Source: an uncultured Chloroflexia bacterium | GTDB taxonomy: Bacteria > Chloroflexota > Dehalococcoidia > DSTF01 > JALHUB01 | Length of the DNA stretch: 64,000 nucleotides | Assembly (NCBI GenBank): GCA_963726245.1 | Contig: CAVSBT010000037.1 | Location: 64,001 to 128,000, forward strand | Direction of reading: 5' to 3' | Shown here: positions 1 through 64,000 of the stretch, in pieces | Numbering within the stretch: position 1 is the stretch's first letter | Layout: each line of letters begins with the position of its first letter | Notes under the pieces: model-generated | Seen by the model: only the letters and a program-made list of their open reading frames with translations | What the model was told of the DNA's origin: nothing | Databases searched by the model: none | Translations under genes and position numbers: made by a program

Positions 1-637
1 GGTAGTCCTCGCCCACCGCCCGTCGCACGGCGCGCAGCACCTCGACGTGAAAGCGCCGGCGTCCTTCGGGCGAGCCGCCCCACTCGTCCGTCCTGTGGTT
101 GGTCAGGGGCGACAGGAACTGGCTCATGAGGTAGCCGTGCGCCGAGTGCAACTGGACGGCATCGAATCCGGCCTCTTTGCCCCGCGCGGCGGCGGCGGCG
201 AAATCGGCCACGGTCGCCTCGATCTCGGCGGCGGTGAAGGCCCGATGGGGAAGCGGATACGACTCGACGTGGGAAGGCGCCAGGGCGACGCGGTCCGGGT
301 CCTGAAGCATCCCTGTCTGCATCCCCGCGTGCGCGATCTGGAGGGCTATCCTGGCGCCGTGGTCGTGGGCGACCCTCGCCAGGCGTCGCAGCCCCGCGAT
401 GTGGCGGTCTTCGGCGGCGCCGTACTGGCCGAGGGCGGCCTTCCCCTGCTCCGAGACGTAGGCATAGCCGGTGACGATGAGGCCCACGCCGCCGCGTGCC
501 AGGCCCTCGAAGAGCTCCACGGAGGCGTCGGTGACCTCGCCGTCGTCGGTCGCCGTGTGGTCCCAGGTGGCGGAGCGCAGGAAACGATTGCGCATCTCGA
601 GTCCGTCGATGGTAATCGGGTCGAAGGGGCTGGTCAT
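1..637 (-). CDS. NADH:flavin oxidoreductase (old yellow enzyme family), 5' part; runs off window
   Basis: Manual translation from ATG at 637: MTSPFDPITIDGLEMRNRFLRSATWD; RBS AAGGGAG upstream; absent from ORF track because it has no stop inside the window. Confidence 0.85.
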   Translation of the reverse strand, partial: MTSPFDPITIDGLEMRNRFLRSATWDHTATDDGEVTDASVELFEGLARGGVGLIVTGYAYVSEQGKAALGQYGAAEDRHIAGLRRLARVAHDHGARIALQIAHAGMQTGMLQDPDRVALAPSHVESYPLPHRAFTAAEIEATVADFAAAAARGKEAGFDAVQLHSAHGYLMSQFLSPLTNHRTDEWGGSPEGRRRFHVEVLRAVRRAVGEDY

Positions 638-671
638 AGTATCTCCCTTGGAATCTAAGAGGGGCCCGGCC

Positions 672-1151
672 TCACGCCTCAGGGCGGGCGAGCTCGTCAC
701 ATATCCTGCTGTCGAGCCAGTCGAAGGCTGCCTGGACCACGGTGTAGGCGCTCTCGTAGTCCTCTTCCCCGATGTCCAGCCCAGCATGCTCGGTGACGTA
801 CGTGCCGGCGTGTACCAGGTTCCTCGTCTTCTGGACCGCCGACGCGTAGTCGCCGACGTCTCCTGGAGCGGCAGGGAGCCATGTCATGTCCTTGCCCACA
901 TCAATTAGCTCGCCCAATGTCCATTTCTGGGGAGGCTTCGGCGCCCCCCTGTTGGTCTTGGGCACTCTGGCGGAGGCTCTCACGTTGTCTACCTGGCATT
1001 CCGCCATGAGAAGAAGCCCCGCCTCAAGCGCCGAGCCGAGCATGACACATCCCGCCAGGTATGCCCCAATCTGCCGGCACCTCTCGGCTTCGGCGCGGTA
1101 GAGGTCTACAAGCCGCCATACTTCCGTTGACTGTCGTGCGTCTGTCTCCAT
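672..1151 (-). CDS. Hypothetical helical protein with HEPN-like RNLVH motif
   Basis: 159 aa; GSALEA...WTLGELID...RNLVH pattern resembles DUF4145/HEPN-type proteins. Confidence 0.55.
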   Translation of the reverse strand: METDARQSTEVWRLVDLYRAEAERCRQIGAYLAGCVMLGSALEAGLLLMAECQVDNVRASARVPKTNRGAPKPPQKWTLGELIDVGKDMTWLPAAPGDVGDYASAVQKTRNLVHAGTYVTEHAGLDIGEEDYESAYTVVQAAFDWLDSRICDELARPEA

Positions 1152-1621
1152 GCTTCATGTCTCCCGTATCAGGTGGTGTGGGTCGCGAGTCAGGCCGCGC
1201 GGGACTCGCGGCGAAGCTCCTAGCGGAGTCCCGCATGTTCCATCGTCATGCTAACACCGGCGCCGGTGTGTGGACCACCTGGGGGGAGCGGGCATCGAGT
1301 CACTCCGCCTGGAGGCCCATCCCACTGCTGCCACAAGAAAGAGGAGCACCCTTGAGCTGGTGACTGGGGTGCTCAAGGGCGCGGGCGAGAGGACTGTGTG
1401 TGCTGGTGGCGGGGATTCATCCTCTCGCTACTAATACATTCGGCTATAACCCACTGTTTCCGTAGTCCCACGAGGATAGCGCAGACGCCGGGTTGAGACC
1501 ACGAATGGACGGTCCCGGAGGCCGCCGCTGGTGTTTCGCGGCAGGCACGCGCCGAGAACGAAGACGGGGCCGCAAAGGCCCGGTCTTGTCTACTGGCGCC
1601 GTCTAGGATATCGATGTCGCC

Positions 1622-1702
1622 TTACTTGGCGCTCGGCCCTTTCTTGGGCTTGTCCTGCTTAGGCTTCTTGACTTTCTTGCCGCCCTTATCCTTGCGTGCC
1701 AT
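1622..1702 (-). CDS. Small Lys-rich peptide (26 aa) MARKDKGGKKVKKPKQDKPKKGPSAK
   Basis: Manual translation; strong RBS GAAGGAGGG just upstream; imperfect hairpin at ~1561-1587 downstream. Confidence 0.55.
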   Translation of the reverse strand: MARKDKGGKKVKKPKQDKPKKGPSAK

Positions 1703-1724
1703 TGTGTCCCTCCTTCAGTTCTCG

Positions 1725-2378
1725 TCAGGATTGTAACAGGAGCCGGAGCCGCAGTCGAAGGGTTTTGACGCGCGGGTCGGCGCGTCGGACGCCGATAGCT
1801 GGATTGCCAACCTTCAGGATGTCCGCGTCACCGGCTTCTACCGGTATGGCGTCCCCCTGGCTCACATCAATGAAGTGAACGGAGAAGGCTCCAGGCTGTG
1901 GAATGTTGGTAGGTGCGGGGGTTGGGGCTACGGCCAGGGCCGTCACACAGACCCACACGGCGTCGAGGAAGTTCACCGTCAACAGGTCGCCGGCTTGCGG
2001 CGCGGCTGAGGAGAAGCCCTGGAATCGGTTCTGGGCAGCGTCGTAACGCCAGATGGACTGCAAGGCGCTGGACGGCTCAATGGCCTCGACCACGCTCTCG
2101 GTCGTCCAACCGGGGTGGGGGTGCCCCACTGGTGTCCGATTGGGGAAGGTGAGCGCGATGTTGTTGCAGCCCTCGTAGAGGGTCTTGGTAGAGCCAGGGG
2201 CCGGAAGTGTTATGGTGGCGACCTGCTGGGCGCTGAGTCGCGCGCTGATCGCCACACCGCCACCGCCTGCCTGCGCCGAGTAAACGCGGCCCGCCGCAGG
2301 CACCGACTCGAACAGGACCGCCCCGACCGTTGCTGCGGCCAGAACCCATCGAACCAGTCTCGTTGATGCACGCATCAC
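1725..2378 (-). pseudogene. Secreted protein with a truncated ComEC/Rec2-like metallo-beta-lactamase domain
   Basis: Signal peptide, PTPAPT linker, then FSVHFIDVSQGDAI (start of a ComEC-type MBL fold) that breaks off before the HxHxDH motif. Confidence 0.55.
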
Positions 2379-2589
2379 GAGCCTCCCCGTATATTCCTGG
2401 CGTCCACGATAGACAGCTCCGTTGGCGGGACGGTCAGAGGCGGGCTGCGTAGGAATATACCACGAATGTCAAGATTCTTCGCCGCGTCGGGGTTGCAGGG
2501 ATCTGCCCGGTTGTTCGCTCCCCTACCGGGACCAGCACGCGTCCGATGAGGGGGATCGGGTGTGGAAATGGTGACTGGCAGAGGACCCT

Positions 2590-2654
2590 TGGTGGGCGAT
2601 GCAGGCCTTGAACCTGCCTGCCGCCCGGCAGGCCTGTGGCCTTCTGGGTGTAGG
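2590..2654 (-). repeat. Degenerate tRNA-Val 3'-half copy R1 (att-like) with 20-bp palindromic insertion
   Basis: TGGTGGGCGATGCAGGCCTTGAACCTG[20 bp]TGGCCTTCTGGGTGTA aligns to 7923-7967. Confidence 0.8.
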
Positions 2655-2760
2655 GCGTTTCGGGGTAAGCGCTCTGCGGCGTCCCTTCGCCCGTATTGTT
2701 CGACACCTTGCGCGGGAGTAGATTGCATTCATGGAAAGTCACCCGAGAGCAAGGAGATAC

Positions 2761-4044
2761 ATGATGAAGCGCTGGACATTCGTCGCACTTATCCTTTTCC
2801 TCATGGCAGCCGGCCTCGTCGTGGCCGGCTGCTCGAGCTCGAAGGACGAAACATCGGGCCCGACGCCCGGCGGTCCGGTTCCCGGCGTCACCGACACCGA
2901 GATCCTGCTGGGGACGCACATGCCGCTGAGCCAATCGCCGGCCTCGGCCTGGGGCGTTGTCGCCGATGGCATGAGGGCCTACTTCGACTACATCAATTCT
3001 CAGGGTGGTATCTACGGCCGCAAGATCAAGCTGCTAGTCGGGGATGACCACTACAGCGCGCCGGACGCGGTGGAAGTCGTGCGGGGCCTGGTGGAGCAGG
3101 ACAAAGTCTTCGCGATCGTGGGCGGCCTCGGCGACTCGTCGCACCTCGCCGTCATGAGCTACCTTGAGGAGAACGGCGTGCCTGACCTGTTCATCGGAGG
3201 CGGCATGCCGGAGTTCACCGATCCCGTCGTGAAGACACGCTTCAGCATGGTGACCGACTACGACACCGAGGGGAAGATCAATACGGACTATATGAAAGAG
3301 CACTTCGCCGGCAAGACGTTAGGCATCATCTACGAGAATAACCAGGGCGGCTCGTTGGGCTTGCAGCGGACCAAGGAGGGATTGGCCGACTCAGACATCA
3401 AGATCGTCTCCGAGCAGGCTTACGATTTCGGGAATTTCGACCTCACTGCGCAGGTGCAGCGCCTGAAGGCCGACAACCCCGAGTTCGTCTACGTGATAGG
3501 GAACCCGGGCTCTCTGGCCAGCGCCTTGAAGGCGGCTCGCGAGACCCTTAGCTGGGATGTGCCGTTCATGACCAGCGCTGTCTCTGCCGTCGAGATGACG
3601 ATTGCGCTCGCCGGAGCCGCCAACGCCGAAGGTCTGATCAGCTTCACAACGGGCAGGATGATCTCTGAGACGGACGATCCGGGCGTGCAGCGCAACATCG
3701 AGCTGATGAAGCAGTTCGCGCCCAACGTCGAGCCGAGCAGCCTGACGGAGTACGGCATAAGCACCGCTGAGTTGGTCGTGCAGGCACTAAAGAACGCCGG
3801 CCCGAACCTCACACGCGAGAGCGTTGTCGATGGGGCGGAGCAGATCCGCGGTTACTGCTGCATCGCTTGCATTGCACCGGTCAACCTCAGCCCGACCGAC
3901 CACCGCCCCGACGAAGCAGAGTGGCCCGAGCAGGTGGTCGACGGGAAGTGGAAGCGCATGTCGGACACGCCGGTGAGCTACGAGTCGACGCCCAGCGACG
4001 TCACCGCGTGCGAGAACGGGGAGCCGGTGAACAAGGGCCAGTAG
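2761..4044 (+). CDS. Branched-chain amino acid-type ABC substrate-binding lipoprotein (orphan)
   Basis: Lipobox VAGC; PGVTDTEILLG...INSQGGIYGRKIKL..DD.Y (Peripla_BP_6-like); RBS AAGGAG; no permease or ATPase adjacent. Confidence 0.9.
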   Translation: MMKRWTFVALILFLMAAGLVVAGCSSSKDETSGPTPGGPVPGVTDTEILLGTHMPLSQSPASAWGVVADGMRAYFDYINSQGGIYGRKIKLLVGDDHYSAPDAVEVVRGLVEQDKVFAIVGGLGDSSHLAVMSYLEENGVPDLFIGGGMPEFTDPVVKTRFSMVTDYDTEGKINTDYMKEHFAGKTLGIIYENNQGGSLGLQRTKEGLADSDIKIVSEQAYDFGNFDLTAQVQRLKADNPEFVYVIGNPGSLASALKAARETLSWDVPFMTSAVSAVEMTIALAGAANAEGLISFTTGRMISETDDPGVQRNIELMKQFAPNVEPSSLTEYGISTAELVVQALKNAGPNLTRESVVDGAEQIRGYCCIACIAPVNLSPTDHRPDEAEWPEQVVDGKWKRMSDTPVSYESTPSDVTACENGEPVNKGQ

Positions 4045-4111
4045 GTTACGCCCTCGGCAACCGTGCCCTCCTAAACCGCGGTTGCGGTGACCTCAGCCGT
4101 GCAGGGTAGCC

Positions 4112-4227
4112 TGGTGAGCGATGCAGGGCTCGAACCTGCGACCTTCTGTGTGTAAAGCATCTGAGCCTGAGCGCTGTGCAACAGATTCAGCACCCCTGAG
4201 CGAAAACGCGGAAGTTATCATCTGGAA
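4112..4227 (-). repeat. tRNA-Val 3'-half copy R2 (4112-4156) plus conserved ~70-bp arm
   Basis: 45-bp match to the tRNA 3' half, then GCATCTGAGCCTGAGCGCTGTGCAACAGATTC...CGAAAACGCGGAAGTTATCATCTGGAA. Confidence 0.9.
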
Positions 4228-4365
4228 CGGGCGACAGTCGAGGTGCAACTAGCATGCCCGACTGGGAATGAGAAGGCCGCCCCTGAGGACGGCCCCTCGG
4301 CCACCTTCTACCCGATCTCCACGTATCAGCCGCCAGGGCACACACGGCCCCGGCAGCAATGGGCG

Positions 4366-4723
4366 CTATTGCTTCGCGTAGTTGCTCGCGCCGTTCCAAT
4401 CTACCAGCGACGACCGGCTCGTTCCCGACGACCCAAGCGTCGTGCCCAGACGGCATCGCCACTACTTCTCCCGGGCCAATCTCGAACTCGGAGCCATCCG
4501 CCATCAGAACGTGAAGGCGGCCCGAGAGCTGGTACTGGAAATGAGGCGCCTCACACCATTCCGTCTTGGCGATCGGCTTCACGTGTTTAGACCATCTCCA
4601 GCCAGGCTCTAGGGTGATCCGGCCGACGGTTCCGCCCCCAATGTTAATGACCTCCAGCCTTCCCTTCTCGAAGGTCCTCGTCTCGTCGGGCGACTTCAGG
4701 TCCTTCCGCTCGTAGCTTGCCAT
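4366..4723 (-). CDS. Cupin domain protein (one apparent frameshift near 4405)
   Basis: PDETRTF...EPGWRWS..VKP..T..C.APH...PSGHDAWVVG; the alternative frame gives VDWNGASNYAKQ*; RBS AGGAGGAG. Confidence 0.85.
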
Positions 4724-4891
4724 CGTCATTCTCCTCCTATGATGCGACGTTCTTGATGCGAACAGTGGGTAGCTTGTCGCTCAGCAGACTAGCGCCCCAT
4801 CTCGTGGCTATCAGCGTGGCCCTCCCGGTTGCAGCGGTCTTCCTGGAGAGATCAGCACAACACTCGACGCGCGGGTGTCTAACCGAAAGAA

Positions 4892-5200
4892 CTAGGAGCT
4901 GTACCTCTTGCCGATCGTCTCCAGTCCCGCCTTCCGGAGGTCTTCCGGAGTCATCGCAATCCGGAACTTCACGGTAGCATTGAAGCTGAGGAAGAATGGC
5001 TCCGCAAGGGCCGGTATCCTTGACGGCTCCGACACGTCAACGATCAGGACCGCCCCGCGAAAGCCATCCCGCTCGGTGAAGTAAACCGCTTCGGGCTTGA
5101 TATCTTCTAGCGCTTGCTGAATCTTTGCGCCGACGGTGCCGTTCCGGGTAAGGGTGTTGAAGGGTTCCACCGGAAAATCGACGAGCATTACCATGCGCAT
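4892..5200 (-). CDS. Small dimeric alpha+beta barrel-type protein (GYD/DUF3303-like)
   Basis: MRMVMLVDFPVEPFN...KPEAVYF...G.RG..LIVD...IPALAEPFF; RBS GGGAGG. Confidence 0.75.
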   Translation of the reverse strand: MRMVMLVDFPVEPFNTLTRNGTVGAKIQQALEDIKPEAVYFTERDGFRGAVLIVDVSEPSRIPALAEPFFLSFNATVKFRIAMTPEDLRKAGLETIGKRYSS

Positions 5201-5489
5201 GATTACGTCCTCCCATTCTGGCGTCCGACTGGCCGCCTCTCCTAAGCGTAGGGGTCGGATGTGAGGGGCACGTGAACGAGAACCGGTGCGCCGTGAAGAA
5301 AGCATGCAGAATGAAAGGTGAGTCGGCGATGGACCGGGGGGATCGGCTATTGGGCCGTTCCAGGCGCAGGCTGGCGGCTGGTTGCACGCTGTAATCCTCC
5401 GGGGTGCAACTGTCGCAGCCTCAAGCGTTCATTGAGTCAGAGAGGGCAGCCATCCCTCATAATCTGGAAAGTGAATCTGTTTGGAGTTC

Positions 5490-5604
5490 TGGTGGGCGAT
5501 GAGGGACTTGAACCCCCGGCCTTCTGTGTGTAAAGCATCTGAGCCTGAGCGCTGTGCAACAGATTCGGCACCCCACCGAAAACGCAGAAGTTATCATCTG
5601 GAAA
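5490..5604 (-). repeat. tRNA-Val 3'-half copy R3 (5490-5534) plus conserved arm
   Basis: 45-bp tRNA 3' half with variant T-stem; arm nearly identical to that of R2. Confidence 0.9.
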
Positions 5605-5674
5605 CGAAGGCTCTGAGACGGCCGCATTCGCCAAGGACCGGCCGTCGTATCGGGGGGAGCTTCTGCCTTATGGG

Positions 5675-7003
5675 CTAGCTTGCCCGCCAGCGCCTCCGGA
5701 CATACCATGCTGCGGCTGCGAGCACGACGAGCGCTGCTGCCGCTACCGCTACGACGACGTACTGCAAAGACGAGGAGCCACCGGCGGCAGACGAGGAGCC
5801 ACCAACGGCAGACGGCGAGCCACCAGCCGCAGACGGGGAGCCACGAACGGCAGATGGCGAGCCACCGGCCGCAGACGGCGAGCCGCCGACGGCAGAGGGC
5901 GAGCTACCGACCGCGGACGGCGAGCGGCTTGGGGCATGGGTAGGCGCGGGGGTTGATGTAGGGGTTGTAGGCGTGTCTTGGATCACCGACACGGTGCCGC
6001 TGCCTTGGTTCGCCACATAGATGCGGTTCGTGTTGGGGTTGACATCTACGGCCGCGGGGAAACTCCCGACCGCCACGGTGGCGACGACCTTGTTGCTGCC
6101 GCCGTCGATGATCGAGACGTTGTTGCTGTTCATGTTCGCCACGTAGATGAGGTTTGTGTTGGGGTTGACGGCCACGCTTTCGGGGCCGGTCCCAACCGCT
6201 ACGGCGGTGATGACCGTGTTGGTGGTGCCGTCGATGACGGAGACGTCGTTGCTGGCAAAGTTCGTCACGTAGATGCGGTTCGTGTCGGGGTTGACGGCTA
6301 CACTGGAAGGGTTAGTCTCGACAGGCACGGTGGCGACGACCGAGTTGGTGGCGCCGTCGATGACGGAGAGGTCTTTGCTGCCATAGTTCGTCACGTAGAT
6401 GTGGTTCGTGTTGGGGTTGACGGCCACGGCCAAGGGGAAACTCCCAGCCGCTGCGGTGGCGACGACCGTGTTGTTGGCACCGTCGATGACGGAGACGTTG
6501 TGCTGCCATATTCGGCGCGTAGATGAGGTTCGTGTTGGGATTGACGGCCACGCGCTGGGGGTAGCCATATTGGACCGCTACGGTGGCGACGACCGTGTTG
6601 CTGCCGCCGTCGATGACGGAGACGTTGTGCTTGTGCCACCGTTCGCCACGTAGATGTGGTTCGTGTTGGGGTCGACGGCCACGCCGTAGGGCATGGTGCC
6701 GACCACTATGGTGGCGACGACTGTGTTGCTGCCGCCATCGATGACGGAGACGTTGCCGCTGTCATAATTGGTCACAGTATTGGGCACGTAAATAAGGTTC
6801 GTGTTAGGATTGACGGCCACGCCGTCGGGCTTAGTCCCAACTGCTACGGTGGCGACCACCACCGGGCCGCCGCTGGCGCCGGCCGTTGGGGCCTGGCCGC
6901 CATGCGCGGAGATGATGCCTGCGCCCAAGGTGGCGATAAACGCAAGTAACAGCAAGTGAGGAAGGGTGGCTGTCTGAGCTTCTCGGGGACCGGCAAGGCG
7001 CAT
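5675..7003 (-). CDS. YVTN/YncE beta-propeller repeat surface protein with C-terminal TM anchor (frameshifted ~6500-6630)
   Basis: About 7 repeats of VAVNPNTN.IYV.N..S..VSVIDG; signal peptide; S/G/A linker; TM helix plus RRRWR tail; RBS AAGGAGG. Confidence 0.85.
5775..5921. repeat. Intragenic 21-bp tandem repeat x7 encoding a SPSA(V/A)GG linker
   Basis: GAGCCACCNNCGGCAGACGGC-like units. Confidence 0.85.
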
Positions 7004-7174
7004 CTGCAACCTCCTTGTTGGCACGGCCAGGCAGACATTTCAGAAACGAGCCACAAGCGCGGCAAGTATAGCGTTGTCCAAGCGTTTGTCAACCCTCTCC
7101 CCTGGACTGTGGTGATCTTGAGGCACGGAGGTAAACGGAAGTCAGAAGCTGGAAAGCGAATCTGGAGGGGGTTC

Positions 7175-7291
7175 TGGTGGGCGATGAGGGACTTGAACCC
7201 CCGACCTTCTGTGTGTAAACCATCTGGCGGTAAACGCTGTGCAACGGAATCGGGATGGGTGACCGAAAACGCGGAAGTTATCAGCTGGAAA
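7175..7291 (-). repeat. tRNA-Val 3'-half copy R4 (7175-7219) plus conserved arm
   Basis: 45-bp tRNA 3' half, then CCATCTG...CGCTGTGCAAC...CGAAAACGCGGAAGTTATCAGCTGGAAA. Confidence 0.9.
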
Positions 7292-7402
7292 ATGGGGCAT
7301 TAGTCGAGACTGCGACTAGTACCAGTGGAAGCTCTGCGCGATGGGGAGCGACGAGACAGCGTCGCCAGGGGACGATGGCGATTTAAGCAGGCGCATTTGC
7401 CG

Positions 7403-7430
7403 TTGACAGTCGGTGCATATGCATTACAAT
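7403..7430 (+). promoter_or_regulatory. sigma70-type promoter with palindromic spacer
   Basis: TTGACA-N16-TACAAT; spacer contains TGCATATGCA. Confidence 0.6.
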
Positions 7431-7496
7431 GCCGTCATCGGAAAGGGCTGGTACGGGCACTGCTTGGCCCGGGGGCGGGAGAACAAGGAGGGGTCA

Positions 7497-7796
7497 GTGC
7501 TGTTCGCAGACATCTACACCTACAAGGGGAACTTGGGCGAGGAGGACCAGAGGCGCATAATCAACCTCTTCACCAATTGGGCACCACCTGCCGGCGTAGA
7601 GATCAAATCGCACTACGAGTTTGCAGACGGCTCAGGCGGCCTCACCATCTCGGAGGTGTCGACGCCCGCCGCGCAGTACGAAGCATGCGCCGCCTGGTCC
7701 GCCTTCATGGACCAGAGGATAGTGCCGCTGCTCGATGTCACGGAATCCGTCCCTCTCGCAATGAAGGTAGGCGCCTGGCGGGATTCTGTGCGCTAG
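7497..7796 (+). CDS. DUF3303-like protein
   Basis: GTG start after AAGGAGGG; F..W.PPAGVEIK.HY.FADG.GG pattern. Confidence 0.75.
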   Translation: MLFADIYTYKGNLGEEDQRRIINLFTNWAPPAGVEIKSHYEFADGSGGLTISEVSTPAAQYEACAAWSAFMDQRIVPLLDVTESVPLAMKVGAWRDSVR

Positions 7797-7922
7797 TACC
7801 GAAGGGGTCAGTCAGCCTCGTCACCGAGTCACATGGGGTTGGGCCGCGGTCCGGCCCTTTCCGTTTCCAGGCTGTGGCTGAGGACGAGCCGTCCGGGTTC
7901 AGGCTAGAACCGGAGGTGGTTC

Positions 7923-7999
7923 TGGTGGGCGATGCAGGACTCGAACCTGCGCCCTTCTGTGTGTAAAACAGACGCTCTTGCCAACTGAGCTAATCGCCC
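7923..7999 (-). tRNA. tRNA-Val(TAC)
   Basis: GGGCGATTAGCTCAGTTGGCAAGAGCG-TCTGT-TTTACAC-ACAGA-AGGGC-GCAGG-TTCGAGT-CCTGC-ATCGCCC-ACCA; full cloverleaf with encoded CCA. Confidence 0.97.
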
Positions 8000-8018
8000 A
8001 CCCGCTGAGGGCAAGTGA

Positions 8019-8048
8019 ATCCTAGGCCAATCGAGCCGGGCCGGTCAA
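8019..8048 (-). promoter_or_regulatory. Putative tRNA-Val promoter
   Basis: TTGACC-N18-TAGGAT on the minus strand, ~20 nt upstream of the tRNA. Confidence 0.45.
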
Positions 8049-8098
8049 GGCGAGACGCAGCCCCACGTAGCGGCCACGCCTCTTCGCTGTCGTCAAAG

Positions 8099-9286
8099 CT
8101 AGAAGATGCCAGTCAGAGCCGCGTACACACCGAATCCCGAGGTGGCCGCCAGCGTCAACCCCACCAGGACGGAGTAGGCTCTCCCGAGACGGTAGGGCTC
8201 CGGGAGCGCCTTTATGGCCAGCAAGAAGAGAAACCCCAGCACGTTGGGGAGGAGGAGTGCGTTCAGCACCTCGACGGCCACGGCGACCTTCACCAGGTTG
8301 GCGCCCGCCAGGATCACGCCGGCGCCGAGCAGAAGACCCGCGGTGTAGACGCCATAGAACCACGGCGCTTGGCGAGGTCGATGCTCCAGCGATCGCTTGT
8401 AGCCTGCCGCCTCACCCAGTCCCCAAGCAGCGGTGATCGATACCACGATGGCCCCCAGCAGAGCGCCGCCACTCACACCCAGGGCGAAGAGCACGCGTCC
8501 GGCAACCCGGCCCAGGTACGGAGTCATGGTGGCGGAGATGTGCTGAACCGAGTCCAGCGCGCCGTGGTCACTCGCCGAGCCGATTGTCGCCGCTGCAGCC
8601 ACCAGGATCGCGCACATGATGAGTTGGGTGGTCAGCGCGCCCAGCGCGGTGCCCAGGCGACCCCGCCCCAGATCCTCCCGCCGCAAACCCTTGTCCGCCA
8701 CCGCCGACTGCTGAAAGAAGATCATCCAGGGCATGACTACGGCCCCAATGTTGGCGGCAGCGAGGTATAGGTAGCTGGAGTCGGAGATCGGGATGGAGAC
8801 CGAGCCTCGAGCCAGATCGCCCACATCAGGGTGGGCCTGCCAGGCAACCGCCACAAAGGCCAGCTCAAAGGCGCCGATCGCCAGTGCTACCCGCTCCACT
8901 GAGCCGTAGGAGCCGGACCAGACGATCGCCAGCATGAGCAAGACGGCGGCAGGCACGGTGACAGCCGTTGGCACGCCGAAGAGGAGGCCGACCCCGGCCA
9001 GCCCGCTCAGCTCGGTAAGCAGGGCCCCGATGCAGGCGACGGTCAGCGCCGAGACCGAGAGCCAGGCCCAGCCTGCCCCGAAGCGATCGCGGATCAGTTC
9101 AGCGTAGCCGCGGCCGGTGGCGATCCCGAGCCGAAGGGTCAGCTCCTGGGCGATGAACAGGATGGGGATCAGGACCAACTGCAGACCGAGCAGTCGGTAT
9201 CCCCATTGGGCCCCGCTCTGCGCAGCGGTGATGATGCTGCCGGCCTCAGTGTCGGCAAGCATGACCACCAGGCCGGGTCCGAGCAC
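8099..9286 (-). CDS. NRAMP/MntH-family divalent metal transporter
   Basis: GPGLVVMLADTEAGSI..AAQSGA.WGY; IGAVVMPWMIFFQQS; many TM helices; true start uncertain. Confidence 0.9.
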   Translation of the reverse strand: MLGPGLVVMLADTEAGSIITAAQSGAQWGYRLLGLQLVLIPILFIAQELTLRLGIATGRGYAELIRDRFGAGWAWLSVSALTVACIGALLTELSGLAGVGLLFGVPTAVTVPAAVLLMLAIVWSGSYGSVERVALAIGAFELAFVAVAWQAHPDVGDLARGSVSIPISDSSYLYLAAANIGAVVMPWMIFFQQSAVADKGLRREDLGRGRLGTALGALTTQLIMCAILVAAAATIGSASDHGALDSVQHISATMTPYLGRVAGRVLFALGVSGGALLGAIVVSITAAWGLGEAAGYKRSLEHRPRQAPWFYGVYTAGLLLGAGVILAGANLVKVAVAVEVLNALLLPNVLGFLFLLAIKALPEPYRLGRAYSVLVGLTLAATSGFGVYAALTGIF

Positions 9287-9499
9287 CCATAGCCAGGTGC
9301 GGACGCTTGCGCGGCGCCGCTTGGGATCTGCCGCAGGCGAATCTAGCTGGACGATGGTGCGGTTACCCGTCCCTAAGGGTACGTGTTAGTAATGACTCAC
9401 ACAAGCCTCCAAGACCACCCGACCCCGCTGAGGCAGACGCCGAGCGAATGCAGATCGACCCCGCTACCGTGTTGTCGCTGGTTTTGGTCGTAGCTCGCG

Positions 9500-9850
9500 G
9501 ATGCGGCTGAGCAAGAAGACGTGGTAGTCCATGGAGAGGCCGAACAGGATGGCGAACAGGAAGATGAGGCAGCCAGGCCTCGATGCTCCGCACCGCTGGA
9601 ACCCGAGCAGGCCGGCGCCGAGGCCGTGCTGGGTGACCAGCACGAGCAGCCCGTAGGCGGCGCCGACGGAGAGCAGGTTCATGATGACGCTTTGATCGGC
9701 ACCACGATCGACCGGAAGATGACCAGCAGAGGATGAAGCTGAAGCTGAGCACGAAGAGCGAAGACGATGGGCGTGTATAGACGACAGCATGGCGAAGCCA
9801 TGAGGTTGCGCGATGTCGCCGCCGACGAGCACCGCTGGCCGGCACACCGC
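9500..9850 (-). pseudogene. MMPL/RND transporter C-terminal remnant
   Basis: IMNLLSVGAAYGLLV...LFAILFGLSMDYHVFLLSR; short and frame-disrupted. Confidence 0.7.
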
Positions 9851-10575
9851 GAAGGCGTGGAACGTAGTACTCGTAGCCTCCGCCGCGTCTTGAGGCGTGG
9901 TTGCTGTTGGCATCTGCTGACGGGATCTCACGAAGGCCAGGTCTCCGTGGCGTTCGCCTCGTAGGTCGGAGTGCGAAATATGGATCGCGGCGAGGATGGA
10001 TTGAGGCGCTGGACCCGTTGAACCGCGTCGAGTTCACGGGTATCGATAACGACTGCGCGGCGAGATCAGGCGGCGTGAACTCCTGTTCAGTGTAAGGAAG
10101 GCTTGCTTCGCGGAAGGCTGTGGGCAGGGTGCTACGCCGGAGAATCCGGTGTTGATGTTGAAGTAGGGTATGGCGGAGGAAAGGGGCGCGACGAAATTAT
10201 AGCGGGTGGCGCGTCACGTGCGCAGGCGTCTTAGAACCGCCGGAGCTGCTCGGAACGCGGTTTGGTTGCGCTGGATGAATTGAATGCGATTTTAGTTGAC
10301 TTTGTCGCTTAGCAGATTTATCACGGTTGGTAGCAGGGTTAGCGACGTTGCTATCGTTGCGCTCGCGATCAATACTGGTACTGATGGCGATGCTGGTCGT
10401 CTCACGGCACGGGACTATCCGATTCCACCGGGCGGACGCTCAGGCCCGCCCTGGGCCCGGTCAAGGCGAGCGACCCGGCTCTCCGAGTGACGCAGCCGCC
10501 CTAAGCGGCTACACTGGCTCCGCACTTGCCTGACGGCGGGCGGGCCCGCCTGCCATTCCGCATCCGGAGGGTCTC

Positions 10576-12067
<1,492 letters not shown>

Positions 12068-12078
12068 GGCCCCGGGTG

Positions 12079-12176
12079 CTTCGACAGGCTCAGCATGCCA
12101 TATGGCCTGCCTTCGCTACCGGCAGCCCATTCAGCAGCCTGAGCTTGTCGAAGGGCGTCCTGAGCGCGCCGAAGGG
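12079..12176. repeat. CTTCGACAGGCTCAG-family REP-like cluster (also ~14152, 17281, 38385, 38409)
   Basis: CTTCGACAGGCTCAG plus inverted copies CCTGAGCTTGTCGAAGGG. Confidence 0.75.
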
Positions 12177-12217
12177 TCGAACCACGAGCGGCCCGCCAGG
12201 GCTAGATGAGCAGCGCT

Positions 12218-12877
12218 TCAGGGCTTGGCGGAGGGAGCCGTCTCCGTCTCCTCATGGTCCACGACGAGCTTGCTGCCGTTCCAGCGGTAGAAGGTGTGGT
12301 GTAGCTGGCTGGGACAGCAGAGGGGGTCCTCCGGGGCGTAGAGAGGCTCCGTATCCACCAGCACGCCGTCCTGGACGGCGACCGTGACCCGTCCGGCCGC
12401 CGGCTTCACCTCCAAGAGCTCCTTCAGGTCGCCCCCGCGATAGCCGAAGACGGCGTAGGCGATGGTGCCGCCGGTGCCGCCGGAGCTGATGGGCACCACC
12501 GCCTCATCAACTCCGTCGCCGGTCAGATCAGCGAAGATGATCTGCTGGGCGACCAGGCGGCCGCCGCTATCCTGCAGCAGGGCCTTCACGGCCGCCACCT
12601 GCGAGAAGTCCACCTCGCTGATGCCGCCATCGGGGACGGCCGTCTCCGCGGCGGCCGTTTCCGTGGGCTCGGGCTCCGACGAGGGTGAGGCCGAGGCCGC
12701 GGATACGCCCGTGGCCTCCGGCTCCTGGCTGCCGCCGTTGTCGCAGGCGGTCACCGCCAGGGCAATCCCGACCAGCAGCAGGCCCGCCGCCCACAACCGC
12801 AGATCGAGACGCCTTCCCTCGCGGCGGCGCCTGAAGGCACCGGCCGGCGCTCGTTCATCCCCCCCGGCGCGGCCCAT
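12218..12877 (-). CDS. LppP/LprE-like lipoprotein
   Basis: Lipobox VTAC; [13 protein letters not shown]; Y.P.DPLCCPS...YRWNG. Confidence 0.7.
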
Positions 12878-13954
12878 CAAGAGACGTCGCCCTCCCACAC
12901 GTTGTTGGCTGGATTAGCGTCTGTCGGCTCCGTCATCGCCGCAATCACGCGCACATGCGTCCCCGGCGGCGCCAGGACGCCCACGACCTCGACCGTGTCG
13001 AAGCCAAGGGGCTCGATGGTGAGCTGGTAGGTAGACGCGGTCGTGGGCTCCGGCGCACCCCCAACATAAACCGTGACCACGACCGTGACCTGCACCGCCG
13101 GAGCGCTGGTAGGATTCTGAATCACCACCAGCAGGCGGTTCGTTTCGGGGGAGCGGAAGACGCCGTGAACCGCCAGGTCGAGGGCGACATCGGGCGCGAG
13201 CTGCTTGGCCAGGCCGTTGTTTCCGTCATCCTCCTCAGGGATGAGGTTGGTGGAGTCCGCGACGACCAGCACGAGCTCCGGCCGGTAGATCACCTGGTCT
13301 TGAAGGAGGATGCGCACGTTGGCGCCCGGCGGCAGGGCGTCGGTGAGGGTCACGGCCTCCGCCACCACGCCGCGAACCAGGAACTCGATCTTCTGGCCGG
13401 CCGGCACTGTGCTGTGCCCCTCGTTGCCCAGGAGCACGCCCAGGACATCATTGGACACGAACGTGTCAAGCACCACGAGGTCGGGCAGCACAGGAGGCGG
13501 CGTCGGCGTCGACGTGGGCTGCGGCGTCAACGTCGGCGGATGCGGGAGTGACCGTGCCCGCCGGCTGCGTGGGCGACGGCAGCGCCGGCGTTTGACCGGG
13601 CGACGGCGTCTGGCCTGGGAGCAGCGTGGGCGCCGGCCCCGGCGTCGCGGTGTCCTCCGGCGGCGGAGTCGTCTCCGGCGTCTCCTCGGGAGGCACGCCG
13701 CTGGTGGGCGTCTCCGTCTCCGCTGCGGGCGTGACGGCAGACGGTGTCTTGCTCGGCGTGCCCGTGCCGGCGGGGGTACCCGCACGGGCTGTGCGGGTGA
13801 CGGTGGTGGTACGGGAAGCGGGTGTGCGGGTGGGAGAGCCGACGACGCTGGGTCCACTCTCGCTTCCGCCGCAGAAGGCGAGGACGAGAGCAGCCAGGGC
13901 GGCCCCGGCAACGAGGGCCACCAACGAGCCGATGAGCGGCCAGCGCAGGGTCAC
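12877..13954 (-). CDS. Exported Pro/Thr-rich protein with CARDB-like Ig domains (frameshift ~13530)
   Basis: N-terminal TM helix, PT linker, PDLVV...N.I.E.D..NN motif. Confidence 0.7.
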
Positions 13955-14213
13955 GGAAGGCTCCCCCTCAGGGCTCTCCCAGGTCGGGCGGGCGACCCCT
14001 GTCCCGATCGTGGAAGCCTACCTCGCCACCACGTCGCAGCATAGTCCCGAAAGACCCTCTTGGCAAGATGCGCCTATAGATGGGCACAGACAGAGACAGA
14101 TTCTGTGGCGGTCCACCAGAGTGCTGACAAGGCTGGGTGCGCCGCTCCTGGTTCGACAGGCTCACCATGAGCGGCACCTGAGAACGCTCGTCTGGCCTGT
14201 CGAAGCGGCGGCG

Positions 14214-15210
14214 CTACCCTGAAACCGCCTCAGGGTTGACGAGGTTGGCCGGCTTCTCTCCGCGCAGGACGGAGAGAATGGCGTCCGCCGCCATGTCCGC
14301 CATCCGGCGGCGCGTGGCGACGCTGGCGCTGCCGACGTGCGGCGTCAACGTCAGGTTATCGAGCTCCAGGAGCGGGTCGCCGGGCGGCACCGGCTCCACC
14401 TCGGCCACGTCCAGGCCCGCGCCGGCGATGCCGCGGGAGCGGAGGGCCTCGCAGAGGGCCTGCTGGTCCACGACGCCGCCGCGCGAGGTGTTGATGAGGA
14501 TGGCGTCGGGCTTCATCAGGCCCAGCTCTCGGCGGCCGATGAGGTGGCGGGTCTCGGCGGTGAGCGGCACGTGTAGCGTCACGAAGTCGGACTCTCGCAG
14601 GAGCGTGTCCAGGGGCACGAAGCGGGCGCCCAGCTCCGCCTCCAGCTCCTCTCGACGCTGTCTGCCGCAGTAGAGGAGGCGCATGGCGAAGCCGCGGGCC
14701 CGGCGGGCTACGGCGCGGCCGATGGCCCCCAGCCCGACGATGCCCAGGGTGGCGCCGTAGACGTCGTGCCCCAGGAGGAACGAGGGGTGCCAGGTGGGCC
14801 AGCCGCCGCTGCGGGCCAGGCGGTCCCCTTCCACGACTCGACGCGCCGCCGCCAGCAAGAGGGCGAAGGCGAGATCGGCCGTGGTCTCCGTGAGGACGCC
14901 GGGGGTGTTCGTCACCAGCACACCGCGAGCGGTGGCAGCCGCCACGTCGATGTTGTCGTAGCCCACGGCCATGTTGCTGACGATGCGCAGTCCGGGGCGC
15001 GCCATCGAGGAGCGCGGCGTCGACGCGATCCGTGAGGAGCGTGAGCAGGGCGTCGGCGCGGGCGGCGCGGCGCAGGAGCTCCTCCCGAGGTGGCGGCTCC
15101 TGGTCGGGCCAGACCTCAACCTCGGCGGCGGGACGCAGCCTCTCGACGGCGTCGCCGGGCAGCTCGCGCGTGACGAACACGTAGGGGCGAGCGGACGCTT
15201 CAGCGGTCAT
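14214..15210 (-). CDS. D-glycerate dehydrogenase/glyoxylate reductase (frameshift ~15000)
   Basis: AVGYDNID, NTPGVLT, GIVGLGAIG, LHVPLT.ET, INTSRG, PHVGSA. Confidence 0.92.
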
Positions 15211-15235
15211 CGAGTGCTTCAGCGTCAGGGGCGCG

Positions 15236-15508
15236 CTAGCTCCGCCAGAACTGCCACCACTTTCGCGGCTCCGGGGCGGCAGGCGGCGCCGCCTCCCGCG
15301 ACGGCTCCGCGGCCATGGACGGCGGCGCCGGCGCCTCGGCGGGCGCCTCTTCGACGGCGCCGAGGAACTTCGCCGGCTCGGCGTCGAACCGCTCCTTGCA
15401 CCCGACGGCGCAGAAGTAATAGGTGACGCCCTCGTAGTCGGAGGTGGCCGCCGCCTCCTTCGGGTCGATCTCCATGCCGCAGACCGGGTCCTTCACTAGA
15501 TCAGCCAT
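15236..15508 (-). CDS. YHS domain protein
   Basis: KDPVCGM...YYFCAVGCKERF. Confidence 0.9.
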   Translation of the reverse strand: MADLVKDPVCGMEIDPKEAAATSDYEGVTYYFCAVGCKERFDAEPAKFLGAVEEAPAEAPAPPSMAAEPSREAAPPAAPEPRKWWQFWRS

Positions 15509-15577
15509 ACCAGCCTCCCTTCTGGCCACTCGCTGAGGCCAACGCATGCCGCGGTTGATTTGCTGTTGCCGGTACGC

Positions 15578-16042
15578 TCAGCAGCCCGCACGACGCTCGG
15601 CCTCGCGCTTTGTATGTCTGAGGCCACCGTCGATCGCCTTCTGGAGCGCCTTCCGCATGCGGCCCTTGAAGGTGCTTGCGATAAGCCCTTCCCACGACTC
15701 TTCGGTGCGAAGTCGCGTGGTGCCTTCCGACGGCAGCAGCTCCCACACGTGCACGGCTCTTATGCCCATCGTCCTGCCCGTCCAGGCCAACAGTCGCGGA
15801 CTCTCGACAGCTCGAAAGGTGGATCTGATGAGCCCTGGGCCTGCCTTCCAACTGAACTGGGTCCCAGGCGCCACTGCTCCAGCAATCTTGGCCGACCGCA
15901 CATCTGGATTCCAAGTCGGCCACGCCTCAATGTCCGTGATCAATTGCCAGATCAGTTCTGGAGATGCCTTGATTTCGATCTCGCCCTCCGCAACAACAGG
16001 AGCATTCTTGTTGACCGCAGACTCGGCCCTTCCGCTGGTCAT
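15578..16042 (-). CDS. SRPBCC/polyketide cyclase family protein
   Basis: IEIKASPELIW.LITDIEAWP.WNP. Confidence 0.85.
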   Translation of the reverse strand: MTSGRAESAVNKNAPVVAEGEIEIKASPELIWQLITDIEAWPTWNPDVRSAKIAGAVAPGTQFSWKAGPGLIRSTFRAVESPRLLAWTGRTMGIRAVHVWELLPSEGTTRLRTEESWEGLIASTFKGRMRKALQKAIDGGLRHTKREAERRAGC

Positions 16043-16214
16043 TGTCCCTCCTCAACACACCGCCCCCTCCCCCAGAAAACCTCGCATCCGGCCGCCATTA
16101 TACACCGGCCGGGTAGAGGGCGGCCCCTTACCCCTCTGGCCCCGTGATGGGAACCCGCTTCAAACATCGCAGGCGGTTTGCAGAGGCGGGTGCATGTGGT
16201 AGTTTGTTGGCGCC

Positions 16215-17305
16215 GTGAGCGTCTTCCTCAACCTGTGGGAGCCCGTCTACGTCCGCCGTCGCGTGCTGATGCGGCTGGCGATCAGCGCCATCCTGGTGGG
16301 CGTCCTGATCTGGCGCGTCAACATCGGCGCCGCCCTCAGGACCCTCACCCACGTGGACTATATCTACGCCCTCCCCGCCCTCGCCCTCTTCACCCTGGCG
16401 AAGCTGGTCTTCTCCGTACGCTGGCGTGTGATGCTCACGCGGCTGGGCCAGCCGTCGGCCCGCGGCCTCTTCGGCATCATGCTCGTCTCGAACATGGCGA
16501 ACAACGTCCTGCCCCTCCGTCTGGGCGACGTGCTGCGCGTGCAGGTGTCGGCGCAGCGCTTCGGCATCTCCCGCTCCGGCCTCGCGTCCAGCGTCTTCGT
16601 CACCGAGACGCTTCTCGATGGCGTCACCTTCGCCGTCCTGGGGCTGGTCGGGCTGGCGCTGCTGGATATACCGCAGAGCCTCAGAGACTTCCTCTGGGCG
16701 ATGATCGGCGGCGCGGCAGTTGGCCTGCTCTTGGCCGTTCTCGGCGCCCACATCTCGGTGCCCCAGGGCTGGAAGCCGGGTCGATGGCTGGGCTGGCTGC
16801 CGCCAAGGGCGCGCCAGGGCGTCGCCGACATCTTGCCGCCGTTCGTGGAGGGCATGGCGGCGCTGCGCCACCCCTGGATGGGCACCCAGGTGCTGGTCCT
16901 CTCCTTCACGGGCTGGCTCCTGGAGGGGGTGATGTTCTGGCTCTTCGGCCTCGGCTTCGGGCTGCATCTCTCCTTTGGGTCCTACCTGGTGATCATGATC
17001 GCGACCAACATGGTCATCTCCGTGCCGCTGGCGCCCTCCAACGTGGGGCCCTATGAGGTGGCCGTGGCCGAGGTCGTGACTCTCCTGGGCGTGACGCGCT
17101 CGCTGGCGGAGGCTATGCCATCGCCACCCACCTGCTGAACATCCTGTGGGTGAGCCTCACAGGCGTCATAGCGATGTGGCTACTCGGCCTGCGCTTCCAG
17201 GACATCTTCTACCTGCGCGCCCAGGCCAGTCCGCCGCGGCGGGCTCCCACCCGCATCACAGGGGACGAGAATGCGGAGCCCCCTTCGCCAGGCTCAGGGT
17301 GCTGA
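16215..17305 (+). CDS. Lysylphosphatidylglycerol synthase TM-domain (UPF0104 flippase-like) protein (frameshift ~17110)
   Basis: RW..L, NNVLP.RLGDVLR, P.APSNVGPYE. Confidence 0.85.
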
Positions 17306-17409
17306 ATGGGCTGCTGGCGGCACATGGCAAGCGGACGTCCGCTGGTGGCCGGCTCCAGATTGATGATAAAATGAAGTGACTAACTCGACATTGTTTCGGA
17401 GGCAGGCCC

Positions 17410-17745
17410 ATGCCCCACAAGGACCCGCGAGAGCCGTTCACCCGCCTCAGCGCCGCTGAGACCAAGCGGATGCTGGAGAACGGCGGCGCTCAGGTCGTCG
17501 ACGTGCGGGAGGGATGGGAGTACCAGAGCGGGCACATCCCCGGCGCCGACCACATACCCGTGAACACCGTCTTCGCCCGCCGCAGTGAGCTGAGCCCTGA
17601 CCAGGACATCATCTTTGTCTGCTCCGTGGGTCAGCGCAGCGCTCTGGCCTGCGAGATGGCGGCGGCGGCCGGCCTCAGCCGCATATACAACGTGGAGGGC
17701 GGGACCGAAGCCTGGGTCGACGCGGGCTATCCGGTCGAGAAGTAG
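17410..17745 (+). CDS. Rhodanese-like domain protein
   Basis: DVRE..EY..GHIPGA; CSVGQRS; GGTEAW. Confidence 0.92.
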   Translation: MPHKDPREPFTRLSAAETKRMLENGGAQVVDVREGWEYQSGHIPGADHIPVNTVFARRSELSPDQDIIFVCSVGQRSALACEMAAAAGLSRIYNVEGGTEAWVDAGYPVEK

Positions 17746-17748
17746 AGG

Positions 17749-18507
17749 CTAGCGCAGGAAACCGACGCCGGAGTAGATGAAGTAGGCCCCCAGGACGAGA
17801 AGGAAGAGCCCGCAGACCCCCAAGATGCCCCGGTAGACGGCCCCGCTCATGATGCGCCGCCCGGTGGCGAGGACGAAGGCCACCAGCGTCAGCCAGGCGA
17901 AGTCGGAGAGGACGTGGGCGGTGAAGAAGGAAGCCACGCCGGCCGCTCCATGCTCCAGCGACTGCGACATGTAGGCCGCCCCCACACTGGCCCACCAGAT
18001 CACCCAGTAAGGATTGGAGACGCTGACCAGCGCTCCCGCCGGGGCGAGGACCAGGGCCATCGCCCCGACCCGCGGCGAGGCGGGCGTCTGGTCGTTGCCG
18101 GCGGCGGCAGCGAGCACCCTCGCGCCGTACCCGCGACGGACGGCCGGCGCAGGGCCTGGGTTGCCGCCGGCTGGCTCCGTCGCCAGGCTCTCGCGTCCCA
18201 GGCTCAGCGATTGGCTGGGCGCGCTGCGCAACATCCCGTAGCCCATCCAGAGGAGGAAGGCGCCGCCGGCCAGGGCGATGGCGGCCGTGACCGGGCCCTC
18301 ATCTTCCAGGAACCCCTTCAGTCCCACGGCCAGGCCGATGACCAGCGCCAGCTCGATGATGGCATGGCCGGCGCTGATCACGGGACCCACCCAGAAGCCG
18401 CGACGGAGCGTCTCGCGGACGGTGAGCGTGAACAGGGGGCCGGGCATAAGGGCGCCGGAAAGGGACACTACGAAGGACGTGCCGAAGATCGCCAGCAGGC
18501 CAAGCAT
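17749..18507 (-). CDS. LysE family transporter
   Basis: LSGALMPGPL; GHA..E; NPYW..WW. Confidence 0.9.
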   Translation of the reverse strand: MLGLLAIFGTSFVVSLSGALMPGPLFTLTVRETLRRGFWVGPVISAGHAIIELALVIGLAVGLKGFLEDEGPVTAAIALAGGAFLLWMGYGMLRSAPSQSLSLGRESLATEPAGGNPGPAPAVRRGYGARVLAAAAGNDQTPASPRVGAMALVLAPAGALVSVSNPYWVIWWASVGAAYMSQSLEHGAAGVASFFTAHVLSDFAWLTLVAFVLATGRRIMSGAVYRGILGVCGLFLLVLGAYFIYSGVGFLR

Positions 18508-18909
18508 GGTGCAAAAGGGCCCGCCCGGCCAGCGCCGTCGACGGGCCTGCAAGTAGTGTCTCATTCCGCTCGGTCGCTGGTCAACGATTCGTGCCGCCGG
18601 TGACCGGTTCGTCATTGGTCGGAGAATCCTCTACCCCCGCCTGAAGGCGAGGGCATAGATTCGCTTTCTGATGCCCCAGCGTTCACGCTGGGGTCATGTC
18701 CGAATCCGGCGACCGGAGGCCCACCAAGGATGCACCAATCACGGCCGCCGTGGAGCGCTCCCGCCGTTTCCCTTGCTGGCTACACCGGCACCTGCTAGAA
18801 TGCAGCGGATTCGAGGGCGCAGGGCGTCTACGTCCCGCGCTCTCGGCTCGCCAGGAGGCTGTCGCTGCCAGCCCGGCGCCGGAAGTCGAACGCCAGTGGG
18901 AGAGGAGCC

Positions 18910-20001
18910 GTGAAAGAAGCACGCGGTGCCTTGGGAAAGATCAACGTCGCCATCATCGGGGTGGGCAACTGCGCCTCGTCGCTGGTGCAGGGCGTCCACT
19001 TCTACCAAGACGCCGCCGAGAAGACCCTCATCCCCGGGCTCATGCACCCCAACTTGGGCGGCTACCACGTCGGTGACATCAACTTCGTGGCCGCCATCGA
19101 CATCGATGTCAACAAGGTAGGCAAGGACCTGGCAGAGGCCATCTACGCGCCTCCCAACAACACGTACCGCTTCGCCGATGTCCCGCCGACGGGCGTGCGC
19201 GTCTCGCGCGGCATGACCCACGACGGGCTGGGCAAGTACCTCTCGCAGATCATCACCAAGGCCCCGGGCCCCACCGACGACATCGTCGGCATCCTGAAGG
19301 CAACCGGGACCCACGTCGTGGTCAACTACCTGCCCGTGGGGTCGGAGGAGGCCACCAAGTGGTACGTGGAGCAGGTGCTGACGGTGGGCTGCGGCTTGGT
19401 CAACTGCATCCCCGTCTTCATCGCCAGGGAGAAGTACTGGCAGCGCCGCTTCGAGGAGCGAGGGCTGCCCATCATCGGCGATGACATCAAGTCGCAGGTG
19501 GGCGCTACGATCGTCCACCGCGTGCTGACGCGAGTCTTCCGCGACCGCGGCGTGCGCCTGGACCGGACGTACCAGATCAACTTTGGCGGCAACACCGACT
19601 TCCTGAACATGCTGGAGAGGGAGAGGCTGGAGTCGAAGAAGATCTCCAAGACCAACGCCGTCACCTCGCAGTTGGACTACGAGCTGCCCGCGGGCGACGT
19701 GCACGTAGGCCCCAGCGACTACATCCCGTGGCTGCTGGACCGCAAGTGGTGCCACATCCGCATGGAAGGAACCACCTTCGGCAATGTGCCCTTGAACATG
19801 GAGGTGAAGCTGGAGGTATGGGACAGCCCCAACTCGGCGGGCGTGGTCATCGATGCCATTCGCTGCTGCAAGCTGGCCCTGGACCGCGGCACGGCCGGCG
19901 CCCTCGTCGCCCCTTCCGCCTACTTCATGAAGTCGCCGCCGCAGCAGTTCACCGATGACCAGGCCCGTGTCATGGTCGAAAAGTTCATCGCCAAAGGGTA
20001 G
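18910..20001 (+). CDS. ino1: myo-inositol-1-phosphate synthase
   Basis: [12 protein letters not shown]; NYLPVGSE; [11 protein letters not shown]; GGNTDFLNM; DSPNSAG. Confidence 0.96.
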
Positions 20002-20002
20002 C

Positions 20003-20923
20003 GTGCTCGTCCAGCGCGTCATCTACTGGGTCTTCCGGTTCCTCATTTTCATCGGCCGCCCTTTTCCCGTGCGGGTGGGCTACTTCGTGGCTCCCATCAT
20101 CGCCGACATCGTCTATCCCTTCTACCGGCACGGGCGCCGCGCGCTCTACCAGAACCTGGAGCGCGTGCTGTGCACCAATGACCGGCGGGTGCTGGGCCGG
20201 GTGGCCCGAGGCGCCATCCGCAACTTCTCCAAGTACGTCGTGGACTTCATCCACTTCTACACCATGTCGCTTGACGACATCCGCCGCCGCATCGTCTTCG
20301 ACGACTTCGAGCCTCTTAACGCCGCCGTGGCCGAGGGCAAGGGGATCATTTTCGTCACCCTCCACTTCGGCAACTGGGACATGGGGGCGGCCGGCCTCGC
20401 CGCCTACGGCTACCCCGTGGACGCCATCGCCGAGACCTTCGAGCTACCTGCGATGAACGATCTGGTGCAGGGCTACCGGCGTCAGCTTGGCGTGAAGATC
20501 ATCCCTATGGAGCACGTCGGGCCCGGCGTACTGCGGGCCCTGCGGCGGGGCGACATCCTGGCCTTACTCATCGACGTGCCGGCGCCGGGGGCCAGCGTAG
20601 AGGTCAACTTCTTCGGCGACCTCACCGAGGTGGCAGCCGGGCCTGCCCGCATCGCCCTCCGCACCGGCGCCCGAGTCATCCCCGCAGTCATCGCTCGGGA
20701 GCCGGGTCGCGACGAGATCATGCGGGCCCTCCTGGATTTCGACGTGCGCCTGGAGCCCACCGGGGATGAGGAGCAGGATGTCCGGCAGCTCACCCAGAAG
20801 ATCATGTCGTCTCTCGAGCGCTTCATCCGCCAGTACCCCGACCAGTGGTTCATGTTCCGCCCAATGTGGCCGACGCCTCGACCGGCGCCCGAGCCTTCGC
20901 GAGTGCTCGCCCTGAAGGACTAA
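20003..20923 (+). CDS. Lipid A/PIM acyltransferase family (PatA-like) 1
   Basis: HFGNWD; P..IALRTGA; PDQWF. Confidence 0.88.
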   Translation: MLVQRVIYWVFRFLIFIGRPFPVRVGYFVAPIIADIVYPFYRHGRRALYQNLERVLCTNDRRVLGRVARGAIRNFSKYVVDFIHFYTMSLDDIRRRIVFDDFEPLNAAVAEGKGIIFVTLHFGNWDMGAAGLAAYGYPVDAIAETFELPAMNDLVQGYRRQLGVKIIPMEHVGPGVLRALRRGDILALLIDVPAPGASVEVNFFGDLTEVAAGPARIALRTGARVIPAVIAREPGRDEIMRALLDFDVRLEPTGDEEQDVRQLTQKIMSSLERFIRQYPDQWFMFRPMWPTPRPAPEPSRVLALKD

Positions 20924-20966
20924 GGCGCCGACCGCCGCCGCCGACAGACACAGGTACGTTCGGCCC

Positions 20967-21884
20967 ATGTGGAAGTACGTCGCCCTTCTGGTCGTGTCCA
21001 AGACCCTGGCCTGGCTTCCCACGCGGGCTGCCTACGCGATCGCCAGGGTTGTGGGCGACGCGTCATACCTGCTCCAGGGCCGCACCCGCCGGCACGTCAA
21101 GGACAACATGCGCCACGTCCTGGGGCCGGACGCCAGCGAGAAAGAGGTGTCCCGCGCAGCCCGCGACGTCTTCCGCAACGTCACCCGCTACTACGCCGAC
21201 CTCATTCGCCTGCCCCGCCTCGATCCCCACCGCCTCCTGACACACGACGTGACCATTCACGGACTGGAAACCCTAAAGAACGCCATCGCCGAGGGCAAGG
21301 GCGTCGTACTGGTCAGCGGTCACTATGGCAACCCGGAGCTGACCGTGCAGGTCATGGCGGGCTTCGGCGTCCAGGCCTACGTGCTCACGGAGCCCCTTCA
21401 GCCCCGACAGCTCTCGGACCTCGTCCACCGTCTTCGCTCCACCCACGGCCACATCTACCGACCGGTGAGCATGTCGGCCGTCAAGGGGGCCATCCGCCAC
21501 CTGCGCCAGGGCGGGGTCGTGGCCATTCTCTGCGACCGCGACATACAGAAGACGGGCCAGTTGCTGCCCTTGTGTGGCTCCCCTGCCCGCTTCCCCGTCG
21601 GCGCCGCGATGCTGGCGGTGCGCACGGGCGCCCAGCTCGTGCCGGCCTTCAGCCAGAGGCACGGGCCGGGCCGCGACGAGGTCTGGGTCGATCCGCCCCT
21701 TTCTCTGGAGCGCACCGGCGACGAGGAGCACGACGTGCGCGCCATTACGGAGAAGATCCTGGCCCGCTTCGAGGAGTATCTGCGCCGCGATCCAGGCCAG
21801 TGGATGGTCCTGGAGCCCGTCTGGGGGCAGGAGTGCGCCGAAGACGGGACCCTTGTCAACTCACAGACAACTTCTGCGCATTGA
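20967..21884 (+). CDS. Lipid A/PIM acyltransferase family (PatA-like) 2
   Basis: HYGNPE; DRD; P.GAA.LA.RTGA; PGQW. Confidence 0.88.
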   Translation: MWKYVALLVVSKTLAWLPTRAAYAIARVVGDASYLLQGRTRRHVKDNMRHVLGPDASEKEVSRAARDVFRNVTRYYADLIRLPRLDPHRLLTHDVTIHGLETLKNAIAEGKGVVLVSGHYGNPELTVQVMAGFGVQAYVLTEPLQPRQLSDLVHRLRSTHGHIYRPVSMSAVKGAIRHLRQGGVVAILCDRDIQKTGQLLPLCGSPARFPVGAAMLAVRTGAQLVPAFSQRHGPGRDEVWVDPPLSLERTGDEEHDVRAITEKILARFEEYLRRDPGQWMVLEPVWGQECAEDGTLVNSQTTSAH

Positions 21885-21924
21885 AATGCGCAGCTTCCTC
21901 GAAGCTGAGGGTTTCAACCCTCAG
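21874..21924. repeat. 51-bp triple-hairpin repeat, copy 1 (copy 2 at 35977-36027)
   Basis: CTGCGCAT-TGAA-ATGCGCAG/CAGCTTC-CTC-GAAGCTG/CTGAGGGTT-TC-AACCCTCAG. Confidence 0.85.
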
Positions 21925-22050
21925 GGATGAAGCCAAGCGGCAAATGCCGATGGCTGGCCAGTCGTTCACCTCTCGGTGCCTCGCTTGCGGTACAATGAGG
22001 GCGTTGGGGATAGTTCTTGCACTGTGAGCCGGTCTAGGTAGGGATAAGCT

Positions 22051-22806
22051 TTGGGCAAAGCCGATCTGCACATCCACACGGCCCGCGGCGACGGCATGGC
22101 CGACCTGCCGGAGCTGCTGGCGCACGTCCAGCAGAACACGGACCTGACGGTGATCGCCGTGACCGAGCACGATGACTCGCGGCCGGGCCTGGAGGCCCGC
22201 GAGATGTGGGCCCGCGGCAACTACCGATTCGAGGTCGTGCCGGGCGCCGAGCTGACGACCCTGGAGGGACACCTGCTGGCTCTCTACTTGGAGGAGCCCG
22301 TCGAAAGCCTGCGTCCGCTGGCCGAGACGCTGGAGGCCGTACACAGGCAGGGCGGGCTGTGCGTCATCCCTCACCCCATGAGCTGGCTCACGCGCAGCAT
22401 CGGCCAGCGGAAGATCGACCGCATCCTGGGCGACGGTCGGGACGGCGTCTACTTCGACGGCATGGAGGTGGCCGACCAGAGCGCCGGCGCCCGTGTCAGC
22501 ATCGGGAAGGCGCGTCGCCTCAACAATGAGCGCTATCACTTCGCGGCGGTGGGCGGCAGCGACGCGCACTTCCTGGCCGTGGTCGGGAGCGCCTACACCG
22601 TTTTCGAGGGGCACGGCGCCGAGGACCTGCGGCGGGCCATCCTGGCCCGCACCACTGAGGGCGTGGACGGCCATAGCCCGTCACTGATGGAGATTGGGCT
22701 GCGGCAGGTGGTGCGGCAGCAGGTGCGAGGCTTACTGGTAACGCCTCGCAAGATGGGCTGGCGGCGCACCATCGCCAGCTTCTTCACGCGGTTCCTGCCG
22801 AAATGA
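22051..22806 (+). CDS. PHP-domain phosphoesterase
   Basis: DLHIHT..DG; TEHD; GHLL; PHP; GGSDAH. Confidence 0.9.
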   Translation: MGKADLHIHTARGDGMADLPELLAHVQQNTDLTVIAVTEHDDSRPGLEAREMWARGNYRFEVVPGAELTTLEGHLLALYLEEPVESLRPLAETLEAVHRQGGLCVIPHPMSWLTRSIGQRKIDRILGDGRDGVYFDGMEVADQSAGARVSIGKARRLNNERYHFAAVGGSDAHFLAVVGSAYTVFEGHGAEDLRRAILARTTEGVDGHSPSLMEIGLRQVVRQQVRGLLVTPRKMGWRRTIASFFTRFLPK

Positions 22807-23963
22807 AGATCGGACTCATTTCGCCGTACGACTTCGCCGTGCCGGGTGGCGTCAACTCCCACATCGAGCACCTGGCCGAGAACTTCGAGCGATTGGGCCA
22901 CGAGGTGCGCATAGTAGCGCCCTGCTCACGACCCCGGGCAGCCACCCTGGGGAAGAACGTTGTCTGCATCGGGCGACCGATCGGCGTGCCGGCCAGCGGC
23001 TCGGTGGCCCGCATCGCCCTCTCCCTGCGGCTGGCCCCGCAGGTGAGGCGGGCGCTGGCGGCGGAGAGCTTCGACGTGGTCCATATCCACGAGCCCTTCG
23101 TGCCGTTCCTGCCCGTCCAGTTCCTGCGCTTCTCAGACGCGACCAACGTCGCCACCTTCCACGCCGCCAAAGAGGGCGGCAGCCGCTGGTACGCTTACGG
23201 GCGGCGGGTGCTGCGCCGCTGGTTCCGAAACCTGGACGGCAAGATCGCCGTCTCCCTGTCGGCCATGCGCCTGATAGGCCGCTACTTCCCCGGCTACTAC
23301 AACATCATCCCCAACGGCGTCGACGTGAGCCACTTCTCGGCGCCCGCGGAGCCCCTGCCCCAGTACTGCGACGGCAAGCTAAACATTCTCTTCGTGGGCC
23401 GGCTGGAGAAGCGCAAGGGGGTCGCCAACCTCCTGCGGGCCTACACGCGCGTGAAGCAAGAGATGCCGGAGACGCGCCTCATCATCGTCGGGCCGGAGAC
23501 GCGCCTTAAGCAGGGCTACGAGCGCACGGTGAAGGAGGCGGGCCTCGAGGACGTGGTGTTCGCCGGCTTCGCTCCCTACGATGAGCTGCCGCGCTACCAC
23601 CGCACGGCCCACGTCTTCTGCGCCCCGGCCACCGGCAACGAGAGCCAGGGCATCGTCCTGCTGGAGGCGATGGCCGCCGGCAAGCCCATCGTAGCGAGCA
23701 ACATCGAGGGCTACGCCGGCGTCCTCACCCACGGCATCGAAGGCCTGCTGGTCCTGCCCAAGAACACCGAGGGCCTGGCCGAAGCCCTGCTCCAGCTCCT
23801 GCGCGACCCGGAGCTGCGTCAGACGATGGGCGAGCGGGGACGGCTGCGGGCGCCCGAGTTTGGCTGGGAGCGCATCTCCCAACGCGTCCTCTCCTACTAC
23901 GAGCGCCTGCGCTACGAGAAGCAGACCGGCCCGTCGCCGGAGGAGGAGGTCGTCAGCCAGTGA
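22803..23963 (+). CDS. GT4 glycosyltransferase, PimA-like mannosyltransferase
   Basis: MKIGLISPY..VPGGV..H; HIHEP; GRLEKRKG; ESQGIVLLEAMAAG. Confidence 0.88.
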   Translation: MKIGLISPYDFAVPGGVNSHIEHLAENFERLGHEVRIVAPCSRPRAATLGKNVVCIGRPIGVPASGSVARIALSLRLAPQVRRALAAESFDVVHIHEPFVPFLPVQFLRFSDATNVATFHAAKEGGSRWYAYGRRVLRRWFRNLDGKIAVSLSAMRLIGRYFPGYYNIIPNGVDVSHFSAPAEPLPQYCDGKLNILFVGRLEKRKGVANLLRAYTRVKQEMPETRLIIVGPETRLKQGYERTVKEAGLEDVVFAGFAPYDELPRYHRTAHVFCAPATGNESQGIVLLEAMAAGKPIVASNIEGYAGVLTHGIEGLLVLPKNTEGLAEALLQLLRDPELRQTMGERGRLRAPEFGWERISQRVLSYYERLRYEKQTGPSPEEEVVSQ

Positions 23964-24613
23964 AGGGGCCTGCCACGAGCGGCAAGACGTTCACGCTGCT
24001 GCCTCACTCGCTGCCCCGGCGATTCATCGATCCGGTGGCCCTGGCCGTCTCGCGGACGGGCCTGACTCCCAACGCCCTCACCGCTCTAGGGCTGGTCGGC
24101 AGCCTGGCGGCGGCGGCGCTGGTGGCCGGCGGCTACTTCCTCGTCGGGGGGCTGGTGGTGCTGGCGGCGGCGGCCCTGGACCTCCTGGACGGCGCCCTGG
24201 CCCGCGCCACCGGTCGCGTCACCATCTTCGGCGGCGTCTTCGACTCCGTCCTCGACCGGCTGGGCGAAGCGGCGGTGCTGGGCGGCGTGCTCTTCCACTT
24301 CAGCGAAGGGGGCCACCGCCCGGAGGTGATGCTGACCTTCATCGCCGTCGTCGGGTCGATAACGGTGAGCTACGTGCGGGCGCGCGCCGAGGCCGCGGGC
24401 CTGAAGCTGACCGATGGCATATTCACCCGCCCGGAGCGGGTCATCGTCCTCGGGCTGGGGCTGATGGTCGACCAGATGCTCATCGCCCTCTGGATCCTGG
24501 CCGTGCTCACGGTCTTCACCGCCCTGCAGCGCCTGTTCGTCGTCTGGCGACGGCTGGAGCGGCGAGAAACCGCCGCCTTCGTTGCAGGACCGCCACAAGG
24601 GGTAGAGCCGTGA
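23960..24613 (+). CDS. pgsA: CDP-alcohol phosphatidyltransferase (phosphatidylinositol phosphate synthase-like)
   Basis: TPNALT; DLLDGALAR...G..FDSVLDR; SYVRARAE; RPER. Confidence 0.9.
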   Translation: MKGPATSGKTFTLLPHSLPRRFIDPVALAVSRTGLTPNALTALGLVGSLAAAALVAGGYFLVGGLVVLAAAALDLLDGALARATGRVTIFGGVFDSVLDRLGEAAVLGGVLFHFSEGGHRPEVMLTFIAVVGSITVSYVRARAEAAGLKLTDGIFTRPERVIVLGLGLMVDQMLIALWILAVLTVFTALQRLFVVWRRLERRETAAFVAGPPQGVEP

Positions 24614-25371
24614 TACCGCTTCGAGAGCAGGAGTACATCAAGGAGGCGTTCGCCCGGGAGCTGGTGGGCCCGGTGCGCATCGACTACTTCACGCAGCGAG
24701 CCAGCGCGCTCTACGTGCCGGGTCGCGAGGAGTGCGCCTACTGCGAGGACGTGCGCCAGATGCTCGAGGAGCTGGCCGCCCTCAACGACAAGATCAAGCT
24801 CACGGTGCACGAGTTCCGGGACGCCCGCGAGGCGGCGTCCCGCCTGGGCGTGGATAAGATACCGGGCATCGTCATCCGCGGGCCGGCCAACCGAGCCATC
24901 AAGTTCTATGGCATGCCGACCGGCCACGAGTTCCCCGGCCTCATCGACAACATTGTGGACGCATCGCGGGGGAAGGTGGACCTGGCGCCGGAGACCGTCC
25001 GGCGTCTCAAGAAGCTGAAGCAGGACGTGTCCATCCAGGTCCTGGTCACCCCCACCTGACCGCACTGTCCGGTTGTGGCGCGTGCCGCCCACAAGATGGC
25101 CCTGGAGAGCCCCCGCATTCGAGCCGACGTCGTCGAGGTCAGCGAGTTCCCCCGCCTGGCACAGCGCTACCAGGTGCGCGGCGTCCCCACCACCGTCCTC
25201 AACGAGCAGACGCTGGTAGTGGGGGCGATGGACGAGCGCATGCTGCTCGAACAGGTGATGAAGGTGGCCGAGGGCGCCGGCCTCCCGCCGCCTTCGGGCC
25301 AGGCAGGCGCCACGACACCCACCCAGGAGGCCCCGCAGCAGCAACAGCGGCCGGCCGGCGGCGGTAGCTGA
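24610..25371 (+). CDS. Two-domain thioredoxin-fold protein disulfide oxidoreductase, probable selenoprotein (UPHC)
   Basis: CAYC in domain 1; in-frame TGA at 25057-25059 at the first position of the TPT-U-PHC motif; frame continues to 25371. Confidence 0.85.
25073..25094 (+). promoter_or_regulatory. Candidate bacterial SECIS hairpin
   Basis: TTGT-GGCG-CGTGC-CGCC-C-ACAA starting 13 nt after the UGA. Confidence 0.55.
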
Positions 25372-25470
25372 TACTGCCGTAACCCCTGCCCGTTCGTGAC
25401 CCCGGTCCCGCGAAATCCCCGCCCCGGATCTGGGCACGACCCCGGCGTGAAGAGGCAGTTACGCAAGTCC

Positions 25471-25594
25471 GTAGGCCAGGCTTTCCAGCCTGGCCGCACG
25501 AGAGGCACCGAGGCTAGAAAGCCTCGGCTACGGTGTTCTGCAACACCCTCTGAACGCCGGAGACAAGTAGGGGCGCAGCATGCTGCGCCCCTAC
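25471..25594. repeat. GTAG-type REP doublet (25471-25531) and 28-bp perfect palindrome (25567-25594)
   Basis: GTAGGCCAGGCT...CCTCGGCTAC; GTAGGGGCGCAGCATGCTGCGCCCCTAC. Confidence 0.8.
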
Positions 25595-25684
25595 GGACGC
25601 GGCACAAAGAATCTGTCGGGTCTCAAGACAGATGTTTCGTTTGACGCCGTCTATACAGGCTCCGTCACCCCCCGGAAACCCCAC

Positions 25685-25750
25685 TTGACAGTGGTTCGGG
25701 CCGGTGCTAGATTCTGATCGTAGTTAGCACTCTCACGGTTAGAGTGCTAA
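25685..25750 (+). promoter_or_regulatory. sigma70 promoter plus perfect CIRCE operator (25724-25750)
   Basis: TTGACA-N17-TAGATT; TTAGCACTC-N9-GAGTGCTAA. Confidence 0.95.
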
Positions 25751-25794
25751 TTGACGAAAGGAGCCCCTCGGGCAGAGTCCCCGGGGGAGAAGGC

Positions 25795-26808
25795 ATGCTG
25801 GCGGAGCGTCGCTCTCAGATCCTGCGACTCATCGTCGAAGAGTACGTGGACTCGGCGGTGCCGGTGGGCTCAGAGACCATCGTGCGCAAGCACCGCCTGC
25901 CCGTCTCCTCGGCCACCATTCGCAACGAGATGGCGAGGCTGGAGGAAGAGGGGTACATCACCCACCCTCACACCTCGGCGGGGCGCGTGCCCTCCGACAC
26001 GGGCTATCGCTACTACGTCGAGAGCCTGATGGAGGAGCAGGACCTCACGCCGGAGGAGAGGGAGACCATTCGCCACCAGTTCCACCAGGCCGGGCGTGAG
26101 CTGGAGGAGTGGGTCCGCCTGGCGGCGGCCGTCCTCGCCCAGTCGGTGCGCAACATGGCCGTGGTCACCACGCCGCGCTCGCCCCACTGCCGCCTCAAGC
26201 ACCTGGAGCTGGTCAGCCTGCATGACATGGTGGTCCTGCTCGTCCTGGTGCTCCACGACGGGCGGCTCGTGCAGCAGATCATGACGCTCTCGGAGGCGCT
26301 GAACCAGGACGACCTCACCGCCGCGGCGCACAAGATGACGGACCTCTACAAAGGGCTGACTGCCTACCAGGTCCGGAGCAAGGCGGTGGAGCTGTCCACC
26401 CTGGAATCGCAGGTCGTGGAGCGGGTCCAGGCCCTCCTGACCACAGAGGACGAGGGCCGCTTCGACGAGGTCTGCCTGGAGGGGGTGCCCCTGGTCCTCG
26501 GCCAGCCCGAGTTCTCGCACACCGAGAAGATGCTCGACCTGCTGGCGGTGCTCGACGAGTACAGCCTGACGCGCCTGCTGCCCCTGCGCAGCCTGGCCGG
26601 CGAAGGCATCACCGTCGTCATCGGGCATGAGAACCGGGAGGACGTCCTGAGCGAGTGCAGCCTGCTGGTGACTCGCTACGGCGTGCCGGGCGCCCTCAGC
26701 GGCGCCCTGGCGGTGCTGGGCCCCACCCGCATGCGTTACCCGCGCACCATATCCACCGTGCGCTACCTGAGCGCCCTCATGAGCGATCTCGTCAGCCAGT
26801 ACGTCTAG
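25795..26808 (+). CDS. hrcA: Heat-inducible transcription repressor HrcA
   Basis: SSATIRNEM; PHTSAGRVPSD.GYR; GPTRM.Y; CIRCE upstream. Confidence 0.96.
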   Translation: MLAERRSQILRLIVEEYVDSAVPVGSETIVRKHRLPVSSATIRNEMARLEEEGYITHPHTSAGRVPSDTGYRYYVESLMEEQDLTPEERETIRHQFHQAGRELEEWVRLAAAVLAQSVRNMAVVTTPRSPHCRLKHLELVSLHDMVVLLVLVLHDGRLVQQIMTLSEALNQDDLTAAAHKMTDLYKGLTAYQVRSKAVELSTLESQVVERVQALLTTEDEGRFDEVCLEGVPLVLGQPEFSHTEKMLDLLAVLDEYSLTRLLPLRSLAGEGITVVIGHENREDVLSECSLLVTRYGVPGALSGALAVLGPTRMRYPRTISTVRYLSALMSDLVSQYV

Positions 26809-26841
26809 CAAGGAGCGCTGGCGGAGCAGGGTGATGATGCC

Positions 26842-27462
26842 ATGACGGAGAAAAAGAAAGAAAAGCACGACGAACACATCGTCGACCGGCGCGCATCCTC
26901 GCGCCTGGGCGGCGACGACGCCCCCGGCGAGGCCGCCGTGGAGGAGACGCCTGTAGAGGCGGAGGACATCGAGACGCTGAAGGCCCGTGTGGAGGAGGAG
27001 AAGTCGAAGGCGGAGTCCTACCTGGCGAACTGGCAGCGCGCCGCCGCCGACTACCAGAACCTCAAGCGCCGGGCCGAGAAGGAGCGCGAGGAGTACGGCC
27101 GCCTGGCCACCGCCGCCCTCGTCATCAACATCCTGCCCCTGCTCGACGACCTGGAGCGGGCGCTCCAGAGCGTCGACATCCGGCTGGCGGGGCTGACCTG
27201 GGTGGACGGCATCCGCCTCATCTATCGCAAGTTCCAGGCCGTCATGGAGGCGGCCGGCGTCAACGAGATCAAGGCGGAGGGCGAGGCCTTTGACCCCAAC
27301 CTGCACGAGGCCGTCATGTACGGCGAGGGCGAGGAGGGGAAGGTAGTCTCCGAGGTCCAGAAGGGGTACCGCCTCGGCGACCGCGTCATCCGCCCCGCGA
27401 TGGTGGTGGTAGGGAAGAAGGCCGAGGCAGGGGAGGAGAAGCGGGACACGCCTGCGGGATGA
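26842..27462 (+). CDS. grpE: Nucleotide exchange factor GrpE
   Basis: ADYQN.KRR; FDPNLHEA; QKGY.LGDRVIRPAMV. Confidence 0.96.
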   Translation: MTEKKKEKHDEHIVDRRASSRLGGDDAPGEAAVEETPVEAEDIETLKARVEEEKSKAESYLANWQRAAADYQNLKRRAEKEREEYGRLATAALVINILPLLDDLERALQSVDIRLAGLTWVDGIRLIYRKFQAVMEAAGVNEIKAEGEAFDPNLHEAVMYGEGEEGKVVSEVQKGYRLGDRVIRPAMVVVGKKAEAGEEKRDTPAG

Positions 27463-27628
27463 ATCCCGCAGCTTCTTTGCAAGGAACCCGCAGAAGGGCG
27501 AGCTGAAGCTCGCCGCTACGACGAGATAGATTCTGAGTGCGTCCAAGAGGGCGGCGGAGCCCTCGCTTTGTCAGGGGGACAGCAGGCGACTGCCCACTTT
27601 CGAAATCAACAATCCCGGGAGGGAGACT

Positions 27629-29534
<1,906 letters not shown>

Positions 29535-29683
29535 CGAACGGCGGAGCCGGAAGCAACTGTGAAACCGACGTGTTGAAGGGGGCGTGGCCCCCTTCTTCAT
29601 TTGCGGACGGTTGACAGTGCGCCGTGTGGGGGTATGATGGCGGCAGATTGTTTAAGTCAGGCTCTAAGACAGGGAGGTTCGTT

Positions 29684-30553
29684 ATGAAACGGTGGCTACG
29701 GCACAGCTTGCCGCTAATCTGTCTGGTGCTCGTCGCCGCCCTTGTTGCGTCGGCGTGCGGAGGTGACAACGAGGAGAAAACTGCCTCCCCGACGAAGGCG
29801 CCTGCGGGCTCGCCCACGGCGTCGCTCTCGGCGGGCGTCCCGGAGCTGAGCGACGGCACCCTCCAGGTGGGCAGCGACATCGCCTATGCGCCCATCGAGT
29901 TCTACGAGGAGGGCACTCAGAACGCTACGGGCCTCGACGTGGACATGGCCAACGCCCTGGCCAAGGAGCTGGGCGTCAAGGCCGAGTTCCAGAACACCGG
30001 CTTCGACGGGATCATCTCCGCTCTCGAGGCGCAGCGCTTCGACGTCATCATGTCGGCGATGACGATCACGGCGGACGCGACAGCAGCAGATCGACTTCAT
30101 CCCCTACTTCACGGCGGGCACCGGCATCCTGGTCCAGGCCGGCAACCCGAAGAACATCCAGTCCCTCGCCGATCTCTGCGGCAAGAGCGTGGCCGTCCAG
30201 TTGGGCACCATCCAGGTGGACCAGCTCAACGCTCAAAACGAGCAGTGCACCGACGAAGATATCGATCACCACTTTTGACCAGAACCCGCTGGCCGTGGAG
30301 CAGTTGACGCTGGGCCGCGTCGACGCCGTCACCGCCGACTACCCCGTCGCCGGCAACGACGCCCGCCTGTCGCAGGGCAAGCTCGAGCTTGTGAACACGC
30401 AGTTCGAGGCGGCGCCCTACGGCATCGGCGTGCGCAAGGACTCTACAGCGCTGAACGCCGCTCTCAAGAAGGCCCTGCAGAACATCATGAACAACGGTGA
30501 GTACGACAGCGATCCTGACCAATTGGAACCTTGAGGCCGGCTCCATCAAGTAG
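29684..30553 (+). CDS. Polar amino acid ABC transporter substrate-binding lipoprotein (frameshifted)
   Basis: Lipobox ASAC; GSDIAYAP.E; GLDVD; APYGIGVRK; promoter TTGACA-N16-TATGAT at 29611-29638. Confidence 0.88.
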
Positions 30554-30644
30554 AACGCGTCTCAACCCGGCAGCACAAGCCCCCGTCCCGCCCAGCGGGC
30601 GGGGGCTTTCCATGATCACGACCGTCAACGGTTGGAGGTGACCG

Positions 30645-31490
30645 ATGGACGTATTCCTGTCGATAACATTCGATGGCGGCGCCGTCAGGGAGTTCTTCTT
30701 CAACGGCGTCATCCTCCGCGGTGTCCGCACCACCCTCGAGGTCACCGTCCTGTCCATGCTCCTCGGCGCCGTGCTGGGCATCGTCCTTGCCGTCATGCGG
30801 GTGTCCCACAGCCGGATACTGTCGGGGTTCTCGGCGTTCTACGTCTGGTTCATCCGGGGGACGCCTGTGCTGATCCAGCTCCTGGTCGTGTACAACGGCA
30901 TCCCCCAGATGGTGGGCAGCCGGGAGTTCACCCTCTTCCTGACGCCCTTCCGGAGCGCCCTCATCACCTTCAGCCTCAACGAAGCAGCCTACATGGCGGA
31001 GATCGTGCGGGCGGGCATCCAGGCCATCGAGCCGGGCCAGATGGACGCCGCCAAGTCCCTGGGCATGCCTAACCTTCAGGCGATGCGACGGGTCATCCTG
31101 CCCCAGGCGCTGCGCGTGGTCATCCCGCCCACCGGCAACGAGTTCATCGCGATGCTCAAGAACACCTCCATCGCCTTCGTCGCCGGCCTCGTGGAGCTGA
31201 CCACCGCCGCGCGCCTCATCTATTCGGTGAACTTCAAGACCATGGAGCTGCTGGTCGTCGCCTCCATCTGGTACCTGATCATGACCACCGCCTTCAGCGT
31301 GTTGCAGGCCGAGCTGGAAGCGCGCCTGGCCATCGTCGAACGCGAGCGGGTGCTTCCGCTCAGCACGCGCGTCCTGCGGGCCCTGGGCGGCAGGCCGCGA
31401 GCGCTGAAACTGTCTCACCGTTCTGCTATTCTATGGTCACGCTTGGCCACGATGGGGGTTTGGGGAAGATGGGCAGTAGCTCGAGCTTGA
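30645..31490 (+). CDS. Amino acid ABC transporter permease
   Basis: RGTPVLIQL; AYMAEIVRAGI...GQ.DAA.SLG; LKNTS. Confidence 0.93.
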   Translation: MDVFLSITFDGGAVREFFFNGVILRGVRTTLEVTVLSMLLGAVLGIVLAVMRVSHSRILSGFSAFYVWFIRGTPVLIQLLVVYNGIPQMVGSREFTLFLTPFRSALITFSLNEAAYMAEIVRAGIQAIEPGQMDAAKSLGMPNLQAMRRVILPQALRVVIPPTGNEFIAMLKNTSIAFVAGLVELTTAARLIYSVNFKTMELLVVASIWYLIMTTAFSVLQAELEARLAIVERERVLPLSTRVLRALGGRPRALKLSHRSAILWSRLATMGVWGRWAVARA

Positions 31491-32243
31491 TGCTCGACGT
31501 GCAGGGCGTGCACAAGAGGTTTGGGTCGCTGGAGGTGCTGCGCGGCGTCGACCTCCAGGTGAAGAAGGGCGAGGTGCTGGTCCTCATCGGGCCCAGCGGC
31601 TCGGGCAAGAGCACCCTCCTGCGCTGCATCAACCACCTGGAGAAGATCGACGCCGGCCACATCTACATCGACGGGCAGCTCCTGGGCTATCGCGAGGTCA
31701 ACGGGCGGCTCATCGAGGAGCCGGAGGCGCGGGTGGCCCGCGTGCGCGCCACCATCGGCATAGTGTTCCAGCGGTTCAACCTGTTCCCCCACCTGACAGC
31801 GCTGGGCAACGTCATTGAGGCGCCCATCCACGTGCGAGGCCTCTCTCGACAGCGCGCCGTCGAAGAAGCGCAGCCGCATGCTGGAGAAGGTGGGCCTCGC
31901 CGACAAGATGAACGCTTACCCATCGCAGCTATCGGGCGGGCAGCAGCAGCGGGTGGCCATCGCCCGCGCCCTGGCCATGCAGCCGAAGCTGATGCTCTTC
32001 GATGAGCCCACCTCCGCCCTCGACCCGGAACTGGTGGGCGAGGTGCTGGAGGTCATGCGGGAGCTGGCCGCCGAAGGGATGACGATGGTCGTGGTCACCC
32101 ACGAGATGGGTTTCGCCCGTGAGGCGGCCGACCGCATGGTGCTGATGGACGGCGGCCAGATCCTGGAAGAAGGACCGCCGCGCCAGTTCTTCGAAGCGCC
32201 GCAGCACGAACGGACGCGCACCTTCCTCAGCAAGATCCTCTAG
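31469..32243 (+). CDS. Amino acid ABC transporter ATP-binding protein (frameshift ~31870)
   Basis: GPSGSGKS; LSGGQQQRV; [11 protein letters not shown]. Confidence 0.93.
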
Positions 32244-32268
32244 GCTAGGGAAGGAGAGGCGACGCAGG

Positions 32269-33010
32269 ATGTTCCACTTTCCAAGTTCCACGCTACCTCT
32301 CGCTGGTCATCCCTGCCTACAACGAGGAGCGCCGCCTGCTGCCCTCGCTGCAACAGGTCGACGAGTACCTGTCGAGCCGGCCCTACGCCAGCGAGCTGGT
32401 GGTGGTGGACGACGGCAGCACGGACCGCACCGGCGAGCTGGTGCGCGCCTTCGCTCCGGCGGCGCCGGACCGGGTTCAGGTGCGCCTTCTGGCCCACGAG
32501 CGCAACCTCGGCAAGGGGGCGGCAGTGCGCACGGGCTGTCTGGCGGCGCAGGGGGAGTACGTGGTGTTCACGGACATGGACCTGGCGGTCCCGCTGGAAG
32601 AGGTGGGACGGGTGCTGGAGCGCCTCGAGGCGGGCGTCGACGTGGCGGTGGGGACGCGCCTTCACCCCGGCGGGAAGGACATGCGCAGCAGTCAGCCTCC
32701 CCTGCGGCGAGCGGCGGGCCGCCTCTTCGTGCTGGTGCGGCGGATGGTCGCGGTGTCCGAGTTCGGCGACACGCAGTGCCCCCTCAAGGGTTTCCGCCGC
32801 GAGGCCGCGCGCCGCCTCTTCGCCGCCCAGCGCCTCTCGGGCTGGGCCTTCGACGTCGAGCTCCTCTACATGGCGAAGCGCTGGGGCATGCGGGTAGAGG
32901 AGGTGCCGGTGCGCTGGGACCACGTCGCCGGCTCCCACGTGGGCCTGCGGCCCCTGGTGGCGGCGCAGGTGCTCGGGGACCTCTTGCGCCTTCGCCTGTT
33001 GCACCGGTAG
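32269..33010 (+). CDS. GT2 dolichyl-phosphate glucosyltransferase-like protein (indel near start)
   Basis: LSLVIPAYNE; VDDGSTD; NLGKG; D.D; DTQC..K.F; FDVE. Confidence 0.88.
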
Positions 33011-33114
33011 CGGCTGCAGGCCGTTGAAGGCGCCGCGGCCTGGTGCTAAACTAGCGCCGCTCCAGCCGAAGGACGCCGCGGGCGGCTAACGGGCACACCG
33101 GAAGGGAGGCGACA

Positions 33115-33369
33115 ATGCCGGAAGAGAAGGTAGGGGTAGTAAAGGACTTCTTCGCCAAGATTAACGTCGCCGGCATCGACATCACCGGCAACCTGAAGGT
33201 GGGCGACACGATCCACATCAAGGGGCACACAAGCGACTTCGAGCAGCTTGTGGACTCTATGCAGATCGAGCGCGAGCAGGTGCCGGAGGCAAAGCCGGGC
33301 GATGCGATCGGGATCAAGGTGAAGGAGCGCTGCCGGGGCGGCGACGCGGTCTACAAGGTCACGCCCTAG
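33115..33369 (+). CDS. Translation elongation factor-like beta-barrel protein
   Basis: G.V..FF.KINVAG; LKVGDTIHIKG.T.DFEQ.V.SMQI. Confidence 0.8.
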   Translation: MPEEKVGVVKDFFAKINVAGIDITGNLKVGDTIHIKGHTSDFEQLVDSMQIEREQVPEAKPGDAIGIKVKERCRGGDAVYKVTP

Positions 33370-33800
33370 AGCATAGCCCGGCGACGCCGCGCCAGGCTTG
33401 TGAGCACGATCCCATTAAAGCTGATCAGGAGCGCCCCCAGGAAGGCGGCCCAGAAGCCGTCGACCGAGAAATTGACGTTAAGCTGGCCGGCCGCCCAGGC
33501 TGTGAGGGCCAGCATGGCGGCATTGAGGATGAGGGTGAAGAGGCCCAGGGTCAGGATCTGGAAGGGACAGCTCAGCCAGAACAGGACGGGCCGCACGAAG
33601 CTGTGCACGATAGCGAAGATGGCCGTCGAGACCAGCAGGGCCTGCCAGTCTCCCACCCGCACGCCACGCACCCACTGACCGGCCAGGAAGATGCCGATGG
33701 CGCTGACGACGAAGCGCAGCGCCAGGTTCGCCGCAGACCACTCGTCGTGGCGGCGCGGCGGCCACTGCCAAACCCACGCGCGATAGGAGCCGTCGCTCAC
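33366..33800 (-). CDS. YvlD/4-TM phage holin family membrane protein
   Basis: VRPVL..LS.P..ILTLGLF.L.LNA; F..AFLGAL. Confidence 0.85.
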   Translation of the reverse strand: MSDGSYRAWVWQWPPRRHDEWSAANLALRFVVSAIGIFLAGQWVRGVRVGDWQALLVSTAIFAIVHSFVRPVLFWLSCPFQILTLGLFTLILNAAMLALTAWAAGQLNVNFSVDGFWAAFLGALLISFNGIVLTSLARRRRAML

Positions 33801-34231
33801 GTATCCTCAGGCTCTGGCGCCCGCTTGTCCTGCTTCCTCCCCGGCTTGAAGCGGCTCCACATCCCCTGGATCTGGGTCTGGATCTGGCGGTGTCGCTGAA
33901 CCTTCTCTTCCTGCTCTACGACAGCCGCGCTCTCGATCTCGGCGGGAGTCAGGGAGTCGAGGATCTCGTCCGGCTGCTCGCCGAGGCGTAGTCGCCGCGA
34001 GATGGCGATGCCGGCCAGGAGCACGAGGCCGGTGGAGACGACGGCGGCGGGACCGGTGAACCGCCGGTAGCGCCGGGCCAGGTCCGGGAAGCGCCCGACG
34101 GCCTGATGGGCGAGGTTGAGGGCATGCCTGGTGGCGCCATCGGGTTGCTCGCCGTCTAGTGCGTCCCAGGCCTGGTCCTCTCCCGCCGCTGGGTCCGCGG
34201 GCGGCGAGGCTCCATCCTTTACTTCCGGCAT
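33797..34231 (-). CDS. Hypothetical single-TM protein
   Basis: Overlaps the ribH stop and the holin-family start; one TM helix. Confidence 0.65.
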   Translation of the reverse strand: MPEVKDGASPPADPAAGEDQAWDALDGEQPDGATRHALNLAHQAVGRFPDLARRYRRFTGPAAVVSTGLVLLAGIAISRRLRLGEQPDEILDSLTPAEIESAAVVEQEEKVQRHRQIQTQIQGMWSRFKPGRKQDKRAPEPEDT

Positions 34232-34709
34232 CAGTTGGTTCCCTCCACCTGCTCCAGCAGGTTCGCCATCTCGATGGCGGCGACGACGGCGTCATAGCCC
34301 TTGTTGCCCGCCTTGCCGCCGGCCCTGTCCAGAGCCTGCTCGAGAGTGTTGGCCGTGATGACGCCGAAGATAGTGGGGACGCCGGTGTCCAGGGCCACCC
34401 GGCTGATGCCGGCGGCAGCCTGACCGGCCACGTAGTCGAAGTGAGGCGTCTCGCCGCGGATCACGGCACCCAGGCAGACTATGGCGTCGTAGCGGCCGCG
34501 CTCCGCCAGCCGGCGGGCCGCCAGGGGCAGCTCCATGCGCGCCAGGCACCCAGGCCACGTCCACCTTCTCCTGGTCGACGCCGTGGCGGGCCACCGCGTC
34601 GTTGGGCGCCGGCCAGCAGCCGCTCGGTCACCAGGCGGTTGAAGCGGGAGACGACGATAGCCAGGGAGAGCCCCTGGCCGGAAAGCCTGCTCTCAAAGGT
34701 CTTGGCCAC
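34231..34709 (-). CDS. ribH: 6,7-dimethyl-8-ribityllumazine synthase (frameshifted)
   Basis: IVVSRFN; VPGA.ELP; [15 protein letters not shown]; GNKG. Confidence 0.95.
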
Positions 34710-34719
34710 GCTTCCCCCT

Positions 34720-35934
<1,215 letters not shown>

Positions 35935-35976
35935 GTTACGCCCTGTCTGGGCCTTTGAGACTGGTGGTCTTCTGCT

Positions 35977-36027
35977 CTGCGGATTGAAATCCGCAGCTTC
36001 CTCGAAGCTGAGGGTTTCAACCCTCAG
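35977..36027. repeat. 51-bp triple-hairpin repeat, copy 2
   Basis: Identical to 21874-21924 except a compensatory C-G to G-C swap in stem 1. Confidence 0.85.
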
Positions 36028-36047
36028 AGAGGAATCGCCGCTGACCG

Positions 36048-36647
36048 TCAGTGCGTCCCCGGCCCGTGGCCCCGCTCCGTCAGCAATTGGTCCACGTAGC
36101 GGGCTATGATGTCCGACTCCAAGTTTACTCGATCGCCTGGCTTTCGGCGAGTGAGGCCGGTGTTCTCCTGTGTGTACTGCACAAGCGAGACGACGAACGA
36201 CGTCTCGTCCTTGTCCACCACCGTCAGGCTGACGCCATCGATGGCGACGGGGCCCTTGACGACGACATAGCGCAGGATCTCGGGCGGCGCCGAGAAGCGG
36301 GCGAGCACGGCATCGGCCTCGGGGGTGACGGATACGAGGGCGCCGGTGGCCTCGACCACACCGCGCACCAGGTGGCCGCCCATGCGCCCGCCGAGCGGCG
36401 TGGCCCTCTCCAGGTTCACCAGGTTGCCGGGCTTCAGGTCTCCCAGGTTGCTGCGCCGGTAGCTCTCCGGCATGACGTTGGCCTCGAAGCTCTCCTCGTC
36501 CATGTTGGCCACGGTGAGGTCGACGCCGTTGATGGCGATGCTGTCGCCGAGATTGGTGCCCAAGAGCACCTTCTGGGCCTCGATGACCAGCCGGCCCTCG
36601 TCCGCGACGCGCACCCTCCCCGTCTCTTCGATGATGCCCGTGAACAT
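36048..36647 (-). CDS. ribE: Riboflavin synthase
   Basis: MFTGII; GDSIAING; VNLERA; GVSLT. Confidence 0.96.
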   Translation of the reverse strand: MFTGIIEETGRVRVADEGRLVIEAQKVLLGTNLGDSIAINGVDLTVANMDEESFEANVMPESYRRSNLGDLKPGNLVNLERATPLGGRMGGHLVRGVVEATGALVSVTPEADAVLARFSAPPEILRYVVVKGPVAIDGVSLTVVDKDETSFVVSLVQYTQENTGLTRRKPGDRVNLESDIIARYVDQLLTERGHGPGTH

Positions 36648-37783
36648 CAGTCCTTGTTTCCTCTCTCCTGTCCAGTGTACCCCGTCACCAGCAGGTCCTC
36701 CCCCAACCGCTCAACAGAGACGTCCTGCAGGCGCTGGGCGTCGGCCATGCGAGGGGCGCCGCGTCCGGCGACGGCCGTGGGCGCCTCCTCCCCTCCGATG
36801 ATAATCGGTGCGACGATGGCCTGCACCTTGTCCACCAGCCCCAGGTCGAAGAACCTGCCCAGCAGCTCGCCGCCTCCCTCCACCAGCAGGCTGAGGATGT
36901 CGTGCCCCCCAAGGTGGGACAGGAGCTCGCCCAGGTCCACTCGCCCCTCCGACGCCGGCAGCACCAAGACCTCGGCGCCGGCGTCGCGCATCTCCCGCCG
37001 CCAGGCGTCGGGCGAGGCGTCGGTGGTGGCAATTAGCGTCCTGGCGGGCCCGTGCAACACCCGCGCCGAAGCCGGCGTGCGGCCTCGGCTGTCTGCCACG
37101 ATTCGTAGCGGCTGGCGCGGCCCGCCGTCCGCGTTGCAGGCGCCCTCGCCGGGCTCGGGCCGAGCCGTGAGCTCAGGGTTGTCGATCAGGACGGTGCGCA
37201 CCCCCACCATGATGGCGTCCACCAGCGTGCGCTGCCGGTGGGCCCAGCGACGGGCCTCGGGGCCGCTAACCCATCGCGAGTCGCCGCTGGTGGCGGCGAT
37301 CTTGCCGTCCAGGCTGACGGCGAACTTGGCGATGACAAAGGGGAGGCCCGTCGTCCGCTGCTTGAGATAGGCCTCGTTGATGCGCCGCGCCTCCTCCTCG
37401 CGTTCGCCCACGGAGACCGTCACGCCCGCCGACTCAAGCTCCGCCTTGCCCCGGCCGTCGACGTGGGGGTCCGGATCCAGGTGCGAGAAGTGCACCTCGC
37501 TCACGCCGGCGGCCAGCAGGGCCTCGGTGCAGGGAGGCGTGCGGCCGTGGTGGCAACAGGGCTCGAGCGTCACGTAGAGGGCGGCGCCGCGGGCCGCGTC
37601 GCCGGCCTGGCGGATGGCCACCACCTCGGCGTGAGGCCCGCCGGGGGGCTGCGTGAAGCCCTCCCCGACGATGCGGCCGCCCTTCACCAGCACGGCGCCG
37701 ACGGCCGGGTTGGGGCTGGCGCTCCCCAGGGCCTGACGGGCCAGGCTCAGGGCCCTCTCCATGGGGTCAGTCGACATGGTCAC
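36647..37783 (-). CDS. ribD: Riboflavin biosynthesis deaminase/reductase RibD
   Basis: PNPAVG; HAEV; TLEPCCH.GRTPPC; SLDG; VEGG. Confidence 0.96.
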   Translation of the reverse strand: MTMSTDPMERALSLARQALGSASPNPAVGAVLVKGGRIVGEGFTQPPGGPHAEVVAIRQAGDAARGAALYVTLEPCCHHGRTPPCTEALLAAGVSEVHFSHLDPDPHVDGRGKAELESAGVTVSVGEREEEARRINEAYLKQRTTGLPFVIAKFAVSLDGKIAATSGDSRWVSGPEARRWAHRQRTLVDAIMVGVRTVLIDNPELTARPEPGEGACNADGGPRQPLRIVADSRGRTPASARVLHGPARTLIATTDASPDAWRREMRDAGAEVLVLPASEGRVDLGELLSHLGGHDILSLLVEGGGELLGRFFDLGLVDKVQAIVAPIIIGGEEAPTAVAGRGAPRMADAQRLQDVSVERLGEDLLVTGYTGQERGNKD

Positions 37784-38358
37784 TCAGCGGGTCCGCGCCG
37801 GAAGTCCTCATAGGCGCGGCTGGCAGTGGGCTCGTCCTGGCCCTGGTACTTGCTCCCCAGGCCGGGGCTCCCGTAGGGCCTCTCCACGGGGGTGGAGAGA
37901 CGCAGGAACGATATCTGGGCGATCTTCATGCCGCAGTAGATGGCGATGGGCATCTTCGAAGCGTTGGAGAGCTCCAGCGTCAGCTTGCCCGTCCAGCCGG
38001 GGTCCACGAAGCCGGCGGTGGCGTGGACGAGCAGCCCCAGACGCCCGAGCGAGCCGCGGCCGTCCAGCCGCCCGACGATATCGTCGGGCAGGGTGATGGT
38101 CTCCGAAGTGCTGGCCAGGACGAACTCGCCCGACTGGAGGAAGAAGGGCGTGTCGTCCTCCATCTGCACCACCTCCGTCAGCGACTCCACGGGCTCGCGC
38201 ACGTCGATGTGGGCGCGATGGCTGAGGCGGAAGACGCGCAGGACGCAGTCCAGGTGCAGGTCGATGCTGGCGGGCTGGATACGGTCGAGCTCCAGCGGGT
38301 CGACGATGAGCCGCCCGGAGGCGATCTCCTCTCGGATAGTCTTGTCGCTGAGGACCAA
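37780..38358 (-). CDS. dcd: dCTP deaminase
   Basis: LSD..I; QPASIDL; SLGRLGL.VH.TAG.VDPG..G.LTLEL; KYQGQ. Confidence 0.95.
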   Translation of the reverse strand: MVLSDKTIREEIASGRLIVDPLELDRIQPASIDLHLDCVLRVFRLSHRAHIDVREPVESLTEVVQMEDDTPFFLQSGEFVLASTSETITLPDDIVGRLDGRGSLGRLGLLVHATAGFVDPGWTGKLTLELSNASKMPIAIYCGMKIAQISFLRLSTPVERPYGSPGLGSKYQGQDEPTASRAYEDFRRGPAE

Positions 38359-38372
38359 GGGACCTCTCCCAT

Positions 38373-38610
38373 GTAAGGGCGCAGCCCTTCGACAGGCTCA
38401 GGACATGGCCCTTCGACGGGCTCAGGGCGCAGCATGCTGCGCCCCTACTGCGGTGGCTTCATTCTAGCATCGGGCCGTTGGGGGCAACAAGGCGGCCAAT
38501 GGGTGCGGGGCCCGGCCGTCGTAGGGGCGCCCCTCGCGGGCGCCCGGTCAGCCGTAGGGGCGGGCCCTCGTGGCCGCCCTCATGGGGGCAGGGGCGAGCC
38601 CTGCCCCTAC
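38373..38610. repeat. Cluster of GTAG REP palindromes with nested CTTCGAC..CTCAG units
   Basis: GTAGGGGCG... units at 38521 and 38554; ...GCCCCTAC at 38448 and 38610. Confidence 0.75.
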
Positions 38611-38623
38611 GAGGATCGTCGTC

Positions 38624-39346
38624 CTATTCGAGGGCGTAGAGGATGTCGACGGTGACGCTTACCTCCAGCTCGCCCGGCTGGATGGGCGTGGCCATCTCGG
38701 CACCCGCGGCCCCCGGCATCGCGTTGCGGAAGGCGGTTGGCGGTGTGCCGGTGGTCTCGCTGACAGAGATCGGCTTGCCTAGCTTCACACCGGCCAGCTC
38801 AGCCAGGCCCTCGGCCCGGGCGCGGGCGTCGGCCACCGCCTCCTGGCGGGCTTGGGCCCGGAGCGTCTCCGGGTTCTCGATGGTGAAGGTCAGGCCCTGA
38901 ACCTGGACGACATCGCCGCCGGCCTTCGCCGCGTCGTCGATTATTTGCCCTGTGCTGTCAAGGTTGCGCACCTTGACTTCGACGATGTTGGTGACCCGGA
39001 AGCCAATCAGCTCCTGCTTGCCGTCCGGATACTGGTACTCCGGCTCGATGCTGAACTGCTGGGTTTGAACGTCCTTCTCAGCCACGCCATCGCCCTTGAC
39101 GGCGCTATTGACAGCGTTCATGGCAGTGGCGGCGGCGTCCCGCGCCTCCTTGACCGTCTTTCCCTCTGTGGAGACGCCTAGATCAAGAAGAGCCAGGTCC
39201 GGCGCGCCCGAGGCCTGCCCGGTGCCGCTGACGGAGATGCCCTGCGCCTGGCCGGACGGCTGGACCTTGACGTTCTCGTTTGTGGTGCAGGCCACAGCCA
39301 GGGCGGCCAGGCCCAGGAAAACGGCTATCAGGAGTGTCTTGTGCAT
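38624..39346 (-). CDS. SIMPL (DUF541) domain lipoprotein
   Basis: Lipobox AVAC; ISVSG.G...PD.A; A..DARARAE.LA. Confidence 0.9.
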   Translation of the reverse strand: MHKTLLIAVFLGLAALAVACTTNENVKVQPSGQAQGISVSGTGQASGAPDLALLDLGVSTEGKTVKEARDAAATAMNAVNSAVKGDGVAEKDVQTQQFSIEPEYQYPDGKQELIGFRVTNIVEVKVRNLDSTGQIIDDAAKAGGDVVQVQGLTFTIENPETLRAQARQEAVADARARAEGLAELAGVKLGKPISVSETTGTPPTAFRNAMPGAAGAEMATPIQPGELEVSVTVDILYALE

Positions 39347-39407
39347 CACTCTTACCTCCATTGAAGCACGCCCCGAATCTCTGCGGGCAAGCGTGCAGTC
39401 AACCCGT

Positions 39408-40208
39408 CTAGATGCGGCCCGCTCGCCGCCGTCGCCGCCAGAGCAAGGCGACCGACGCCAGGAAGGCGGCACCCGCCACGCCCTGGAAGCCGCGCAGGAC
39501 CCAGCGGCCGTTGCCCCCGCCTTCCCCGGCAATCGCGGTTGGCGGCGTCGGGGCCGCTGCGGTCGGGGCCGGCGTTTCCGTGGGTGCGGAGGCCCCGGCG
39601 AAGGCCTCCGGCGTGCCGGCGGCCTGCGGCGTGCCCGGCTGCTTCCCGCTCGCCGAGCGCCGGTTGGGCGGCGCCAGCACCGGGGCAGGCGTCGGCGCCG
39701 GTGCGGGCGCGGCCTGCATGGACGGCTCCACGAAGCCCTGGGTGGTGCCCGGAGACGTTGTGGGCGGCGCTCCGCTCAACGCCTGGTCGGCCCGCATGGC
39801 CTCCTTCGCCAGGGAGGCCGGGACGGCGCCCTCCGGCGCGCCTCCACCACCCAGGGTTCCGAGGTCGACGCCTACCAGCACGACAAAGAGGACCAACGTC
39901 GCCACGGCCGCGCCTGCCGGGCCGAAGGCGAACGTGCGCGGCAGCCACGCGGTCCCGGCCGGCCTGCGCCTCTGCGGCGCCTCTACCTGCTCCGGCCGCA
40001 GAGTGAAGGAGCGAGGCGCCGGCATCGAGGGCAGGTCACGCAGGCCCTCGACGACGGCCCGCAGCTCCTTCATATGGCGGCGGCAGGGCCCGCAGGAGGT
40101 CAGGTGCCTCTCGAGGCGCGCCGATTCCGCCGGTGAGAGCCGTCCGTCCAGGTAGGCGGACAGGTCTTCTTCGCCGAACGGGTGTCTTCTGACGAACGGG
40201 TTTCGCAA
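39408..40208 (-). CDS. zf-HC2 anti-sigma factor
   Basis: LSAYLDG.LS...HL.SC..C; TM helices; follows the ECF sigma. Confidence 0.88.
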   Translation of the reverse strand: MRNPFVRRHPFGEEDLSAYLDGRLSPAESARLERHLTSCGPCRRHMKELRAVVEGLRDLPSMPAPRSFTLRPEQVEAPQRRRPAGTAWLPRTFAFGPAGAAVATLVLFVVLVGVDLGTLGGGGAPEGAVPASLAKEAMRADQALSGAPPTTSPGTTQGFVEPSMQAAPAPAPTPAPVLAPPNRRSASGKQPGTPQAAGTPEAFAGASAPTETPAPTAAAPTPPTAIAGEGGGNGRWVLRGFQGVAGAAFLASVALLWRRRRRAGRI

Positions 40209-40245
40209 TGCGTTGCCTCGATCTGCCGGGGCCACAGGCCCTCTA

Positions 40246-40845
40246 CTAGGTTGGACGCTGCCCCGGCGGCGAAAGTTCCCCCTGCTCCAGCAGGTAAAGC
40301 CGCAGGCGCCCGCGGCCACGGCTGATGCGCGATTTCACGGTGCCGAGAGACGAACCCATGACCTGGCCGACCTCCTCATAGCTCAAACCCTGCACGTCGG
40401 CGAGGATGACGGCCAGCCGCTGGTCCGGCGGCAGGGTGAGGAGCGCGGCCTGCATCGAGCGGGCCCGCTCGGAACGCAGGGCCAGCTCCTCGGGCCCCGC
40501 AGCGCTATCGGGAACGTCCAGGGCGGTCTCGCTGTCCGAGAACGGTGCCTCCAGGGACACCTGCGGCCGGCGGCGGCGACGGCGCAGCTCATCGATGGCG
40601 GCGTTGGCGGCGATGCGAAAGAGCCAGGCGCGAAAACTCGGGCCCCGGAACCGGCGTATGTTATTGTAGGCGGCCAGAAAGGCCTCCTGGGTGGCGTCCT
40701 CGGCCGCCTCCCGGACGCCCAGCATCCGCCGGCAGAGATTGTAGACCTGGCCCTGGTACATCTCCACCAGGGCGTTGAAGGCCGGCAGGTCGCCCTCCCG
40801 GCTGAGGGCCACCAGCCGATCATCCTCTGGGGCGGTAGCCTGCAA
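40246..40845 (-). CDS. ECF RNA polymerase sigma factor (SigW/SigE-like)
   Basis: AEDATQEAF; FRAWL.RIA.N; GLSYEE; GTVKSRISR.R. Confidence 0.93.
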   Translation of the reverse strand: MQATAPEDDRLVALSREGDLPAFNALVEMYQGQVYNLCRRMLGVREAAEDATQEAFLAAYNNIRRFRGPSFRAWLFRIAANAAIDELRRRRRRPQVSLEAPFSDSETALDVPDSAAGPEELALRSERARSMQAALLTLPPDQRLAVILADVQGLSYEEVGQVMGSSLGTVKSRISRGRGRLRLYLLEQGELSPPGQRPT

Positions 40846-40969
40846 AGGTGACCTCGCCGCCGCTCCTGGACTGCGCCGTCGCGCTGAAAGGGGCTTGCGG
40901 CGCCATCATTCTAGCAGAGGGGGGTCCGGCAGTCTGTCAGGCTTTCCTATGCTATACTGGGATTCTGAC

Positions 40970-41782
40970 ATGACCAAACCCGCTTCCGAGGAACCCCCCT
41001 TCTTCAAGATGGCCCGTGAGTCCGCGCCAGGCGACCCTCCGACCGGCGCAGAAGCGGCGGAACCTGACGCTCTGTTCTGGTCGAGCGGCGCCGATGAGGG
41101 CATCTACTCCGGACGCGGCGAGCCGTATCCCTGGCCGGTGGACCAGGAGGCACCGCCCAAGCCCAGGCGAGGCCCCCGCATAAGGCGGCTGGCGCGGGAG
41201 CTCGTCGAGACCTTCATCCTCGCTCTCCTCATCTTCCTTGCCGTCCGAACCGCCTTTCAGAACTTCCGGGTAGAAGGCTCCAGCATGGACCCCGTCCTTC
41301 AAAACGGCCAGTACTTGATCGTCAACAAGGCCATCTATGCCCACATCAACCTCAAGACCATCAGCCGCTTCCTCCCCTTCATCGACCCTGGTGACGACCC
41401 GGTCCACTACATCTTCCGCCGTCCCCAGCGAGGCGACGTGATAGTGTTCCGCTTTCCCGGCAACCCCGACCGGGATTTCATCAAGCGCATCATCGGCGAG
41501 CCGGGCGACACCGTGGAGGTCAAGAACGGCAACGTCTACATCAACGGCGGCGCGCTCGACGAGCCCTACACCATGAGCAAGCCTACCTACACCTACGGGC
41601 CGACGGAGGTGCCCCCCAGGCAATACTTCGTCCTAGGCGACAACAGGAACAACAGCTACGATTCCCACTCGTGGGGTTTCGTTCCGCAGGAGAACATCAT
41701 CGGCCAGGCCTGGCTCTCTTACTGGCCGAAGGACGCCTGGGGGCTGGTCCTCAACAAGAACCTCTCGCCGCAGGCCCCCTGA
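40970..41782 (+). CDS. lepB: Signal peptidase I
   Basis: GSSMDP; IKRIIG.PGD; GDNRNNS.DS. Confidence 0.94.
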   Translation: MTKPASEEPPFFKMARESAPGDPPTGAEAAEPDALFWSSGADEGIYSGRGEPYPWPVDQEAPPKPRRGPRIRRLARELVETFILALLIFLAVRTAFQNFRVEGSSMDPVLQNGQYLIVNKAIYAHINLKTISRFLPFIDPGDDPVHYIFRRPQRGDVIVFRFPGNPDRDFIKRIIGEPGDTVEVKNGNVYINGGALDEPYTMSKPTYTYGPTEVPPRQYFVLGDNRNNSYDSHSWGFVPQENIIGQAWLSYWPKDAWGLVLNKNLSPQAP

Positions 41783-41832
41783 CGCCCAAACGGGCACACC
41801 GGCAGATCTGGCAAACAGGCATCTAGTATCCT

Positions 41833-41878
41833 GCCCGTTTTGCCCGTTTGTTCGTTTGTCCGTTTGGTCGTTTGCTCG
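41833..41878. repeat. Short tandem 8-mer repeat (GNNCGTTT x5)
   Basis: GCCCGTTT-T-GCCCGTTT-GTTCGTTT-GTCCGTTT-GGTCGTTT-GCTCG. Confidence 0.7.
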
Positions 41879-42032
41879 AACCATTTGCGTTCGCCAACAG
41901 ACCCCCTTACGCCAGACCCCGTATTCTGGAAGGATTTCTTTGATTCTGCTGCCGAAGGGTCTTGACAGAGAAGAGGTCTTGTTGTAATAAAGAGAGCGGA
42001 CAGCCGTTTTTAAAAGCGAACGATTGCTTTAC

Positions 42033-42692
42033 ATGCCTAAGGTATCCAGTCGCTACCTCGAAGAACGAAAGAGCGAGATCGTGGACGCTGCCGAGGCCTG
42101 CTTCCTGCGCAGAGGCTTCCACCAGTGCACCATGCAGGACATCTGCAAAGAGTCCGGCCTCAGCCCCGGCGCTGTCTACCGCTACTTCAAGAGCAAGAGC
42201 GACATCATCGCCGCCGTCATCGCACGGAGCACTGAGCGCGGCGCGACCCTCATCGACGAGGCACGCGACTCGCACGCCAAAGCCGCGCAGGCCCTGGAGG
42301 CCATCGGCCAGTACTTCTTCGGGCGGCTGCAGAAAGACGATACGGCGCGCGTCGCCGCCCTGGAGCTCGAGATCTGGGGAGAGGCGCTCAGGAACGCAGA
42401 GGTGCGGACCACGTACGGCCAGCAGTTCCGCCTCCTGAGCGGGGCTCTATCTGAGCTCTACCGGCTGGCGATGGCGCAGGCCGGGATAGAGTCCCCGACG
42501 ACGAACCCCATGGGGCTCGCCCACCTGTCGCTGGCCCTCTTCCACGGCCTGCAGCTTTACTACGCGCTGTACCCCGACGAGGTGAACGCCGGCGAGGTGC
42601 TGGACACGCTGAGTGCTCTGCTCCAGGCCCGTCTGTCAGAGAGCCGCGCCAAGGTTGGCACGAAGCAAGCCGCGGCGATAGGACGGCGTTAA
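42033..42692 (+). CDS. TetR/AcrR family regulator
   Basis: I..AA..CF...GF...TMQDI..E.GLS.GAVY.YFKSK. Confidence 0.93.
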   Translation: MPKVSSRYLEERKSEIVDAAEACFLRRGFHQCTMQDICKESGLSPGAVYRYFKSKSDIIAAVIARSTERGATLIDEARDSHAKAAQALEAIGQYFFGRLQKDDTARVAALELEIWGEALRNAEVRTTYGQQFRLLSGALSELYRLAMAQAGIESPTTNPMGLAHLSLALFHGLQLYYALYPDEVNAGEVLDTLSALLQARLSESRAKVGTKQAAAIGRR

Positions 42693-42694
42693 GC

Positions 42695-42904
42695 ATGTGG
42701 GATGCAGCACTGTATCTGGAATACGCCAGTCGTGAGCGGGTGAGAGAAGTGGCTAGAGAGACCCAAAGCGCCTGCCGGCCGTCGCGACCTTGCGATCTGC
42801 GTCGGCGTCTGGCTCACAGACTGGTCTCTTGGGGCCTCTACTTCGACCCGCAGGCCGATGGCTCACTGGTGTCTGGCGGCCGAACACGACCAGCGCCACG
42901 CTAG
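42695..42904 (+). CDS. Small hypothetical protein
   Basis: 69 aa, starts 2 nt after the TetR stop. Confidence 0.5.
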   Translation: MWDAALYLEYASRERVREVARETQSACRPSRPCDLRRRLAHRLVSWGLYFDPQADGSLVSGGRTRPAPR

Positions 42905-43028
42905 CCCGCCACGGGTGGCGCACTTCGTTGCCCCCCGGCGAAGTGCGCCACCCTTTTCTTTCGATTCGTGCCCCAATGTGTTGAAGGCCAGGCTTAAGCC
43001 TGGCCTTCATTGTCTCGTGGTTGCCGAT

Positions 43029-44303
43029 TCACGGGTATATGCCCCGCGCCCGCAGCGCCTCCGCCACGCGGCTAACGCCCAACATGTAGGCAGCCTGCCG
43101 TAGCGGCACTTTCTCGCGCTCGGCGCAGGCGATCGTCTCCTGAAAGCTGCGCACCATGAGGCGGTGCAGGCGCTGGTTCACCTCGGACTCCTCCCAGAAG
43201 AAGGACTGGAGGTCCTGTACCCACTCGAAGTAGGAGACGATGACGCCGCCGGCATTCGCCACGATGTCCGGCACCACCATGACCCCCTTCTCGGCCAGGA
43301 TGAGGTCCGCCTTGGGGGTTACAGGCCCGTTCGCGCCTTCGACCACGAGGCGGGCCCTTACCGCGAAGGCGTTGCCTTCGTGGACTTGTCCCTCCAATGC
43401 CGCCGGGATGAGGATGTCCACCGGCAGCGTCAGGAGCTCCTCATTGCTGATGCGGTCGCCGCCGGGGAATTCAGTTAGGGAGCCCCGGGCCCGCTTGAAG
43501 TCCCAGACCGCGTCCACGTCCACGGCCTTGGCATTATAGATGCCGCACCGGCTGTCGCTGACGGCCACGACTCGGGCCCCGGCCTGACAAAGAAGGCGGC
43601 CCGCCACACCGCCCACGTTCCCGAAGCCCTGAACGGCCACCGTGGTCCCTTCCAGAGGTATGCCCAGGTGCTTGCAGGCCTCCTGCACGGTGAAAAGAAC
43701 GCCGCGGCCCGTGGCCTCGAAGCGGCCGCTGCTGCCACCGATGCTCACCGGCTTGCCCGTGACCACGCCGGGCACCGAGTGGCCATGGTGCATGCTGTAG
43801 GTGTCCATGATCCAGGCCATGACGCGGGCATCGGTGCCCATGTCGGGGGCGGGTATGTCGCGCTCCGGCCCAATGAGGCCGCCGATCTCGGTGGCGTAGC
43901 GGCGCGAGACCTTCTCCAGCTCGCCCTCCGAGAGGGCACGCGGGTCCACCTGGACACCACCCTTGGCGCCGCCATAAGGAAGGTTGGCCACCGCACACTT
44001 CCACGTCATCCACATGGCCAGGGCCCGCACTTCGTCAAGAGAAACGGCGGCGTTAAAGCGGATGCCGCCCTTCACGGGGCCCCGCGCCTCGTTGTGGTGG
44101 ATGCGGTAGCCGGTGAAGACATGGATCGAACCGTCGTCCATCTTGACAGGAAAACGAACGACGAACTCTCGCTTGCAGGTGCGGAGGACCTGACACAGGC
44201 CGTCGTCCAGCCCTAGCCGACCGGCCACGGCGTCGAACTGGGCGAGAGCCATCTCGTAAGGGTTGTCAGGCCGCCTTTCGGCCTCAGGCGCAACTTGCGT
44301 CAT
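43029..44303 (-). CDS. gdhA: Glu/Leu/Phe/Val dehydrogenase (glutamate dehydrogenase)
   Basis: KGGIRF; GGAKGG; DIPAPD; ATGRG; QGFGNVG; EGANGP; NAGGV.VSYFEW. Confidence 0.95.
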   Translation of the reverse strand: MTQVAPEAERRPDNPYEMALAQFDAVAGRLGLDDGLCQVLRTCKREFVVRFPVKMDDGSIHVFTGYRIHHNEARGPVKGGIRFNAAVSLDEVRALAMWMTWKCAVANLPYGGAKGGVQVDPRALSEGELEKVSRRYATEIGGLIGPERDIPAPDMGTDARVMAWIMDTYSMHHGHSVPGVVTGKPVSIGGSSGRFEATGRGVLFTVQEACKHLGIPLEGTTVAVQGFGNVGGVAGRLLCQAGARVVAVSDSRCGIYNAKAVDVDAVWDFKRARGSLTEFPGGDRISNEELLTLPVDILIPAALEGQVHEGNAFAVRARLVVEGANGPVTPKADLILAEKGVMVVPDIVANAGGVIVSYFEWVQDLQSFFWEESEVNQRLHRLMVRSFQETIACAEREKVPLRQAAYMLGVSRVAEALRARGIYP

Positions 44304-44406
44304 GCCGCCTTCTCCTTCCTGCTGGCCGAGACCGGGGGCAGGCAAGCCCGACTATCAGGCATCCTGGGCCACAGCCTTCTCTTCTGATCATCCATCCCTT
44401 CGGGGC

Positions 44407-44441
44407 AAAAGGGAAGGCCGGGGTCTGCCGGACCCCGGCCT
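44407..44441 (-). terminator. Putative intrinsic terminator after rpoC
   Basis: AGGCCGGGGTC/GACCCCGGCCT stem followed by TCCCTTTT on the minus strand. Confidence 0.55.
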
Positions 44442-44467
44442 GGCAATCTCCTGAGGGTCACCGGTAA

Positions 44468-52743
<8,276 letters not shown>

Positions 52744-52867
52744 AGCGACGCGCTCCTTAAGAGGGCCATCTAACCCCGCGGACTGCTGCAATCAGTAACG
52801 GGTCTTGACACTAGTCCTGCAATGGGGATTGTGAGGCAAGGGGGTTTCTGTCTAGCCGGCAATACGC

Positions 52868-52896
52868 ATTGTAGCAAACGCTACGTGGCGTGTCAA
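52868..52896 (-). promoter_or_regulatory. rpoBC promoter
   Basis: TTGACA-N17-TACAAT with extended -10 TG. Confidence 0.7.
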
Positions 52897-53058
52897 CCAA
52901 ACAATTTATCACTATCTCTTCCCTGAAGTCCAGCTTTTTGCCGGCCGCGGGCATAATTCTTATGTCCGGTCCCATGGCACCGCCGCCGTTGACAGGGGGG
53001 ACCCATCGAGTATAGTGGCCTCGCCCTGCAGGTTCAAAGGGCGGTAGGAGGAAAGGGC

Positions 53059-54019
53059 ATGACGCTCCCGGCTTACCACCACGTGGACCTGGCGTTGTTG
53101 CTTGAGCTCGTGCGTCGAGGGCGACCAGTCCGACCGGTCGAGACGTATGATAGAGTCTCGGCACACTTCCCGGCCTTGACCGACGACGACAAGACCCTGC
53201 TCCGCAAGGGTGGGCGCACACGCGTCTGGATCAACATGATTCATTGGGCAAGAGACCATCTGCGTGTACGAGGCCTCCTGGCGGATGCAGGCCCCGGGCT
53301 GTGGGCGCTAAACGACACCGCGCGGGGGTTTCTGCGGGAGCGCCTGCGGGAACGCAGCGTTGCCGAAGCGGACGCATTCATCAATTCCAGTGGGCACCTG
53401 CAGGATGTCCTTGGAACCGGCTGGGCAAAGCCTGTCAGGGCGAGGCCTCGACACGGAGAAGGTCCAGGCGATCCCTCAGGAAGGGAGGCCTCCCAAACCT
53501 TCTCCTGTGCTGGCAGCAGACACCGCTCCAAGAGCCCTGGCAGAGGCTCAGCAGGCTGAGATCATGAGCGTGCGGCAAGCCCTGCTGGAGCGCTTACTGG
53601 CCATGGATGAATATGAGTTCGAGAACGCGGTTGGCCGCATCCTAGATGCTCTGGGCTTTCGGGGAACCGAGGTGGTCGGCAGGCCAGGCGACGGCGGCTT
53701 GGACGTTCGAACGATTCTCAAGAACGAGCTTGTGTCGGCGACCGTCGCCGTGCAAGTCAAGAGGCAGCGCGCCAATGTCGGACCGAAGGAGATAAGCTAT
53801 CTGCGCGACAGGTGGGGCAGGAGAGCGGACAAACTTCTATTCGTCACAACATCCGACTACACTGCAGGGGCGAGAGAAGTGGCGAATGAAGAGGGCGCAA
53901 AGCCGGTCCAGCTCGTGACTGGTGACGAGTTGGCCGACTTGATGATTCGTAACCGTATCGCGGTCGCTGCCTACGCAGTCGAGCGTTTCGAAGTCGACGA
54001 GGAGTTCTTCCAGGGTTAG
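53059..54019 (+). CDS. Mrr-family restriction endonuclease (Mrr_N winged helix + Mrr_cat; frameshift ~53480)
   Basis: N.I.WAR..L...GLL....G.W.L; FE..V..IL..LG; DGG.D; VQVKR; FVTTS.YT..A. Confidence 0.85.
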
Positions 54020-54036
54020 TACCGGGAAACGCTCCG

Positions 54037-54672
54037 ATGACAACCGCACCCACGTCCCCCATCCGCGGCCTCTACGTCATCGTTGACCCGGAGCAGACGC
54101 GGGGCCGCGACCCCGTCGAGGTGGCGCGACAGGCCCTGGAGGGCGGCGCCTCGCTCATCCAGTGGCGCGACAAGGCCCGCGACAAGGGGGAGCAGTTGCC
54201 CCAGTTGCGGGCCGTCCGCGACCTCTGCCGCCAGCACGGGGCCCTCCTCATCGTCAACGACCACGCCGACCTGGCCCTGGCCGCCGGCGCCGACGGGGTG
54301 CACCTGGGCCAGAAGGACCTGCCGGCCGCGGCCGTCCGCGCCTTCGTGCCGGCGGACTTCATCGTCGGCGTGTCCACGAACAACGTGGAGGAGGCCCGCC
54401 GCGCCCAGGCCGATGGCGCCTCCTACGTGGCGGTGGGCGCTCTCTTCCCCACGGCCTCCAAGTCGGTGACGCGGCCGGCCAGCCCCCAGCGACTGCGCGA
54501 GGTGAAGCGGGCCGTGTCGGTGCCGGTGGTGGGCATCGGCGGCATCAACGAGGGCAACATCGACGAGGTGCTGGCGGCGGGCGCCGACGCCGTGGCCGTG
54601 ATCAGCGCCGTCATCGCCGCCGACGACGTGCGAGAGGCGGCGGCGCGGCTGGCGGCGAGGTTCCAGTCGTAG
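54037..54672 (+). CDS. thiE: Thiamine-phosphate synthase
   Basis: QWRDK; IVND..DLA; DGVHLGQ.D; FPT.SK; IGGI. Confidence 0.93.
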   Translation: MTTAPTSPIRGLYVIVDPEQTRGRDPVEVARQALEGGASLIQWRDKARDKGEQLPQLRAVRDLCRQHGALLIVNDHADLALAAGADGVHLGQKDLPAAAVRAFVPADFIVGVSTNNVEEARRAQADGASYVAVGALFPTASKSVTRPASPQRLREVKRAVSVPVVGIGGINEGNIDEVLAAGADAVAVISAVIAADDVREAAARLAARFQS

Positions 54673-54798
54673 AGGCGGAGCTTTAGCTCCGCCCTGAGCC
54701 GGCGCGCCGACCCAGGAGGTTATCGACAAGGCAACCAGCCAGCCGTGGACGCCACGGGCTCCTCGTGGGTGAAGCACGTGGCGACCTGAAGGTCGCCG

Positions 54799-55919
54799 CT
54801 ACGATCCCTGGAACCGCGCCGGGCTGAAGGGGGAGAGCGCCTCCGCCTGCTTGCCTTCGAGCAGGGAGCGGGCCATGAGCTGCCCGGTGATGGGAGCGAG
54901 GAGGATGCCGTTCCGGAAGTGGCCGGAGGCCACCCAGAGGCCCTCCCATCCCGGCACGGCGCCCAGGATAGGGAGGCCGTCGGCGGAGCCGGGGCGCAGG
55001 CCTGCCCAGGCGTCGACGTGGGTGGCGTAGCTGAAGGCGGGCACCAGGGCGTTGGCCATCCTCCGCAGGGAAGCCAGCCCCCGCTTCGTGGTGCCCTTTC
55101 GATAGCCCACTTCCTCCACCGTGGCCCCCACGAAGACGAAGCCGTTGGGCTTGGGGACCACGTAGCCCTTCGGCCCCCAGACGATGTGGCGGACGGGCGG
55201 CGGGCCGCCGCCCAGGGCGAGCATCTGCCCTCGCACCGGCCTCACGGGCACCCGCACGCCGAGGGCCGCCGCCAGGCGCTTCGTCCAGGGCCCCGCCGCC
55301 AGGACGACGCTGTCCGCCGATAGCGTCTCGTGGGCCAGGCGAACGCCGGTGACCCGGTGGCCGCGGCGGAGGAGGCCGACGACAGGCGTCTCCTGTCGAA
55401 TGACGGCGCCCTGGGCCTCGGCGGCGCGGGCCAGGCCCTGCACCAGCTTGGCGGGGTTCACCTGGTGCTCCAGGGGCGAGTAGATGGCGCCACGCACGCT
55501 CGCGCTCAGCAGGGGCTCCAGGCCGCGGGCCTCTTCGCCGTCGATCCAGCGGACGCCCATCCCCAGGCGGTCCTGCCACTCGATCTGAGAGCGCAGCTCC
55601 GTCTCCTCGGCCTGCGAGAAGGCGACGCGCAGCATGCCCGAAGGCACGTACTCCACGTCGACGCCTGTCTCGGCGTAGAGGGCGTCGGTCAGCTCCGGGA
55701 AGAGGCGGTGGCTGGCCAGGCAGAGGTCCAGGAAGGCGCTGGGGCCGTGGGCCTCGGCGAGAGGCGCCAGCATGCCCGCCGCCGCGCCCGAGGCCTCGTT
55801 GCCGATGAGCCCCCTTTCGAGCACGACGACGCGGCGCGCCGCTCCCTGGACAAGTAATAGGCGATGGCGCAGCCGATGACGCCACCGCCGACGATGGCCA
55901 CGTCCGCGTCAGACGGCAC
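54799..55919 (-). CDS. thiO: Glycine oxidase (frameshift ~55830)
   Basis: GGGVIG; ASGAAAGML; PVRGQ; WAGLRP; GHFRNGILLAP. Confidence 0.93.
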
Positions 55920-56132
55920 TCACCCTCCCCCGACCATGCGCACGATCTCCAGGGTGTCGCCGTCGCTCAGTTGCACAGAGGCGTAGTCCCTCCGGGGGAT
56001 GACGTCGCCGTTGTGGGCCACGGCCACGAGCCTCACGTCCACCTCAAGCTCCCTGAGGAAGGCGGCCAGGTCCGTCCCGGCGAGCGACTGCCGCTTCTCG
56101 CCGTTCACGGTGAGGGTGATCGCGGCTCGCAT
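55920..56132 (-). CDS. thiS: Sulfur carrier protein ThiS
   Basis: C-terminal EIVRMVGGG. Confidence 0.93.
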   Translation of the reverse strand: MRAAITLTVNGEKRQSLAGTDLAAFLRELEVDVRLVAVAHNGDVIPRRDYASVQLSDGDTLEIVRMVGGG

Positions 56133-56133
56133 C

Positions 56134-56842
<709 letters not shown>

Positions 56843-56846
<4 letters not shown>

Positions 56847-57619
56847 CGCACCACCCCCTCGAGCGGGCTGCTGGCCGAGGCGTAGGCCTTCTTGGCGATG
56901 CGGCCCGCCAGGTACGCCTTGCGCCCGGCCTCGACGCCCAGGCGGATGGCCTCGGCCATGAGAGCGGGGTTCTTCGACTCGGCGATGGCGGTGTTGACCA
57001 GGACGGCGTCGGCGCCCACCTCCATGGCCAGGGAGGCGTCGGAGGGCACGCCGAGGCCGGCGTCGACCACCACCGGCACGTGCGCGTTCTCGATGATGAT
57101 CTGGATCTCCTCCAGGGTGAAGATACCCCGGCCGGAGCCAATGGGCGAGCCCAGGGGCATGACGGTGGCGCAGCCTATCTCCTCGAGCCGTCGGGCCAGG
57201 ATGGGGTCGGCGTGGATGTAGGGGAGGACGGTGAAGCCCTCCTTGATGAGGAGCTTGGCCGCCTCCAGGGTGCCGATGGGGTCCGGCAGCAGGTACTTGG
57301 GGTCGGGCACCACCTCCAGCTTCACGAGGTCGGAGCCGGTGACCTCGCGGCCGAGGCGGGCCGTCAGCAGGGCCTCCTCGACGGTGCGGCAGCCGGCGGT
57401 GTTGGGCAGGATGGTGTAGCGGCTCCAGTCGACGTAGTCGAGCAGGGTCTTCTGGCCGGGCTTGCCCAGGTCCAGGCGCCGGATGGCCACCGTGACCATC
57501 TCCGTGCCCGACGCGTCGAGGGCGGCCAGCATCTCGTCCACGCTGCGGTACTTGCCGCTGCCCAGCAGCAGCCGGGAGCGGAAGCGCCGTCCCGCGATGA
57601 TCAGTTCGTCATTTTCCAT
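56843..57619 (-). CDS. thiG: Thiazole synthase
   Basis: [10 protein letters not shown]; LPNTAGC; KLEV; [10 protein letters not shown]; DAG.G.PSDA. Confidence 0.96.
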
Positions 57620-57685
57620 GCAAGTTCTCCGTTCTACCTGACTTCATCTCAGTGATCAGGGGCAGGATGTTGGCACGCTGTGCTC

Positions 57686-58093
57686 TCATGACGCGAGCGG
57701 GCCAACAAGATGCACTATCTTGTCTACGAGAGTCGTGAGAGCCGCCGCAAAACCCACAAGATCCTTAAGGCGGGCAATGTGCGACTTGAGCCTGGACCGA
57801 CTAGGCCGGCCGGCTCGCAACTCCAAAGCGATCTCGTGGAGCACCTCTGCTGCTTCCAGCACTGCCTTCTCGATACCTGCATTGGCGGCGTTCAGCACTA
57901 TCTCGAACTGACCACTATCCACCGACACGTTTAGCTGGCCTGCCACGTAGGTGCCGATAGTGCTGCCTGTTCCGCCGCCCACAGCAGTCGACCGGTAGCC
58001 AGTCACGCTTACTTGGACGTTGAACTGGCGAGGGTTGGTACGGAGTGACTCAGCCAGGGCGTCGACCAGGGTTGCAGCTTCATTCTTGTTCAC
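57686..58093 (-). CDS. Hypothetical protein inserted in the thi operon
   Basis: 135 aa; visibly more AT-rich codons than flanking genes. Confidence 0.55.
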
Positions 58094-58163
58094 TTGTCAT
58101 GCTCCCTTGCACGCCGAAGACTGAGGCGGTTTATTTCCCTCCCAATAGGTGGCACCCCGCCCC

Positions 58164-59517
<1,354 letters not shown>

Positions 59518-59581
59518 CTCTGTCTCCCTTCCGGCGCTCGCTCTCGGTAGCTGCAGGGCTTGTCGCCCGAAGAATCTGGCC

Positions 59582-59642
59582 GTAAGGACGGAGCTTCAGC
59601 TCGGTCCGCCCCCCGAGGACGGAGCTAAGGCTCCGTCCCTAC
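59582..59642. repeat. GTA(A/G)-GGACGGAGC REP doublet (partial inverted copy at 62336-62375)
   Basis: GTAAGGACGGAGCTTCAGCTC...GGACGGAGCTAAGGCTCCGTCCCTAC. Confidence 0.75.
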
Positions 59643-59658
59643 AACTGATTGTGCCCTC

Positions 59659-60688
59659 TCACGGCCGCACCACGGCACGCCCTACCACCTTGCCCTGGCG
59701 CAGGTCGTCGAGGGCGCGGTTGACGTCTTCCAAAGGTACCACACGGTCGATGGACGCGCGGATGCCGCCGGCCGCCGCCAGCTCGACGGCTCTGGTCAGC
59801 TCGTCCAGGGTATTGCCCACGGAGCCCATGACCTGCGCCTCCAGGACGACGAGCTGGATGGGGCTCACGGTCAGCAGGTCCTCCGAGTAGCCGATGAAGA
59901 CGAGTCGCCCCCGCTTGCGCAGGCTGGCCACCGCCTTCGGCATGGACTCGTTCGGTGCCGACGAGCTCGAAGACGGCGTCGGCGCCCTGGCCGCCGGTGA
60001 GCTCGCGCACGCGCGCCGGCACGTCCTCGCGTGTGGCGTCGATGGCGGCCTCGGCACCCAGGTCGCGGGCCAGTTGCAGCTTGGCCGGCGAGCGGCCGAC
60101 GGCGATGACGCGGGCGCCGGCCAGGTCGCAGTACTGGACAAGGGCAGCGCCCACGCCGCCGAAGCCGTAGACCACGGCCACCTCGCCGGGACCGAGCCGC
60201 GCCAGGCCGGCGGCATGGATGGAGGTGGTGGCGCTGCAGCCCAGGGTGGCCGCGTCCTCGAAGGGGAGGCTGTCCGGCAGCTTCACCAGGTTGCGGGCAG
60301 GCGCCTTCACGTATTCGGCCAGACCGCCGTCGGAGACGAAGCCGTACTCGGCCACGAGGGCGTCGCAGAGGTTCTCCTGGCCGGTTCGACACCAGTGGCA
60401 GACGCCGCAGCCAACGTAGTAGTAGACGATGACGCGGTCGCCGGGCCGGACGGAGGTCACCCCCGGCCCGAGCTCCGCCACCTCGCCCGCGATCTCGTGG
60501 CCCAAGGTCACGGGCGCCACTCCCAGGTTGAGCACGCCGCTCAGGAAGTGCAGCTCCGTGTGGCAGATGCCGGCCGCCTTCACCCGCACCAGGGCCTCGC
60601 CCAGGCCCGGCTGTGGGACGGGCACCTCCTCCAGGCGCAGGCTTTCGCCGGGGCCGTGGTAGCGGGCGGCGCGCATGGTCTCAGGCAT
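59659..60688 (-). CDS. Zinc-binding alcohol dehydrogenase (frameshift ~59950)
   Basis: GICHTE; GHE; CGVCHWC......C; G.GGVG. Confidence 0.92.
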
Positions 60689-60701
60689 GGTTCGTCCCTC
60701 T

Positions 60702-61493
60702 CTAGAAGCCCTGCCAGAAGCGGAAGAAGTGGTGCACGGGCCCGTGGCCGTGCCCCACGGGATAGGCGCTCTGGAGGGCCTTGGTGACGTAGGCCTTAGC
60801 CATCGCCACCGCGTCGCGGACGCCGGCGCCCTTGGCCAGGCCGGCGGCGATGGCGGAGGCGAAGGTGCAGCCGGTGCCGTGGGTGCTGGTGGTGTCGACG
60901 CGGAGGGCCGCGAACTCGTGGAAGGAGCGGCCATCGTAGTAGAGGTCCACGGCCGGCCCGTCGCGGTGGCCGCCCTTCACGACCACGTGGCGGGCGCCCA
61001 TGGCGCCGATCTCCTCGGCCGCCCGGCACAGCTCATCGGGACCATCGAGCTTGCGGCCGACCAGCACCTCGGCCTCCGGGATGTTGGGCGTGACGACCAG
61101 CGCCAGGGGCAGGAGCAGTTCCCGCAGGGCGGCGATCGCCTCCTGCCGGAGGAGGGAGTCGCCGCTCTTGGCGACCATCACCGGGTCCACCACGAGGTTC
61201 GTGAGCCCGTGCTTGCGCACCCTGTCCGCCACGACCTCGATGATGGCGGCGTTGGCGAGCATGCCCGTCTTCACGGCGTCGGCGCCGATGTCGCTGACAA
61301 TGGCGTCGATCTGGGCCGCCACCAGATCCGCGGGCAGCTCCAGCACCTGGGTGACGCACTGGGTGTTCTGGGCCGTGATGGCGGTGATGGCGGAGGTGCC
61401 GTAGACGCCGAGGGCGGAGAAGGTCTTCAGGTCGGCCTGAATGCCGGCTCCTCCTCCCGAGTCCGACCCGGCGATGGTCATGGCCGTCTTCAA
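60702..61493 (-). CDS. thiD: HMP/HMP-P kinase
   Basis: IAGSDSGGGAGIQADLKT; DPVM; TPNIPEA; HGTGCT. Confidence 0.96.
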   Translation of the reverse strand: MKTAMTIAGSDSGGGAGIQADLKTFSALGVYGTSAITAITAQNTQCVTQVLELPADLVAAQIDAIVSDIGADAVKTGMLANAAIIEVVADRVRKHGLTNLVVDPVMVAKSGDSLLRQEAIAALRELLLPLALVVTPNIPEAEVLVGRKLDGPDELCRAAEEIGAMGARHVVVKGGHRDGPAVDLYYDGRSFHEFAALRVDTTSTHGTGCTFASAIAAGLAKGAGVRDAVAMAKAYVTKALQSAYPVGHGHGPVHHFFRFWQGF

Positions 61494-61550
61494 AAGGGCC
61501 TCCCAACGAGCAGCGCCGCCGGGCTGCCGGCGGCGCTAGGTGTTCCTCAC

Positions 61551-61641
61551 ATCCCTTCGCTGGCATTACCCAGGTCAGGTTCCGCGGTCGGCGGCGGACG
61601 GGCCGCCCTCTCAGCCGAGCTCCCTCAGCTCCCGCTGTCCC
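61551..61641 (-). ncRNA. TPP riboswitch
   Basis: GCTGAGA...GAACCTGACCTGGGTAATGCCAGCGAAGGGA upstream of thiD. Confidence 0.93.
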
Positions 61642-61662
61642 TATGAGCTCTTGTCAACTCAT

Positions 61663-61691
61663 ATTCTATGATGGGCCTCCGGCGTAGTCAA
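61663..61691 (-). promoter_or_regulatory. thi operon promoter
   Basis: TTGACT-N17-TAGAAT just upstream of the riboswitch. Confidence 0.65.
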
Positions 61692-61863
61692 TTTGCTCGT
61701 TCGGGGGCATCGCGCGGCCAGCCGGCGGAGCGACGATGCGAGGGTCCTGTGGAGCGGAGCGTGGTTGGGGGAGCCGGCGGAGCTGCTGGGGAGCCGACAG
61801 GCTCTTGGATGTAGCGGAGGGCTTCAGCCCCCCACAGCGCCCGTGGCGACCTGAAGGTCGCCG

Positions 61864-62210
61864 CTACGTTGCTTCTCGGGAAGTCTCCGGCGAGGAAGCG
61901 TAGCCCATAAACGACCGGGCCACCACCGCCTCGACGAACTCGCCGACCAGGTCACCCTCTTGAGCCAGGAGCTCATAGATGGCTCGAACCGCCTCCTCGT
62001 TATCGGAGTGGCCGTTGAGGGCACCGGCGATGCGTCGAGAGCGGCGCAGGATCTCCTGCGCCTCGCGCCGCGTCGTCAGTCCGGCGAAGGCTGTGATGAG
62101 CCGAGGGTCTCCCTCACAGAGGGTCGTGGCCGACCACCTCCGGGTCGCAGTCGGTGCCGCGCCTGACGGTCAGGCGGGACGCCCGGCCGGCGGGCAGGAT
62201 CACCGAAGCT
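61864..62210 (-). CDS. Possible hypothetical protein (frameshifted, start unclear)
   Basis: Open frame CEGDPRLITAFAGLTTRREAQEILRR...REAT* with GC3-rich codons. Confidence 0.35.
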
Positions 62211-62478
62211 TGCTGCCACCTTAAGAGTAGGGCAGACCTCCCCATGATCCCACCCTCTGGAGCCCGTACATCGGCGCGACCGTTCCCCTAATCGGCTTGG
62301 CCGCGGCCCTGATAGACCCGCGACAAGCACGACACGTCCTCGAGGGGGCGGACGGAGCTGAAGCTCCGTCCTTACAGCGGATTTTCACACAGGTTCCGGC
62401 CGCGCTATGATGACGGCTACGAGCGGCCTGCAGCGCCCTCGGCCGCTTGCCGATTCGACCTGTCAGCAAGGAGGAACC

Positions 62479-63042
62479 ATGAACCGCGCCGAGGCCTGGG
62501 ACCTGCTCTGCGAGTTCACCCAGAGCGATAGCCTGCGCAAGCACGGGCTGGCCGTCGAGGCTGCTATGCGTCGTTACGCCCAACAGCGCGGCGAGGACGA
62601 GGAGAAGTGGGGCATCGTCGGCCTGGTGCACGACTTCGACTACGAGCAGCACCCCACGCTGGACGAGCATCCCTTCGTGGGCGTCGCCATTCTGCGCGAG
62701 CGCGGCTGGCCGGAGGAGGTCGCCCGCGCCGTTCTCGCCCACGGCAACCACACCGGCGTGACACGCGAGAGCCCGATGGAGAAGACGCTCTTCGCCGTGG
62801 ATGAGCTCACCGGCCTCATCACGGCGGTGGCCCTCGTCCGCCCCAGCAAGAGCATCCTTGACGTGGAGCCGTCTTCGGTGCGCAAGAAGATGAAGGACAA
62901 GGCCTTCGCCCGCTCCGTCAACCGCGACGACATCGTCCAGGGCGCCGCGGAACTGGGAGTGGACCTCAACTCCCACATAGAAGAGGTCATCAAGGCCATG
63001 CAGTCGGTGGCTGACGAGCTGGGGCTGCGAGGCGCCGCCTAA
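62479..63042 (+). CDS. HD/HDIG domain hydrolase
   Basis: LRKH..AVE; HDFDYE; L.AVDELTG; RBS AAGGAGG. Confidence 0.9.
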   Translation: MNRAEAWDLLCEFTQSDSLRKHGLAVEAAMRRYAQQRGEDEEKWGIVGLVHDFDYEQHPTLDEHPFVGVAILRERGWPEEVARAVLAHGNHTGVTRESPMEKTLFAVDELTGLITAVALVRPSKSILDVEPSSVRKKMKDKAFARSVNRDDIVQGAAELGVDLNSHIEEVIKAMQSVADELGLRGAA

Positions 63043-63062
63043 CGAGCCTGGCGGCGAACCAT

Positions 63063-63130
63063 GTAGCCGAGGCTTTCTAGCCTCGGCGTCCCTCACGTGG
63101 CCAGTGGCCAGGCTAGAAAGCCTGGCCTAC
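63063..63130. repeat. GTAG REP doublet, inverted copy of 25471-25531
   Basis: GTAGCCGAGGCTTTCTAGCCTCGG...GGCCAGGCTAGAAAGCCTGGCCTAC. Confidence 0.8.
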
Positions 63131-63161
63131 GAGTTGCCCGACACCCTCTAACAGCGGGAAG

Positions 63162-63656
63162 CTAGGTCTCCTCCTCTTGGGCTTCCCTGACGACCCAGGC
63201 GGTGGAGACGATGAGGCTGGCCAGCAAGACGATGGCGGAAGCCACACAATAGATGCAGATGGCCTCGAGGACGAAGAGCTCGACGTACGTTAGGTAGGCG
63301 GAGAAGAGGGTGCCGATCAGCGCTAGCCCCCAGAAGGACATCACCGGCCAGACCAAGCCCGCCGGCCGCCACCAGAGCCAGACCAGCGCCGAGGCGGTGA
63401 GCCCCACATAGGAGAGGGCGCCAAGGAAGGCCACCGGGACCCCCGCCATCGTCGCGTATTTGCTGTTATTCACCGACTCGCAGCTCCCGAGGCCCCCGCA
63501 GGCGATGGTAGCTTTGGCCCAGTGCGTATAGGACAGGTAGCTGCTGATGCCCAGGCCGACCAGCGCTAGAGCCAGTAGGAGCGCCGGCACGGCCAGGGCG
63601 AGGCGACGGGCGGCCCGGCTTTCGGTGGCGTCGCTCGCCAGACGTGCCGCTCTCAA
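63162..63656 (-). CDS. Vitamin K epoxide reductase (VKOR) family protein
   Basis: C.....C..V..S.YA; AICIYC. Confidence 0.9.
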   Translation of the reverse strand: MRAARLASDATESRAARRLALAVPALLLALALVGLGISSYLSYTHWAKATIACGGLGSCESVNNSKYATMAGVPVAFLGALSYVGLTASALVWLWWRPAGLVWPVMSFWGLALIGTLFSAYLTYVELFVLEAICIYCVASAIVLLASLIVSTAWVVREAQEEET

Positions 63657-64000
63657 GGGTTCTTCCTCAGCTCTCCCTCGATGACTTTCTTCAGGTCGTC
63701 GTAGGATGACGGCCCCACCACGGTCTGGTCCCCGATGATGAAGGTTGGGGTGCTCTTGACACCCTTGTTCAAGGCATCCTGCGTTTCCGTCTTCACGAGG
63801 TCCTGGTGCTGGTGCGAATCAAGGCACTGGTTGAAGGTAGCCGCGTCGAGCCCCAACTCCGTCGCAAAGCGCTTCAAGTTGTCGGCCGAGAAGCCGCCCT
63901 GGTTCTCACCATGCTGGTTCTCAAACAGCTTGTCGTGGTAGTTCCAGAACTTGCCCTGATCATTCGCGCACTCTGCGGCCTGAGCGGCCAAGTCTGACTC
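63653..64000 (-). CDS. DsbA family protein, 3' part (start outside window)
   Basis: AA.AAECA..QGKFW.YHD.LF; GV.STPTF; adjacent to VKOR. Confidence 0.9.
   Translation of the reverse strand, partial: ESDLAAQAAECANDQGKFWNYHDKLFENQHGENQGGFSADNLKRFATELGLDAATFNQCLDSHQHQDLVKTETQDALNKGVKSTPTFIIGDQTVVGPSSYDDLKKVIEGELRKNP

Follow-up and report, generated by a model that had tools for sequence, protein, structure and literature searches.

Here, we propose that positions 1763-7922 of the window, the 64-kb stretch of DNA analysed here, probably arose by tandem accretion of small integrative elements at a tRNA-Val(TAC) gene, followed by their reduction to integrase-less, CIME-like units. The anatomy of these elements, the family that they form, its variation among relatives and remnants of its integrase were all observed directly. 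The family belongs to soil and peat Dehalococcoidia, and the array, a strain-variable region of about 6 kb, illustrates well a route by which genomes are already known to collect foreign genes; it is not a new integron-like machine.

The sole tRNA of the window, found by both ARAGORN and Rfam, is tRNA-Val(tac). Its 3' part recurs as direct repeats that begin at 2590, 4112, 5490, 7175 and 7923, with spacings of 1522, 1378, 1685 and 748 bp, so that ARAGORN, Rfam and the repeat search agree with an earlier note on this DNA that had described an intact tRNA-Val with four downstream half copies and units of these same lengths. The part common to the repeats and the tRNA is 45 nt long, extending from CCA up to the far border of the anticodon loop. 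This is the length that the note had given for its three clean copies. The copies are not exact: they have 6, 6 and 3 mismatches, and at 7175 and 5490 some of the changes are paired across the T-stem. The most distal copy, at 2590, is the most decayed, as the note had held, and carries an insertion of about 20 nt. In 100 shuffles, the expected number of chance matches was 0.00 both for the 45-mer, allowing at most 3 mismatches, and for a 22-nt motif at the junction, allowing at most 2, which excludes a chance origin of the repeats. Units bounded by tRNA 3' repeats, with an intact tRNA at the proximal end, are the arrangement of the tandem tDNA islands that tyrosine integrases make (Table 1).

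Table 1. Features of the tRNA-Val array in window coordinates.
Feature	Position	Strand	Details
tRNA-Val(TAC), intact	7923-7999	minus	integration target, attL side; ARAGORN; Rfam RF00005, 74.4 bits
3' half of intact tRNA-Val	7923-7967	minus	
Unit 1	7220-7922		
Unit 1 terminator-like hairpin	7835-7858		promoter/terminator scan
Unit 1 cargo, DUF3303 protein	7413-7796	plus	Pfam PF11746, E 1.7e-12
Unit 1 promoter-like site	7403-7430		promoter/terminator scan
Conserved arm, unit 1	7220-7291	minus	variant subtype; both CGCTCAGG-type direct repeats changed
Displaced tRNA 3' half, copy 1	7175-7219	minus	6/45 mismatches, paired T-stem changes
Second (P'-type) arm, tRNA-proximal end of unit 2	7136-7174	minus	common to integrase-carrying L077
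Unit 2 promoter-like site	7092-7065		promoter/terminator scan
Unit 2 cargo, NHL/YNCE-type beta-propeller gene	5675-7024	minus	split into three frames
Conserved arm, unit 2	5535-5604	minus	
Displaced tRNA 3' half, copy 2	5490-5534	minus	6/45 mismatches
P'-type arm, tRNA-proximal end of unit 3	5450-5489	minus	
Unit 3 cargo	4187-5305	minus	small ORF and weak cupin ORF
Unit 3 small ORF ("GYD-like" in the earlier note)	4892-5305	minus	no Pfam match
Unit 3 cupin ORF	4187-4729	minus	weak Pfam cupin match
Conserved arm, unit 3	4157-4228	minus	
Displaced tRNA 3' half, copy 3	4112-4156	minus	3/45 mismatches
Unit 4 cargo, Peripla_BP_6 binding lipoprotein	2731-4044	plus	Pfam PF13458, E 1.6e-52
Decayed half copy 4 and decayed arm	2590-2700	minus	hairpin-like insertion of ~20 nt, T-stem region
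Extra unit (unit 5)	1763-2589	minus	no distal repeat
Unit 5 ORF, 217 aa	1725-2378	minus	no Pfam match

The cargo lies on both strands, the mixed orientation reported previously, and the functions assigned to it then are borne out by Pfam for the DUF3303 protein, the beta-propeller (NHL, YNCE), the Peripla_BP_6 protein and, weakly, the cupin, but not for the "GYD-like" ORF. GC content is 0.619 in the array and 0.672 in the window. The binding-protein cassette of unit 4, an old one, is last or next to last in the window and in 14 of 52 mapped related loci. Across the window and the related arrays, the predicted products include hydrolases, lipoproteins of the binding type and repeat proteins of the propeller and RCC1 types, a range that may reflect a trade in functions of the cell surface and of uptake.

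The repeat exceeds the length noted earlier, continuing on the tRNA-proximal side for about 72-100 nt past the loop. Conservation of this 72-nt arm reaches 90% or more in 39 distinct copies, more than simple decay would predict, which may point to continuing use. A second arm lies beyond the CCA of only two half copies in the window; units 2 and 3 share it with the integrase-carrying element L077, and a strict match is kept at 13 of 79 boundaries. Together, arm, half copy and second arm look like an attP-type site. Units 2 and 3 thus retain both arms, units 1 and 4 only the distal arm and half, and unit 5 none. Is the arm itself an RNA or a small ORF? It is not a known RNA, since in Rfam over positions 1-12000 the tRNA alone reached a family threshold. 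In the variant arm of unit 1, moreover, both copies of the direct repeat change together and no hairpin is kept, for which reason the repeats would be a better fit to protein-binding sites than to either an RNA or a small ORF.

The autonomous form of the element was found on two metagenome contigs, L077 and L091, which hold elements of 4.4-5.3 kb with ends of the window type, a 302-aa Xer-like tyrosine integrase and a rolling-circle Rep. In L077 the order is tRNA-Val, second arm, integrase (PF00589, 94.7 bits), Rep_trans (PF02486, 73.8 bits), and arm with half copy, the pairing of an integrase with a relaxase or RCR-type Rep being a feature of IMEs. L091 has the same layout and an integrase 82% identical to that of L077, together with a weak Rep match (PF23343, 20.8 bits against a cutoff of 27.8). 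In L089 and L095, too, the Rep and an 83-aa gene stand ahead of arms, and 16 integrase clusters are at least 75% identical to the L077 enzyme. The L077 element sits between the tRNA and the cassette type that comes first in L084, L094, L103 and G014. C-terminal remnants of the integrase lie beside the tRNA or half copies at 7 of the 9 loci tested, so that it is in relatives that an integrase accompanies the same att ends. The recombinase is carried by autonomous elements of the same family and is not a dedicated host enzyme. At the DNA level, the cargoes of unit 2 and L091 are about 76% identical, and by this likeness the unit resembles a reduced element of the L091 type. The earlier note had counted it as a refutation of its own idea if the units proved to be deletion remnants of large integrase-carrying islands; unit 2 and the seven loci go part of the way towards this, although the parents are small.

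Within the host genome, the contig that holds the window (C37) has no match to tyrosine (PF00589) or serine (PF00239) recombinases, in keeping with the earlier statement that no integrase is present in the units or elsewhere in the window. Neither the integrase, the Rep nor the 83-aa gene of the L077/L091 family occurs in the assembly (G000, 83% complete), and no remnant of them lies in the window; for units 1, 3, 4 and 5 we therefore infer reduction by analogy only. In the 60 relatives searched, among them two single-contig genomes that hold arrays, no integrase exceeds 58% identity with the L077 enzyme. The nearest homologues there (37-58% identical) are not the Val enzyme, since all 12 loci adjoin tRNA-Gly, Phe, Pro or Arg. 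A 310-aa tyrosine recombinase beside the array of G002 was likewise rejected as an enzyme acting in trans: it is multicopy, spread across the order (28 of 61 genomes, counting the unpublished G045) and not tied to the arms, being absent from the arm-bearing G010, G012 and G015, and its copy in G000 is a 54-residue fragment only (C27:11700-11858). Another contig of the assembly, C42, begins with a fifth arm and half copy and carries island-type cargo; with a MAG contamination of 6.3%, it may be a strain variant, a second locus or part of another organism.

How might such an array be built? An autonomous element carries its Xer-like integrase by the tRNA, then cargo, Rep_trans with its 83-aa partner, and the conserved arm at the far end, and its attP would consist of the arm, the anticodon loop, the tRNA 3' half and the second arm. 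Crossover at or near the anticodon loop would rebuild the tRNA, and the arm, the loop and the former 3' half would stay behind at the distal junction. New arrivals would insert at the tRNA, so that older units would move outward, and units could be lost by recombination between repeats. The units of G000 would have lost integrase and Rep, with one or two cargo genes and the junction sites remaining, and it is for this reason that we call them CIME-like. Any further movement would need an integrase from an autonomous relative; mobilisation of the window units in trans, and with it any mobility at the present day, is possible.

The arm motif is present in 10 of the 18 genomes of family f1, with no matches for a reversed control, at 12 loci in named Dehalococcoidia or Chloroflexia MAGs and on 29 metagenome contigs; viral contigs gave no match. 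At 21 loci, tRNA-Val(tac) is followed by one to five arm-bearing repeats. The 58 cassettes have a median length of 1170 bp, 57 are of 2.5 kb or less, and a single one has an integrase. Comparison at tRNA-Val, which the earlier note had proposed as a check, reveals that cassettes vary among relatives in number and content, with 8 shared clusters and 27 singletons. In G001, of the same genus, the site is nearly empty: the tRNA is followed by 154 bp with an integrase remnant and then by the flank that starts at 1762 in G000, unit 5 and the whole array being absent with precise flanks. Together with the repeats, this near-empty site and the variation among relatives support the note's idea that units without an integrase were added at the tRNA and are bounded by recombination junctions at the anticodon loop.

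These comparisons also bear on whether the repeat itself is what moves or duplicates (as a tRNA-derived miniature element, by segmental duplication or by gene conversion), or is an assembly artefact, the intervening genes being ordinary chromosomal ones. We consider this very improbable. The single-contig genome G009 does have arm-bearing copies at 5 further loci without an intact tRNA-Val beside them, one lies within a tRNA-Phe island (G012), and many metagenome contigs end at the repeat. However, the copies are co-oriented and start exactly at the anticodon loop, arrays at the same tRNA recur across many independent assemblies as well as in a single-contig genome, the whole array is absent from G001 with precise flanks, and its GC content is 5 points below that of the window. 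The same ends on integrase-carrying units largely refute it.

Accretion and reduction have a stronger competitor in the idea of an active stockpile, in which integrase-less units keep their cis sites (att arms, perhaps a Rep origin) and a helper integrase acting in trans excises, exchanges and reinserts them, with the tRNA serving as attI. We regard this as unlikely, though several observations suit it: besides the conserved arm, the retention of both arms by units 2 and 3 and the uniformly small cassettes, module order is in conflict between genomes. In G000 the small ORF of unit 3 lies on the proximal side of the binding-protein cassette and in G011 on its distal side, at an amino acid identity of 87% for the ORF and 81% for the binding protein; the DUF3303 module, first in G000, has an internal place in G011. 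Insertion at the tRNA and deletion alone do not explain such conflicts, but independent acquisitions could. A 99% identical cassette also occurs in different contexts in G015 and L092, and in four public runs the points where short contigs diverge coincide with edges of the repeat (4112, 4124, 4224 and 4227). The material from these runs consists entirely of short contigs and not raw reads, covering at most 0.25 of the sampled words per run, and it held no excised circle and no trustworthy excision or empty-site joint, the sides being at most 63 letters long and the joints mostly in repeats; terminal overlaps were found in 0 of the 29 metagenome contigs. Against a stockpile in use there stand also the absence of the helper integrase from G000 and the 60 relatives, the few boundaries with a strict second arm, and the truncated integrase genes that abut tRNA halves in several arrays, the residue expected of decay.

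Integrons have IntI at the attI side, attC sites that are imperfect palindromes folding single-stranded, and mostly promoterless, co-oriented cassettes read from a common promoter. Like integrons and CALINs, the array holds short, mostly one-gene, functionally unrelated cassettes that vary among relatives, with no recombinase inside. It differs in having no IntI, no attC-type folds and no common promoter, in its tRNA-derived junctions and in a recombinase borne by mobile family members. Three defining features are thus lacking, and the integron-like label of the earlier note is not supported: no IntI-type integrase is adjacent to the array on C37, and none is conserved beside it in relatives; six folds (three junctions, both strands) gave z of -0.40 to +1.78 relative to shuffles; and the cargo is on both strands, with promoter-like sites of its own in units 1 and 2 (11/12 positions). 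The lack of these hallmarks weighs against the stockpile as well.

Accretion with later reduction has closer parallels. As described by McMurdie et al. (2011, PMC3146451), the ssrA islands of Dehalococcoides, a genus of the same bacterial class as the host of the window, follow a single small-RNA gene in tandem. Direct repeats of the 3' end of this gene delimit them, with a conserved motif beside each repeat, and those without an integration module were proposed to be cis-mobilizable. On that description the islands are much larger, with a 20-bp repeat, a CcrB-like serine recombinase, a six-gene module and rdhA cargo, whereas the tRNA-Val units are of about 1 kb, with a 45-nt repeat and a 72-nt arm, and their family has a Xer-like tyrosine integrase and Rep_trans. 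CIMEs, in the account of PMC5704250, are decayed elements that have lost integration and transfer genes but kept attL and attR, much as integration genes are gone and both att sites retained in units 2 and 3. Those described there are mainly from Firmicutes and derive from larger conjugative or mobilizable elements, with cis-mobilisation proven experimentally; the tRNA-Val units are far smaller, more numerous per site and known from sequence alone. The tRNA-anchored tycheposon islands of Prochlorococcus, where newcomers push older elements inward and cargo-carrying elements lie among scattered partial tRNAs and fragmented integrases (bioRxiv 10.1101/2020.12.28.424599), are by their description alike in layout, in a different phylum and element family. 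Finally, streptococcal IMEs, as presented in PMC5357655, combine a tyrosine integrase with a Rep_trans/MobT relaxase. L077 and L091 likewise pair a tyrosine integrase with a PF02486 Rep_trans in a compact element, but in a different gene order, the two genes being at opposite ends, and no coupling protein or oriT having been identified. Within the literature searched, we found no earlier description of what appears to be a tRNA-Val-specific family with a Xer-like integrase and Rep_trans.

Our findings account for a strain-variable region of 6 kb in a lineage of Dehalococcoidia that is uncultured and comes from soil and peat. Full elements, reduced cassettes, integrase stumps and the near-empty site of a sister genome form a compact natural series, which is thereby suited to asking by what steps integrative elements become single-gene modules and whether these can still be mobilised. 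On a less likely reading, the integrase-less units are no fossils but cassettes of cis sites only, perhaps with a Rep origin in the nearly invariant 72-nt arm, that rare helpers with integrase and Rep excise, replicate and reinsert across strains and genera. If so, soil Dehalococcoidia would draw, as a population, on a common integron-like pool of genes with tRNA-Val as its anchor.

Here, we propose that the array beside tRNA-Val(tac) is probably the product of tandem accretion by small integrative elements followed by reduction: elements would accumulate in tandem at the tRNA gene, newcomers entering at the tRNA itself, and units would later lose the integrase while keeping their junction sites. 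The 3' part of the tRNA recurs at four positions (see table), always in direct, co-oriented copies with start-to-start distances of 748, 1685, 1378 and 1522 bp. The tRNA-matching segment is 45 nt, from the CCA through the far edge of the anticodon loop, and chance expectation was 0.00 matches in 100 shuffles, both for this 45-mer and for a 22-nt junction motif. We thus confirm the tRNA-anchored repeats of an earlier note and extend them by arms and relatives. That note gave three copies as exactly 45 bp, which is right for length, but they carry 6, 6 and 3 mismatches to the tRNA, the six being common to the copies at 7175 and 5490 (with paired changes on both T-stem sides) and the three belonging to 4112. 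The copy at 2590 has a hairpin-like insertion of ~20 nt. GC-rich palindromic insertions of ~20-40 nt (CCTGCC...GGCAGG) occur within the T-stem region of some displaced halves, the binding-protein cassette having one in locus L090 and none at window 4112, and could be small hairpin elements or terminators.

The half copies described earlier are real; the extent of the repeat was missed, conserved arms having been overlooked. On the tRNA-proximal side of the halves, the arm has 72 nt with conservation of at least 90% and ~30 nt more with moderate conservation (39 distinct copies from relatives and metagenomes), and a second arm opens units 2 and 3. A short motif of the TTTCCAGnT...ACTTCC type is present in both arms. 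Unit 1 has a variant arm, with both copies of the internal direct repeat CGCTCAGG altered together, and we read the arm direct repeats as putative paired protein-binding sites.

In G001, a genome of the same genus, the tRNA is followed by 154 bp with an integrase stump and then by sequence that starts at position 1762 in our MAG (G000), whose array therefore spans 1763-7922. Its GC content is 0.619 vs 0.672 for the window, and 1763-2589 forms a further unit without a distal repeat. The unit 2 propeller gene is distributed over three frames, and the spacing of its repeats shifts from 126 bp to 124 and then 131; it is a pseudogene, or else an internally repetitive gene that was misassembled.

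Positions of features (window coordinates unless a locus or contig is named)
Feature	Position	Strand	Remark
tRNA-Val(tac)	7923-7999	minus	sole tRNA gene of window
tRNA-Val 3' part, repeat starts	7175; 5490; 4112; 2590
tRNA-proximal arms	7220-7291; 5535-5604; 4157-4228		next to halves
Second arm	7136-7174; 5450-5489		directly after CCA, start of units 2 and 3
T-stem palindromic insertion	2590-2655; L087 1464-1621; L082 853-1010; L090; L104 10186-10359; L055 8823-8966; L125
Propeller gene	5675-7024		unit 2
Loci with integrase stumps	L131 (G001); L088; L104; L103; L130 (G015); L081; L092
L077-integrase homologues	L109-L120		beside tRNA-Gly(tcc), Phe, Pro(ggg), Arg(tct), Gly(ccc)
Site with displaced 5' part of tRNA-Gly(tcc)	G000:C30:190062 and C30:195958-195989		5.9 kb upstream
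310-aa tyrosine recombinase	L054 9373-10302 (G002); L057 8663-9595 (G009); G000:C27:11700-11858		last is a fragment
Contig with fifth arm + half	G000:C42:1-4844 (L016)		4.8 kb
tRNA-Met(cat) 3' end copies	G000:C26:1945-1984; C27:63153-63191		exact, 39-40 nt
tRNA-Gly(ccc) partial copies	G000:C38:109249-109273; C38:114025-114062		both ends
tRNA-SeC genes	G000:C19:83807-83904; C31:67872-67969		ARAGORN
Three-cassette array	L049 7365-11382 (G009:C1, ~1919364-1923381)		single-contig genome

Within the taxonomic family, 10 of 18 genomes carry the arm motif (reversed control: no match), which was also found in 12 loci of MAGs titled Dehalococcoidia or Chloroflexia and in 29 metagenome contigs, with 0 matches in the viral contigs searched. 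Arm-bearing repeats, 1-5 in number, come after tRNA-Val(tac) at 21 loci, among them those of two single-contig genomes, G009 with five repeats and G011 with four. Fifty-eight repeat-bounded cassettes from 52 loci (median 1170 bp; 57/58 at most 2.5 kb) fall into 8 shared DNA clusters and 27 singletons; content is thus not fixed among relatives, in agreement with the cassette variation proposed earlier. Cargo with Pfam matches comprises DUF3303, Peripla_BP_6 lipoprotein, NHL and RCC1 repeat proteins, and DUF3089 and Abhydrolase_3 hydrolases; a cohesin-like match is weak, under Pfam's cut-off, and many ORFs have no Pfam match. A further G009 array (L049) opens with loop and 3' half, without the tRNA 5' half, and single arms lie at four other G009 sites (L050-L053), all of which may represent secondary sites or pieces that were translocated. 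In L124 (G014) and L125 (G016) the first cassette after the tRNA or half opens with another tRNA's T-arm and acceptor fragment (GGTTCGAATCC type), which hints that an element specific for a different target inserted there earlier or in nested fashion.

Where, then, is the integrase? As the earlier note held, none accompanies the array: the recombinase profiles PF00589 (tyrosine) and PF00239 (serine) have no match on C37, the contig of which the window is positions 64001-128000. Two parent elements carry one. L077, a unit of 4391 bp on a metagenome contig, runs from tRNA-Val through second arm, 302-aa tyrosine integrase (PF00589, 94.7 bits; SAM-like N-terminal domain), DUF4760 protein, 83-aa gene (phrog_2842), Rep_trans (PF02486, 73.8 bits) and beta-flower protein to arm, loop and half. 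L091 has the same layout, an 82% identical integrase, an NHL propeller as cargo and an arm where the contig ends. In L089 and L095, too, arms are preceded by Rep and the 83-aa gene. The pairing of integrase with Rep_trans resembles streptococcal IMEs, in which a tyrosine integrase stands together with a Rep_trans/MobT protein (PMC5357655).

The window is linked to these elements by its unit 2 propeller gene, ~76% DNA-identical to the L091 cargo, and by the second arm of L077, common to units 2 and 3. In 7 of the 9 loci tested, C-terminal stumps of L077-type integrases directly adjoin tRNA-Val or its half copies; neither the window nor C42 has one, and no integrase, Rep or 83-aa gene of the L077 family was found in the G000 assembly (83% complete, 6.3% contamination). 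C42, which begins inside a fifth arm and half, encodes an ATC_hydrolase-like protein, ADP-ribosylglycohydrolase, a beta-lactamase fragment and HEPN, without integrase; it could be an array strain variant, a second locus or contamination.

The L077 integrase family is very large and environmental (at least 6387 proteins at E <=1e-40 among 8000 candidates scored), with at least 16 clusters >=75% identical to it among the matches listed, all on contigs of at most 8.7 kb. Since its best 12 homologues in relatives (37-58% identity) all adjoin tRNA genes other than Val, target specificity appears to vary by subfamily. In 10 of these 12 loci the homologue is 5' of the tRNA and divergently oriented, and G000 has a displaced tRNA-Gly(tcc) 5' part, which suggests subfamilies that may integrate into the tRNA 5' half. 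Within the order, 28 of 61 genomes carry a 310-aa tyrosine recombinase, which is multicopy (~70-90% identical), often fragmented, and behaves like an independent mobile element; these tallies and the homologue search include the unpublished G045, on which no claim rests. The tRNA-Met(cat) and tRNA-Gly(ccc) copies are further tRNA integration scars in G000, which has no other array of three or more. Its two tRNA-SeC genes may stem from the contamination or be a genuine duplication.

In 15 arrays the binding-protein cassette (unit 4) occupies the final or penultimate position, in one orientation throughout and with 79-97% amino acid identity, its distal repeat being decayed in G000 and well preserved in L100; from this it would be an old resident, the tRNA-proximal units being younger and lineage-specific. 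L077 itself lies between the tRNA and a cassette type that opens the arrays of L084, L094, L103 and G014, as would be expected from insertion of newcomers at the tRNA. The unit 3 small ORF, however, is proximal to the binding-protein cassette in G000 and distal in G011 (87% and 81% identity, respectively, for the two proteins), and the DUF3303 module, which leads the array in G000, has an internal position in G011 and lies inverted within another cassette backbone in G014 and G016. Such orders do not fit simple proximal insertion and deletion; independent acquisitions, or movement of integrase-less modules, are needed. That these modules are still mobile in trans would accord with the conflicting orders, the nearly invariant arm and the retained double arms, but we think it unlikely given the integrase stumps, a second arm that is often lost (strictly matched at only 13/79 boundaries) and the lack of a helper in 61 genomes. 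In short contigs of public runs, the sequence branches into many differing continuations exactly at 4112, 4124, 4224 and 4227, consistent with varied neighbours at the repeat edges; no excision product was established from them, and terminal overlaps were found in 0 of 29 metagenome contigs.

The integron-like reading of the earlier note has partial support as an analogy and fails as membership: whereas integrons have IntI beside the array, an attC fold and a common promoter, here no IntI adjoins, junction single-strand folding is no better than in shuffles (z -0.40 to +1.78; no Rfam family) and no common-promoter logic is seen. In the literature searched, we found no published description of the tRNA-Val element family. 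Among the closest precedents are CIME accretion (PMC5704250), Dehalococcoides ssrA islands of which some lack an integration module and are proposed to be cis-mobilizable (PMC3146451), and tycheposon islands, which contain integrases in fragments and partial tRNAs (bioRxiv 10.1101/2020.12.28.424599). In its arrangement, the array corresponds to tandem tDNA islands that include CIME-like members.

Follow-up and report, generated by a model that had tools for sequence, protein, structure and literature searches.

Conserved non-coding arms adjoin displaced tRNA-Val 3' fragments in a cassette array of an uncultured Dehalococcoidia genome

Organisation of the tRNA-Val(TAC) locus

The stretch of DNA analysed here, referred to as the window, comprises 64,000 nt of a metagenome-assembled genome (MAG) of an uncultured Dehalococcoidia bacterium (GCA_963726245.1, contig CAVSBT010000037.1, positions 64,001-128,000, forward strand). 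Between 2590 and 7999, the window carries an intact tRNA-Val(TAC) gene, displaced copies of the 3' part of such a gene, a conserved non-tRNA sequence next to these copies (here called the arm), and unrelated cargo genes. Related genomes are designated by G numbers. The features are as follows:

2590-2654, minus strand: R1, tRNA-Val 3' fragment, the oldest of those displaced, in which a hairpin of ~21 nt is inserted at the position of the variable region (repeat families D9 and D10, alignments)
2655-2730: decayed arm that has lost an internal segment and lies upstream of the binding-protein gene of cargo 1 (alignment A4; counterparts in G009 and G011)
2731-4044, plus strand: cargo 1, periplasmic solute-binding protein (Peripla_BP_6, Pfam E 1.6e-52)
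4112-4156, minus strand: R2, displaced tRNA-Val 3' half, extending from the CCA-side end up to and including the anticodon loop (repeats, alignment)
4157-4227: arm copy 1, of the consensus type (repeats, alignment, motif scan)
4187-5305, minus strand: cargo 2, an ORF with weak cupin similarity (4187-4729; Cupin_2 E 9.6e-5, short of the curated cut-off) plus a 137-aa ORF of unknown type (4892-5305)
5462-5489: CTGGAAAGTGAATCTG...GTTC, the left-end motif of cassette 2, directly adjoining the fragment that follows (sequence, alignment, left-flank reading)
5490-5534, minus strand: R3, displaced tRNA-Val 3' half with a differing T-stem (GAGGG/CCCCC on the plus strand; repeats, alignment)
5535-5604: arm copy 2 (repeats, alignment, motif scan)
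5675-7024, minus strand: cargo 3, a beta-propeller gene of the NHL/YncE type that contains internal repeats of 126 nt and 21 nt and is split in two ORFs (repeats, ORFs, profile search)
7136-7174: left-end motif of cassette 3, CGGAAGTCAGAAGCTGGAAAGCGAATCTGG...GTTC (repeat D13, alignment, left-flank reading)
7175-7219, minus strand: R4, displaced tRNA-Val 3' half with the T-stem variant of R3 (repeats, alignment)
7220-7335: arm copy 3 (7220-7291) with a conserved extension, ATGGGGCATTAGTCGAGACTGCGACTAGT... (alignments, motif scan)
7413-7796, plus strand: cargo 4, DUF3303 protein (E 1.7e-12)
7923-7999, minus strand: intact tRNA-Val(TAC), growth point of the array, attB side (ARAGORN; Rfam tRNA, 74.4 bits)

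Repeat family D9, the tRNA-Val 3' end, has five copies in one orientation (at 2590, 4112, 5490, 7175, and 7923), the last of which falls inside the intact gene; the locus thus shows the hallmark of integration at tRNA genes, i.e., direct repeats of the 3' part with the intact gene at one end. Family D7 is 128 nt long and has three copies (4100-4227, 5478-5605, and 7163-7290; 69-77% ungapped identity to the reference copy), each consisting of a tRNA fragment plus an arm. An earlier note on this DNA, made from the sequence alone, had described a shared non-tRNA sequence of ~70 nt directly after three of the tRNA-Val 3' fragments; this description is confirmed by both repeat families and by a scan with the 27-nt arm tail, which gave, at up to 3 mismatches, 3 matches in the 64-kb window and 0 in 100 dinucleotide-preserving shuffles. 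Within the MAG, the arm occurs only at these three sites and at the cut end of a 4.8-kb contig (C42). The decayed trace that had been reported after 2654 is real, as alignment A4 shows the hairpin-bearing fragment and, behind it, an arm from which an internal segment is missing; the hairpin-insert variant of the fragment is also present in other genomes, and the extension of arm copy 3 is found in many arm copies elsewhere.

On the other side of the core, the motif CTGGAAAG(T/C)GAATCTG...GTTC precedes the fragments at 5490 and 7175, and TGGAAA precedes 2590 (at 2563-2568), both as the earlier note had it. The direct repeat of CTGGAAA across the core, also reported there, turned out to belong to a longer shared word, CGGAAGTYA-N4-CTGGAAA (repeat D13), which is found at 7136 on the left side and at 4209, 5585, and 7272 in the arm tails; GGAAGTYA-N4-CTGGAAA stands on both core sides in direct orientation, with the left copy in only about one third of cassettes. 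An inverted pair near R3 (GAATCTGT at 5473-5480 and ACAGATTC at 5559-5566) is present as claimed. By eye, approximately 25-28 of ~90 distinct left flanks carry the left-end motif, and 8 of 97 fit a strict pattern; its absence in about two thirds of cassettes, such that many may have no complete site, counts against reading the arms as attP arms (see below). When the left-end GAATCTG was compared with CAGATTC in the arm of the same cassette, few variant arms were found to carry that left end.

Cargo is unrelated from cassette to cassette, lies on both strands, and has its own promoter-like sites, e.g., at 7092-7065 (minus strand) for cargo 3 and at 7403-7430 for cargo 4, the latter also with a terminator-like site at 7835-7858; complete cassettes that were measured (n = 55) span 517-2494 nt. 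The last codons of the cupin-like ORF extend into the arm. The Peripla_BP_6 cassette is the usual far-end cassette of arrays, and Peripla_BP_6 proteins account for 12 of 96 ORFs near arms on metagenome contigs.

The arm as a non-coding motif beside tRNA-Val 3' halves

The possibility, raised in the earlier note against its own reading, that the arm aligns as coding sequence was rejected, as the arms vary in length by 1-2 nt and all three codon phases show equal variation (0.109, 0.109, and 0.103); the arm is non-coding. Alternatively, the arm could, either by itself or together with the tRNA 3' half, be a structured RNA gene or an attC-like single-stranded DNA hairpin, an explanation that draws on the observations that, read in tRNA sense, a T-arm and acceptor strand close the unit and that a local TTCGG...CCGAA stem is possible in a minority of arm copies. 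However, this stem is missing from the commonest arm form, and the covariation check proposed in the earlier note, run with RNAalifold on 45 arm copies, gave neither a consensus structure nor a covarying pair on either strand (2 pairs, 0 covarying; -0.34 and -0.09 kcal/mol on the two strands), with no conserved RNA or single-stranded DNA fold. In addition, no promoter-like site was found in the arms, and a search of window positions 1-12,000 against Rfam 15 (E<=1) yielded no arm match, with only the tRNA and two chance-level matches elsewhere. An RNA or hairpin function is largely refuted by these data and appears barely credible.

The arm was found in 16 of 101 related genomes, at 77-100% identity, and in 10 of the 17 genomes of the same family; an exact-pattern scan of ~185,000 species genomes gave arm matches only in Chloroflexota/Dehalococcoidia MAGs, and viral contigs gave 0 matches to the arm pattern. 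Its orientation is almost always the same, beside a tRNA-Val 3' half, and arrays adjoin an intact tRNA-Val(TAC) in G009, G011, G012, G014, G015, G010, G002, and G021. Of the distinct arm copies (n = 105), 64 are immediately preceded on the left by an uninterrupted tRNA-Val 3' half, and in 70 the tRNA-Val acceptor-end motif lies within 90 nt; three of the remaining copies were read, and all have variant or decayed tRNA-Val fragments. Arms in G009 with no obvious fragment were considered as secondary integration sites and rejected as such, since decayed or variant tRNA-Val fragments are present there; these sites were thus not used for mapping the crossover. A wide occurrence of the arm away from tRNA-Val junctions was the second possibility that the earlier note had set against its own reading; across genomes, the arm is linked in a single orientation to tRNA-Val 3' halves.

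Probable exchange of cassettes and the search for a recombinase

Cassettes of the window recur in G011 in a changed order; cargo 4 has a counterpart there (81% identity over 698 nt) in a cassette that does not adjoin the tRNA, and 4894-5344 matches, at 81% identity, a G011 sequence on the other side of the binding-protein cassette. Cargo 1 is 88.9% identical to its G009 counterpart over 1556 nt and 80.7% to that of G011 over 1468 nt, and the same truncated arm as at 2655 is found ahead of the homologous binding-protein gene in G009 as well, with a longer decayed arm at this place in G011. Arm copy 1, the arm beside R2, is identical to one G009 copy at 71/71 positions and matches the G009 copy beside the binding-protein gene at 70/71 (98.6%). 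Arms that precede unrelated cargo are 92-100% identical, both within G009 and between genera. Between genera, cassette plus arm are 89-99% identical, as compared to 66-77% for flanking chromosomal genes, and the next 20 kb of chromosome are 66-77% identical to G009 where they can be aligned at all. A homologous pair of DUF3303 cassettes, with 69% identity between arms and 87% between cargo, counts against the attachment-site reading, as arms are not uniformly better kept than cargo.

Junctions are polymorphic between genomes; G016 and G009 have a common block of 1.25 kb (91% identity) up to ...CTGCGTGATAGGCA, after which G016 continues with an arm and G009 with unrelated DNA, such that the point of divergence is the exact boundary between fragment and arm. 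In four metagenome runs, many contigs cease matching exactly at 4224-4227 and continue with differing sequence, which is a weak hint only, as these are contigs of mixed communities; the share of sampled words from the stretch that is present in any single run does not exceed 0.25. An interpretation of the metagenome joints as excision products was rejected, as the contigs are short and from mixed communities, the likeness is 90%, and mostly other letters lie between the two sides.

These data bear on a rival explanation under which the fragments and arms are scars of ancient site-specific entry without present function, their likeness being due to recent descent, homologous recombination, or gene conversion. 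Such scars would fit with the failure to find an integrase in or near the cassettes, with the absence of the left motif in about two thirds of them, with the decay of R1 and its counterparts in G009 and G011, which have a deletion in common, and with the DUF3303 cassette, in which a 69% arm lies beside 87% cargo. They fit poorly with the 92-100% identity of arms next to unrelated cargo as compared to 66-77% for chromosomal genes, with the different order of common cassettes between genomes, and with the divergence of G016 and G009 exactly at the arm boundary; we regard this explanation as unlikely.

Elements that rely on a tyrosine integrase carry its gene inside the element, usually beside one att site; here, no integrase was found among the 17 ORFs scanned at window positions 1-17,138, and on metagenome contigs, where 96 ORFs lie no more than 2 kb from an arm, none of these encodes a PF00589 protein. 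The only tyrosine recombinases of the MAG (G000, 83% complete) are two Xer-like proteins and one that is split or broken, G010 (83% complete) has only two, and the nearest integrases in other genomes belong to tRNA-Pro or tRNA-Phe islands or to a multi-copy family of 310 aa. This 310-aa recombinase, located 1.2-1.3 kb from an arm in G002 and G016, was considered as the cognate integrase and is a weak lead only, as it sits in a multi-copy gene block of ~1 kb with varying contexts; it is present in 40 of 101 genomes, as compared to 16 of 101 for the arm, and in 9 of the 16 arm-bearing genomes (by a tally of two lists), was not found in arm-rich G012, and has a fragment-like core within 2.5 kb upstream in 3 of 7 copies. 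A 471-aa serine recombinase, which is present in all listed arm-bearing genomes except G071, was rejected as the cognate enzyme, as it is single-copy in 90 of 101 relatives and thus not specific to arm-bearing genomes.

Both of the chromosomal enzymes nevertheless figure in another explanation, namely that cassettes are captured and shuffled, in the manner of an integron integrase, by a recombinase of the host, either an XerC/D-like one or the large serine recombinase that is single-copy across the order. In addition to the wide occurrence of the serine recombinase, the array genomes G000 and G010 have Xer-like enzymes as their only tyrosine recombinases, and the available text on Dehalococcoides ssrA islands ascribes these to a large serine recombinase (PMC3146451). 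On the other hand, both enzymes occur in most arm-less genomes (arms in 16 of 101 versus the serine recombinase in 90 of 101), neither adjoins the array, and G000 and G010 are only 83% complete; capture by a host enzyme is decidedly unlikely in our judgement.

The lineage also has autonomous elements of a suitable type, which speak for the attachment-site reading. G009 carries a 5.7-kb element with an integrase and Rep_trans, flanked by repeats of tRNA-Gly(TCC) that extend to the anticodon loop, and the same Int-Rep pair is found in G086 and G051. In three metagenome cassettes, a fragment and arm are followed ~0.9 kb to the right by a Rep_trans gene with 44-45% identity to that of G009; these contigs end before any integrase, and the related G009 element targets tRNA-Gly, not tRNA-Val. 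As Rep_trans proteins are described, in the available parts of PMC6499999, PMC7563843, and PMC5714925, as rolling-circle initiators and MOBT relaxases, the arm might be a cis site for such a protein (a double-strand origin or an oriT-like nick region) that serves rolling-circle replication or mobilisation and not recombinase binding. However, only three of the 101 relatives were found to carry Rep_trans genes, as were 3 of 93 genomes of the order, and none of these genes adjoins an arm. The arm also shows no conserved hairpin as is usual at such origins, and its fixed position at the edge of the tRNA fragment better fits a recombination site; this role thus seems very improbable. The Rep protein had no relatives among the viral contigs.

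Proposed origin of the array and comparison with known systems

We favor, as rather probable, the interpretation that the arms are attP-derived arms of a family of integrative elements that target tRNA-Val and are now mostly integrase-less, forming a CIME-like accretion array. Positions 2590-7999 would then represent a stack of four small integrated cassettes that entered successively at tRNA-Val(TAC) by site-specific recombination. The attachment site of an incoming circle would comprise a left end (represented by the ~40-nt motif GGAAGTYAGAGTSTGGAAAGYGAATCTGG..GTTC in about one cassette out of three), a copy of the tRNA 3' half spanning from the CCA-side end to the anticodon loop, and an arm of 70-130 nt, GCATCTGAGCCTGAGCGCTGTGCAWCAGATTCAGCACCCCTGAGCGAAAACGCGGAAGTTATCATCTGGAAA(ATGGGCCATTAG.CGCGACTGCGACTAGT). 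Integration would restore the tRNA with the element's own copy and displace the previous 3' half from the gene, with the arm of the new element behind it, and every internal junction would therefore read left end, fragment, arm. The arm probably acts at the DNA level as a protein-binding region on the P'-arm side of attP, and would have GGAAGTTA-N4-CTGGAAA in common with the left end, in direct orientation across the core. The enzyme may be a tyrosine integrase that acts at or near the anticodon loop; the attP-type junction CTTCTG-N9-CATCTG is without the inverted symmetry that the anticodon stem gives to the tRNA side, which counts against this scheme and means that the crossover point is not fixed. 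The cassettes here, which have no recombinase gene, may either still be mobile, moved in trans by an enzyme encoded elsewhere, or be resting remnants of the cis-mobilizable-element type.

The earlier note had likewise read the junctions as reconstituted attP sites. That the arms are attachment-site arms of mobile cassettes, and not tRNA, coding sequence, or RNA, is well supported by their non-coding nature, the lack of an Rfam match or a fold, the link to tRNA-Val, the reordered cargo, and the divergence point; recombinase binding and one dedicated machinery, which the note had also proposed, can only be suggested, as no integrase was found. A broader reading, which we consider quite improbable, is that the tRNA-Val locus of this soil, peat, and sediment lineage of Dehalococcoidia is a standing, integron-like capture platform, where self-promoted cassettes of ~1 kb with conserved ends of ~200 bp are exchanged between genera and are inserted, excised, and reordered by an enzyme outside the cassettes, either chromosomal (Xer-like or the order-wide single-copy serine recombinase) or from a rare Rep_trans helper element.

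If our favored interpretation is correct, an uncultured Dehalococcoidia lineage swaps single accessory genes, including those for a solute-binding protein, beta-propeller proteins, and unknowns, between genera via one small site beside tRNA-Val. The arm provides a ready marker for such cassettes in metagenomes and would be a bait for the missing recombinase, and arm arrays account for tRNA-Val pseudo-fragments and contig breaks in the annotation of this locus. CIMEs, tycheposons, and Dehalococcoides ssrA islands already illustrate the principle, so that in general terms the array is only moderately surprising.

Integrons are headed by intI and attI, and their cassettes are mostly promoterless, point in one direction, and end in attC, which folds as an imperfect single-stranded hairpin. 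The array described here resembles them in that small cassettes stand in an ordered row, with cargo that is unrelated and recombination ends that are conserved, but no attC-like hairpin was found (45 copies, both strands), cassettes lie in either direction and bring their own promoter-like sites, and the anchor is a tRNA gene instead of an attI beside intI, with no tyrosine recombinase adjoining the array.

Tycheposons of Prochlorococcus, as presented in the available text of bioRxiv 10.1101/2020.12.28.424599, also integrate at tRNA genes and leave partial tRNAs, with older elements pushed into the island by successive integrations, degenerate remnants and further partial tRNAs scattered in islands, and cargo that is adaptive or of unknown function. 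They are defined there by an integrase plus replication genes, whereas the cassettes here do not combine a tyrosine or large serine recombinase with replication genes, having no integrase and Rep_trans in three metagenome cassettes only; the host here also belongs to a different phylum.

The Dehalococcoides ssrA islands, which occur in the same bacterial class, are described in the available part of PMC3146451 as tandem islands downstream of a small RNA gene, with direct repeats of its 3' end and a conserved motif beside the repeat; 15 islands without an integration module are discussed there as possible CIMEs. The target of these islands is ssrA, with a 20-bp repeat and a proposed 540-aa serine recombinase, DsiB, in a six-gene module, while the array here has a tRNA-Val target, a 45-nt repeat that reaches the anticodon loop, and no such module. 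As the ssrA islands are ascribed to a large serine recombinase and not to a tyrosine integrase, the enzyme class here could be either.

CIMEs and site-specific accretion at tRNA genes were defined, according to the available text of PMC5704250, with ICESt1 and ICESt3 of Streptococcus thermophilus, as tandem elements at a tRNA 3' end with att repeats between them that have kept their att sites and lost integration and transfer genes. The elements here likewise keep attL and attR and are without integration or transfer genes. In none of the arrays examined here was a co-resident integrase-bearing element found, which distinguishes them from CIMEs, as do the very small size (0.5-2.5 kb, one or two genes) and large number of the cassettes and their long conserved ends (70-130 nt plus ~40 nt), which are common to several genera.

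tRNA-Val fragments, arms and cargo in the window

The only tRNA gene found in the window by ARAGORN, an intact tRNA-Val(TAC) gene, is preceded on its left by four copies of the tRNA-Val 3' part in the same orientation, which repeat search and alignment placed at start positions 2590, 4112, 5490 and 7175 (fragments R1 to R4, respectively). Each fragment covers approximately 45 nt: it starts at the CCA-side end, takes in the T-arm, and stops at the anticodon loop (...CCTTCTGTGTGTAAA). R2, R3, and R4 are directly followed by a sequence of approximately 70 nt, here called the arm, that shows no likeness to the tRNA-Val 5' half; its 27-nt tail (up to 3 mismatches) occurs three times in the window and in none of 100 shuffles.

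Features of the tRNA-Val locus (window positions)
2731-4044, + strand: Peripla_BP_6 solute-binding protein
4157-4227: arm copy directly after the fragment at 4112 (repeat search)
4187-5305, - strand: weak cupin-like ORF and unknown 137-aa ORF
5535-5604: arm copy directly after the fragment at 5490 (repeat search)
5675-7024, - strand: NHL/YncE-type beta-propeller gene, split in two ORFs
7220-7291: arm copy directly after the fragment at 7175 (repeat search)
7413-7796, + strand: DUF3303 protein
7923-7999, - strand: intact tRNA-Val(TAC) gene (Rfam, 74.4 bits)

The observation of conserved arms beside tRNA-Val fragments, made in the earlier note, was confirmed, as were its finer points: CTGGAAAG(T/C)GAATCTG...GTTC stands ahead of 5490 and 7175, TGGAAA stands ahead of 2590, an inverted pair is present at 5473 and 5559, and CTGGAAA occurs on both sides of the core, where the shared word is even longer than proposed (CGGAAGTYA-N4-CTGGAAA). 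R1 has a hairpin of approximately 21 nt inserted in the fragment and an internally deleted arm beside it, and R3 and R4 carry a T-stem unlike that of the present tRNA-Val gene. As a separate observation, a sub-family of tRNA-Val fragments common to several genomes carries an additional G+C-rich hairpin (such as CCTGCCTACCGGCAGGCAGG) at the variable-region position, like the long arm of class II tRNAs (window 2590-2654, bases 1-108 at the end of contig C42, contig stretches L014, L030, L047, and others).

The cargo between these units consists of unrelated genes on both strands. Two cargo genes have good promoter-like sites of their own, with a terminator-like site as well for the DUF3303 gene; no promoter-like site was found inside any arm in the window, and no recombinase was found among the 17 ORFs scanned (window 1-17,138). 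The beta-propeller gene comprises at least two ORFs (5675-6568 and 6578-7024, - strand); the spacing of its repeats, otherwise 126 nt, shifts mid-gene to 124 and 131 nt, 21-nt repeats in series (5747-5946) make up its C-terminal part, and the split reflects either a decaying gene or a repeat-caused assembly problem.

The window lies on contig C37 of a 2.68-Mb MAG (46 contigs, 83% complete, 6% contamination), in which the arm was otherwise found only on the 4.8-kb contig C42, at its cut end; this contig carries other cargo and stops inside an arm, as expected of a repeat that breaks assembly.

Distribution and nature of the conserved ends

The arm was found, at 77-100% identity, in 16 of 101 related genomes, a tally that takes in the window's own genome and the unpublished genome G045; 10 of 17 genomes of the same family carry it, as do 3 of 36 genomes and 2 of 16 genomes from two further families of the order, and none of 21 from a fourth family. 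When approximately 185,000 species, each represented by one genome, were scanned for an exact pattern, 10 assemblies matched, with 23 stretches on 12 contigs; all are MAGs titled Chloroflexota, Chloroflexia or Dehalococcoidia. Metagenome contigs gave 52 matching stretches for this pattern, and viral contigs gave none. The complete genome G009 holds 12 arm copies (a row of five ending at tRNA-Val(TAC), a row of three without a tRNA gene, and four singles), and arrays adjoining an intact tRNA-Val(TAC) also occur in G011, G012, G014, G015, G010, G002, and G021. Of 105 distinct arm copies, 64 directly adjoin, on their left side, a contiguous tRNA-Val 3' half, and 70 have a tRNA-Val acceptor-end motif within 90 nt; several of the remaining copies, with an intermediate score and the acceptor motif, apparently represent the hairpin-insert variant, and three fragment-less arms of G009, inspected base by base, retain decayed tRNA-like remains. 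The arm is thus not widespread away from tRNA-Val junctions.

Alignments of 44 units and of 45 arms gave the arm consensus GCATCTGAGCCTGAGCGCTGTGCAWCAGATTCAGCACCCCTGAGCGAAAACGCGGAAGTTATCATCTGGAAA. Many copies continue with ATGGGCCATTAG.CGCGACTGCGACTAGT and approximately 30 more conserved bases; 29 of 105 copies matched when the beginning of this extension was searched for with a strict pattern, and the window's third arm copy has the extension (7292-7335). With regard to the other side of the core, a left-end motif (GGAAGTYAGAGTSTGGAAAGYGAATCTGGAAGGGGTTC) abuts the fragment in roughly 25-28 of 89 distinct flanks of fragments or tRNA genes when judged by eye, including two in the window, whereas a stricter pattern matched only 8 of 97; the frequency of this motif is therefore definition-dependent. 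Approximately 17 of the 89 flanks are the 3' flank of a binding-protein gene, and the remainder are varied. Several left-end motifs (stretches L051, L093, L129, L050, and L063) have a further short tRNA acceptor-end piece, CATGGTGGGCGATCAAAG, approximately 40 nt upstream, possibly left behind by an older junction that has collapsed.

The possibility that the arm is coding sequence was rejected, as arm lengths vary by 1-2 nt (72, 71, 70, 73 ...) and variability is equal across codon phases (0.109, 0.109, and 0.103). The arm matched no known RNA family in Rfam, and RNAalifold identified no conserved fold in 45 copies (2 pairs, none covarying on either strand; -0.34 and -0.09 kcal/mol on the two strands). 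Conservation therefore acts at the level of DNA words, which points to protein binding; candidate binding words are GGAAGTTA-N4-CTGGAAA (direct, on both sides), CCTGAGCG (twice in the arm), and CATCTG / CAGAT.

Evidence for cassette mobility and candidate recombinases

The 55 cassettes that are complete have lengths of 517-2494 nt, counted from the arm up to the following fragment, and three window cassettes have homologues in other genomes. The binding-protein cassette is 88.9% identical to G009 over 1556 nt and 80.7% identical to G011 over 1468 nt; the 137-aa ORF cassette matches G011 at 81% over 453 nt, where it lies on the opposite side of the binding-protein cassette; and the DUF3303 cassette, which adjoins the tRNA gene in the window, matches G011 at 81% over 698 nt, with further units intervening there. 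The next 20 kb of chromosome showed only scattered matches to G009 and G011, the long ones at 66-77%. The R2 arm is identical to a G009 copy at 70 of 71 positions despite unrelated cargo behind it, and the adjacent binding-protein gene and its 3' spacer reach 89.6% and 80.8% identity to G009, respectively. A 1.25-kb block common to G016 and G009 (91% identity) ends in a diverged tRNA-Val-like fragment (...CTGCGTGATAGGCA), past which the sequence continues as an arm in G016 and as unrelated DNA in G009; the two thus differ exactly at the boundary between fragment and arm. By comparison with its G011 homologue, the DUF3303 cassette has an arm only 69% identical and cargo 87% identical, which counts against uniform constraint on arms. 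Many contigs from four metagenome runs leave the window sequence at 4224-4227 with differing continuations, as expected if different cargo follows a common arm, but this carries little weight because the contigs are short and the communities mixed. Taken from sequence comparison, this evidence suggests that the cassettes are, or recently were, mobile as units, and the assignment of the arms as att-site parts of cassettes is well supported. Protein binding to the arms and one mobilisation machinery for all cassettes, as proposed in the earlier note, are putative.

No PF00589 protein (E<=1e-5) was found among 96 ORFs of at least 120 aa within 2 kb of arms in metagenome contigs; these ORFs included 12 Peripla_BP_6 and 3 Rep_trans (PF02486) proteins. 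PF00589 matches in the window's MAG are two Xer-like tyrosine recombinases (C25 and C26) and one split gene (C46). The three Rep_trans proteins (71-84% identical to one another) share one layout in stretches L084, L099, and L116, whose sequence covers fragment to Rep_trans, short of the far cassette end: fragment, arm, small opposite-strand ORF, and Rep_trans approximately 0.9 kb from the arm. Genome searches placed Rep_trans genes in 3 of 101 relatives and, across the order, in 3 of 93 genomes. The G009 Rep_trans, 44-45% identical to the cassette proteins, lies inside a 5.7-kb element (L139:6484-12302) at tRNA-Gly(TCC), whose flanking repeats end at the anticodon loop, the 32-nt bounding repeat being the tRNA 5' part up to that loop; the element encodes a 315-aa Xer-type integrase beside the tRNA, Rep_trans, an Mrr-like nuclease, and a Zn-ribbon protein. 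The same integrase-Rep pair occurs in G086 and G051; autonomous integrative elements of a suitable general kind are thus present in this lineage, at another tRNA. A second repeat (tRNA-Gly 3' half) lies 2.2 kb downstream of the G009 element.

Two recombinases were considered as the cognate enzyme, the first of which is at most a weak lead. A 310-aa tyrosine recombinase is encoded near an arm in G002 and G016, at a distance of 1.2-1.3 kb, but it belongs to a multi-copy block of approximately 1 kb whose surroundings vary, was found in 40 of 101 genomes, not including the arm-rich G012, and has a fragment-like core within 2.5 kb upstream in only 3 of 7 copies. The block itself, which numbers as many as 9 copies in a genome besides many fragments, runs from its own TTGACT promoter to the stop codon between unrelated flanks (L076:12662-13594 of G009; L074, L075, L077-L080) and resembles an independently mobile unit; its neighbors in G009 and G011 include a gene for a large serine recombinase, 1.4-3 kb away. 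The other candidate, a 471-aa serine recombinase, is single-copy in 90 of 101 genomes and is therefore not specific to arm-bearing genomes. Large serine recombinases are normally tied to mobile elements, and single-copy conservation is unusual for the family of this one (C6:18911-20326 of the window's MAG), which has full-length matches 54-92% identical across the order. Contig C24 holds a second, near-identical (97-99%), frameshifted copy of the C6 region, both contigs being outside the window; this duplication fits the reported 6% contamination or a strain mixture. The enzyme that acts on the array may be of the tyrosine or the serine class, because PMC3146451 attributes the Dehalococcoides ssrA islands to a serine recombinase.

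Proposed mechanism and comparison with known systems

In the mechanism that we propose, the attP of a circular cassette would consist of the left end, the tRNA-Val 3' half, and the arm, and recombination with the tRNA gene would occur somewhere inside the 45-nt identity block, possibly at the anticodon loop, as suggested by the block edge there. Integration would rebuild the gene from the element's copy and displace the old 3' half; the T-stem difference of R3 and R4 would fit an origin in the attP of earlier incoming elements. Repeated rounds could yield the observed row, with R1, presumably the oldest and most decayed, farthest from the gene.

In a full-text search of open-access papers for Dehalococcoidia tRNA-Val genomic islands, none of the papers listed described this locus. 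Taxonomically, the closest counterparts in the literature consulted are the ssrA islands of Dehalococcoides; PMC3146451 describes 15 of them that have no integration module. An integron was rejected as an identity for the array; unlike an integron, the array has no attC-type fold and no intI/attI, its genes are in mixed orientation, and its cargo has promoter-like sites of its own. The array fits what a review of IMEs (PMC5704250) defines as cis-mobilizable elements and accretion, and it also fits the description of Prochlorococcus islands with stacked elements, partial tRNAs, and degenerate remnants (bioRxiv 10.1101/2020.12.28.424599). Judged by its sequence organization, the array appears to match a known kind of system, i.e., a CIME/accretion-like stack at a tRNA gene.
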